Assembly: GCF_000143415.4 (NCBI RefSeq)
Contig: NW_003314291.1
Span: 1,282,517-1,346,516 of the forward strand
Source: Selaginella moellendorffii
Lineage: Eukaryota > Plantae > Lycopodiophyta
Reading direction: 5' to 3'
Length of the DNA stretch: 64,000 nt
A model generated the notes under the pieces. The model was not told where the DNA came from. It was given only the letters and a program-made list of their open reading frames with translations, and made no database searches. Below are positions 1 to 64,000 of the stretch, piece after piece; the stretch's first letter is position 1, and every line of letters starts with the position of its first letter. The translations under genes were made by a program, and so were the position numbers.

Positions 1-10
1 GTTTCAAAAG

Positions 11-2274
11 TTGCGTGAACACAAACTGTATGCTAAGGAAAGTAAATGCGCTTTTGGTCAATTGCGTGTAAACTTTCTCGGACATATAGTTGGTGGTGGC
101 GTGATTGAAGTCGATCCAAAGAAAGTGGAAGCGGTGAAGTCTTGGGAAATCCCGACCACTGTATCAGATGTTCGTTCCTTTCTCGGTTTGGCGGGATACT
201 ATCGCAAGTTTGTCCGCAATTTTGCAAGGATTGCTCTTCCGTTAACTGAGTTGATGAAGAGTAGTATTCCGTTTCATTGGACACCAGCTTGTCAGCGTGC
301 TTTTGTACGGTTGAAGGAGATCTTGACTACGGTTCCTGTTCTCAGGATCCCAGATCTTGATAAACCCTTCGAAGTGCATTGTGATGCGTCTAGCTATGCT
401 ATTGGTGCCATGTTGCAGCAAGATTGTGACAAAGCGGTTGGTGTTACGCTAAGGCGACATGGTTGTCTCGTTGCGTTTTATTCCAAGAAATTGGATGAAA
501 CCCAACGAAGATGGCCAACGCATGAGAAAGAGATGTTTGCTATAGTGTCGGCCCTGGAACACTGGAGACACTACTTGGGTGGACACACCAAGGTTTATAC
601 AGATAGTAACACACTAAGCTACTTTGCTACGCAGCCTAAGCTTACGCCGAAGCAGGCTCGTTGGCAAGAGAAGCTTGCTAGATATGATATTGAAATCATA
701 TATAAACCTGGTAAAGACAATATTGTTCCGGATGTGTTGAGTCGTCAAGCTCAATTCCGGGCAATATCGGCAATCAGTTCGGACTGGTTGGAAGACGTTC
801 AGGCTTCATATGGAAGTGATCTATTGGCGAAGGCAATCTTATGCCGTGCGGGGTTGTTGAAGCAGAGCCCTGGTAGCGAAGCAGCAAAAGTTGCTAGTCG
901 CACTAGTGCGAAACTTCACTTCTCAGTTCGGGATGGGCTTATATTCTATAAGCAAGAAAGATTGTATCTTCCCTCTAAGGATCTCCAGCAGTTATTTTTG
1001 CGGGAACATCATGATGTTCCAGCAGCGGGACATGGTGGACAGCGAAAGACGCTAGCTTCGTTGAAAAAGGGATTTTTCTGGTCTGGTATGGAAGGTGATG
1101 TAGTGGACTATGTCCGTTCCTGCCCTATATGCCAGCAATGTAAGCGCAAAGCTGAGAAGCAGGCTGGAAAGTTGCAGTGCATTCCAGCACCGGCATAGCC
1201 ATTTCAAAGTGTGACACTTGATTTCGTCACTTGTTTGCCGAAGTCTAAAGGTTATGATACTTTGATGGTGGTTGTGGATCGGTTGTCGAAGATTGCACAC
1301 TTCATTCCAATTGTGGGAACAGTGAATGCGAAACAAGCAGCAAAGCTCTTTTTCCATGAAGTAGTGCGAGTTCGTGGTCTTCCCGAAGAGATGATCTCGG
1401 ATAGGGATTCGAGATTTACGGGGAAGTTTTGGGGCAGACTGTTCCAGTTGTTTGGTACCAAGTTAAAGTTTAGTACGGCTTATCATCCTCAGACTGATGG
1501 GCAGACCGAACGTGTAAATGCTCAAGTTGAGGATTATCTGCGGTACTATGTCGCGGCGGACCAACGCGACTGGGTTGAGCATTTGGATACAGCAGAAATA
1601 TGTTATAACAACACATTTCACAGCGCTATAGGCTGTTCTCCATGGGAGATGCTGCAAGGGAATGCTCGTGGGGTTCCTCAACAGATTGTTGTACCGAAAC
1701 CAATGTCCGAGGTGTTGGTCCCAGCCGTTGAGACTTATGCGGAGCAGCTACGCCAAGGTTGATCTAGAGCTACTGAGGCGATGGGCAAAGCTCAAGATAG
1801 GTATCGACGTGATAAGGATCAACATCGTCAGGATGTATCCTATCAAGTGGGAGATCAGGTGTGGCTATCTTCCCGAAACTTGAACATTAAGGGTTCTTTG
1901 TCTCGGAAGCTCTTGCCGAGATATGTTGGACCCTATCGGGTGCTAAAACGCATTGGTGATGTATCCTACGGTTGGATCTGCCTGTGGAGATGTCCAATGT
2001 TCATAATGTATTTCATGCCAATCTATTGACTCCTTACACTATGGATGATGCACGTCAAGGGGAGATTCGTCCGCCACCAAATGTTGTGGATGGTGAACCT
2101 GAATATGAAGTTGAAGCTATCTTGGATGCTCGGTCTCGAAGACAAGCTCATACGAAGGAATATCTAGTTAAGTGGAAAGGTTACCCGACTTGTGAATCAA
2201 CTTGGGAACCTCTTAGGAATCTTACACATGCTCGTGAGTTTGTCATGGAGTATGAGAATCGTAATAAAAACTAG
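11..2274 (+). pseudogene. pol fragment (RT/RNase H/integrase/chromodomain) with premature stops and a frameshift
   Basis: ORFs 11-1198, 1211-1762, 1781-2029 and 1972-2274 are collinear pol pieces separated by stops and a 1-nt frameshift near 1970. Confidence 0.93.
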
Positions 2275-2498
2275 CTTTTGTAAATCTTGTAATAAATCTT
2301 GCAAATTAATAAAATACTATATTTCTATACTCAAAGTGTCGTCTCTCTCGTTCATTAGTACTTGGGTCAGTTTTGGCAGGTTGACTTCGGCACTTCGGTG
2401 CATGGGTCCAATCCATAACCATGGGGATAACTATTATAGACTGATCACAAGTCCCCGCCTCTCTCTCGATGACTCATTTTCGAAAAGGGGCGTAGTCG

Positions 2499-3805
2499 TG
2501 TAAACAACTTAATCTGCCAGTTTATAGTAGTTATCTAAATTTTCCCGACGGGGTTGATTTCTTGCTCAGGGGATGTTGGGCCTCTGGCCCTTTCCCTATG
2601 TCCCTGCGGGCAGGGATGTATCATTCCTTTGTAAGCCGAGTGGTCCTCGGAGCAGCAAGGGTGGCTAACTTTGCTAGTCATTTCCTTGTCGGTGATGGCC
2701 GGAGGGTGTCTGAGTCTTAACGTCTTTGGATATAGAGGAGAGGTAGTTCCATAACTCATTTAAGTCGGTGTGTTTCCCACATAGTGTGCTTTCCATTAAC
2801 TTTCGGAGTTGTTTCCTTGACGGTTTGCTAGACTCGGGTATGCATCGACGAGGACGTCGATCTTCCCTAAGGGGGGGAGAGTGTCGCGAATGTGACTTCG
2901 GGTATCGAAAGATACTTGTCGACCGGTCCTTACGGACACTCTTTCCTTACTGCCATGACGGCAGGAGATCGGTACAGTTGGATCCCTTTAGTAGCCCCTC
3001 TTGTGCTAATGGAGTTAATTGGGCATTTCGAGTGTACTTAGACCGGACGAGCATAAGGATGGAATTCCTATGTGCTATTAGCTAAGCATACTTAGCCCGG
3101 TAAGGAGTTCCCGTCTCGTTTTGTCTTACACTTGCTAGTGACAAGAACCCTCGCGTATTGAGACTAGTCCCTCAATATCGCTGGATGATAGCTTACCGTG
3201 TCTGCCAAACACCCTCGCTATCACGCCCTTTTGTGTTGGTCTTATTTCGGTCCCAAATGCTATTTATGGAAAGTGTCTAGATTAGCTCATTTGGCATATC
3301 TACGGAATGTAGAGATCAGCCTGAACACAATGGTGTTCGTCCCGTGTCCAAATTCGCAATCTAAGGACATTCCATATTTAGTAAGTTTCGAGTTTGTCCC
3401 AGAGACTAACTCCTGGTACTAAGGGAGGCTTGGGGTGAAAGCCCAAAGCATGTGTTCCTCAAGGGGGGGGGGGGGGCTATGGGGGGTTCCAAATGTATAG
3501 TAGGGATAGTGGTTGGAATGCATGTCCGACCACCTGAGACATTAGTTTGGCTCCCATTGGGCTGTGTCGCTCCTTGTTCTGCGTCCGGCTTGGGTCTAAG
3601 CCCAAGCTCCACTCTGCTCTAGTCGGTGGAGTACCCTCCTCCTTGCGTTAAGCCACCGGTATGCCAAAATTGTGCCAGACTCTGTCTGACACCATTTTGC
3701 GTGCAGGTGCTGGATACGGGGAGCTGGTGCTCATGGGATTGCACCGGACCCTCGTTTCGTAGCGCAACGAGCTTGGAGTTCGGCTCCAAATTCAGGTGCG
3801 CTACA
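2499..3805 (+). repeat. Family A LTR (~1.3 kb)
   Basis: Starts TGTAAACAAC right after the PPT and ends GCGCTACA; the same termini occur on the minus strand at 7109 and 8857. Confidence 0.9.
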
Positions 3806-5859
3806 GTAACACACTTGAATTTGGAGCTGAACTCCAAGCCTATTATGCTACGAAACGAGGGTCTGGTACAATTCCACAAACACTAACTCCCCATATCCAG
3901 CATGTACAAGCAAAATGGTGTTAGACAATGTCTCGCACAATTTTGGCATACTGGTGGTCTAACACGAGGAGGAGGGTACCCCATCGACTAAAATAGCGTG
4001 GAGCTTGGGCTTAGACCTAAGCCGGACACCAAACAAGGAGCAACACAGTCTAGTGAAAGCCAAACTAATATCTCAGGTGGTCGAATATGCATTCTAACCA
4101 TTATCCCTACTATATATTTGGAACCCCTATAGCACCCCCCCTCCCCCGCCCCCCCTTTGAGGAACATACACTTTGGGATTTCACCCCAAGCCTTCCTTAG
4201 TACTAGAAGCTAGTCTCCAAGACAAGTTTGAAATTTACTAAACATGGAATGTCCCTAAATTGTGAATTTGGACATGGGACGAACACCATTGTATTCAAGA
4301 CAATCTCTACATTCCATAGATGTGCCAAATGAGCAAATCTAAACACTTTCTATAAATAGCATTTGGGACTGAAATGAGACTTAACACAAAAGGCATGATA
4401 GCAAGGGTATTTAGCAAACACGGTAAGTTATCATATAGTGATATTGAAGCACTAGACTCAATATGCGAGGGTTCTTGTCAAGCCAGTGCAAGACAGAGCA
4501 AAAGAGAACTAAAAAGCCAGGCCAAGTATACTTGGCTTTAGAAATTCCTTCTTTATGCTGATCCAACCAAGTACAGATGTTAAGTTTAGTTTACTAACAG
4601 TTAGACAAGAGGGGCTAATAAAGGGAATCAATAATACCAACCTCCTGCTGTTATGGCAATAAAGAGAGAGTGCCCGTAAGGATTAGCTAACATATATCTT
4701 TCGATACCCGAAGTTACATTCGCGACACTCCCCCCCCCCTTGGGGAAGATCGACATCCTCGTCAATACATACCCGAGTCTAGTAAATTGTTAAGGAAACA
4801 ACTCCGAAAGTTAACAGAAAGCACACTATGTGGGAAACACATTGACTTAAATGAGTTATGGAATGACCTCTCCTCTATATCCAAAGATCCAAAGACGTTA
4901 AGATTTAGACACCCTCCAGCCGTCATCGATAAGGAAATGACTAATGGAGGTAGCCACCTTTGCTGCTCTAAGTACCATTTGGCTTACAAAGGAATGATAC
5001 ATCTCGGCCTGCAGGGACATAGAGAGAAGGCCAAAGGCCCAACTTCCCCTGAGCAAGAAATCAACCTCGTCGGGAAGATTTTGACAACTATTATAAACTG
5101 GCAGATGAAGTTGTTTACACAACCACACCCCTTTTCAAAAATGAATCATCGAAAGAGAGGCAAGGACTTGTGATCAATCTATAATAGTTATCCCCATGGT
5201 TATGGATTGAACCCATGCACCATAGTGTCAAAATCAGCCTACCAAAATTGACCCAAGTACTAATGAGAGAAATGAAACAGTGATTATAGAAAATAGATTA
5301 CTTTATTAATTTGCAAGATTTATTACAAGATTTACAAAAGTTAGTCTTTATTTTAATTCTCATACTCCGTGACAAGCTCACGAACATGTGTAAGATTACT
5401 AAGAGGTTCCTAAGTTGATTCACAAACTGGGTAAGTTTTCCATTTAACTAAATACTCTCGATACTTGGCACGTTTAAGCTAGCATGTACCCCAAATAGCT
5501 TCCACTTCATATTCAGGTTCACCATCCACAACTTTTGGTGGCGGACAAATCTCCACTTGACGTGCAACATCCATAATATACGGAGTCAATAAATTAGCAT
5601 GAAATACATTATGAACATTAGACATCTCCACAGGAAGATCAACTAATAGGATATATTACCAATGCATTTCAACACCCAATAAGGTCCAACATATCTTGGC
5701 AATAATTTCTGAGATAAAGATCTCTTAATATTCAAGTTCCGGGAAAATAGCCACACTTGATCTCCCACTTGATAGGACACATATTGACAATGTTAATCCT
5801 TATCATGTCGATACCTATCTTGAGCTTTTCCCATTGCCTCAATAGCTTTAGACCAACCT
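3806..5859 (-). mobile_element. Older family A copy (3' LTR 3806-5119, PPT, decayed chromodomain/integrase end), tail-to-tail with copy 1
   Basis: Reverse-complement similarity to ~1756-3804 with many C>T/G>A changes. Confidence 0.9.
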
Positions 5860-5864
5860 CACTA

Positions 5865-6225
5865 CACAAACAACGAAGTGTTAGCCATCCATCCACAGAT
5901 TTCAAAATTCTCTCTCAATCCCCCTTCCTGAGTTAGATTGGAGTTAAAGTTTGGTTACACTCCTTGTAAACATAAACAACCAAGCACATTAAGCCTCCAA
6001 GTTCCTAACCTCCCTTGGTACAATAAAACTTGATTATAGGACCCTTTATATCTCAAGCCTTGGGTGCATCACTTGTTTCAAGACCCAAAGGGGGAAACAC
6101 CATGGCCTAATGACTCAGTATGGGTACCCTTACTCCCCCACTTCCATCCCAAAGGAAAGGCCTGAGCCCTAGGAAGGGGTGAAGACCAATAAATTGCATG
6201 GTACTCATATGAGGCACCACTCACT
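5865..6225 (-). repeat. Degenerate fragment of a family C-like LTR (3' half)
   Basis: Matches 48180-48530, e.g. GTTAGCCATCC and CCCCACTTCCATCCC-AAGGAA. Confidence 0.7.
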
Positions 6226-7108
6226 ATTCTTTTATGTGTGTAACTTGTATAATTGGAGAGTAGGATTTTGGCTGGTGCCACCTAAAGTATGGGCACAAGA
6301 GCGATTAACAACAATACGAGAAGTTGATTTTGGAAAGATTTTCTTGTATCACTAGTGCTGGTTTTCTTTGAAGTTGTTATGAAAGAATCCACGTATCATC
6401 TTTGGAGATTGGATGCACCTTCCACCTCAATTATCAAATAATTATAAGAAAGAAAAAAAGAAGTTATTCACTCAAAAATTTGGCCAGAACTTTATTTTGC
6501 AAAGAAGACTGTATGCTACGATCATTAAATCACTAATGTTATAGCAAGATGAAGGACACTAGATGAGATAGAACTTACTTACTTTTGTTGGTCTATCTTA
6601 TTTCAGAAAAATTAACAACATCTTAAGTTTGTGGGCAATAGAAGTTATCAATGATGTGAACAAGTCTAAACAACTTGCTTGCAATTGTGATTCTTGGTTT
6701 TTTGTGGTGTTCTCGATTATCTGTACTTTTATTGATCTTACCCTGATAGAGTAAAAAAGAATATCAAACTTATAGATCTTCTTCTTCTTCTGTTGAGGCA
6801 TTTTATTTGCTTTTATTGTATGTTTTTGGTAGGTAGTTTCAAGAGTTGCACATTTAATAGTTTAAATTATTTAGTCGTTGATTATTTAGCACTATAGAAA
6901 CAATCCACATGAGCCAGAAGCACTACAGTTCATTTCCTTTCTGGGAGTGAGAGTTACTTTTGAGCACTTCCTTGGGTGCCCTCTCTAGCACCACCCGAGT
7001 CCATACTCAGTCCACCCAAAGCCCTTAAGCCCCAATCCCATCCTTACGTAGGTTTGAAAGCACTACTAAACAGTTCCTTCAAAACTAATCGGACTCGATC
7101 TCAGACTT

Positions 7109-10100
7109 TGTAGCGCACCTAAATTTAGAGCCAAACTCCAAGGCCGTTGCGCTACAAAACGAGGGTCTGGTACAATCCTACAAGCACTAGCTCTTCTTTG
7201 CACGCAAAATGGTGTCAGATAGAGTTTGGCACAATTTTGGCATACTGGTGGCCTAACGCAAGAAGGAGGGTACCCCACCAACTAGAGCAGCATGGATCTT
7301 GGGCTTAGACCTAAGCCGGATGCAGAACAAGGAGCGACACAGCCTAGAGGGAGCCAAACTAATGTCTCAAATGGTCGGACATGCAATCCAACCACTATCC
7401 CTACTATACATTTGGAACTGCCCATATCCCCCTCTGAGGAACACACGCTTTGGGCTTTCACCCCAAGCCTCCCTTAGTACCAAGAGTTAGTTTCTGGAAC
7501 AACCTTAAAACTTACTAAATATGGAATGTCCCTAGATTGCGAATTTAGACACGGGATGAACACCATTGTGTTCAAACCGACCTCTACATTCCGTAGATAT
7601 GCCGAACAAATGAATCTAGACACTTTTTATAAATAACACTTGGGACCGAAATGAGACTAACACAAAGGGCATGATAGTGAGGGTGTTTAGCAAATACGGT
7701 AAGCTATCATTTAGTGAATATTGAGGGACTAGTTTCAATATCACGGGGGTTCCCAACACTAGCAAGTGCAAGCCAATATCATGAGTTTCTCGTCACCGTG
7801 TCAAGTATGCTTGACTTAATGATAACTTAGGATTTCCTTCCTTAGTGCCCTTTTGGTCTATGTGCACATGTGTTGACCAGTTTCTCAACTAACTTGGGTA
7901 GAGACCATGAAGGGAACTAGTAGTACTGACCTCCTGCTAAAGGAGTTAGTCTCGAAAACAAGCTCGAAACTTACTAAATATGGAATATCCCTAGGTTGCG
8001 AATTTGGACATGGGACGAACACCATTGTGTTCAGTCCGACCTTTACATTCCATAGATATGCCAAACGAGCGAATCTAGACACTTTCCATAAATAGCACTT
8101 GGGACCGAAATGAGACTAACACAAATGGCATGAGCAAGAGTGTTTTGCAAATATGGTAAGCTATCATATAGTGACTATTGAGGGGCTAGTCTCAATATCG
8201 CAGGATCTCAATATCCCAACACTAGCAAGTGCAAATTAACGAATGAGTTTCTCTAACCAAGTCAAGTATGCTTGACAAATAGCATGTAGGAATTCCTTCT
8301 TTATGCTCATCTGGTCAAGTGCACACGTAATGACCAGTTTCTCAACTAGCTTGATTGGAGACCATAAAAAGGATCAGCAATATCGACCTCCTGCCGTCGT
8401 GGTAGTAAAGAAAGAGTGTCCGTAAGGACTGGGCGACAAGTATCTTTCGATACCCGAAGTTACATTCATGACACTCTCCCCCCCCTTGAGGAAGATCGAC
8501 GTTCTCGTCGATGCATACCCGAGTCTAGCAAACTGTTAAGGAAACAACTCCGAAAGTTAACGAAAAGCATAGTATGTAGGAAACACGCCGACTTAAATGA
8601 GTTGTAGAATGGCCTCTCTTCTATGTCCAAAGACGTTAAGACTCAAACACCCTCCGGCTGTCACTAACAAGGAAATGACTAATGGAGTTAGCCACCCTTG
8701 CTGCTCCGAGTACCACTCGGCTTACAAAGGAATGATACATCCCTACCCGCAGGGACATAGGGAGAGGGCTAGAGGCCCAACTGCACCTGAGCAAGAAATC
8801 AACCCCATCGGGAAGATTTAGACAACTATTATAAATTGGCAGATTAAGTTGTTTACATGACCACACCCCTTTGCAAAAATGAGTCATTGAGAGAGAGGTA
8901 GGGACTTGTGATCATGGTTATGGATTGGACCCATGCACCAAAGTGCCAAAGTCAGTCTGCTAAAACTCACCCAAGTACTACGAACGAGAGAAACGAAACT
9001 TTGATTTATAGAAATATATTATTTTATTAATTTGCAAGATTTATTACAAGATTTACAAAACTATTCTTTATTACGATTTTCATACTCCGTGACAAACTCA
9101 CAAGCATGTGTAAGATTCCTAAGAGGCTCCCAAGTTGATTCACAAGATGGGTAACCTTTCCACTTAACTAAATATTTCTTGGTTCGACCACCATGTGCCT
9201 TACAAGACAAAAGAATAGCCTCAACTTCATACTTCGGTTCACCATCAATAACATTCGGAGCTGAACAAACATCCCTAGAGTGGCTAGGATCCTCATGATA
9301 TGGGGCTAGTAAACTGACATAAAACACATCATGAAGTCTGGATATCTCTTGTGGAATATCCAACTAATAGGATATATTAGATAGGGTTCAACATATCTTG
9401 ATAATTGCTTCCGAGATAAAGATCCCTTAATGTTCAAGTTCCGGGAAGATAGCCACAATTAATCTCCCACTTGATAGGATACATCCCGACAATACTAATC
9501 TTTATCACATCAATACCTATCTTGAGCTTTGCCCATCGTCTCAATAGCTCTAGACCAACCTTGGCGTAGCTGCTCCGCATAAGTTTCAATGGCCGAGACC
9601 AACACTTCGGACATTGGTTTCAGTACAGCAATCTATTAAGGCACCCCACGAGAATTTCCTTGCAACATCTCCCATGGAGAACAACCAATAGCTCTGTGAA
9701 ATGTGTTGTTATAACAAATTTTTGCTGTGTCTAAATGCTCAACCTAGTTGCGTTGGTCCACCGCGACATAGTACCGTAGATAATCCTCAACTTGAGCATT
9801 CACGTGTTCAGTCTGCCCATCAGTCTGAGGATGATAAGCCGTATTAAACTTCAACTTAGGTACCAAATAGCTGGAATAGTGTGCCCCAAAACTTCCCCGT
9901 AAATCTCAAATCTCTATCTAAGATCATCTCTTCGGGAAGACCACGAACTTGAACTACTTCATGGAAAAAGAGCTTTGCTACTTGTTTTGCATTCACTATT
10001 CCCATAGTTGGAATGAAGTGTGCAATATTTGACAATTAATCTACAACCACCATCAAAGTATCATAACCCTTAAATTTCGGCAAACAAGTGACGAAATCAA

Positions 10101-13100
10101 GTGTCACACTTTGAAATGGCCATGCCGGTACTAGAATGCACTGCAACTTTTCATCCTGCTTCTCAGTTCTATGCTTACATTGCTGGCATATAGGGCAAGA
10201 ATGGATATTGTCTACTACATCACCTTCCATACCAAACCAGAAAAATCCCTTTTTCAATGATGCTAGAGTCTTTTGCTTTCCACTATGTCCCGCTGCCGGA
10301 ACATCATGATGTTCTCACAGAAACAACTGCTGCAGATCCTCAGAAGGAAGATACAATCTTTCTTGTTTATAGAATATAAGCCCATCCTGAACTGAGTAGT
10401 GAAGCTTCACATTGGTGTGACTAGCAACTTTCGCTGCTTCACTACCAGGGTTCTGCTTCGACAACTCCATATGGCGTAAAATTGTCTTCACCAATGGATT
10501 ACTTCCATACAAAGCTCAAACGTCCTCCAACCAGTCTGAATTGATTGCTGATATTGCTCGGAACTGAGCTTGACAACTCAACGCATCCGAAACAATATTA
10601 TCTTTACTAGGTTTATATATGATTTCAATATTATATCTAGCAAGCTTCACTTGCCAAAAAGCCTACTTCAGTGTAAGCTTTGGCTATATAGCAAAGTAAC
10701 TTAGTGTATTACTATCCATATAAACCTTGGTATGTCCACCCAAATAATGTCTCTAATGTTCTAGTGCTGACACTATAGCAAACATCTCTTTCTTGTGCAT
10801 TGGCCATCTTTATTGAGTTTCATCCAATTTCTTGGAATAGAATACAATGGGACAATCATGTCGCCTTAGCGTAACACCAACCACTTTGTCACAATCTTGC
10901 TGCAACACAGCACCAATAGCATAGCCAAATGCATCACAATGCACTTCGAAGGGTTTATCAAGATTTGGAATCCTAAGAACAAGAACTGTAGTCAAGATCT
11001 CCTTTAACCGTGCAAAAGCACATTGGCAAGTTGGTGTCCAATGAAATGAAATATTACTCTTTGTCAACTCAGTCAACGGAAAAGCAATTCTTGCGAAATT
11101 GCAGACAAATTTGCAATAGTATCCCGCCAAATTGAGAAAGGAACGAACCTCTGATATAGTGGTCAGGACTTCCTAAGACTTCACCGCTTCCACCTTCTTT
11201 GGATCCACCTCAATTACGCCACCACCAATTATATGTTTGAGAAAGTTTAATTGTCCAAAAGCGCATTTACTTTCCTTAGCATTCAATTGGTGGTCATGCA
11301 ATTTCTAAAACACCAGCTCCAAGTATTTCAAATGATCCTCCAATGTTTCGTTGAAGACTAAAACATCGTTGATGTATAGGACAAAAAATGTGTCTAAATA
11401 ATCTCCGAATATTCTATCTATCATAGTGTTGAACGTTGCCGGAGCATTGCATAACCCGAGCGGCATGACAAGGAACTCATAAGATTTGTACCGAGTTTTA
11501 AAGGTTGTCTTCTCCACATCCTGATTTGCCATCTGTATTTGATGATACCTAGACCATAAATCAAGTCGCGTAAAATACTTAGCCTTTAAGAGGTGGTCAG
11601 ACTAGTCATCAATACGAGGCAAAGGATAACTATTTTTGACCATGATCTTACTGAGTGCTTGATAGTCAATACACATCCTCATGGTTCCATCCTTTTTCAT
11701 AACAAAAAGGACTGATGCTCCATAAGGTGACTTGCTTGGTCAAATATGACCTTTGTCAAGAAGCTTCGTAAGTTGTTTCTTGAGTTCAGCTATCTCCTTG
11801 ATGTTCAAACGATATAGAGTTTTTGTAGGTGGTTTAGAACCCGGAACAACCTCAAGCCAATGATTAACCTCACGGCTAAGAGGTAACCCTGGTAGCAAAT
11901 CCTTCGGGAAGATATCCTAATTCTGCGCCAACAACTCCAATATCCTCTCTGGTATAGGATCAACCCTATCGCCAATTCGAACTAAGTTACCAACACCCTC
12001 AGCTTCCATCACTTGAACCCAAAAGATCCGACATCCCTTCTTAGCTATTTTTTGAGTAGCTTTCGCAGTCAAGAACTTTGCATCCCAATCCTTTGAGGAG
12101 CGCTTCTGCAACTGGAAGGACACATCGGGACATCCTTTGGACTTCAACCTGATACGACTTTATCTAGCACCATAAATCCCTTTAATATATTTGTTGAAGA
12201 AATCCATATCAAACACCATCTGAAAATATGGTATCTTCAACACTACAAAGTCCACTCTTTCTTTCCACTTGGATATTTTTATTAGAACATCACTCACAAA
12301 TTTTATGGCTACTTGCCTACCTTCTGCAAACCGGAAGTGCCTAGGTGACATTTGCTCAACATTCAATCCTAACAACTTAACTAAGTCTTCAGATATCACA
12401 TTGTGCGTAGCTCCTGTGTCAATCATCACTCGAATTCGGTGTCCACGGACAAAGCCTACCAAATACATCAACAGGTCAATGTTTGCATTGATTGCGAGAA
12501 AAGCTTGAAGAAAGTAACGAAAGTAACTCACCTCCTCTTCCTCATAGTTTGCATTGAACAACTCGTCAACCCCTTCAGCTTCACCACCACTGTCTTCCCT
12601 CATAACATTAACACGAGACCTTGTTTTATGCTTGTTGGGACATTTCAAGGACCTATATCCCGACTCTCCACAATGGAAGCAATGACCCACACTACCCGTT
12701 TTGCTAGGAGTAAGGTTTGTAGGTTGCTACTGCTTGTACCCACCAAGAGGAGGAACAAAGGGCCTAGGACCAGAAGAAGTTACTAGTGGTCTCTAGCCAC
12801 CACCACCTTTGTTAACTATTGCTTGTGATAGAACCTGCCTTCTACCCTTTGTTTCTGATCACCTTGTTTATTCCCAGAATTTTTATTCTTGTCCGAGGTA
12901 CCAGCATACAACTATTGATATTGTTCTGTGAGTGAGTGACTAAAGGCAACTTGCTGCGTTGCCTTCTTACACTTTAGGTACTTTTTTGGTTTAAACTTCA
13001 AAATCTCATTGCGAGAAAGTGAACTTAAACCTTCCAAAAATAACTTCGAGCATCTTCGTCACTCATATTTGCAATCATACTGCGCTTCTGAGCAAACACA

Positions 13101-13473
13101 TTAACATAATGCATGAGGTCCCCTCACTGCTTTAACCACTGCAGCTCCGCGCGAAGTCTTAGACCAAGATCATCTGGCAAGTATTCCTTACGGATACGAG
13201 ACCACATCTTGGTCCAACTTCTCTTTTTCATCACACCTAGCACCACCAAATTTTGGCATGATTGGTGAGAAAGGATTACACGCATGCAACTTTTGTATGA
13301 TCATCTACATCTGCCACTATGATATAGTTTTCCATATCGTAGACCCAGTCTTCCAAAACTGGATAGTCCTACATGCCTCTGAAATTGGGTGGTTTCGGAG
13401 GCTTGAACTTTAAAACTTGTGCAACTAGGGGCGATTGCAAAACTTCATCGTCCTCAAAACTTGAAGAGGAGTC
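7109..13473 (-). mobile_element. Family A copy 3, decayed: 3' LTR 7109-8857 with an internal duplication, and a gag-pol pseudogene truncated at 13473 by the family C element
   Basis: TGTAGCGCACC terminus at 7109; fragments of zinc knuckle (CFHCGESGYRSLKC), protease (IDTGAT), RT (YIND), RNase H, integrase and chromodomain. Confidence 0.92.
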
Positions 13474-14620
13474 TGTAAGGAACCAACTCGCCGAGGTGTC
13501 GTAGGCTAAAGGAACCCCGAAAGCATGACCAAAATGACAAAGAGTTCATCGGATGGGACCAAGTCGAAGATCGAGTCCAAGACCGACTCTAGGACCGAGT
13601 TCGAGATAGAGTCCGGAATCGAGTCCGAGACCGACTCGGGGACCGAGTTCGAGTCCGAGTTCGAGACCGAGTTCGAGACGGAGTCCGAGATCCGAAATCG
13701 GGTCCGAGACCGAGTCCGAGGTCGAGTCCGAGGTCGGGTCCGAGATCGGGTCCGAGATCGAGTCCGTGATCGAGTCCGAACCCGAATCCGAAGTCGGATC
13801 CGAAATCGGGTCCGAGATCGAGCCAAAGACTAAGTCCAAATACTAATACGGGTCAAGGGGTGAAAGCCCAAAGCGTGCGTCTCCCAGGGGGGGGGGCTGC
13901 AGGGGGTTCCAAAAGTATAGTAGGGATAGTGAGGTCCAGGAACCAGTTTTGAAGGGACTCTCCAGTTGGGCTTCCAAACCGACTTGAGGTTGGGACTGGG
14001 ACTAAGGGGCCTTGGGTGGGAGTGAGCATGGACTTGGCTGGTGCCGGAGGGGCCATCCAAGGAAGTGCTCAAGAGCAGCTCCCACTCCCGAAAGGGAAAC
14101 CGATTGCGGTGCTCCCGGCTCATGTGGAGTGGTGCCCCACTTGAGTACCATGCGGCTCATTGGTCCTCGCCCTTCCTAGGGGCTTGGGCCTTCCTTCGGG
14201 ACGGAAGTGGGGGGCGAGAGGTACCCATACCGGGCCGTTAGGCCACGGTGTTTCGCCCCGGCGTCCCGAAGCAAGTGTTGCACTCAAGACTTGGGATTTA
14301 GAGGGTCCCATGATCAAGTCTTGTGGTACCAAGGGATGTTAGGAACCTAGAAGCTTGGTGTGCTTGGCTGCTTGTGCTTGCGGGGAGTGTAGCCGAACCT
14401 TAAGTCCAGTCTAACCCGGGGAGGGGGATTGGGAGTGATTTGGGAATCCGTGGAAGGATGGCTAACACTCCGTTGCTCGTGCAGTGAGTAGCTGAAACCA
14501 AGTAGGAGTTGGTACCATAGGCGAGAACCTTGGCAAGGGAACTTAGCAAAAGCCAAGGCAGTGTTGGACGGATAGACGAGGTAAGCTGGCAAATTGGAAA
14601 GGAAAAATTTGTGGCTTACA
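13474..14620 (+). repeat. Family C 5' LTR
   Basis: TGTAAGG...CTTACA, near-identical to 19907-21054. Confidence 0.96.
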
Positions 14621-14623
14621 ATT

Positions 14624-14636
14624 TGGTATCGGAGCC
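14624..14636 (+). promoter_or_regulatory. Primer binding site (initiator tRNA-Met type)
   Basis: TGGTATCGGAGCC 3 nt after the LTR end. Confidence 0.9.
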
Positions 14637-14679
14637 TTTATCTCAGTTCTAGCGAAGGATAGAGGCGGATTGCTGGGAG

Positions 14680-17600
14680 ATGGCAAGGGCAGGGCGTAAG
14701 CGAACCCAGGCGGAGACGGAACCTCCGCCGGAGCTGGAGCCTCCGGTTGAACAAGAGGCTATGGATGAGGAATCCTTGCATGAGGAGGACTCCAGTGAGG
14801 AAACTTCCAAACAGGAGTCCGGTGGCGAGGTTCGGTCGTCCAAGGCTCGATTGGACGTGCTAGAAGGACAGTTGGCACAGACCAATGCCCTGCTGGAGAC
14901 TCTCGTACGCAAGTTAAAGCGTGACGAGAAGCGGAAGAAAAAGCGAAAGACTGCGGATGCTGGCAGCGCAGAAGGTGCGGACCCTTCGGCAGGGACTGAG
15001 GCAAAACCTGACAAGGTCGAACAGACCGAAGTGGAATCAGTCCCTCAGGCAGTTCCCAAGTACAAACCAAAGCCCCCACCGGTGTTCAAGGGAGTGAACG
15101 ACTATAAGGTTGTGGAGGATTGGTTTTACGATATGGAGGACTACTTCCGAGCGTTGCGGTTACCGAGCTCGGAGAAGGTCCCATGTGCAAAACCATACTT
15201 GGCAGATAATGCCAAGTCTTGGTGGAGAACAACGGAGGCCAACGAAGGACCGGTGGCCACCTGGGACATGATGAAGGCGAGGATCCGCGCGACATACGTT
15301 CCTCCGAATGCCACTCTGCATCTGAGAGATGAGTTGAGTAGGCTGAAGCAGACTGGAACCATCCAGGAATATGTGAATGGGTTCATGGCAAAGAGGATAC
15401 TTGTCACGGACATGGGGGATATGGATGCGTTCCATGCCTTTATATCAGGTTTGCAAACCTGGGCTCGCGGTGAGGTGATGCGCTGGAACCCGACCAACTA
15501 CAAGGAAGCGTTGGATGCGGCCATCAAGGTGCATTTCAACGATAACCTGCGAAAGGGGAACACGACGGGGTCGGGATCCACGTTTCACAAAGGGGCCAAA
15601 CCGAGGGGAACATATAGCAAGGGGAAATTCAAGAAGAGTTTCTCTAAGAATGAGTCCTCGGGGTTCCGGAAAGGCAAATCCGGTGGCCAGCGAGCGAGTA
15701 CGTGGGGAAGTCAAGCGAAAAGAGACAAACCCACGGATAAGAAGGTCAAGTCGTATAGCAGCGTGGGCAACAACGTATGCTACAACTGCGGCGAAGCGGG
15801 ACACTTCTCAAGGGAATGTCCCTACCCGAAGAAGGCCAGAGCCAATATGGCCATCAAGTCGGGTGAAGTCCAAACTGAGGTATGTGATCCAGTCCCTAAC
15901 TCAAAGTTACTCATTACACGAGCAACTTTGGTAGAGAGTCGTTCGCGACATCTACTAGCCCTCCGAGGGAAGCTCGGAGGTAGCTTTGTTAAGATCCTTA
16001 TTGACACGGGTGCTTCGGATAATTTTGTGGCTGCAGACATAGTCCGGCAAGCCGGACTAACGGTGCAGCGGCTAGGCGAACCAAGGACTATAGAGTTTGT
16101 TCAAGGTAGCCAAAGCACCGATGAGGTACTTCGACAAGCGAGAGTCGAAGTGGGGACATGGAAAGTGGACATGGATTTCACCGTCTTGGACATGGCGGGA
16201 TTTGACGTGATCTTCGGAATGGATTGGTTTAATCGGTTCGTGGTGGCCCTGCATGGACAAGGTAGGAACCTTGTGGTATTGGCGAATGCCCAAGGAAGAA
16301 GATCTAGGGTGGAGGCCCAGGATCTAAAGGTAGGGCAAAGCAAGGCCAAAGAGTCATGCTTAAACCTGGTGTCCACGAGAGGACAACTCACTAAAGGAAC
16401 TAAGGCAGCCTTTTTGTGCTTACTCTCGGTGAAGAGTGACAAAAAGACAAGAACGGAAGAAGTACCTTTAGTGATCCAGCAGGTGCTGGACCAATTCCAG
16501 GATACCATGCCAGAGGAGCTACCGGCGGGGTTGCCCCCCGCACGACCGATAGAACATAAGATTGAGCTGGTCGAGGGTGCTGAGGCGGTGGTTCGTCCAC
16601 CCTATCGATTGAACGAAAAAGAACTCAAGGAGCTCAAGAGCCAACTAGAGGAGTTGGTGGACAAAGGGTATGTTAGGTTGAGCAAGTCACCGTATGGGGC
16701 GCCGGTGCTATTTGTGAAAAAGAAAGATGGATCTATACGCATGTGCATAGACTACCGGTTGCTCAACAAGTATACCAAGAAGAACAAGTACCCTTTGCCA
16801 AGGATCGAGGACCTGTTCGATAGGTTGGGAAAGGCAAAATACTTCTCGAGGATTGACCTAAGGTCAGGATACTACCAAATCAGGGTAGCTGAGGAAGATG
16901 TCGAGAAGACAACCTGTCGAACGAGGTATGGGAGCTTTGAGTTTTTGGTGATGCCCTTTGGGCTGTGCAATGCGCCGGCAACATTTTCGGCGTTGATGAA
17001 CCACATCTTTGTACCCTATCTGGATCGCTTCGTGGTCGTCTATATTGACGACATCTTGATCTATAGCGAGACGCTAGAGGAGCATGCCGAACACTTGGCG
17101 AAGGTGTTTGAGAAACTAAGGGAACACAAACTGTATGCTAAAGAGAGCAAATGTAACTTTGCTCAACAAGAGGTAAAGTTTCTCGGGCATGTGGTGGGCC
17201 AGGACGGGCTCAAGGTGGACCCGGAGAAGGTCCAAGCGATCCAGGAATGGGAACGACCATCGAATGTACATGAGTTAAGGGCGTTCCTGGGGCTATGCAA
17301 CTACTATCGAAAGTTTATCAGACACTATTCGAGAGTAGCCCTGCCCTTAACGGACCAAACAGGAAAAGGGAAGATGGTATGGACAGCGGAATGCGAGGCG
17401 GCATTCGTCCACCTCAAAGGGAAGTTGAGGAAGGCTCCGGTGTTGGCATTACCAGACTTTGGTAAGGACTTTGAGGTAGACACGGATGCTTCGGACTTTG
17501 CGTTGGGCGCAGTTTTGAAGCAAGACAACCATCCAGTAGCGTTCTTCTCGAAGAAGCTGGACAAGGCTCAACGGAAGTGGCCTGCCCACGAGAAAGAATT

Positions 17601-19501
17601 GTTTGCGGTGGTCAAGGCGCTCAAGGAGTGGCGACACTACCTTGGGAGACACTTCAAGGTTTACACGGACAATGTGGCAACGAAACACTTCTTGTCACAG
17701 CCCGACCTAAGGGGAAAACAAGGTCGGTGGGCCAATGCTTTGGCCGAGTTTGATTGCGAGATCCTGTACAAGCCTGGGAAGAGCAACATCGTGGCAGATG
17801 CGCTAAGTCGAAAAGCGAGCTTGAAGTTGGCGATATCTAGCGCGACAGCAACCTTTTGGGACGATGTGCGGACCGCATACGAGAGTGATGGTCTAGCACA
17901 AGAAGTGTTGCTGAGGAATCTGGAGGCGCGGGAAGCTCACCAGAGAGGTGAGCTGCCAACGGAAGAGAAAACGGGCTATGCGGAACGCAACGGACTCATA
18001 TATTACAAGCAAACGAGGGTGTATGTTCCAGAAGGGGAACTAAGGAAAGTAGCCTTGGAAGAGTGTCATGACGGACCTCTTGCGGGACACGGCGGAGTGC
18101 CCAAGACGATGGGCTTACTCAAAAGGAAGTATCACTGGCCGGATATGGCTAAGGACGTCCAAGACTATGTAAAGACATGTCCAACATGTCAGCAGGTCAA
18201 AGCCGTGACGAAGGCTAGTGGGGGCTTGTTGCAAAGCATCCCCATTCCAGATCGTCCGTGGAAATGTCTCACGATGGACTTCATCACGGGACTACCCCCA
18301 AGCGAGGGGTTCGATGCGATATTCGTGGTGGTGGACCGATTTTCAAAGATGGCACATTTCATACCCACCACAACGGATGTGGATGCGGAAGGTGTGGCGA
18401 AGCTGTTCTTCGAACAAGTGGTTCGAGTGTGGGGAAGGCCGGAAGAGATTATCTCAGATCGAGATAAGATCTTCACCAGTAGGTTCTGGAGGACACTCCT
18501 AGAACAGTATCGCACCAAGTTGAAATTCAGCACGGCCTATCACCCACAGACAGGTAATGGGTATTGAGTCAAGATTGATGGCACTAACACTTCTTGACAG
18601 ACGGACAAACGGAAAGGGTGAATAGGCAGCTGGAGGATTATTTGCGATGCTATGTCTCGGGAGACCAGACCGACTGGGTAAGTCATTTGGGACTTGCGGA
18701 AATGTGTTATAACAACTCACCACATTCGAGCATCGGGGTGAGTCCATGGGAAGTCATCAATGGGCGAGCTATTGAAGGTCCTGTGGAACTCGGCGTGGCC
18801 GAGTATCATGGAGAGTTACCCGCAGTGGAGGCATTCACGGCGGAAAGACTCAACATTTGGAATCTAGTGAGGGATTCCTTGGAACGAGCTCAACAAAGGC
18901 AAACCAAGTACGCGAACCTAAAGCGCCGGGATGTAGAGTTCCAAGCTGGGGAGAAGGTGTGGCTGAACACCAAGAACCTTAGGCTACCAAGTGTGATCAG
19001 CCGAAAGTTGACCTCAAGGTAAAAATGCATGTATTCCTGTAAATGAATTGATCTTGAGTTCCTTAAGCAGGTTCGCGGGGCCTTACGAGATTGAGGCACG
19101 AATCNNNNNNNNNNNNNNNNNNNNNNNNNNNNNNNNNNNNNNNNNNNNNNNNNNNNNNNNNNNNNNNNNNNNNNNNNNNNNNNNNNNNNNNNNNNNNNNN
19201 NNNNCCAGTGTTCCATGTGAACTTACTCAAGCCGTACTTTGAGGATCCGCTTCGCAAGGACCAAGTAAGACCTTTACCTGAGGTTATCCAAGGGGAAGAG
19301 GAATACGAAGTCGAGGCCATCCTCAATGCGCGCAAGAGCAAGCGACAAGGACGCGAGGTGAGAGAGTTCCATGTGAAGTGGAAGGGATTTCCACACTGCG
19401 AAGCAACATGGGAACCGGAGGAGAACCTAGCGAACGCGCGAGATCTAGTGGAGGAATTTCTGCAAGGCAGAACTCTATGTACTTATGCAAAGTTCAATTA
19501 A
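14680..19501 (+). CDS. Spliced Gag-Pol polyprotein, join(14680..18553,18601..19018,19071..19501): Gag, CCHC, PR, RT, RNase H, IN, chromodomain; ~1557 aa using copy 2 to fill the gap
   Basis: 1295-aa ORF with [28 protein letters not shown] and HHCC; removing two GT-AG segments restores HPQTDGQTER and RKLTSRFAGPY; chromodomain YEVEAIL...VKWKGF...TWEP. Confidence 0.9.
15880..15934 (+). other. Candidate alternatively spliced intron (55 nt) at the gag/protease junction
   Basis: GAG|GTATGT...TTGGTAG|; removal gives a TAG stop 8 codons later; identical in copy 2 (53103-53157, -). Confidence 0.6.
18554..18600 (+). other. Spliceosomal intron 1 in integrase (47 nt)
   Basis: CAG|GTAATG...CACTAAC...GACAG|; removal restores the frame and the conserved motif. 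Confidence 0.9.
19019..19070 (+). other. Spliceosomal intron 2 in integrase (52 nt)
   Basis: AAG|GTAAAA...AAGCAG|G; AT-rich; removal restores R-F-A-G-P-Y. Confidence 0.88.
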
Positions 19502-19906
19502 AAATATATCAATTTGCAAAGTTGAGCAAGTGGCATATGTTGGGACCCGAAGGCGCGCCGAAGGTGAGCTAATTAGCATGGGTTAGCTAGGTCGACCAGG
19601 CGTAGGGAGCTACGCCCGACTCCCTGCGGGGATGTCGAAACCGTAGACGTATTCTACGGAGGTTGGGTTCGAGTCCCAACCCCCTAGTAAAGCAAGGCTG
19701 GGTTCAAGTCCCGACCCTATACTAGGACGTGGTGAGGGGTGGAGTATAGGGACACCTATATTCCGTTGTCATGAGCTCTTGGCCGGGGAGGCTAACTTAG
19801 GCACACCGCTAAGTGGGGGGATGCCCCTGGAGACATGGTCAACAAGTCGTAGGATAAAATGAGACGTTCGATGTGGGCATCGAACTTCTTCTATGGGTGG
19901 TGGAGT

Positions 19907-21054
19907 TGTAAAGAACCAACTCGCCGAGGTGTCGTAGGCTAAAGGAACCCCGAAAGCATGACCAAAATGACAAAGAGTTCATCGGATGGGACCAAGTCGA
20001 AGATCGAGTCCAAGACCGACTCTAGGACCGAGTTCGAGATAGAGTCCGGAATCGAGTCCGAGACCGACTCGGGGACCGAGTTCGAGTCCGAGTTCGAGAC
20101 CGAGTTCGAGACGGAGTCCGAGATCCGAAATCGGGTCCGAGACCGAGTCCGAGGTCGAGTCCGAGGTCGGGTCCGAGATCGGGTCCGAGATCGAGTCCGT
20201 GATCGAGTCCGAACCCGAATCCGAAGTCGGATCCGAAATCGGGTCCGAGATCGAGCCAGAGACTAAGTCCAAATACTAATACGGGTCAAGGGGTGAAAGC
20301 CCAAAGCGTGCGTCTCCCAGGGGGGGGGGGCTGCAGGGGGTTCCAAAAGTATAGTAGGGATAGTGAGGTCCAGGAACCAGTTTTGAAGGGACTCTCCAGT
20401 TGGGCTTCCAAACCGACTTGAGGTTGGGACTGGGACTAAGGGGCCTTGGGTGGGAGTGAGCATGGACTTGGCTGGTGCCGGAGGGGCCATCCAAGGAAGT
20501 GCTCAAGAGCAGCTCCCACTCCCGAAAGGGAAACCGATTGCGGTGCTCCCGGCTCATGTGGAGTGGTGCCCCACTTGAGTACCATGCGGCTCATTGGTCC
20601 TCGCCCTTCCTAGGGGCTTGGGCCTTCCTTCGGGACGGAAGTGGGGGGCGAGAGGTACCCATACCGGGCCGTTAGGCCACGGTGTTTCGCCCCGGCGTCC
20701 CGAAGCAAGTGTTGCACTCAAGACTTGGGATTTAGAGGGTCCCATGATCAAGTCTTGTGGTACCAAGGGATGTTAGGAACCTGGAAGCTTGGTGTGCTTG
20801 GCTGCTTGTGCTTGCGGGGAGTGTAGCCGAACCTTAAGTCCAGTCTAACCCGGGGAGGGGGATTGGGAGTGATTTGGGAATCCGTGGAAGGATGGCTAAC
20901 ACTCCGTTGCTCGTGCAGTAAGTAGCTGAAACCAAGTAGGAGTTGGTACCATAGGCGAGAACCTTGGCAAGGGAACTTAGCAAAAGCCAAGGCAGTGTTG
21001 GACGGATAGACGAGGTAAGCTGGCAAATTGGAAAGGAAAAATTTATGGCTTACA
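19907..21054 (+). repeat. Family C 3' LTR
   Basis: Follows PPT ATGGGTGGTGGAGT; TG...CA termini. Confidence 0.96.
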
Positions 21055-22158
21055 AATTGGCACAGCGAACAGCTTTGTTAATGGCATCCAACAGGTCCTT
21101 GGGATCCTCCATGGTGAGCAACAAATCCTTGACACCGTTGTTGAGGCCGAAAATGAAATTGGTCAATTAGGGCCCACTCATCCCACTGAGTGTCCAAGGC
21201 AAGGTGTTGGAACTCTGCAGTGTAGATCAAGGCAGGACAAGATCCTTGAGAGAGACGTCTCATCTTTGTGGTAGCAGCCCGAACCCGATCCATCTCGCCA
21301 AAACATGCTTCGAGCTTCTCTTTGAACAATTGAAGATCCATCAGCTCTGGAACCATGACCCCTTTCATGCTCTTCTCTAGAAGAGGAGAAAACCATGACA
21401 AAGCTGCACCTTTGAGCAATGTTATAATCGCGCCAATTTGAGACTCGGGAGTGGGGTACCGCCGATGTTGAAGTGCGAAGATCAGCTCCATCTGGTTTAG
21501 GAATCTGTGAAGCTCCGAACGCTTGCTTGAAAATTTCGCCGGGAAACTCACCTTCAATTTAGGAACTTTGCTAGATCCTTGAGCCGAAAGTGAAGAAAGC
21601 TCCTGCTGCATGCGAAGAAGGGTCGCCTTCAGCTCGGTATTCTCAAATTGGATTTTTGCAAGGACTTTGACAAAGAAATCAAGATGGCTTGGAGGATCCA
21701 TCGGCAAGAAGAAAGAAAAAGGGGGAAAAAAGGCAAAGGTAGTCAAACAATCAAAACGAGCTAAGCAAAAAACAAAAAAACACAATCTGAATCAAACTGT
21801 CAAGACCCCCAACAAGATAAAGACTGGAAAATGCAAAAGACAAAGAGAAAAGCTAGTGGAAACAAAGAAGAGGCCTTAGACTGGCATTAATTCAGATTGT
21901 GGAGAAATGGAACAAGGCTAACCTATATATACTATAGGTTGATGAAGTTCCACCACTCTTGGATCGAAGAGGGCCTAAATATAGCTAAGGTCGAGGAGGC
22001 ACCACATCATCATTAGGAATGTAGCTCGAGACTTAGGAATCGTATAGGAAATCAGAGAGTCAGGAATAAGGAAGTGTCGCGAAAGTCAGAAATGTGGTCT
22101 GCAGGTCAGGAATCCGGCGAGAGTCAGGAATGTGGCAAGAATTGGGGGATTCCTGACA
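21055..22158 (-). mobile_element. Truncated Gypsy element of a third family: 261-bp 5' LTR (21898-22158) plus gag
   Basis: TGTCAGG...CTCCACA LTR on the minus strand; Gag motifs FPAKFS...FLNQ...LLKGAALSWF...LSQG...YTAEF. Confidence 0.8.
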
Positions 22159-22545
22159 CCCTCACTTGGGGGGAGTCCTGTGATGAAGTCCATCGTAAGA
22201 CATTTCCATAGGCAATCTAGAATTGGGATGCTTTGTAACAAGCCCCCACTAGCCTTAGTCACGGCTTTGACCTATTGACATCTTAGACATGTCTTTATAT
22301 AATTTTGGACGTCCTTAGCCATATTTGGCCAGTAATACTTCCTCTTGAGTAAACCCATTGTCTTGGGCACTCCACCGTATCCCGCAAAAGGTCCGTCATA
22401 ACATTCTTCTAAGGCTACCTTCCTTAGTTCCCCTTCTGGAACATACACTCTCGTTTATTTATAATAGATGAGTCCATTGCATTCCGCATAATTTATTTTC
22501 TCTTCCGTTGGCAGCTCACTTCTTTAGTGAGCTTCTCGCGCCTCT
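22159..22545 (-). pseudogene. Decayed family C pol/integrase fragment
   Basis: Similar to 50728-51110. Confidence 0.85.
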
Positions 22546-25500
22546 TGTCGCAAATATGACTTCGGGTATTGAAAGTTATCTGTTGGCTAGTCCTTACGGA
22601 CACTCTTACCTTACTGCCACGATGGCAGAAAGTCGGTATTGCTAGACCCGTTATCAATTTCCCACTTGAGCTAGTTGAGAAACTGGTCAATGGCCGTGTA
22701 CTTAGATCGGATAAACATAACCCTATGTGTTTCTTGTTGAGCATACTCGGCCTAGTTTGAGAAACTCTTGTTATTGGCTTGCACTTGCTAGTATCAAGAA
22801 CCCCCGCGATATTGAGATTGGTCCCTCAATATCGCTAGATGATAACTTACTGTGTCTGCCAAACACCCTCACTATCATGCCCTTTGTGTTAGTCTCATTT
22901 CAGTCCCAAATGCTATTTATGGAAAGTGTCAAGATTTGCTCATTTAGCATATCTACGGAATGTAGAGATCAACCTGAACACAATGGTGTTCGTCCTGTGT
23001 CCAAATTCGCAATCTAGTGCCATTCCATATTTAGTAAGTTTCGAGCTTGTCCCAGAGACTAACTCCTGATACTAAGGGAGGCTTGAGGTGAAAGCCCAAA
23101 GCGTGTGTTCCTCAAGGGGGAAAGCCTGTGGGGGGTTCCAAATGTATAGTAGGGATAGTAGGTAAGTCGGGCATGGCTGACCAACCTGAGGCATAGTCTA
23201 GCTCCCGCTTGCGTGCCTATCCTTTTTCTACGTCCAGCTTGGGTCTAAGCCCAAGTTCTATTCCATGCTAGTTGGTGGAGTACCCATGTCCTTGCGTTAG
23301 GCCATCGGTATGCCGAAATAGCGCTAGACTCCGTTTGGCTCCGTTTTGCATGCTGGTCCTGGCATTGGGATGTTGGTTGCTCCAGGACTGTTCAAAGTCG
23401 CTCTGGGCTCCTGTCCCTTTGCTCTTTGGGCTATATGCTCGGGAGTTGCTCCGTGGTCCGGTTTCGTCACTCCTTAGCTCCATGCTTGGGAGTTTGGCAC
23501 CGTTCCTTTGTTCAGTGGCCCAAGGCCCTAAACCTTGGGTTCTGCACCACTGTCCTTTGGACACGTGGCATGTGTCACGTGGCATAAAGAGGGTTTAGAT
23601 TTTGCTTCGTAGTGTTATCCTATAATAAATCACCATAGGATAAAGGGTCAAAACCACGTGAGCTACATTTGGTATCAAATGATGAGTCTTGGCGAGTACT
23701 ATCTAATGAGATTGGGTAACTAGCCTTGTTGGATACGCAAAGATGAAGACGATGATCTGAGTGGGTACATGTTTTGGTGCAAAGGCTTTGCAATTGTTCC
23801 TTGGGTATGGATTTAGTTACCTTGTTGTACCTTATGATGTGAGGGATTGAGTTGCTCCATTTTGCACAAGTTTTCGCTTGGGCTCGTGAGTGAGGCACAT
23901 TAGCAACTCGAGGTTACGCTTTGAGTTGGCAGGATTAATGTTAGCCTATCAGTGGTTCCATGAGTTGTTCCATGTACCATGGGTGAAAAAAAAATTTCCC
24001 TGAGTTTGCTATGAGTGGCAAATAGGCTGGTCTGTAGCTGTTTAGCACGGCACTAGTGGATCCTTCCTAGGCATGATTATAAGTGGATCAATCAAGACTA
24101 TAGGGATTAGTCTATTGATTTAAGTAGTCATTGCCGTGCTCTCTCATAAACTTTTCTTGGATTAGACTGCAAGTAGTGCGAATGCAAGCTTGAGGTTTAA
24201 TCAAAGATGAGACCGAAAAGAGAGATATCGGGACAAAGGATCAAACACGTAAATCATCTTCTCTTCTTGGAGAGATGGTCTGCAACGAAGTGTTAACTCA
24301 TTGCTCGTATTCATATTATGCAATAAAGAATCCCTACCTTGATGCATCTTGGAGATGATAGTCTTACAAATGGTGAGTTGTGGGATGGATAGCGGTGAAG
24401 CGTTAAACCATTTTGTCTAAACTTGCTATTGGAAGACTTGGGTTGCAATGCTCAATTCTTTTTTGGGGAACCTTACTATTGCTCCTTGAGTAGCTTGGTG
24501 TTGGATTAGTGTTAAGTTTGGACAGATAAAGAGTAGCATGAGTTTGTCCATATTGTGAACAAAAGCTAGTGGTGTTTAGTGTTGTAAATCTCTATTGGTG
24601 GAGTGTGGCATTTATGTTGCATTTTGTCGAATTGAGTTGGCACTTGATACTCACATAAACCTTTGAAGTAATAACATTGGCATTGCTCATAGTGTTGCTT
24701 AATTGATGATCAAGTCATTGTGATACTTATATCATATCTATGTAATAATGAGTAATGTATTTATGAAGTTGCTTGGTTAAACGATTATCAACCCCAAAGT
24801 GGTTGATAGTGAAGCTTGTCTACTTGCACATAGTAACATTGTAGTAGCTTTGACTAGATTCTCAATGGTGGTCCATTATGCTAAGCTTAAGTTGGTACCT
24901 TGTTTCCTTAAGTTTGTCCATAAGGTGTTGGAAAGGGTTATAACATTCACTTGCTATGGCTTGTTAGTTGATCCGTTAGCACTTGGAGTAGATTGTTGAA
25001 TGGAGAAAGTGTGTCATTAAGGCATTGATATCACTAGCACTTGTGTTAGTGGAGATGATATTGTTATGTTAAGTGATGAGGAATTTTCCTTAGAGCTTGA
25101 TTTTTCATATCATTTTTTCTTTTTAGTGTTTTGGCTACACATTAGATCTTGAAAACGGTTGAAGAAGAGTGTTAGTGCAATATGGATTATCAAAAATGTG
25201 GTCTTCATGATCAAGCCTTGAATGTTCATTTTGCATTTTATGGATATCGGTGTTGGATGTTGGATATATAGGCAAAAAGATGTTCAATGCTTAAGCATAT
25301 TATGGGCCTCGAGAATTTGTGTTAAAGTGAACCTATGTGAAGTTGTTAGTAGGAAGAAGTTGGTTTAATCTTGAAAGTTTGTATTCCTAGACTGAGAGTC
25401 ATTTTTTCTCTAGGATGGAAATTTTTCCACAAATTTTCTTAGAATTTTCTAATAGCTGATCTATTAATTACTTTGCCCGAAAACCATTTTGTTTTCGTAA

Positions 25501-25720
25501 GCTAGTACAAACTAGTGAAGGGGTTGGAGTTGACTTCGGTTGGCTTAGATCCTAGTAGATAGTTTGTATGATGCAGCCCAAAGGGATGCTGATTTTTAGG
25601 GCTAAGGCAATTGAGTTGAATAGAGTTTGGAGTTGGTGTAGAAAAGTGGCCGCTGCACTTTTCTAAGAAGGGTGATCCTTGTGCCTTTCTTTGTAGCCTT
25701 ATGCTAGGTGGCAGGTTGCA
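22546..25720 (+). mobile_element. Family A-related LTR variant (ends CTACA at 23668), PBS TGGTATCAAA and a long non-coding or decayed internal region (LARD-like)
   Basis: 22546-23380 resembles 2885-3730; PBS follows CA; no intact ORF. Confidence 0.6.
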
Positions 25721-25724
25721 CTAT

Positions 25725-27860
25725 GCACAACTCCTTAAATATTGATTGAAACTTTGGCTTGATAAAGTGGCAATGCTCGTTTATGCTTTGAGCCCAATGG
25801 AACTCACAAGTCCTATCACAACCTTCCAATGGCTGACCATTCCCAAAAACTACTCGGACACCATTTCAGTTTGCACCAGCCCCATTTGCCATGAAACTGC
25901 GAAAGTGTGCAGGCTTACCAGTCCACTTTAGAACAATATCAGAGAGGGACTTCCAAAATATTTCCTGGGTTGTCTGGTCTTGTACTTTAAACTCTGCTAT
26001 CACAATTGTCAAGTTACAACATAGCCTGTGAAAACACAAATGTTATAACAATTTCAATATAATGAGAATAAAAATTACTTTGGATCATACACATAAGCTC
26101 CCATGGTTGTCCAACCTGATACGCGCTCCATATGGTCAAAATGAACCTATGCATTTGCAAGGTCATTGGACCCAAACATGTCCATTCGGGAGATAAAATC
26201 TACACTAGAGACAGGGCCCATGATAGGCATTTTGAAGACAAAAGGGCACTCTTGCTCATTCATAATTTGGTTTGGAAACAAACTTCCATGGATGAACTCG
26301 TATGGACAGATTCGTTTCAATTCAAGGATGGAGTCAATTTTTTATTGCAACTTCCCCTCTCAAGATTCACACATCCAAAATTTTATCATAAACAATATAA
26401 TGTATAACATATGAAATATAATGGATGTACCTCCTTAGGCTAGTAGTAAGTTGTACTCCTCGTAATAAGTCCCACAAGCTAACCTCATTTGGATTGAGTA
26501 AGGTGTTTGTAATAAAATCTTTAAGGATGGTATTCTGAATATGCTTCAGAGTTGTAGATGAGTTTCTCATAGTCTCTTCTTACACAACATTTTTGAAACG
26601 GTTGAGAGAACTCCTTTGTATCCCTTCCTGCATTGGATGCATGTGTGTGCTAATATGCATTATAACTCTTCTAGCCACTCCATCCCGTGAAAGAAAGTAA
26701 TACATCTTGGCCTTGTAGATAGCATGATATAGAGGAGCATTTTTGTAGAATCGACACTTGAATCCAACAGCAATGGAGTCACCGGCTCGGCATCCACTAA
26801 AGTGCCCATAGTGGCAACCCCAAGCTCGATATTGGGCACTTTAGGGGCCAAAGCTAGCATTGACAATTTCCTTGTGGACTAGTGTAGAGGTCTCTCTCCT
26901 TAAGAGCTCCAACTCCCAAGGACATTCTATCTTTCGTGCCTTTGGAACTCTTGCAAACATTGTTGGGTATATTCCTCCATCCCTTACACTTTTTGCAACA
27001 AATTGAGTGCAAACTAGTGCCTCAAATGGCATGCCTCTATATCGAAGATACCTATAAACAATATATCTTTAAAAAAAGTCTTAGAAATTATATTATACCT
27101 ATAAGTTGCACGTCGCATGAAATAAGGCTGACCATGTTGGCAATCATAAATTGTTGATGTAGGTGTCGAAAGACATGAATGTGTCATTTAGATTGTCACT
27201 AATATGTGGTGCCAAGAACTTCTCACCTTCACTTATAGTTTGCATGATGTAGACAGTCTTTCTCATCATGTTCTTAAATAGTTGTGGCAGTCCTTTCTCT
27301 TTGTTCATCAAGTAGATATTGAGGAAGTCTAGAGTCTTTATCTGTTGTTTATATGGAAGCTTCAATTTTGTGATATTGTAAATCATGTCATTTGGAGTTT
27401 TGTTCATTGCAAAAGTAACATATGCATAATTGAGAAAAATGAAGTGTGATAAGAAATTTATAATTATATGCAATGCATACTAGTTTCTTCAACTTTGAAG
27501 ACTTTACATGTTGAATTTTATGCTCAATTTGTACAAACTCAGCTAAAAGCTCTTCCTGACTCTTCTCTAGATATGCAAGTTCATAAGCATCTTGCTTGAC
27601 ATTCACTAAAGGCTAAAAACCAAAACAATTAAAAAAGGCCCTTATAAAATGAAAGGGAAAGACATACTTTGCACCACACAGCAAGCATAAAATTGATTGG
27701 GTTGTTGAATTAAGTTGTACCGTCATTTCGAGTGCGTGAGTGCTAAACAAGTGTTGCAAGATCATCACCATAATGTTGGCAAATGTTATCCTCACTCAAA
27801 TTTGCCAAAAATTAAAGTTTCTCGATGTTATGGACAAGGTTTTGCTTTTGAACAGTGAAC
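25725..27860 (-). pseudogene. Mutator-like (MULE) DDE transposase pseudogene
   Basis: Manual translation gives FVFKM...VHFDHMERVSGWTTMGAYVYDP, then FRSFMANGAGAN*NGVRVVFG...RTCEFHW (CxxH motif); in-frame stops present. Confidence 0.7.
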
Positions 27861-27889
27861 TGCCCAATCTTGCATTTTGTAAGCTCTTG

Positions 27890-28175
27890 AGCAAACTAGA
27901 CCAGCCAAATGTCAATCAACATATGGTGTGATTCCCTAGCCAATCAATAGAGTCGGACCCAAGACCGCTCTAATACCAAATGTAAGCTCCTGAGTTTGGA
28001 CTTCCCGGGAGGTCACCCAACCTAGTATTATTCAAACCCAAGGACACTTAAGCCCAAATATCCTAAGACCCTTAACCAATTAGAAAAGGGGGTGCACTCT
28101 TGGTCATGAGCTCTTTTTCCTCTATATTTGAACCTCATGGATCGTCTCTCGAGTCATTCTCTTTGGTTTCTTACA
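27890..28175 (-). mobile_element. Cassandra-like TRIM fragment (LTR 27981-28175 with a 5S rRNA-derived segment, PBS, part of the internal region)
   Basis: Minus-strand TTAAGTGTCCTTGGG...TACTAGGTTGGGTGACCTCCCGGGAAGTCC resembles the plant 5S A-box to C-box region; PBS TGGTATTAGAGC. Confidence 0.85.
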
Positions 28176-28179
28176 CATT

Positions 28180-29160
28180 TAAACACGACAAAACAAATTA
28201 AAGTGGAGTTGGAAGTAAAATTATAAAACTTACGCATTGATCTTTTGGTAGGCCAAGATAAGTCTGTTGACATGTAAAGGTCCCCTTGCGTAGATATCAT
28301 CGACTGAAACATTGATATGGTAGATGGGATCATTGCGAAAATGATCATCGATACACTTCATCCAAGCCCTATATTGGTGGTTATCGTCAATAATTTGGAA
28401 CATTGTCCCTGCAAGCTGTTGAGTCTCAGGATGTCTGATAAGCATGTTATCAAATTCCAAGGACTTCCTCCTCCAAATAGGATCCCAGCTATTCACAATC
28501 TCGGGTGTGATAGTAACAATCTCCGTTGTTCCTGGCTTGCAAAAAGAGACTAGAAATATATCCATATTTGTCGCAAGGCCATTCTTTTTGAACAAGCTAT
28601 ATATGTCCGGGTTGACATACTTGGATGTTGTGCAGACAAAGTTCATCTACTACAAACGGCAAAAGGGGATTTTTCTGATCAAGTCACAAGGGCCTGGCCA
28701 CTTAAGTGCCTCAAGTGTTTGGTGAACTACTTTTTCCCTTGTCTGCATAACAGTCTTTTGGAAGCACTTGTCCACCACGTTGTCAGGAAGGTCAGCTCCA
28801 AGCTATTCCTCAAGTTCCCTATCGTGAACACCACTAGATTGCCCAACTTCAAGAATTTGTGCTAGTGGTGGGCCAATGAGGAATAAAGGTGGAGGTGGTA
28901 GTGCTAATGGTGGGGGTAGGGGTGGTGGTGGTGGTGGCGGGGGCAAAGGCAATAGTGGCAGTGGTGGTGGCAATGGTGGTGGTGGCGGTGACCATGCCAG
29001 TGGTAGAGGTGGTGATGGCAAAGGTGATGGTGGTGGAGGAGGTGGATTTCTAAGTAAATGTGTCTTTGTTAATGTGTTAATGATCATGTCGATTGTGATG
29101 TTGTCATCAATGCCAAATTGAATTTTTCATGTCTTCTTGGCTTCAACAACCTTTTTATGT
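28180..29160 (-). pseudogene. Proline-rich and ParB/Srx-like ORF fragments
   Basis: FQIIDDNHQYRAW resembles the ParB/Srx IIDGxHR motif; poly-Pro tract upstream. Confidence 0.5.
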
Positions 29161-29330
29161 GGTACAATTTTCTTTTTCTGTAAGAGAAAAAATTTGGTTA
29201 GTCAAACTAAATAAAAATAATAAGAAAATCAAATAGTCAAAAAGAAAAAAAAAAATCAAGTGGGCCCAAACTCCACCTCAGGCACTTTGGTTGTTCAAGG
29301 GGCTGAGGTTATTCAAATAACCTCGGCCCT

Positions 29331-30450
29331 AACAACTTACTAAAGATAACTCAAAGAACACAAAGTATCATTGAGTAACAAGCAAGATGCTCGCGAATGT
29401 ATCACCCGAAGGAAATAACATTCTTAATCTATCAAAACTAACACGAACAATAAACGACAGAACAGAATGAATGCGGCAAGACCAACAAACACTCATTCAT
29501 ACCAACTATTACACTAGCGAATCTAAATAGATCATGATCAACAATACCAAGGAACTAGAGTTGTTCAAGCAAGTGTTAGCAACATCCTATTGATGTCTCA
29601 AACCCAAGAGACCAATCCAGAGCAAACCACAAAGAACATGTGGTATTGCGAAAAACCAAAAGCTATCAAAGAGAACACTAACCATCATGAAATATCATCA
29701 ATCATCCTATCAACAAAAATATGTATAATGAGCATTGAAGAAATAATCCACCATTCGAAGAACAGCAAATCATTCACCACCAATAACAACTAAGCAAAAT
29801 CTTTAATAAGGATAATCAACTATCCTAAATGATAGTCAATCATCACCAATGATTACTAGATGCAAAAGCCAACTTTCATATCGAAGCTAATGAGCCAAAA
29901 TGCCTTCCCCAACAACTTCTAACAAGTGGAATAATGAGCATGAAAACTCAAGAAACCAAAAGCTCAAAGAAGCATATAGCTAAGTTGTGTCTAATAATGA
30001 TCACGAATCTTGCATGAACCAACTTTAATGCTAAAGAAGAAATCATGGTACAACCCACAATATCTTCCTCAACACATCAATAAGCTAAACTTCATAATGC
30101 AAAACTAATGATGAGCATATTTGCATCAATCCAAAAGCTAAGCATAACGAAGCTATGCTCAACAAGTGATCACCAAATGATCATTTATGAATCCATCTAT
30201 AGCAAAACGTAACTCACTTCATAACAAGCACAAGAAGAATCATCAATGATTGATATATTCCAACTCAAATCCAAGAAGGATTCAAACATTCCAATATCAA
30301 TCACTAACTCTTCCATTTGTAAAGTTAGCATAGTCCATGATTAAATCACTTTTCAAGGAAAAGCTAAAGCTCAACCCCTACTAAACAATGTTTTGTTGAG
30401 ATCACAACTAACTTAAACTTGCCACTCAGTTCATTTGAATGTTGACATAG
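29331..30450. repeat. Dispersed non-coding repeat, probably a retroelement internal region; second copy at ~47700-48031
   Basis: AACAACTTAC-AAAGATAACT...CACAAAGTATCATTGA shared between 29331 and 47701. Confidence 0.65.
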
Positions 30451-31679
30451 TTGCTAACTAGCAATGCACAAATGCCAAAACTTTTCTAGATAGTTTATAT
30501 ACTAAGTTTTAGTCTCAGGAATGAGGTTTATTTATTATGACACTGACAATACTTAGATTCTTTAAATGTCAGTCTTGGAAATGGGGCTTCATAATCATAG
30601 CTTGCTTATAAATATAAGAGCTTCTAGAATTTTAGATTATCGTGTATAAACATGCTCTATCATTATGATAAAATCCTACTTTGCTACATATATTATTTTC
30701 TACACATGCTAAATGTCTAAGGAAATAGACAATAAGGAAATATAGACCCCATTATAATGGCAAAGCATGTTGGCACATTACCATTCTCTCGTGTGAGATT
30801 GCCTTTCAGTCTTAGAAATGTAGATAATGTTGCTTCTTTCATATGATATTACTTTTGAGTCTTTTAAAAGATTTCAATTTCTTTTATTATTATTCAACAA
30901 CAAGGTTGTCTTATAAACAACTCCTGAAAACTTTTAATGAGGATTCATTGCAAAAATATACCTTGGTCTTATCATATAAGAGGATTGCAATATAGGCAGG
31001 CAACAGAGCTTTTAATATGAATTAATATGTAAATTATAAATGTCATAGAAAGTTTTATAGAGTAGATTTTTTAGTGTCTTCCGCCGTGTTATTCATTTCT
31101 TCATTTCTCTTGTTTTGGACTATTGTTTTAGAAGTAATAGGAGCATTTTTATTAATCGTAATAGTGGTCTCTACATTCCCAGATGGGTAATAAGGACCAG
31201 GAGTGTAATATGGAAATTGTGGTAGTGAAACAAAATTAGTATTCTCACATTCCTTTGCACTATAACTCTTATTCACAGATCTTGTATTTTCCTTGCTTCC
31301 CATCTTCTCAAGATTCCTAAAAAATATTTTGAATGAAGGAATAGTATCTACAATTGTAAAAGTATTCAAAATATTTAAGTAGTCAAATCAAAATATGACA
31401 GCTGTAACAATAGTTATAATAAAATAATATATCTTTATAAAAGATAGGTTCTCGTGAATTTTGTCTTTTTTAAACAATTCAATCTTATAGAAACTTTTAA
31501 CTTAGATATTTACGTATTTAAATATTTTAAAGTTTGCTAGAACCTTCATTTGTTCAATTTAGATTTCATTTGTAAAACTTTTAGTTGACTATGTTAACTT
31601 GAGTTGACTTGTGTTGAATTGAGCTCAACTCATGAGCTCAACTCAAATTTGGACTATTCCCATACTTGTTAGTAGCCAA

Positions 31680-32100
31680 AAGTAAGATCTAACTTGGTGA
31701 ATCAATAACTTCTCCCCATATAATCCAAGTGAGGAAAAAGGTATACATCTGGGATTGTCACTTCATTTAATGGATGATAGTCAATGCAGAAACAAATATT
31801 CCCATTAAACTTTATTACAAAATAAAGTTCATATGCCCAAGGACTCAACAACTTTTAAATAACACCTTTTTCTAACATTTTTTTGATGTTTGCATGTAAA
31901 GTCTTGATCTCTTTAAATGATTGATGACAAATAAAAACCTTGATTGGATAAGCATCCCCAATTAGAATAAGATGACGTGTTGCAATCTTGGCCCCAGATG
32001 ACAAGTTGAATTCAAAGAGATCAGCATACTCCTTCATGAGGCGATCAACTGCTGCAACACAAAGACTGTCAGAAGGATTGGAAAAGGGAAGAGAGGAACA
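31680..32100 (-). pseudogene. Decayed Gypsy reverse transcriptase N-terminal fragment
   Basis: EYADLF...HLILIGDAYPI...IKKMLEKGVI...SPWA. Confidence 0.7.
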
Positions 32101-32229
32101 AGATGGAAATATAAAAGAAAGTAATGTAGAGGTAGAAGTAGAGGGACAAAGACGAATTGAAGTGAGAGGAATAGAAGAAATATAAAGAAATATGAAATAA
32201 AGGGGAGAAGCCTCAAAATCACACTTGGC

Positions 32230-32797
32230 TGTAAAAAACCAAAAAGAACAACTTGAGAGATAATTTATAAAGTTTAAATATAAAGGGAAAAGGCCCATGA
32301 ATAAAAGTGCATCCCATTTTCAAATTAGTTAAGTGTCTTAGGATACTTGGGGTTAAGTGTCTTTAGGTTTGAATAATACTAAGCTAGATGACCTCCTAGA
32401 AAGTCTAAATTTAGGAGCTTAGATTTCATATCAAAGGGGTTTTGGGTCCGACTCGATTGATTAGTTTAGGGGAATCATACCATATGTTGATTAACATATG
32501 GCAAGTCTAATTTGTTTTAGTTGGGCTCGACTCGAGGGGTAGAGTGTCAAGAGAATGGGCCTCTTGGGAGAGTTGTGGCTCTTAACTTCCATTCACGAGG
32601 GTATGAACTTACAAGGAAGCATGATGGATTGTAAGCAACTAAAGAGAATGATTTGAGAGACAATCCATGAGGTTTAAATATAGAAGGAAAGAGCATATGA
32701 AAAAAAGTGCATCCCCTTTTTCAATCAGTTAAAAGTCTTGGGATATTTAAAGTTAAGTGTCCTTAGGTTTGAATAGTATTGGGCTGGGTGACCTCCT
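32230..32797 (+). mobile_element. Cassandra-like TRIM (LTR 32230-32422, internal region, truncated second LTR from 32630)
   Basis: Two similar LTRs carrying the 5S-like segment; internal region matches the copies at 27890 and 35680. Confidence 0.85.
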
Positions 32798-34549
32798 CTA
32801 CAACCAATCCATACCAAGGATGAAATCAAAAACTTGACTTAACACCACCCACAATAACTGCAACTCAAACTCGAGGTCACCCACACGTACATGCATGTGT
32901 ATAGCCATTAAAATAAAGAATGAAAATTAGCTCTACTGTATGATGCAAATATAGATAGTAATGTGTGTATAGCTATTAAAATAAAGAATGAAAATTAGCT
33001 CTGCTGCATGATGCAAATATATATAGTAATGTGTGGCAATTGGCCGAACAATAGAAGATAAGCTCGAGCTTGTATCAACCAACATGGAGAGAAGAATAAA
33101 AAAACCATCCCAAGTCATAAAGTTTAATACATAGCCAAAAATGAGTATGGAAAGTAAACACTAGATAAACTAGTGCTGAGTGAACCCCTTGATTGTACTT
33201 CTAAAAGAAAGGTGGAAGGGTCATTAACTTATTTGCACAAGGTCTTTTCGCTACTCACATGACTCCTAATTTCTCAAAAACATTTTAGTGTCTAAACCTT
33301 CTATTGCAGTAGTAACAGTAGGATGTTAGTGACTCCTAATTTCTCAAAACCATCTTAGTATCTAGACCTTCTATTGTAGCAGTACCAATAGGATGTTGTT
33401 GACACTAAGGTCTCCACCTAAGATGGAGGTCACCAATTTGGAAAATGCTAATAATGCTGATAAGTGTGACTAACTTCATTATATGCCTAACAGCAAACAT
33501 CACAGCCATAACCACATTCTCGCCCTTATCTTTGAACTCGGGTAATAGCAATATCAATCTCCATTGGAATAGGACCATCTCCCACAGAAAGTGGAGTTGA
33601 AGGACGCATAGTGAGAAGTGAAAGATGCGACATCTCATAAAATTGTGCATCATCAAAGTGTTAGCAACTAAATTTTCCATTCTACTTTAGTCACTTAACC
33701 ACACCTTCAACCATTTGGAGGAGTCTCACTTACAACCTCCATAAGTCCTATTCCAGACTTGGGGCTTGCTAGCCTCGAGAATGGCATCCTTGCCATTTAA
33801 CCTTTCCACTTGGTTCAAGTGCTCCATATGTCTGATCCCATGACTGACACCCAAAAGTACCACTAACATATCAGCCCATTATGCTAAAGGTATGCTCATT
33901 CACCTTTGTCACACTAGTGGTCTAATACCATCTACCTCACAATCCTATCTATCAAAGACTAGGCCATCTGTCCATGAATGATCATCCTAGATCCACTCCT
34001 TAACATCCATAAGATGCTCGTAGATATAGGGAATAACTTTCCCCAATATCCTTTTACAGTCTCTACCAAGTCCTTTTTTGTCTATAGCCATGTTCACCAA
34101 CATTGCCATTAGATCAAGGCCCACAGGCCCGACCACTAAGTCCTTTTGTTTTCTGGGACTTCCTCACCACATGACTGCATCCTTAGTCATTATACCAAAG
34201 GATTGCTCCTCTTCCTTTCCACCATTCAGGACTCTGGGACAACATTTTGAAACACTATGGCCCTACACGAGCCTTATGAGTACTCTCCCCACCTTTTGCC
34301 TTTGGGTGCTTTAGTCATGGGGCTAAAGTGAGGTTTTGTTAAGCCACACTAAATATCCAAGTAGATAGTGCCACCTATACTTAAACTGGGAGCATTGACC
34401 ATTTGATCTCCTAAAGGAACTAGAGCCGGCTCTTGAACATTTCACTAAGCTACCCCGTTTGTTAATCTATATTCACTCTAGCTTAGTGGTTATCTCATCA
34501 TCCAACATCTAGGTACAGCCTTCTTGGGCCAAATTGGCCTTTCCTAGCC

Positions 34550-35270
34550 AAATTGAATCCATTGGGGTCCAACCCCCACACTCTCCCTACTATACTTTTG
34601 GAGCCCCCTACAGCCCGCCCCCCCCTCCCCCCCCCCCCGGGGGGACAATCACTTTATGCTTTCATCCAACAGTCTGTAATAGTATTAGGACTCAAATTCG
34701 GACTTGGACTCGGACTCGAACTCGGTCTTAGTCTCAGACTCAGTCTCGGTCTTGGTCTCGATTTCAGACTCAAACTCAATCTCAGTCTCGGTCTCAAGTC
34801 CATCTTGGACTCTATCTGGGACTCCATCTCAAGTCCATCTTGGACTCCATCTCGGACTCCATCTGGGGTCCATCTTGAACTCCATCTTGGACTCCATCTC
34901 GGACTTCATCTCAGATCCATCTTGGAGTCCATCTCGAGTCCATCTTAAACTCCATCTTGGATCCATCTCAAACTCCATCTCAAATCCATCTCGGACTCCA
35001 TCTTGGACTCCATCTCAAGTCCATCTTGGACTCCATCTTGGGTCCTTCCACATGTCATGTGTTGGTCCTTTTGTGTCCCTTTTTTAGAGACTCATTTATT
35101 GCTTGCTTCGTGCTCGTTCCTCAAGCACTTTATTAAGAGTTCCACTCCCACTTTCAACTTTTCAAATTGGAGTTTTTAGTCTATATGTGTTACCCTCATT
35201 TGGCTTCCGCCTCAGCCACTACCACGTGGCACCCTTTCGGCTCCTCTTTGGGGCCTAGGGATTTTATGTC
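34550..35270 (-). repeat. Old family C-related LTR relic with GGACTCCATCTC tandem repeats
   Basis: CCCTACTATACTTTTGGA, poly-C module and short tandem array as in family C LTRs. Confidence 0.6.
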
Positions 35271-35679
35271 TCACATAAAGGTGGTTAAAGCAAATGCATA
35301 CATAAGTCTTACAAGATTTTGATGAAATGCTAGCCATAACATTCTTAACTTGATCTGCTCTGACATATTTAGCTTCACACGAAGCAAGAGGCTTCGGAAC
35401 AAAATGCCAAATTACATCACAGACTTAAATATCCCTTGTTGAAGATGATGCAATTGTTGGAAGGCATTGTCACAATTATCGATATGTTCAAATACACGTT
35501 TGAAGACGTCTAGGAGAATGCTTTAATCCTCACGAGTGGCTGCACTCAAACCATTGTACCATTATAGTATTGTCCTTTAAAGACACGTGGAAAATTCATG
35601 CAAACACCAAGCATCATCCCAAGAATGATATATATCAATCACCATGAAGTTAACGAATCAATGGTACACATCATCCCCA

Positions 35680-36146
35680 TGTACTATTCAAACCCAAGGA
35701 TACTTAACCCAAAATATCCCAAGACCCTTAACCGATTGAAAAAAGGGGTGTATTCTTATTCATGGGCCCTTTTCATGAATAAAAATAAAAGTTGAGAGCT
35801 ACAACTTTCCCGAGAGCCCCACTCTCTTGACACTCTACCCCTCGGGTCAAGCCCAATTGAAACAAACTAGACCTACCAAATGTCAATCAATATGTGGTGT
35901 GATTCTCTTAGCCAACTAATAGAGTCAAACCCAAAACCTCTCTGATACCAAATGTAAGCTCCTAAATTTAGACTTCCCAGAAAGTCACCCAACCCAATAC
36001 TATTCAAACCCAAGGACGCTTAACCCCAAATATCCCAAAACCATTAACCGATTGGAAAAGGGCATACATTCTTATTAATAGGCCCTTTCCCTCTATATTT
36101 GAACCCAATAAATAATCTCTCAAGTCGTTTTTTTTTGTTGCTTACA
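35680..36146 (-). mobile_element. Cassandra-like TRIM (5' LTR 35953-36146, PBS, internal region, partial 3' LTR)
   Basis: CTCTGATACCA (PBS, reverse complement) next to TGTAAG...CTTACA; 5S-like segment. Confidence 0.85.
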
Positions 36147-37803
36147 CCCCAGGATTCCCACAGAAGAACTCCGGTTGGACTCAAGGATTAGTAGTAAAAG
36201 CAAGAGGAGTTGTACCACACGCTATGAATGTCGCTATCAACTGAGTCTAATTGTTTAATTGCAACTATATAGCATTGATCAATTGCACCAACTACTACTC
36301 CAAAGTTAAAGGAGAAGGAGGCTACTGCTCTACCATGAAGATGAATGAAAGGAAAGACCAAAAGAGAAGAAGGTGAGAAAAACTATAAAAAAAAGGGAGA
36401 TCTAGACAATGCAAAAGCTAGATCTAAAACAAAATCCCAAATTTAAGCACTCCTCAAGAACAATCAAAGTCGCCCCTCATCTCCATTAATATGAGTGTAT
36501 AAAATATGGAAAGAGAATATAGAAATGTGTATATCAATTAGCCAAAAAACCCTAGTTTATATATAAGAACGAGTGAAATCAATCTAACGGCTACCAAAAT
36601 CTCACTATGCTAATATTAGTATATGGCATCATAGCCATAATATAAAAGAGAAATTTTAAATATAGTAACTTTTTCTTTTTGTAGTTATAAAGTTATCTTT
36701 TTGCAATCAGTATAGTAAAATCTAAATATTAAACTAGAATTCAATTAAAACAATATATTTGAATTAGTTACACCTAAATTAAATATTTGGATTAGCATAT
36801 GCTTCTTTCAAGAATACTTACATGGTTGGTAAAAGGTAAATACTAAACCTTAAACCTAAACATATTTGATTGCATTATTGTTTACATGGTCTAGCCATGA
36901 AGAATGACACCTTTATGCAAGCAATTTGGACGATGATTGTTACTATCCACTATCTGTCTTTTGCCTTATTATGGTGCTCTGCTAATGGTGGCCTTTGTGT
37001 GTCACTTGTGAATTGTACATGAATGAGGCCTATGACTGTCTCTTGAAGTTCTCTTCCACTACCCAAAGAAAGTTGTAAAGCTCATTCAATTGGTAGAATG
37101 TCTTAATATTATTTTACTTATATATGAATACAGTTATTTTGGGGTTTAGACACAAGAATGAATGGATCTGATTCAGTCTGAATCAGATGATCCATATGCT
37201 ATCAAATATTTCTTAAGTTTGATGAAAATATGAGTATAATAATATTATAATCATCAACATTACAAATATTACAAGACTAAAAGGTCCTTAATAATTTGCA
37301 GAACATATTATACCACACTAATTGAAAAAAGTGACGAAATAACTCTTTATTAACCGCTTCTAAAAGCCCTTACAAGCATTTATTGATTTCTCATTAATCA
37401 ATTTGACACTTTTTCTAAGTTAAACACTCATATCTATCCTAATATATTTGGTTGCTTTTATATCTTTTCAACATACCTTTACTGGATCAGATTTTTTTAC
37501 CAGATTTGTATAAATCATGCTTATATTATAGGTTTGGATTAACTTACTAAGGATTAATTTCCATCAACTAGAGTTTTAAGAATTTTGTACTTACTAAAGC
37601 ATTTTAACACAATTTCGTTCTTTTCTCTTTCATATCATAATGAGTCTTTTTTATTGTACTCTTTTATTGATAAACACCTGCTTTAAAATCACATGCCTAA
37701 ACTTTAAGTTTTTTTGTACTTTGTCAAAAATGTAAAAATAAATGAGACGTGTATAATCAAAACATCTATGCAAGAGGAGAGATATGTAGTATATATTTAT
37801 TTT

Positions 37804-38691
37804 TTATTCACTATAAGATGACCAAATAGATTGTCGCTTTTCTGCCCAATAAAACATTGCATTTCCACTTGGCTCCATAACAAAAGCACACGTAGTTAAT
37901 CCATTTGGAATATAAAAGTTAATACTCCATAAAACAATACCATTAACTCCATATAAAACAAGATTACCATCTAATTGTAATATTAGAATGCAATTAGACC
38001 CTTTTGTTCCACTACTCCATCGAAATGAAACTGAAATAGTTTCAATTGAAAATATTTTTAAAGCACAATTTGAGTCTAAAATAAAAATAAATTTATTATT
38101 AATAGAATATAAAGCAGAACCAGGATATAAAGTGGTATGAACTGAAGGGCCAGTTTCAATAGAATTTTTATATGGCCAACAATTATTTGGATTCCAAGGA
38201 GAATTGATTTGCAAAACATCATAATAGTTATTCTTTAAATTCAATATTGATAATGGTCTGAAATTTTTTGTAAAGTATTTCAATATAAAAATATTAGAAA
38301 CCCCTATTATAAATTTTGAACCAGATATGCTTTCCATGGAGTGAACAATATCATTACATGCTTTTAAAACTTCATTACTAGAAATGACAATTTTTCCAGG
38401 TGAAGCACTACAAGTACCTCCAATAAAATTATGTATAAAAAGGCTTAAAAATACTGAAACACCATCAATAACAATCATTCTTATAGGAAGAGCATCGCCA
38501 GATCTATATTCTTGATTTAGACTAATAGATGTTCTATAGTAATCAATAAGTTCTGTTATAATTAATCTAACCTCGCCATTTTTAAAGAACCCGAGGTTAT
38601 CTTCATCATATTCAAAATTTACTGTACTTCCATATAGAAGGTTAAAGTTATTGCAACATAACAAAATGAAGTATAATTTTTGTTTTGTCAT
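37804..38691 (-). CDS. Putative secreted protein with a C-terminal bulb-type (GNA/B-type) lectin domain
   Basis: 295-aa single-exon ORF; hydrophobic N-terminus; WSSGT...LILQLDGNLVLY...VLWS motif. Confidence 0.8.
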   Translation of the reverse strand: MTKQKLYFILLCCNNFNLLYGSTVNFEYDEDNLGFFKNGEVRLIITELIDYYRTSISLNQEYRSGDALPIRMIVIDGVSVFLSLFIHNFIGGTCSASPGKIVISSNEVLKACNDIVHSMESISGSKFIIGVSNIFILKYFTKNFRPLSILNLKNNYYDVLQINSPWNPNNCWPYKNSIETGPSVHTTLYPGSALYSINNKFIFILDSNCALKIFSIETISVSFRWSSGTKGSNCILILQLDGNLVLYGVNGIVLWSINFYIPNGLTTCAFVMEPSGNAMFYWAEKRQSIWSSYSE

Positions 38692-39257
38692 TGTGAACTT
38701 CAGGTTTAATTTCTAATTGTATTCAAAAGAAATAAAATCTAAAAATAATTTGAATATTTGATTTTAATGGTAGTGTTAAAATAGTATTCTTCATTTCTTT
38801 TCTATTTTATAAATTATTTTTATTACACCATTGATGCAAAAATGTCTAGCATTCCTAAAGGAACTAGTCAATGTGATGGCTAAGAAGTCCCTCCTCGGCC
38901 ATGGCTTCATATATACGACGAGGACCTCTCTCACAAACGTTTTGAGCGTAGTGTTGGATTTCACCATCAGCAACAAGAAGTAGAAAAGAGGTGATTAGGT
39001 CTACGGTTTCAGTGCGAGGAAGAGCAAATGGATGCGGAGGATATGCGCGACAAGATGAAAGAATGGAGGTGTTTGACAAGAGGCCAGTGGTCTTGATCGT
39101 CATCAGAATGGTGCTCTCCCACCAGGTTGAGAATTTCCTTCTTTGTTCTCCTCCGTTGCGTAGGCGGGTAGAATGCACAATACAGCACCCCCCCTTATTT
39201 AGGGTGGGCCCCATTTGCTTATTTGGATTTGCACGCCAACTCATTGCGCATGCCACC

Positions 39258-40011
39258 TCATCACTATAAATTAAAGATTGTTCTAGTATATTATTTTCAA
39301 CTATTTTTAAGTATTTAAAAGTACAAAATCAAATATACTATATATAATTATTAGTTAAGAATAATAATAGAAATAAAACTTACCTGGTTCAACATATGTA
39401 TATAATATATCAGTTAAAGTTTGTGCAGTACGATTGGCTACCGGAACCATAAACATTCGATCTGAATCACGTTCAATTCCTCCAAAGACCCATTGACCTT
39501 CTACTCTTCTACCACGATTATATTTCCGCTTACCAAACTTGCTTTCATCAATTTCCACAATTCTTCCTGGACCACCAATCTTTTGACTACTTTGTTGTAA
39601 TGTGATAACACAAATATCACGACAAAAGTTGTACCAATTTGTTGTCATATGCTCACTTTTAATATTACACTCAATGTGAGCTTGATCTTGTGGCATTTTA
39701 ATGCACCAACAATACATCACTCTAAACATTTGAGCAAATGTGAGATTACTATTTGCAAACCATGTATTAATTCTAAGAGATCTTGTGGTATTGCAATTTT
39801 TACAATTCCACTTTAAACCATCTTTACAACCTCGATTATCAGATTGATATCTCATTGGTCGATGGCATCTTTCACATTCTCTCTCTTGTGGAAGAAGACC
39901 AATCGTAATACAAAAACTAAAAGAATTTACCTTACTATTAGTTCTCTCAATAAGATCAGAAAAAGAAAGAATACTATCTTGAGCATAATCTACATATTCC
40001 AATCTAGCCAT
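39258..40011 (-). mobile_element. Merlin (IS1595/ISXO2-like) DDE transposase, C-terminally truncated, with a probable intron (donor at 39383)
   Basis: CERC/WNCKNC zinc ribbon, IGGPGRIVEIDESKFGKRKYNRGR, WVFGGIER, VANRTAQTL; GTAAGT donor; IYSDE downstream. Confidence 0.85.
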
Positions 40012-40429
40012 AATACTAAAGAGAATGAATAAAATAAGAAAGAAAATATAAGGAGCACAAACATAAAACACAATGAGGAAAGACCTAAACCAATCGTAGG
40101 TTATATACTTATAAATTATAGCCGTTCATTCACTGGCTAATTATAAAATTATAGTCGTTAACATATCCGTTAACAACATCTACTAATTAAAGTTTAACGT
40201 TACTAATTTAGAGTTAGTCGTTAAACATTTAGGGTGCAGCGCTGGGCGTGACTAAGCGCGCCACGGAGGACGCAAGGAGTGAGTGTGGCAAAGGGGCAAC
40301 CACGTAAGAGTGAGGGGTGCTGTATTATGCATTTCTTCCGCGTAGGCAGTGGGAAGATGCTGCTGATGCATCACCTCGTCTGGAGATTCACGCCATGAAG
40401 CAGTGGCCCAGAGTACTGCAACAGACTGA

Positions 40430-41210
40430 ATGGACATCGCTCAATCTCTTCGCGACGAAGATCGATGAGGTCAGTTAGTTTTTTGACTTAAAAACAAAAG
40501 TAGATCGTGGAGAAGAGAGACAACGAAGTGGACTACGTGCTCATCTACACTCCCGGACAGATAGAGATTTTTACTTGGTCTGCGTCGGGAGCAATCATCA
40601 CAGAGGCCTTTGTGTGCACCTTTCCATCGTCCGTGATCTGCGTTGTGGACATCTTCGGTCAGCCCAGTTACATTCATGAGAAACATGCTCTCCGCCTGTA
40701 GCATTCTCTACAAGATGCAGCTGCCTTTCATTCTCACCTTTAACAAGACAGGTGTGTGAAGCAACCGTTTTCTGTTGAGGTACCTTCCTACTTGCCAGGT
40801 TGAGGCGCGTGTTTTTAAAGAATTATTTCTTGGTGCAGTGAATGAAAGACTTAAAGGCTTTTCAGTTAGCAGTTATGCTGCGTCTCTCTCAGCAAGAGCA
40901 TGTGCTTGGTTTTGGATGAGTTTTACAACAACTTTAGATCGGTGGGGGATCACAGGATCTGGAATGATGGGGTTTTACAGGACAAACTATTTGTAAATAT
41001 TTCTTCGTATTTTTTTCTCTTTGGGTTTATCAAACGAGCATGTTTGAGTAGGGTGGAGCTCGAGAAGAAGAAAACCGAGAAACTCAGGCTTGAAGAGACA
41101 AGCAGACATGGATCGGCTCCACGAGGACATTGAACAGTCAAAAGGAGGCAAGGAGGTTTTGAGCACCAAATCCAGGAAACAAGAAGACGAAAACGAGGAA
41201 GACAAGTGAG
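40430..41210 (+). pseudogene. GPN1: GPN-loop GTPase 1 (XAB1/QQT2-like) gene fragment with frameshifts
   Basis: [53 protein letters not shown]...FNKT, LVLDEFYNN; N-terminal P-loop absent. Confidence 0.85.
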
Positions 41211-43011
41211 CACTAATAGGTAGAGTTGTATATAAAAAAGCTTGCACGATATGATTATGGGAGTGTTTTTGTTTCCTCTCTCTGGTTGCCAATGTTGCTA
41301 GTTCTAGAGAAGCGGTAGTGATGGTAGTGGATGAATATCAAATATAATATTATAGTCCCACTTCAATGAAAGGAGCTTTAAACAAGAACAAAAAACTGTT
41401 CCACAAGCTGGAGATTTCATAAGAGTAGGAAATGCTATGGCTGCAACTGCAACTGTGAACAAGGGACAACACATTCTGAGCTTGGCATTAGCAGTGGAAC
41501 TTATATGTAACCAAAAACTGAAACTACAATGTCACCCACAATAAATATAACTACAACAACAATTACAACAATGAATAATAGTGGAGGATGTGTGTGACAA
41601 CTTTGATTAGACACTAGTGTGTTAGTTCTGTTTCTTTCTACTTTGGTAGAAATTGCTTAAAATTGTAAAACATTCTAAATTACTTCTTACAATTTTGAAT
41701 TTAAAACTACCACTATCAACAATCTGATTGATTTTAGGGGATTTTAGGGGACTTTTGGATATAGTGGCAAGGATTGTTATCACAACAGTGGAAGGTGGCT
41801 GCATCAACACCACATCACTCTCATTCTGCTTGGTTGCTTGGATGTTGGGTGGGTCAGATTGACACAGAGCTGCATGGTGGAGATATTTCAGATCTTATTG
41901 TGATAGAGCTTCAATTAAGGGGGTTTGTGCAAACAACCTAAGTTCCTTTGAAAATGGGGCATATTTCGAAGTGGTCTAAAACATTTTCACAAACAGGTGC
42001 ATGCTTTAGCAGCTTATATTGGAAGAGGGTCACACCCCAAGGTTTCATCATGATGTGGCTTTGGAGAAGTTAGTTGAACAAAAAATGGCTCAATATGTTG
42101 GCAGTCGAGAGGAAGAGCATCCTAGGAAGAGTCTTGCATTCCATAGGGCATAGTGGTGGCTCTAGCTTCATGAAGGAGTCACTTGGGAGGAGAAGGGACC
42201 AAGAGTGGTGTCGAGACTTTCGTGCTCAAGAGAGTTTCACTTGAATTTCACTTTGTACTTTTTTTAGTCCCTAAAAGGACATTGAGTAATGGATGTTTTG
42301 AAATTTAAAATTTTTAATAAAAATATTTACATACTATTTATATTTGCATCACCTTTGTAAACCCGTTATAAAACTTTATCAATCATACTATACTAAAAGC
42401 CATCAACAAAGATTGCAAAACCTTCTTCTGTGACATCTAGTCACTCATTGATATAATTTGAATACTTTGAAGCTTTAATGAAAATCTCAGCTAATCAATT
42501 CATATATGTTTTTCCTTCCAAAGTAATGCCATTGGATGATGTAAGGATAGCTTAATTAATTAGCAAGTCCACCCATGTAAACCAATAAAAATAGTGCATC
42601 TATCTATACTCGTAAAGAGCACCCTAACATATTAAGCATGAGCAAACTCACTAATTACCTTACTCAAATGGATTCATTTCAGTGGACATTCGACAACTTC
42701 CCCTCCACATTTGCTCATGCTTATTCATCTGTCATCCTCTTTTGTCCCACCTGTAGAAGTGTGGTCGGGTGTGTTACCTGGCACCATCCCATAAAAACAT
42801 CATCATAAGCAAACCGTAGCCAGGTGTTTAAGTGAAGCCACCCCTTGTTATTGGTATCAACACCAATGAGACCATTGGACTAAGTAAATTTATTTCAATC
42901 ACAAGGGTATTCCAGCAAGGGCAATAAAAGTTGAGGCAAGGAGCAGGAAGAAAGAATCCACCCTCCTTGTGCTCTCACAACTAGATAGAGTTAGTTTTCT
43001 ATTTTTAGATT

Positions 43012-43703
43012 AAATAACAATAGATTGTTGTTTATCTGCCGAATAAAAAATTTCATTTCCACTAGGCTCAATAACAAAAGCACAAGTATTGGGAATATAA
43101 AACTTTATACTCCAAAGAAATACCATTAACTCCATATAAATAAAATTACCATCTAATTATAATACTAGAATAAATAGTCCCTATTGTTCCACTACTCCAT
43201 TGAAAAGGAACTGCAGTGGTTTTGATCGAAAATATTTTTTATGCACAATTTTATTCTAAATTAATAGAATACAAAGTTGAGCCAGGATACAATATGCTAT
43301 TGACTAAAGGTCCAGTTTCAATAAAATTCTTATATGGTCAACAATTATTTGGATTCCAAGGGATGTTAATCTGCAAAGGATCATAATTATTCTTATAGTT
43401 ATGTATATTTAATTAAAATAATGATAATAGTCTAAAATTTCTTGTAAAAATCCAACGTAAATTCCTTGGTGAAGTAGTACAAATATCTCCAATGACATTA
43501 TGTTTAAAAAGACTTAAATTAACAACAATAAATTTTATAGGAAAAAAGTATCCTAATTTATATTCATGTGATAGATTAATAGATGCTCTATAATAGCCAA
43601 TAAGTTCAATTATAATCAATTCAACCTCACAATATTTACAGAAACCGTGGTTATTTAAATTATATTCAAAATTTACACACATATAAATAGAAAGTAATTC
43701 CAA
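43012..43703 (-). pseudogene. Degenerate paralog of the 37804-38691 lectin gene
   Basis: Collinear DNA similarity (CCATTAACTCCATATAAA, TGTTCCACTACTCCAT, TTATTTGGATTCCAAGG) with indels and stops. Confidence 0.85.
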
Positions 43704-45729
43704 TATAATAAAATTAAATATAGTTTTTCTACTTTTAAAAAACTATTTAATATTTAGTTATTTTCAAATAATTTTTTAAAAATATATTACTATTTTCTGT
43801 TTCATGTGCAAGATAAGAGTCAAAATAGTATTCTGAAAAATTAATTAATATCTTCTTTTCTATATGATGTAATCTATCCATCTCATATTTAAGTGATATT
43901 TAATTGGGCATAAATAATGACTATTTGGGATTCTTTACTGAGGAATTTTACCTTAGTTTAGTTTATACCATTTTGCCTCTCTATTAATAATTCCAGTGAT
44001 ATAATTTCAGTAACCTTGTCTTGAGTTCCATGGGTGCTGCAAGCTCCACTGCAAAGTGCTGTCCATGGGATTTGACAGGGAGGATTGCTAGGATATGGGG
44101 CCTGGGTGTTGTGAGCTCCATTGGAGTACTGCCCAGAAATAGACCTTCAATGTGTTACAATTACTTCCTATTTACTATTGCCATTTTATTGCCTATCACT
44201 TTGTGCCAGGCTAAAGCACGAAATCAAAAGACACTCTATTCCTTTTCAGTGATATAAATTATGGGAAAATCACTTAGAACTTTAAACTCACTTACATGAT
44301 AGGCACTTCTTCAGCTTTCATGCTACCTCTCTCAAGTTGAGTGAGGTGCTTATTGAGCTATTGCATGCTCTCAACTTCATAACCTGGCACAAAAATGGAA
44401 AGGAAGCTAGTTATTAATGAAGATTAGAAGGACCAAAGTGATAAATTGCAATGAGAACTTTTCCTTGAGGATTTCATAAATTTTTAACTATCCACTTGTA
44501 AGGTCCCATCCCATGCCTCTTAGTTGAGCACAAGTGTATAGCAATCAATTTGTAGCAAGCAGCCTCAGTGCCTTAACATAAAATAAGCATAAGGTAGAGA
44601 AAAGCTTACATAAGGTTAACATATGAGTCCATGTTATAAAAATAATTACATTTTGATTACCTAAGGAACCAAAATGTGTGTATGGGTATGGCATGAGGTC
44701 CTACCATATTAGTGTGACACATTAGACTGTCATGCCACTTAATCTTGCCATGCAAGTACATGTAATGTTACATGAAATCTAGCATGGGTTTTTTTGTTTT
44801 TTGCACTGCATTTTCTTCCTTCTTGTCCGGCCAAGAGCAACAACTTTCGCACAATCTTGGCCACTCTATGTGGGCAGCCATGGTGGGTGTGAGCTTGATC
44901 AAATGAGCACTCGCTCACTTGGTCTCACTGCAGGTAGCAGTGGGTGTGATGTGGGCACTTCAAGAGCAAAGGACTTTCTTCGGCTAGCAGTGTGGGCATC
45001 ATATGGGCACTTCAAAAGCAAGAGCACATGAAAAGTTTCATTCATTAGGATTTGGGTGAAAGGTCTTTATGTATGGATGGCTGTGACTCTTGTTCTTTCA
45101 TGTGTTGGGTGTGTTGTGCTATTCTGTGCAACATGGGTGTTCTTGCATACAAGCACATGCAAGAGAGAGGTGTTGAGCATGGACTTCAACATGTGGCAGT
45201 TGGAGCACTGCATTGGATTGTTGGCTAAGGCCTTTTTTTTTACTCAAGGACAATACAATCACAACGCTATGTGTGTGTTTCTCCAAGTGAGGTAAGCTTC
45301 CTTTGTTTAGTTTTTCTTTTTGGCATAAGCTTCACACTCATTGTAGTGAGTGCAATCTCAAGCATTAGAACATTACACTTGCATATAAGTGACTAACAAT
45401 TCCATATGTGTTTTTCAATTCTCTCCATGATAGTTATATAGGTGTTTGCATGTTGTGGAAGGGGCACATAAGTGATGCCCTCTACTTTGCTCAATTTCTT
45501 GGCCTATACACATTAATGGCCACACTTTCATAGACACACTTTTGTGCTAGTCCCTTGCTAGTAAGCTTGGTAAACGATGTGACGTTATGTATTGTGTAAA
45601 GTGTGAATGGAGATTGGGGGATGCAATGTTTGTTGATAAACCATGCATGGTTGAGTTCATGTGTGGAATTATTGGTAAATGTGTGGCATAACGCCCATTA
45701 ACACACTTCATTTTTTTAGAAAAAAATTT

Positions 45730-47320
45730 CCCAACACATAGTTTTCACATTTTATCTTATGGTGATTTACCATAGAATTACCACGTAGCAGAACTTTAAC
45801 CCTCTATGTGCCATATGCCATGTGTTCAAAGACAACAGAATGAAACTTGAGTTTTAGGGCTTTAGGCCATTAAACAAAGGAATGGAGCCAAACTTCTAAA
45901 TATAGAGCCAAAGAGCAACATAACTTGGGAAGCAAACATTAGAACTTTTGTAACAGCACTTTGGCTTAAGAGAGATTGTGAATCAAGAGTATATAAATCT
46001 AAAAGAATACTAGAGAAAGAGAGATAGGTAACTTACATCTTCCCTTTGAAGAAGAAGAAAGCTCGAGTGTGTGTGGCTCCCCAAAAATTTACACGCATGT
46101 CCCATATGTTAATTCCATTTAGTCCTATTAGCTATTTATGAAAATTATCTAGATCTACTAGTTAGGCATATTTATGGATTGTAGAGATTATTTGAACACA
46201 ATAGTGTTGTTCCCATGACTAAATTCACAATCTAACACCATTCCATATTTAGTAATTTTCTGTGATTGTCCTAGAAACTAACTCTTGAGACTGGGGTAAA
46301 AGCCCAAAACATGAGTTCCTCAAGAGAAGGGGAGGGGGGTTTCAAATGTATAGTAGAGATGGGTAGGTTAGGATGGTCGACCAATTTAAGGTATAGTGTA
46401 ACTTTTGCTTGTATGTCTATCTTTATTTTGCATCCGACTTGTGTCTAAGCCTAATCTTCATACCATGTTAATTGGTGAAGTACCCATATCTTCGCATTAT
46501 GCCACTAGTATACTAAAATAGCACTAGATTCTATTTGGCATCGTTTTGCATGTTGGTCTTAGCATTAGGATGTTGGAGGCTCATAGTGAGGATGTTTTGT
46601 AAATACAGTAAGCTATTATTTGGTGATATTGAGGGATTAATCTTAATATATAAGGGTTCTTGTCAAGTTAGTGTAAGACATAACAAAAGAGAACTAAGAG
46701 TTAGGCCGAGTATGCTCAACAAGAAATATATAGGAGTTCCTATCTTATGTTTATATGGCTAAGTATAGATACTAAACTTAATTTACTAACACTTGAATAA
46801 GAGGGGTTGAAACGGGAACCAACAATAACAACCTCTTGCCATTGTGACAATAAGGAAAAAATATTTAAAAGGACTCACCGATAAATAGCTTTTAATACCT
46901 GTAATCATATTTGTGATACTCTCCCCTACTTAAAGAAGATTGACATCCTTGTCAATGCACACTCTAATCTAGACCACCACGAAGGAAACATATCTAGAAA
47001 AAGTTTATGGTGTTCACATTTTAAAAGAAATGCACCAACTTAAATGAGTTAGGGGGCAACCTCTCTACGCAAATACACTACAACATTAAACATCAAACAA
47101 CTCAACTTAAACAAGGAAATGATCAATGGAGTCAATCACCATTGCTACTTTGAATGTCATCTAGCTTATAAAAGATGATATGCCCCTACTTGTAGGTGAT
47201 ATAGAGAGAGAAGCCAAACCTCATGAGTAAATAAACTAAACCTATCGGTATGGTATAAATAGACTACTATAAATAGATAGTTAGAGTTATTTACACAATC
47301 ATGCCTTTTTAATGAAATAA
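45730..47320. repeat. Highly decayed family A-related LTR fragments in mixed orientations
   Basis: 46190-46580 resembles 22960-23380; 46600-47320 resembles 4420-5135; 45730-45900 is the reverse complement of ~23500-23630. Confidence 0.65.
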
Positions 47321-48031
47321 GGAATATCGAAAGAAAGGTGGGTGATGTGGCCAATTTACAGTAATTACCCCATGACTAAATATTTCACTATATATATGAA
47401 GTGTTGAAACTAATTTGCTTATATAGGCCCAAACCTAAATATCAAAAGATGGATAATATCAAAGTCAGATACAATGATATCTTAGAGACTAAATTATCTG
47501 TGAATAAATCTTAGATGAGAACACAAAAGTATTCCAAGAAAGTTATCATCCAATAAACTAGAATTAGAGTATAAGAACCACCAAGATCACTATAGTTTAA
47601 AGGTGTAGGATTAACCATCTAACAAATTCAATAGTAAGTGTATTATCAAGAAAAAGTTAATGATAAAGCTTAACTACTAAAAATTGTAGATAACATGCCA
47701 AACAACTTACAAAAGATAACTAGAAAAACACAAAGTATCATTGACTAACAAGCAAAATGCTTGCAAATATATCACCGGAAAGAAATAACATCCTAATCTA
47801 ATAGTAGAACAAAATGAATATCACAAGGGCTAATAAACACTTGTTCATGCTAACTATTGCATCAGTTAATCCAAATAAGTCTTGATCAACAACATTAAGA
47901 AAATAAAGTTGCTCAAACAAGCATCAGTAGCATCCTACCGATATCTCAAACCCAAGAGACCAATCCAAAGCAAACCACAAATAATATATATTAATGCAAA
48001 AAGCCAAAAACCATTAAAGAAAACAACTAAC

Positions 48032-51000
48032 TGTAAGCCACAAATTTTTCCTTTCCAATTTGCCAGCTTACCTCGTCTATCCGTCCAACACTGCCTTGGC
48101 TTTTGCTAAGTTCCCTTGCCAAGGTTCTCGCCTATGGTACCAGCTCCTACTTGGTTTCAGCTACTCACTGCACGAGCAACGGAGTGTTAGCCATCCTTCC
48201 ACGGATTCCCAAATCACTCCCAATCCCCCCTCCCCGGGTTAGACTGGACTTAAGGTTCGGCTACACTCCCCGCAAGCACAAGCAGCCAAGCACACCAAGC
48301 TTCCAGGTTCCTAACATCCCTTGGTACCACAAGACTTGATCATGGGACCCTCTAAATCCCAAGTCTTGAGTGCAACACTTGCTTCGGGACGCCAGGGCGA
48401 AACACCGTGGCCTAACGGCCCGGTATGGGTACCTCTCGCCCCCCACTTCCATCCCGAAGGAAGGCCCAAGCCCCTAGGAAGGGCGAGGACCAATGAGCCG
48501 CATGGTACTCAAGTGGGGCACCACTCCACATGAGCCGGGAGCACCGCAATCGGTTTCCCTTTCGGGAGTGGGAGCTGCTCTTGAGCACTTCCTTGGATGG
48601 CCCCTCCGGCACCAGCCAAGTCCATGCTCACTCCCACCCAAGGCCCCTTAGTCCCAGTCCCAACCTCAAGTCGGTTTGGAAGCCCAACTGGAGAGTCCCT
48701 TCAAAACTGGTTCCTGGACCTCACTATCCCTACTATACTTTTGGAACCCCCTGCAGCCCCCCCCCCCTGGGGGACGCACGCTTTGGGCTTTCACCCCTTG
48801 ACCCGTATTAGTATTTGGACTTAGTCTCTGGCTCGATCTCGGATCCGATTTCGGATCCGACTTCGGATTCGGTCTCGGACTCGATCGCGGACTCGATCTC
48901 GGACCTGATCTCGGGCCCGACCTCGGACTCGACTTCGGACTCGGTCTCGGACCCGATTTCGGATCTCGGACTCCGTCTCGAACTCGGTCTCGAACTCGGA
49001 CTCGAACTCAGTCCCCGAGTCGGTCTTGGACTTGATTCCGGACTCTATCTCGAACTCGGTCCTAGAGTCGGTCTTGGACTCGATCTTTGACTTGGTCCCA
49101 TCCGATGAACTCTTTGTCATTTTGGTCATGCTTTCGGGGTTCCCTTAGCCTACGACACCTCGGCGAGTTGGTTCCTTACAACTCCACCACCCATAGAAGA
49201 AGTTCGATGCCCACATCGAACGTCTCTTTTTTATCCTACGACTTGTTGACCATGTCTCCGGGGGCATCCCCCCACTTAGCGGTGTGCCTAAGTTAGCCTC
49301 CCCGGCCAAGAGCTCATGACAACGGAATATAGGTGTCCCTATATTCCTCCCCTCACCACGCCCTAGTATGGGGTCGGGACTTGAACCCAGCCTTGCTTTA
49401 CTAGGGGGTTGGGACTCGAACCCAACCTCCGTAGAATACGTCTACGGTTTCGACATCCCCGCAGGGAGTCGGGCGTAGCTCCCTACGCCTGGTCGACCTA
49501 GCTAACCCATGCTAATTAGCTCACCTTTGGCGCGCCTTCGGGTCCCAACATATGCCACTTGCTCAACTTTGCAAATTGATATTTTTAATTGAACTTTGCA
49601 TAAGTACATAGAGTTCTGCCTTGCAGAAATTCCTCCACTAGATCTCGCGCGTTCGCTAGGTTCTCCTCCGGTTCCCATGTTGCTTCGCAGTGTGGAAATC
49701 CTTTCCACTTCACATGGAACTCTCTCACCTCGCGTCCTTGTCGCTTGCTCTTGCGCGCATTGAGGATGGCCTCGACTTCGTATTCCTCTTCCCCTTGGAT
49801 AACCTCAGGTAAAGGTCTTACTTGGTCTTTGCGAAGCGGATCCTCAAAGTACGGCTTGAGTAAGTTCACATGGAACACTGGGTGCATCTTCCCCATCTCT
49901 CGAGGAAGTCGGAGTTGGTAAGCCACTTTACCGATTCGTGCCTCAATCTCGTAAGGCCCCGCGAACCTGCTTAAGGAACTCAAGATCAATTCATTTACAG
50001 GAATACATGCATTTTTACCTTTGGGTCAACTTTCGGCTGATCCCACTTGGTAGCCTAAGGTTCTTGGTGTTCAGCCACACCTTCTCCCCAGCTTGGAACT
50101 CTACGTCCCGGCGCTTTAGGTTCGCGTACTTGGTTTGCCTTTGTTGAGCCCGTTCCAAGGAATCCCTCACTAGATTCCAAATGTTGAGTCTTTCCGCCGT
50201 GAATGCCTCCACTGCGGGTAACTCTCCATGATACTCGGCCACGCCGAGTTCCACAGGACCTTCAATAGCTCGCCCATTGATGACTTCCCATGGACTCACC
50301 CCGATACTCGAATGTGGTGAGTTGTTATAACACATTTCCGCAAGTCCCAAATGACTTACCTAATCGGTCTGGTCTCCCGAGACATAGCATCGCAAATAAT
50401 CCTCCAGCTGCCTATTCACCCTTTCCGTTTGTCCGTCTGTCAAGAAGTGTTAGGACCACCAAACTTGACTTAATACCCCATACCTGTCTGTGGGTGATAG
50501 GCTGTGCTGAATTTCAACTTGGTGCGATACTGTTCCAGGAGGGTCCTCCAGAACCTACTAGTGAAGATCTTATCTCGATCTGAGATAATCTCCTCTGGCC
50601 TTCCCCGCACTCGAACCACTTGTTCGAAGAACAGTTTCGCCACACCTTCCGCATCCACCTCCGTTGTGGTGGGTATGAAATGTGCCATCTTCGAAAATCA
50701 GTCCACCACCACGAATATCGCATCGAACCCCTCGCTTGGGGGTAGTCCCGTGATGAAGTCCATCGTGAGACATTTCCACGGACGATCTGGAATTGGGATG
50801 CTTTGCAACAAGCCCCCACTAGCCTTAGTCACGGCTTTGACCTGCTGACATGTTGGACATGTCTTTACATAGTCTTGGACGTCCTTAGCCATATCTGGCC
50901 AATGGTACTTCCTCTTGAGTAAGCCCATCGTCTTGGGCACTCCGCCGTGTCCCGCAAGAGGTCCGTCATGACACTCTTCTAAGGCTACCTTCCTTAGTCC

Positions 51001-54000
51001 ACCTTCTGGAACATACACCCTCGTTTGCTTGTAATAAATGAGTCCATTGCGTTCCGCATAGCCCGTTTTCTCTTCCGTTGGCGGCTCACCTCTCTGGTGA
51101 GCTTCCCGTGCCTCCAGATTCCTCAACAACACTTCTTGTGCTAGACCATCGTTCTCATATGCTGTCCGCACATCGTCCCAGAAGGTTGCTGTTGCGCTGG
51201 AGATCGCCAACCTCAAGCTCGCTTTTCGACTTAGCGCATCTGCCACGATGTTGCTCTTCCCAGGCTTGTACAGAATCTCGCAATCAAACTCGGCCAAGGC
51301 ATTGGCCCACCGACCTTGTTTCCCTCTCAGGTCGGGTTGTGACAAGAAGTGTTTCGTTGCCACATTGTCCGTGTAAACCTTGAAGTGTCTCCCAAGGTAG
51401 TGTCGCCACTCCTTGAGCGCCTTGACCACCGCAAACAATTCCTTCTCGTGGGCAGGCCACTTCCGTTGAGCCTTGTCCAGCTTCTTCGAGAAGAACGCTA
51501 CTGGATGGTTGTCTTGCTTCAAAACTGCGCCTAACGCAAAGTCCGAAGCATCCGTGTCTACCTCAAAGTCCTTACCAAAGTCCGGTAATGCCAACACCGG
51601 AGCCTTCCTCAACTTCCCTTTGAGGTGGACGAATGCCGCCTCGCATTCCGCTGTCCATACCATCTTCCCTTTTCCCGTTTGATCCGTTAAGGGCAGGGCT
51701 ACTCTCGAATAGTGTCTGATAAACTTTCGATAGTAGTTGCATAGCCCCAAGAACGCCCTCAACTCATGTACATTCGATGGTCGCTCCCATTCCTGGATCG
51801 CTTGGACCTTCTCCGGGTCCACCTTGAGCCCGTCCTGGCCCACCACATGCCCGAGAAACTTTACCTCTTGCTGAGCAAAGTCACATTTGCTCTCTTTAGC
51901 ATACAGTTTATGTTCCCTTAGTTTCTCAAACACCTTCGCCAAGTGTTCGGCATGCTCTTCTAGCGTCGCGCTATAGATCAGGATGTCGTCAATATAGACG
52001 ACCACAAAGTGATCCAGATAGGGTACAAAGATGTGGTTCATCAACGCCGAAAACGTTGCCGGCGCATTGCACAGCCCAAAGGGCATCACCAAAAACTCAA
52101 AGCTCCCATACCTCGTTCGACAGGTTGTCTTCTCGACATCTTCCTCGGCTACCCTGATCTGGTAGTATCCTGACCTTAGGTCAATCCTCGAGAAGTATTT
52201 TGCCTTTCCCAACCTATCGAACAGGTCCTCAATCCTTGGCAACGGGTACTTGTTCTTCTTGGTATACTTGTTGAGCAACCGGTAATCTATGCACATGCGC
52301 ATAGATCCATCTTTCTTTTTCACAAATAATACCGGCGCCCCATACGGCAACTTGCTCAACCTAACATACCCTTTGCCCACCAACTCCTCTAGTTGGCACT
52401 TGAGCTCCTTGAGTTCTTTTTCGTTCAAACGATAGGGGGGACGAACCACCGCCTCAGCGCCCTCGACAAGCTCAATCTTATGTTCTATCGGTCGTGCGGG
52501 GGGCAACCCCGCCGGTAGCTCCTCCGGCATGGTATCCTGGAATTGGTCCAACACTCGCTGGATCACTAAAGGCACTTCTTCCGTTCTTGTCTTTTTGTCA
52601 CTCTTCACCGAGAGTAAGCACAAAAAGGCTGCCTTAGTTCCTTTAGTGAGTTGTCCTCTCGTGGACACCAGGTTCAAGCATGACTCTTTGGCCTTGCTTT
52701 GCCCTACCTTTAGATCCTGGGCCTCCACCCTAGATCTTCTTCCTTGGGCATTCGCCAATACCACAAGGTTCCTACCTTGTCCATGCAGGGCTACCACGAA
52801 CCGATTAAACCAATCCATTCCGAAGATCACGTCAAATCCCGCCATATCCAAGATGGTGAAATCCATGTCCACTTTCCATGTCCCCACTTCGACTCTCGCT
52901 TGTCGAAGTACCTCATCGGTGCTTTGGCTACCCTGAACAAACTCTATAGTCCTTGGTTCGCCTAGCCGCTGCACCGTTAGTCCGGCTTGCCGGACTATGT
53001 CTGCAGCCACAAAATTATCCGAAGCACCCGTGTCAATAAGGATCTTAACAAAGCTACCTCCGAGCTTCCCTCGGAGGGCTAGTAGATGTCGCGAACGACT
53101 CTCTACCAAAGTTGCTCGTGTAATGAGTAACTTTGAGTTAGGGACTGGATCACATACCTCAGTTTGGACTTCACCCGACTTGATGGCCATATTGGCTCTG
53201 GCCTTCTTCGGGTAGGGACATTCCCTCGAGAAGTGTCCCGCTTCGCCACAGTTGTAGCATACGTTGTTTCCCACACTGCTATACGACTTGACCTTCTTAT
53301 CCGTGGGTTTGTCCTTTTTCGCTTGACTCCCCCACGTACTCGCTCGCTGGCCACCGGATTTGCCTTTCCGGAACCCCGAGGACTCATTCTTAGAGAAACT
53401 CCTTTTGAATTTCCCCTTGCTATACGTTCCCCTTGGTTTGGCCCCTTTGCTAAATGTGGATCCCGACCCCGTCGTGTTCCCCTTTCGCAGGTTATCGTTG
53501 AAATGCACCTTGATGGCCGCATCCAACGCTTCCTTGTAGTTGGTCGGGTTCCACCTCATCACCTCGCCGCGAGCCCAGGTTTGCAAACCTGATATGAAGG
53601 CATGGAACGCATCCATATCCCCCATGTCCGTGACAAGTATCCTCTTTGCCATGAACCCATTCACATATTCCTGGATGGTTCCTGTCTGTTTCAGCCTACT
53701 CAGTTCATCCCTCAGATGCAGAGTGGCATTCGGAGGAACATATGTTGCGCGGATCCTCGCCTTCATCATGTCCCAAGTGACCACCGGTCCTTCGTTGGCC
53801 TCCGTTGTTCTCCACCAAGACTTGGCATTATCTGCCAAGTATGGTTTTGCACATGGGACTTTCTCCGAGCTTGGTAACCGCAACGCTCGGAAGTAGTCCT
53901 CCATATCGTAAAACCAATCCTCCACCACCTTATAGTCATTCACTCCCTTGAAGACCGGTGGGGGCTTTGGTTTGTACTTGGGAACTGCCTGAGGGACTGA

Positions 54001-55561
54001 TTCCACTTCGGTCTGTTCGACCTTGTCTGGTTTTGCCTCAGTCCCGGCCGAAAGATCCGCACCTTCTGCGCTGCCAGCATCCGCAGTCTTTTTCTTTTTC
54101 TTCCGCCTCTCGTCACGCTTTAGCTTGCGTACGAGAGTTTCCAGCAGGGCATTGGTCTGTGCCAACTGTCCTTCTAGCACGTCCAATCGAGCCTTGGACG
54201 ACCGAACCTCGCCACCGGACTCCTGTTTGGAGGTTTCCTCACTGGAGTCCTCCTCATGCAAGGATTCCTCATCCATAGCCTCTTGTTCGACTAGAGGCTC
54301 CAGCTCTGGCGGAGGTTTCGTCTCCGCCTGGGTTCGCTTACGCCCTGCCCTTGCCATCTCCCAGCAATCCGCCTCTATCCTTCGCTAGAACTGAGGAAAA
54401 GGCTCCGATACCAAATTGTAAGCCACAAATTTTTCCTTTCCAATTTGCCAGCTTACCTCGTCTATCCGTCCAACACTGCCTTGGCTTTTGCTAAGTTCCC
54501 TTGCCAAGGTTCTCGCCTATGGTACTAGCTCCTAGGTTTCAGCTACTCACTGCACGAGCAACGGAGTGTTAGCCATCCTTCCACGGATTCCCAAATCACT
54601 CCCAATCCCCCTCCCCGGGTTAGACTGGACTTAAGGTTCGGCTACACTCCCCGCAAGCACAAGCAGCCAAGCACACCAAGCTTCCAGGTTCCTAACATCC
54701 CTTGGTACCACAAGACTTGATCATGGGACCCTCTAAATCCCAAGTCTTGAGTGCAACACTTGCTTCGGGACGCCAGGGCGAAACACCGTGGCCTAACGGC
54801 CCGGTATGGGTACCTCTCGCCCCCCACTTCCATCCCGAAGGAAGGCCCAAGCCCCTAGGAAGGGCGAGGACCAATGAGCCACATGGTACTCAAGTGGGGC
54901 ACCACTCCACATGAGCCGGGAGCACCGCAATCGGTTTCCCTTTCGGGAGTGGGAGCTGCTCTTGAGCACTTCCTTGGATGGCCCCTCCGGCACCAGCCAA
55001 GTCCATGCTCACTCCCACCCAAGGCCCCTTAGTCCCAGTCCCAACCTCAAGTCGGTTTGGAAGCCCAACTGGAGAGTCCCTTCAAAACTGGTTCCTGGAC
55101 CTCACTATCCCTACTATACTTTTGGAACCCCCTGCAGCCCCCCCCCCCCGGGGGACGCATGCTTTGGGCTTTCACCCCTTGACCCGTATTAGTATTTGGA
55201 CTTAGTCTCTGGCTCGATCTCGGATCCGATTTCGGATCCGACTTCGGATTCGGTCTCGGACTCAATCGCGGACTCGATCTCGGACCCGATCTCGGGCCCG
55301 ACCTCGGACTCGACTTCGGACTCGGTCTCGGACCCGATTTCGGATCTCGGACTCCGTCTCGAACTCGGGCTCGAACTCGGACTCGAACTCAGTCCCCGAG
55401 TCGGTCTTGGACTTGATACCGGACTCTATCTCGAACTCGGTCCTAGAGTCGGTCTTGGACTCGATCTTTGACTTGGTCCCATCCGATGAACTCTTTGTCA
55501 TTTTGGTCATGCTTTCGGGGTTCCCTTAGCCTACGACACCTCGGCGAGTTGGTTCCTTACA
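48032..55561 (-). mobile_element. Full-length family C copy 2 with TSD CTAAC
   Basis: LTRs 54417-55561 and 48032-49180; PBS 54401-54413; PPT from 49181; CTAAC at 48027-48031 and 55562-55566. Confidence 0.97.
49585..54357 (-). pseudogene. Gag-Pol, complement join(49585..49966,50019..50436,50484..54357), with two premature stops (~50698 and ~50360)
   Basis: Exons sum to 4674 nt (1558 codons); introns 50437-50483 and 49967-50018; CGA>TGA and TGG>TAG relative to copy 1. Confidence 0.9.
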
Positions 55562-55567
55562 CTAACC

Positions 55568-56075
55568 TGTAAGGAACCAACTCCCCAAGGTGTTGTAGGC
55601 TAAAGGATCCCCGAAAGCACGACTGAAATGATAAAGAGTTCATCGGATGGGACTGAGTCTGAGATTGAGTCCAAGACCGACTCTGAGACCGAGTTTATAA
55701 ATAGAGTCCGAGACTGATTCCGAGACCAAGTTTGAGACCGAGTTTGAGACCAAGCTCGAGATAGAGTCTGAGATCCGAGATCGGGTCCGAGACTGAGTCC
55801 GAGGTCAAGTCCAAGGTTGAGTCTGAGATTGGGTCCGAGGTCGAGTCTGAGATCGAGTCCGGGACCGAGTCCAAAGTCGGGTCCGAGATCGAGTCCGAGA
55901 TCGAGACTAAGACTGAGTTCAAGTACTAATACAGGTCGAGGGGTGAAAGCCCAAAGCGTGCGTCTCCCGGGGGGCGGGGGGGGGTTCCAAAAGTATAGTG
56001 GAGTCCAAACTGACTTGAGGTTGAGACTAGTGCTAAGGGGCTGAGGGGCCTTGGGTGGGAGTGAGGAGTGTGGAC
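55568..56075 (+). repeat. Older truncated family C LTR, head-to-head with copy 2
   Basis: TGTAAGGAACCAACTC start; CpG-depleted hexamer array. Confidence 0.9.
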
Positions 56076-57475
56076 CACTTTTGAGCTTATGAGCTGAAAA
56101 GTTGAGCTTGCGAGTTGAACTCAATTTTCAATTGCAATTTAATACAAATATTATAAATTTTAAAAAATTAAGGTTATAGAAAACCTAACTTTATACTATA
56201 TTTTCATAACTCTCTACATTTTATATGGATAAAACTATTTTAGAGGAGGCTTCTTGTCCAAGAATTTAAATATTTACTATATATAATTTTATTTAAGTTC
56301 GTCAAAACATAAAATAAATGGTTCTAATGTTGATAGTTTCAACTCTTGAAATCTTTCTCCTCATAGTAGTAATTCAAGGACTAGGAGCTGCAATATTCAT
56401 CCCATTGCACAACACATTCAAAACATATAAAAGATGGAAAAAGAGGATAATGAGAATAATGATCATATATTGGAGATAAATGAAATGATAAAAGATGCAA
56501 CAATTTAGGTGAAAAAGAATGCTCCCCTATTTGTTTTATAAAATTACAATTCCGTGACTTTCAAGAAATGCCATATTTATTTCTAGCTTTTGGTGGAAAC
56601 AATGGCAACAATCAGTACAACAGTATATACACTCTTGCAATATATTGTAATATCATGGCCCTAAACTACTATGAAATATATTTTGAGATGGTAAAGATAG
56701 AAAAAAAAAGACACACTAGTATTACAAATAGTATTGTAAAAAGAAAACTTGGAAGTATACAAAATGAAATGAATGTTTTACTATTAATTATATAAAGTAT
56801 AAAAAGTATATATTACTGATAGAGAATAAATATTGATAGTCTTGGAGAATATTATTAGCTCCAAAAGTCTTACGACTTAGTAGTAATAAAGCTTGCCTGA
56901 TGTATATGAATATCCACTTTAGGATCTTAGTGTAAAGTGTTGATGAAAATGTAGTATATATATGCCTTCCTATATTTCTTATGCTTAGTAAAGTTTGGTT
57001 ATATGCAAGGAAAGTATTGAATAACAATTATGTACTCTCCATTTTTTATTTTGACAATGTGCAATATCTTGGAGCAAAATGGTACTTAATATCAAGTCTA
57101 TTATTGAATACTAGGCTTTTCACTCCAAGACCTATACCAATATCTTCATCAATAAAGAAAAAATAACACTTTAAGTGAACAATTTTCATATTACTAATAG
57201 AAGCTTAAGAATTATACTTTATAGATGTGCCACAAACCACTTTCTCAACTACAATTGCCACTTCTTAAGCTGGTGAAGTCCTCTTCCTCTTTATCCCATT
57301 ATGTAACATCTTAACAAAAGGCCTTGTTTCTAATATCTTTCTTTCTTAAATGCTAATGCTTTTGAAAGTTACTCTATAGTATATATCAAATCCAATAAAC
57401 ATATTTTATACAAACTTATCTTCTCTTTCTTTACCTCAAAAGAATACTAGCTTAAGTGCTTACTTTTTAAGAGAT

Positions 57476-57700
57476 TCATAATTGGGGTGTATGTGAGGTC
57501 CTCAAGTGGTTGGTTCTAGTTAAAAAGATAATATTAAAAGGCAATAAAAATAAAGAAGAAATAAGAGACTTCATCTCTTCTAACCACTCTATCCCACAGA
57601 AATAAGTAATACATTTTGCCCTTGTAGATGGCACAATATAAAGGAAAATTCTTGCTAAACTAACACTTGAATCCAATAATAATGGTGTCATAGGCAAGAG
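57476..57700 (-). pseudogene. Relic homologous to the upstream part of the MULE-like pseudogene region (26660-26790)
   Basis: TPLLLDSSV...LYI..STR..CIT.F.G.EWLEE shared by both loci. Confidence 0.7.
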
Positions 57701-59171
57701 GATTGATTATAGACCCTTCAAAAAATATAAAATTTCTATAGCTATTTTGATTACATGTTTCATCTATGCAATCCAAATGCCTACAACAGTAAACTATAGA
57801 CACTATTCTTTCAAAATGCTAAAGGTGTGTGGTCTTAATCTTACGCCAATTTTAAACATTTTACTTGGTCTCCATCCCTTTTCATTTGGAACTAGTGTTG
57901 TTGATAAGAGGTTTTAGATCAAAGAAGATATTGTTGTTGTAGCAGGATGGAAGCTCACTCATGGGTATATATAGAAATAAGTGTATCTTGACTGAGAAGT
58001 GGGAAAAGTGGAAAACATTACTAATAACTTTGAATATTACTGAAGATGGAGCTCATGAATTTGGGGCTAACACTAGCATAGTTTTTCCACTTGAATTGGA
58101 AGAGGAGGATAGGATGATGACTAACTCTTTCTTCACATTCACTTTAGCTTAAACACTTTGATTGGAGATCCATAAATTTGAATCTCCATAAAGTTCGGTT
58201 TATGTTTTATCTTTCTACCCTTGCCAACACTAGAAAGATAAAACACCAAGCAACAACCATACTAGTATTGTTGCAGATCACAACCTCTAACAAAATAGAG
58301 CCAAGATGAAGATAAAAATGGCAACATAAAAAACTTTTAGAAACATGATTTTAAGAGAACAAAAGTGGTGGGTGATCTCAAAAATGTAGAAGAACCTTTT
58401 CATCCTTCTTTATAGGTTTTGGAGTTCTCTATCTCCCTTATGCTACTTATAAAAATCTATAGTGAAACATAAATTGAGATTTAAGGAGATTAATAAGAAG
58501 AATAATAACAATGTACAAATGAATTTAAATACTATAGCATATCTAATATGTGTAAGTGTGATAGTATTATCATATGTTCTGTTGTCTATTGCATGCACAC
58601 AAATCCAAGAAAAGGTTTTCAGCACGTGAAGTTTGATTGTTAGTGATGATAGTAATAACATTCTGCTTTAGCATGGAGATGCAAGATATCTGATCACATG
58701 TAAAATATCAATAGTTTGTCAAATCTTTAGTGTTAGGTGATGTTCGTAATGATAATTCTTCAATGACATAGTTTTGATTCTCAATATGAGTTGAGTTTTA
58801 GCCATATATACAAATACTGCTCAATGACATTTAGAGCATATGCCTATAAATTAGGTTCATACACAATACAAAACAAATTTATGGATGTGGATTCATCCAT
58901 TCATAGATTAAAATAGTACAATATATTTAATATAATAATGCAACATACCAGATTTATACTCTTTAAAGTTCTGTCATGAATCCAAAATATGTTTGAAATC
59001 TTGTTTAGAATGCATCCTTTCTATATAAATGGGAAAACTAATATTAATTGTCAAATAACTTACATATTGAAAGGTGCTATATATACCATCATTTAAAATT
59101 TTTTAAAAAATTTTACATACAATATAAATGTATCTTATGTTATTGATAATATAATATAGGGTATAAGCCAA

Positions 59172-59763
59172 GTAGTTTCTGGCCTCAAGGGCTCGAGGTT
59201 ATTCAAATAACCTCCGGCCCCCCGACCCAAAAACTGCCCGAGGTCGAGGTCGGGCTCGCCACCTTGGGTAGTTTCTGGCCTCGAGGGCTCAAGGTTATTC
59301 AAATAACCTCTGGCCCCCCGACCTGGAAACTGCCCGAGGTCGAGGTCCAGCTCGCCACCTTGGGTAGTTTATGACCTTAAGGGCCCGAGGTTATTCAAAT
59401 AACCTCCACCCCCCCGACCCGAAAACTGCCTGAGATCGAGGTCTGGTTCGCCACCTTGGGCAGTTTGTGGCCTCGAGGGCCCGAGGTTATTCAAATAACC
59501 TCGGCCCCCCCGACCCAGAAACTGCCCGAGGTCGAGGTCCGGCTCGCCACCTCGGGCAGTTTCTGGCCTCGAGGGCCCAAGGTTATTCAAATAACCTCGG
59601 GCCCCCGGACCCAGAAACTGCCCGAGGTCAAGGTCCGGCTCGCCACCTCGGGCAGTTTCTGGCCTTGAGGGCCCCAGGTTATTCAAATAACCTTGGGCCC
59701 CCAAGTCCCCAAACTGCCCGAGGTCCAGCTCGGCCTCGCCACCTTGGGCAGTTTCTGGCCTCG
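59172..59763. repeat. GC-rich tandem array, 96-bp unit, ~6 copies, two palindromes per unit
   Basis: TTTCTGGCC-like motif recurs at 59176, 59272, 59368, 59464, 59560, 59656 and 59752. Confidence 0.92.
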
Positions 59764-60654
59764 GATGAGCCCAATAGTGCCACTAACATCATATTGAATC
59801 TTGTGGTTGAGTAGATTTGCAATACATTCCTAGGTATTGATTTTGAAACTCCATCAGCAATGCAAGTTTTGCTTGAGCTCTATTACCCATTAGATAGTAT
59901 TGTGACTGATTGCACAATAAGTAATGGTTAGATGGTGGAGGTAGCATATAATTCTAGTAGATTGGTGTTTGCTATTAAAAAAAATCATTTATTTAAACAC
60001 TGGCTTAGAGTTATCTCTAACCTCAAGGAGGTAATTTATATTTATTAAGATTTCATTACATATTTAATTTTGTTTTATATATCACAATCATCTTGAGTTT
60101 TTAGAGTTGGAGGCTTTAGAAGTCTATTAAAGTATGCAAAGGCTATGGCTTAACAAATGCAAAGTGAGCACAATCCCAATATAGACAGAGGCATAGAAGG
60201 AAATGACATGTTAAGCTCTATTTCGTTAAAGTGGGAATTGTCATTATCCCACTTGTAAAATAAGGTTTCCAAACTTTTATATAGTATATAAATATAACAA
60301 AATTCAACTGCATTGAGGCACATGCCATTTTATTTTAAACAAGGAAATGTCTACTCAATCACTTCTCCTCCCCCTGCCACTGCTTCACCTCTCTCTTCTC
60401 CTTGTCATCGTCGTCCAATTTCTTTCCATCCTTTTAATATTGGCTTAGTTGCTCCGAGTCTAGGTGGAGCCCAAGTCCCCATTCAATCTTTACTTTCCCC
60501 TTATTAATAAAACAACTTCGTAGACTTCCAATAACATGCTGTAACACTTCTAGTATAATGCAAATCCTCTCAAAGAATTGTCTTTTAATATTAATACAAT
60601 GGCATGGAACCCCATGCCATAATAAGTTACATTTTTAAATAAATACATGCCATC

Positions 60655-63600
60655 TCAGACTGTTATTTTTTGCCTCCAACGCCTATACAATAATCTTGGA
60701 ATTTCATCACTCTCCACACTATCAGGATTTAAACCCAATAGTAATGCCATCTCTTCTCTAATACGTCCACGCTCATGTTCAGTGGTCGAAGAACCCATCC
60801 GGTTGAGCAGATTATGGAGATGCGGATAGTGCTTGGCTAGACAATATACATGCCATAAATGATGACTGGTGTTTGTCCGATCAAATGGCTTCTGATATAC
60901 CGTTCCATCTGCCATTTGGTTGATTTTTGCAGCCACCTCCTGGACTGGCCGGTTCTCTATCACCATCGCTTCAAGCTGTTTTGCAAGGTCCCCCAGAACA
61001 TACGGTTTCTTCTCCCTAGTTTCCATACTGCAAGAGATGGGGTGCACTGCATATGTGTGTGTGTTCGCTGCAATTTTAATCGGCGAGTCATCGATGATGA
61101 GGATTTCACTTGACCTAGCAGTCCGGTTCATCACTACAGCCTCTGGCTTGACGAAGATGGGCTTGCTACCCCTCACATGGACCATAGTCAAGCAATCCTC
61201 CTGCGTTAGGAGAAAGTCAAATGGTAATATTACTCGTGTCTGATCGTGCATCATCTGTAGCAACGTTAATGCATTGTGGCACATCATGGATGTCCAAACT
61301 CCCAATTGCAAATTGAACCCGGCCCTCTGTTTTAAGTGTCGCATGGTTATTATTAAATCCCGCAGTTTCTCCCGTGTGATTAATGTGAATCTGTCTCTTT
61401 TGACCAACTTGCGACCGCAGGCTTTGGAGGGTGCAGTAACATTCGAGGACGAGCCACGCTCATGGGAGAAAAGGACACTGTTCAGATAAAAAATGATACA
61501 GTACTTTCGCCGTGACTCTGAAATGAAATGCGTCAGCATAAAAAATGGTACAAGTCAATTTTACCATCTACAATATTAGCGAATGGTGCTCCCGATGGTC
61601 GTTCAGAGGGTTTTGGTCGAGGAAACGTGAAGGGCGGAAATACTCTCCTCTGCAATGTGGGGTCAATCGCATCCGATGGCGTGTGGGCACATGCCATTTC
61701 AGCTGTAGACTCTGGTACAACTGGCTCAACAGTGGCATGGGGTGGTTCCGATGGCGTGTGATCACACGCCATTTCAGCTGGTGCCTCCGTTGGCAAAGTG
61801 GACATGACTGAACAGGCAGCAGGGGCGGTGTAGGGAGGTTCCAACGGCGCGTAGTCAGACGATTGGGCACACGTTGAGTCCGTTGGAAATGAGGATACGA
61901 CCGGCTCGGCGGCTGGGGCGGCCTTATGCGGGTCCAATGGCGCCTAGTCACCGTCAGTTGGATACGTGGACAAGATTGACTCAGTGGTATGGGCAGCATC
62001 AAGTGGAGCGTGGTCAGCTTGCTTGGCGTTGATATGGATAGTAGCCTCTACCAGCTCTGATGACTCTTGCAGGCAAGTAGAGTCCACTGGCAGATCCATA
62101 TGCATGTCCAAATATCTCCCTTCGATTGAGATGGTATCCTCCCTACTGGCTACTAAAAACAAACTCATTAGCACATTGAATCGACTATACTGTATTTACC
62201 ATCAACTGCTATTGAGGAATTAGGACCGATATCACTTGGGCGCACTGCTGATTCTGAAGGATTGGACATACGTTTCGACCCTTGCTTGGCACTATCCTTC
62301 CTCGACACTAAAGGCTAGAGTTTGTATCTTAATTCAACTGAATAATCTCTACTTACCATTTCTTCTGCGACCTACATGGACAATGTTAGAAATGGTAAAA
62401 GGTTAGGAATGGATGTACTATTATTTACCTGATGGTTTGTCTTGTATGACCTTCCTCCGCTGCTCTTTGGCCACCTCAGGCTGGCCATCGTCGTCATCAT
62501 CATCATCGTCGTTATTGTGATCGTCACCATTGTGAGGACCATCCAAGTCCTCTTCGTCCTCCTCTTCTTCGTCCTCCTCTTCTTTGTCCTCTTCTTCGTC
62601 CTTCTGCTCTTCCTGCTCATTATCTTTCTCTGGCTCCTCATCCCCCTCCTGCATTTCTTCCATAGGCTGCTCAGGCTGGATGGCTTGTTTTTCCAGGACC
62701 ATCTTGGGAAAATCATCTGCCCGAGTCTCCATCTCAAAATACAAGACATCCATAGCCTGTTTCAGTGCTTGACCTAGGACCGTATCCTCACCCGACTGTC
62801 TTAACATGGTTTCTGCACGTTCTTGCACCCTTCGAAGACGACGAGATGAGAAAAACGTGGCCCTAACTTGAAAAGCATCCCTCATCCATTGTACCTCTCC
62901 ATTGAGATTGGGGAAGGGGAGTCCGCCATAGGAATCTGAGTCAGGAGGTGGTGACTGGCTCCTTTCACTCAGCCCTTGATCTGCAATGAATGGCATGAGC
63001 ACATACGCCATAACCGCGAGGCATTACCTATCATCTTTTCGTTGCCCTTCTTCCTTTTCGAATCAAACGCCTCTGATCCCAACGACTGTCCAACGTGCTT
63101 TCGCTTTTTATGACCACTGTCAGTTTGAGCTTGGTTGGTGCTTGCCTGTTTTGCCTTTGAAGAAGTGTCTCCTGCAAGGAATGCCATGAGACCATATGCC
63201 ATTGCAAATATAATTTGTACCTCCTTTTTTCCTATTGCTTGTCTGTTTGTCCTTCTTCGACGTGCCACCAGTGCGCTTTTCAGTCCTCGTGTCTGAATAT
63301 TCACAACGATCTATAATCAAAATGGCGTGAGGCCTCACGTGACCTTACCTTGTGCAGGTTGTGAGCTCGGCCTAACATCAGTAGCTGTTAACGCCGTTTC
63401 AGCATCTGGGGGTGGCCATGCTCCTGCATACAGAGCTTGTGAGATAACATTTAAACTTAAAGTGCGTACTTACCAAAATCGCAGAGAAGATACTGTTTTT
63501 CTTTGGCAACTGTAATTATATGCTCCATTGAAGTCACCTCTTCAATGGAGTTTGTCACTGCAACACACGGGACACCCTTGAGTAGTGCGGCTCGAAAGAA

Positions 63601-64000
63601 TAGTCCGCCGCAGTTGTACTCGACAACGCATTTGCCCTTGGTGTCACCCGCTATTGCGTTGAAGACCCAGCTGAGCATTTCCCATGCTGCACCTGGAGCT
63701 TTCTTTGGATTCGAAAGCTCCATAGCCGTCTTCAGTTCCTCAGGCACGGGTAAATTGACCTCCCTCAGATCAATTTGATCGGCCTTGTCGAACGAAGCTG
63801 GGAAGTCACTCCAGTCCCACTCTGCTGCAGGACCAATAACAAGGGCGAGTGTGAAGATGTGGACATTCGTCGGTATCTTCTTCTTAGCCATTATCCCATG
63901 GATCTCCCGCATCTCCTTGCCTTTCAACCGAGCCTTCACCTCATTCAAGGCCTTCCAGAACTTGTGATAGGATTCGGAGTCGTAGATCATATAGTGGACT
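60655..64000 (-). CDS. Multi-exon gene (5' end outside the window): degenerate DNA amino-methyltransferase-like segment, acidic/low-complexity linker and FCP1/NIF HAD-like domain
   Basis: Putative GT-AG introns 63424-63473, 63293-63348, 63172-63220, 62981-63027; KGKCVVEYNCGG..RAALLKG..CVAV; LGVWTS...QEDC...KPIFVK...ILIIDDSPIK. Confidence 0.6.

Follow-up and report, generated by a model that had tools for sequence, protein, structure and literature searches.

The classic demonstration of retrotransposition is that an intron disappears in a single round of copying, and intron loss by way of reverse transcription runs in one direction only. LTR elements of plants are described as generally intronless, with exceptions such as Ogre and EVADE (PMC12786077). 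In a 64,000-nucleotide stretch of Selaginella moellendorffii DNA (hereafter the window), an LTR retrotransposon has an integrase gene interrupted by two short inserts with the appearance of spliceosomal introns. How can a family that multiplies through reverse transcription keep introns in one of its own enzymes?

The element is present in the window as copy 1 and copy 2 (Table 1). Copy 1 has the features of a Ty3/gypsy chromovirus, namely LTRs bounded by TG..CA, a primer-binding site (PBS), a purine-rich tract (PPT) and the domain order PR-RT-RH-IN. The primer tRNA is presumably tRNA-Met. The two LTRs of copy 1 differ at 5 of 1147 positions. A motif scan of the LTR found a single TATAG, at 13916, and neither TATAWA nor AATAAA. 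The LTRs also contain 6/12-nt microrepeat arrays (13550-13830), and related arrays with a period of 11-12 nt are found at ~34.7-35.1 kb (34678-35076). A single ORF starting at 14680 encodes Gag through the front of integrase and ends within intron 1; the SH3 domain and the chromodomain are 3' of this stop. The chromodomain (PF00385; E-value: 7e-17) is encoded by exon 3 and becomes contiguous with integrase only once both introns are spliced. The assembly gap in exon 3 (100 N) corresponds to 51 nt in copy 2. No target-site duplication is present at the flanks of copy 1 (13469-13473 versus 21055-21059). Copy 1 may be either a recombinant or mis-joined at the N gap. Pieces of gag on the minus strand border it on either side.

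Table 1. Positions in the window of the two element copies, their parts and a copy of the sister family.
Feature	Positions	Strand	Remarks
Copy 1	13474..21054	+	Ty3/gypsy chromovirus (SM1-Galahad match), ~7.5 kb
5' LTR	13474..14620	+	1147 nt, TG..CA, poly-G tract
Primer-binding site	14624..14636	+	13 nt, tRNA-Met type
Exon 1	14680..18553	+	Gag, zinc knuckle, protease, RT, RNase H, integrase zinc finger, both catalytic Asp codons (18277, 18457)
Intron 1	18554..18600	+	47 nt, phase 1, GT..AG, CTAAC at 18584-18588, in-frame stop at 18565-18567; missing from contig X1 and one X17 read
Exon 2	18601..19018	+	Remainder of integrase core, catalytic Glu codon 18612-18614
Intron 2	19019..19070	+	52 nt, phase 2, GT..AG, in-frame stop right at the beginning; missing from contig X1
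Exon 3	19071..19501	+	Tf2-type SH3 domain and chromodomain; assembly gap 19105-19204
Purine-rich tract (PPT)	19895..19905	+	Directly upstream of 3' LTR
3' LTR	19907..21054	+	1148 nt; 5 mismatches and 1 gap relative to 5' LTR
Copy 2	48032..55561	-	97% identical to copy 1; 5-bp target-site duplication
Intron 1 of copy 2	50437..50483	-	7/47 letters changed relative to copy 1; GT, AG and CTAAC unaffected
Intron 2 of copy 2	49967..50018	-	Identical to copy 1 (0/52 differences)
Sister family A	1..3414	+	Decayed copy without either intron; LTR ~2499-3414, of SM2-Galahad-like length

The element very likely belongs to the same family as SM1-Galahad of S. moellendorffii, a match made by description rather than by sequence. 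Both are ~7.5 kb long with a poly-G tract and a 13-nt primer-binding site, which is of the tRNA-Met type in SM1-Galahad as well. The LTR of SM1-Galahad measures 1146 nt, compared to 1145-1149 nt for the window element. Both have a first ORF of 3885 bp (1295 aa) that lacks a chromodomain, followed by short ORFs of 316 and 309 bp in SM1-Galahad and 318 and 309 bp here (PMC3350952). SM1-Galahad has been published as a family that numbers hundreds of copies, "no intact copy" among them, with a polyprotein lacking a chromodomain, and the consensus built from many of its copies stops at the same point, at 1295 aa (PMC3350952). The published account treats this structure as a broken ORF with extra ORFs, whereas here the breaks prove to be spliced introns. 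The text of PMC3350952 speaks neither of introns nor of splicing, and introns go unmentioned in its supplement as well. The introns of SM1-Galahad appear to have been missed in publication.

The sequence details that had suggested introns hold. Both inserts are bounded by GT...AG at the positions proposed in the sequence-only reading (18554-18600 and 19019-19070), the CTAAC motif that it reported in intron 1 is located 12 nt upstream of the intron end, and each insert introduces the claimed stop, since translation through intron 1 ends at 18565-18567 and translation from exon 2 into intron 2 ends immediately. Six registers collinear with the flanks exist for intron 1 and five for intron 2, and GT..AG is found only in the one given in Table 1. 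The joint chance of GT..AG for two arbitrary inserts is ~4.5e-4. GC content is 40% in intron 1 and 33% in intron 2, compared to 51-52% in the exons, so that the inserts combine GT..AG ends, a branch-like motif and a GC content below that of the exons, all features of U2-type spliceosomal introns. Segments of this size may be spliceable in this host: the 47-56 nt GT..AG candidates reported at 62981-63473 are present in the sequence and are putative introns.

As had also been claimed, both introns are found at the same places in copy 2 (50437-50483 and 49967-50018). The in-frame stop of intron 1 is TGA in one copy and TAA in the other (18565-18567, 50470-50472), a stop either way, although this is a single case. 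The identity of intron 2 across copies was considered as a sign of constraint on the intron and was not accepted, as the adjoining exons are also little changed (dS 0.03-0.04). Copy 2 is itself defective, with nonsense codons in integrase at ~50700 and ~50362. Both are private to copy 2: in the DNA-like runs described below, almost the entire contig depth has the other letter. The LTR pairs of young intron-bearing copies are 99.3-99.6% identical. A related LTR (83% identity) begins 5 bases from copy 2 (window 55562-55999), and an additional fragment (88%) is located at 22159-22544.

The spliced frame was compared to homologous integrases by translating the three coding pieces separately, with an X at each break, and aligning 192 of 200 fetched proteins. 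Break 1 is spanned by 184 homologues, 183 of which have no gap, and an Asp is found opposite the break in 177. Break 2 is spanned by 165, of which 128 are gap-free and 154 have Arg or Lys at this position. Joining the split codons would yield just these residues; both excisions restore the homologous residues exactly. With break 1 counted as one residue, the spacing from the second catalytic Asp to the Glu is 35, as in the D-D-35-E motif. Exon 1 contains both Asp codons and exon 2 the Glu codon, so by established DDE chemistry unspliced RNA cannot yield an active integrase. The prediction of a dead integrase from unspliced RNA therefore stands, as the stub stops before the catalytic Glu. The broader claim that functional Pol must come from spliced mRNA stands for integrase only, because Gag, protease, RT and RNase H all lie in the unspliced ORF. 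The doubly spliced frame would encode 1557 aa, compared to 1577 aa for the SM2-Galahad polyprotein (PMC3350952). If intron 1 alone is removed, the frame stops at the start of intron 2 (19019-19022), which would give an integrase core without the SH3 domain and chromodomain. None of four exact ORF sequences was present in the protein collection, and among 246 longer candidates no protein was more than 48% identical to exon 2.

The exons downstream of the first stop show the substitution pattern of coding sequence. Between copies 1 and 2, dN is 0.011 and dS 0.114 in exon 1; exon 2 has four synonymous and four non-synonymous changes, and exon 3 has two and none. Among the 22 distinct changes listed for exons 2-3, scored against copy 2, which is defective, 17 are synonymous, four are non-synonymous and one is at a private stop of copy 2. 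A synonymous fraction of 17/22 compares to 32% expected (p=1.6e-5). This excess indicates that the exons past the first stop are maintained as protein, which counts against an integrase that is dead or dependent on a helper.

Evidence for splicing was sought in contigs aligned on copy 2 and in raw reads. None of the runs listed for this stretch is recorded as RNA. Two runs, X1 and X3, were taken as RNA by guess. Three others (X11, X12 and X14; kind unrecorded, with X12 and X14 representing one sample) were judged to be DNA from their many variant contigs. Three raw RNA-seq runs were picked by species label and read to ~12% each. In X1, the contig that dominates (contig 1; 1083 nt, depth 9.4) is fully spliced, omitting exactly 52 + 47 nt with GT..AG ends, both on one record. 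As 36 of its 1083 letters are unlike those of copy 2, it derives from a different locus. The raw RNA-seq runs contained 8, 1 and 0 element reads, and junction 1 is crossed by one of the nine (from run X17, with 46 letters on the short side); junction 2 is seen in the X1 contig only. In X3, one contig keeps intron 1 and another extends 13 nt into intron 2. The DNA-like runs gave 386, 157 and 77 contigs, and neither intron is skipped in any of these 620, a count to be read with the fact that contigs lose rare variants, although contigs of depth 2-3 were retained. Long contigs at depth ~50 in these runs read through one or both introns. Both spliced and unspliced forms are found in probable RNA, and only the unspliced form is seen in probable DNA. 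The spliced reads to be expected of true introns were thus found, and the young copies, which had to be mostly intron-bearing for the sequence-only reading to survive, are so in these contigs. Its description of the inserts as introns of spliceosomal type is upheld by their removal in RNA and their retention in DNA copies.

At position 49994 (copy 2, position 25 of intron 2; ~19043 in copy 1), one X17 read and the sole X18 read seem to end and to continue with unlike letters. Judging from bin depths, these reads could come from polyadenylation within intron 2 or from a genomic copy that is truncated.

The window contains a decayed copy of a sister family (family A), with an LTR of ~916 nt compared to 919 nt in SM2-Galahad (PMC3350952). 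It had been reported as uninterrupted at both intron sites, and its sequence is indeed continuous there (1463-1530 and 1886-1950). Its identity to the window element in Pol is 40-51%. In a midpoint-rooted FastTree phylogeny of 195 RT-end/RH/IN sequences (473 columns), the element family is sister to family A (support 0.962), and both fall within a 73-member clade (support 0.993) alongside single-ORF angiosperm elements; no labelled Galadriel reference was included in this tree. The Galadriel label comes from PMC3350952, and some Selaginella chromoviruses are called unclassified in PMC6317226. Among 83 related DNA loci (41-54% identity), site 1 is read through in 79 and site 2 in 64, three breaks are frameshifts of 1-2 nt and the rest are uncovered; no intron-sized insert was found at any covered site. 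By parsimony, both introns were likely gained on the element family's own branch. Neither the window nor the 83 loci contained a sequence from which either intron could have come. Direct repeats are present at the intron borders, of 5 nt for intron 1 (18549-18600) and 4 nt for intron 2 (19017-19072), a match that is partly imposed by the splice consensus. Newly gained introns are marked by short repeats at their flanks.

The reading that best accounts for these observations, with a probability of about 0.7, is that full integrase is made only from doubly spliced mRNA and that the intron-retaining RNA is the form that is reverse transcribed. The host spliceosome would remove the introns from a fraction of transcripts. 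Most transcripts would stay unspliced and be translated into Gag through RNase H with a dead integrase stub, while the doubly spliced fraction would supply integrase with the catalytic Glu, SH3 domain and chromodomain. The product of the spliced RNA would join the forming particles as a Gag-Pol in the minority. Spliced transcripts would rarely be copied, most likely because packaging favours unspliced RNA. Alternatively, the spliced mRNA may have ends unsuited to reverse transcription, as in BARE1. A low integrase-to-Gag ratio from one ORF would be the likely benefit. Tf1, which also has a single ORF, reaches a Gag-to-integrase ratio of 26:1 through degradation, and an excess of Gag is needed (PMC7175516); by analogy, splicing could serve the same end here.

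A packaging bias toward intron-retaining RNA is suggested by the absence of intronless DNA contigs. As intron loss cannot be reversed and the family has hundreds of copies without visible intronless members, either packaging or reverse transcription is biased, which is probable, or intronless copies steadily fail. The consensus that ends at the same stop and the lack of an intact copy among hundreds fit a family without intronless copies. Two points count against this reading. First, no packaging signal is seen in the folding of the introns: folded alone, neither intron beats its shuffles (z -0.8, -1.5, 0.1), and intron 1 plus flanks (z -2.2) is the single such result in five folding tests. 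Second, the stop in the unspliced RNA lies 1340 nt upstream of the 3' LTR, and this RNA could be a target of nonsense-mediated decay. In both copies, folding predicts a 6-bp stem that joins the middle of intron 1 to its 3' end; it is not significant.

A more elaborate scheme, to be entertained only tentatively, is that the two gained introns act as a switch. Retention would mark genome RNA and limit integrase, and removal of intron 1 but not of intron 2, perhaps combined with polyadenylation within intron 2, would give a catalytically complete integrase without SH3 domain and chromodomain and with a different choice of target.

The strongest competing explanation, though an unlikely one, dispenses with RNA sorting. 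Splicing would simply be inefficient and spliced RNA sometimes copied, with the intronless copies failing through excess integrase or low Gag, or being silenced or purged. The X3 contigs that keep intron 1 or reach into intron 2 suggest that the introns may commonly be kept; retention is the predominant form of alternative splicing in the host and affects short introns (PMC5310277); and contigs could miss rare intronless copies. Without any bias, however, intronless copies should accumulate, and none is seen among the 620 contigs even though those of depth 2-3 were kept. Moreover, no intact copy is reported in PMC3350952, and in X1 the dominant contig has both introns removed. It is less probable still that the family is non-autonomous for integrase and borrows the enzyme from its intronless sister family, splicing of the inserts being incidental. 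The presence of family A in the same window, the two integrase nonsense codons of copy 2 and the publication of the family without intact copies (PMC3350952) would fit such a dependence. However, exons 2-3 are under purifying selection, both excisions restore homologous residues exactly, the copy 2 stops are private, and the sister family is distant in Pol. Finally, the skipped forms could in principle come from an intronless genomic master copy (as DNA carry-over or as its transcript) rather than from splicing, given that the RNA status of X1 is a guess and its contig is from another locus, but this is highly improbable because such a joint is absent from all three DNA-like runs, the young intron-bearing copies must derive from intron-bearing RNA, and exact GT..AG deletions would themselves need prior splicing.

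The preferred reading, doubly spliced mRNA for integrase and intron-retaining RNA for copying, has several parallels, and a split between mRNA and genome RNA is already known from Ogre and foamy viruses. In Ogre (Ty3/gypsy, Tat clade), genomic copies retain an intron that a portion of the transcripts loses by splicing, which allows downstream Pol to be translated (PMC6317226, PMC4408406, PMC12786077, PMC2533021). The window element differs from Ogre in having two introns of ~50 nt within integrase coding sequence, one of them inside the catalytic core, and in that RT and RNase H need no splicing. The Ogre lineage is defined by an intron between PR and RT and by being non-chromoviral, whereas here PR-RT-RH is continuous and a chromodomain is present; the element works like Ogre without being a member of it. 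In foamy viruses, enzymes are made from a spliced mRNA and the full-length RNA is the genome (PMC7828637). Different pools of RNA serving translation and replication are also found in copia, EVADE and BARE1 (PMC5580714, PMC3735527). BARE1 has a facultative intron of 104 nt, only unspliced RNA occurs in its particles and its spliced RNA lacks the R region (PMC3735527). In these three elements, splicing shortens the polyprotein to Gag, and every enzyme is encoded by the unspliced RNA (PMC5580714, PMC3735527), whereas here the enzyme set becomes complete through splicing. Penelope-like elements also retain introns after retrotransposition, but they have no LTRs or Gag particles, encode a GIY-YIG nuclease and use another mechanism (PMC8557442). 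In the literature covered, which did not extend to Repbase reports, subscription journals, the primary Ogre papers or the supplements of PMC6317226, no report was found of introns within the integrase of an LTR retrotransposon, nor of introns in this family.

A successful family thus appears to have gained and retained two ordinary short introns in its integrase, and an intronless sister family is available as the background for this gain. As the mRNA and genome RNA differ by only 99 nt, the element may offer an unusually clean system for studying how a retroelement distinguishes them. Annotation based on ORFs can file autonomous intron-bearing families as dead, and this seems to have happened with SM1-Galahad.

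Two further features were observed toward the end of the window. A tandem array with a 96-bp period is located at 59078-59845, and the region 60655-64000 contains a minus-strand multi-exon gene or transposon, in which the 47-56 nt intron candidates mentioned above are located, with a weak match to DUF7039 (E-value: 1.4e-4).
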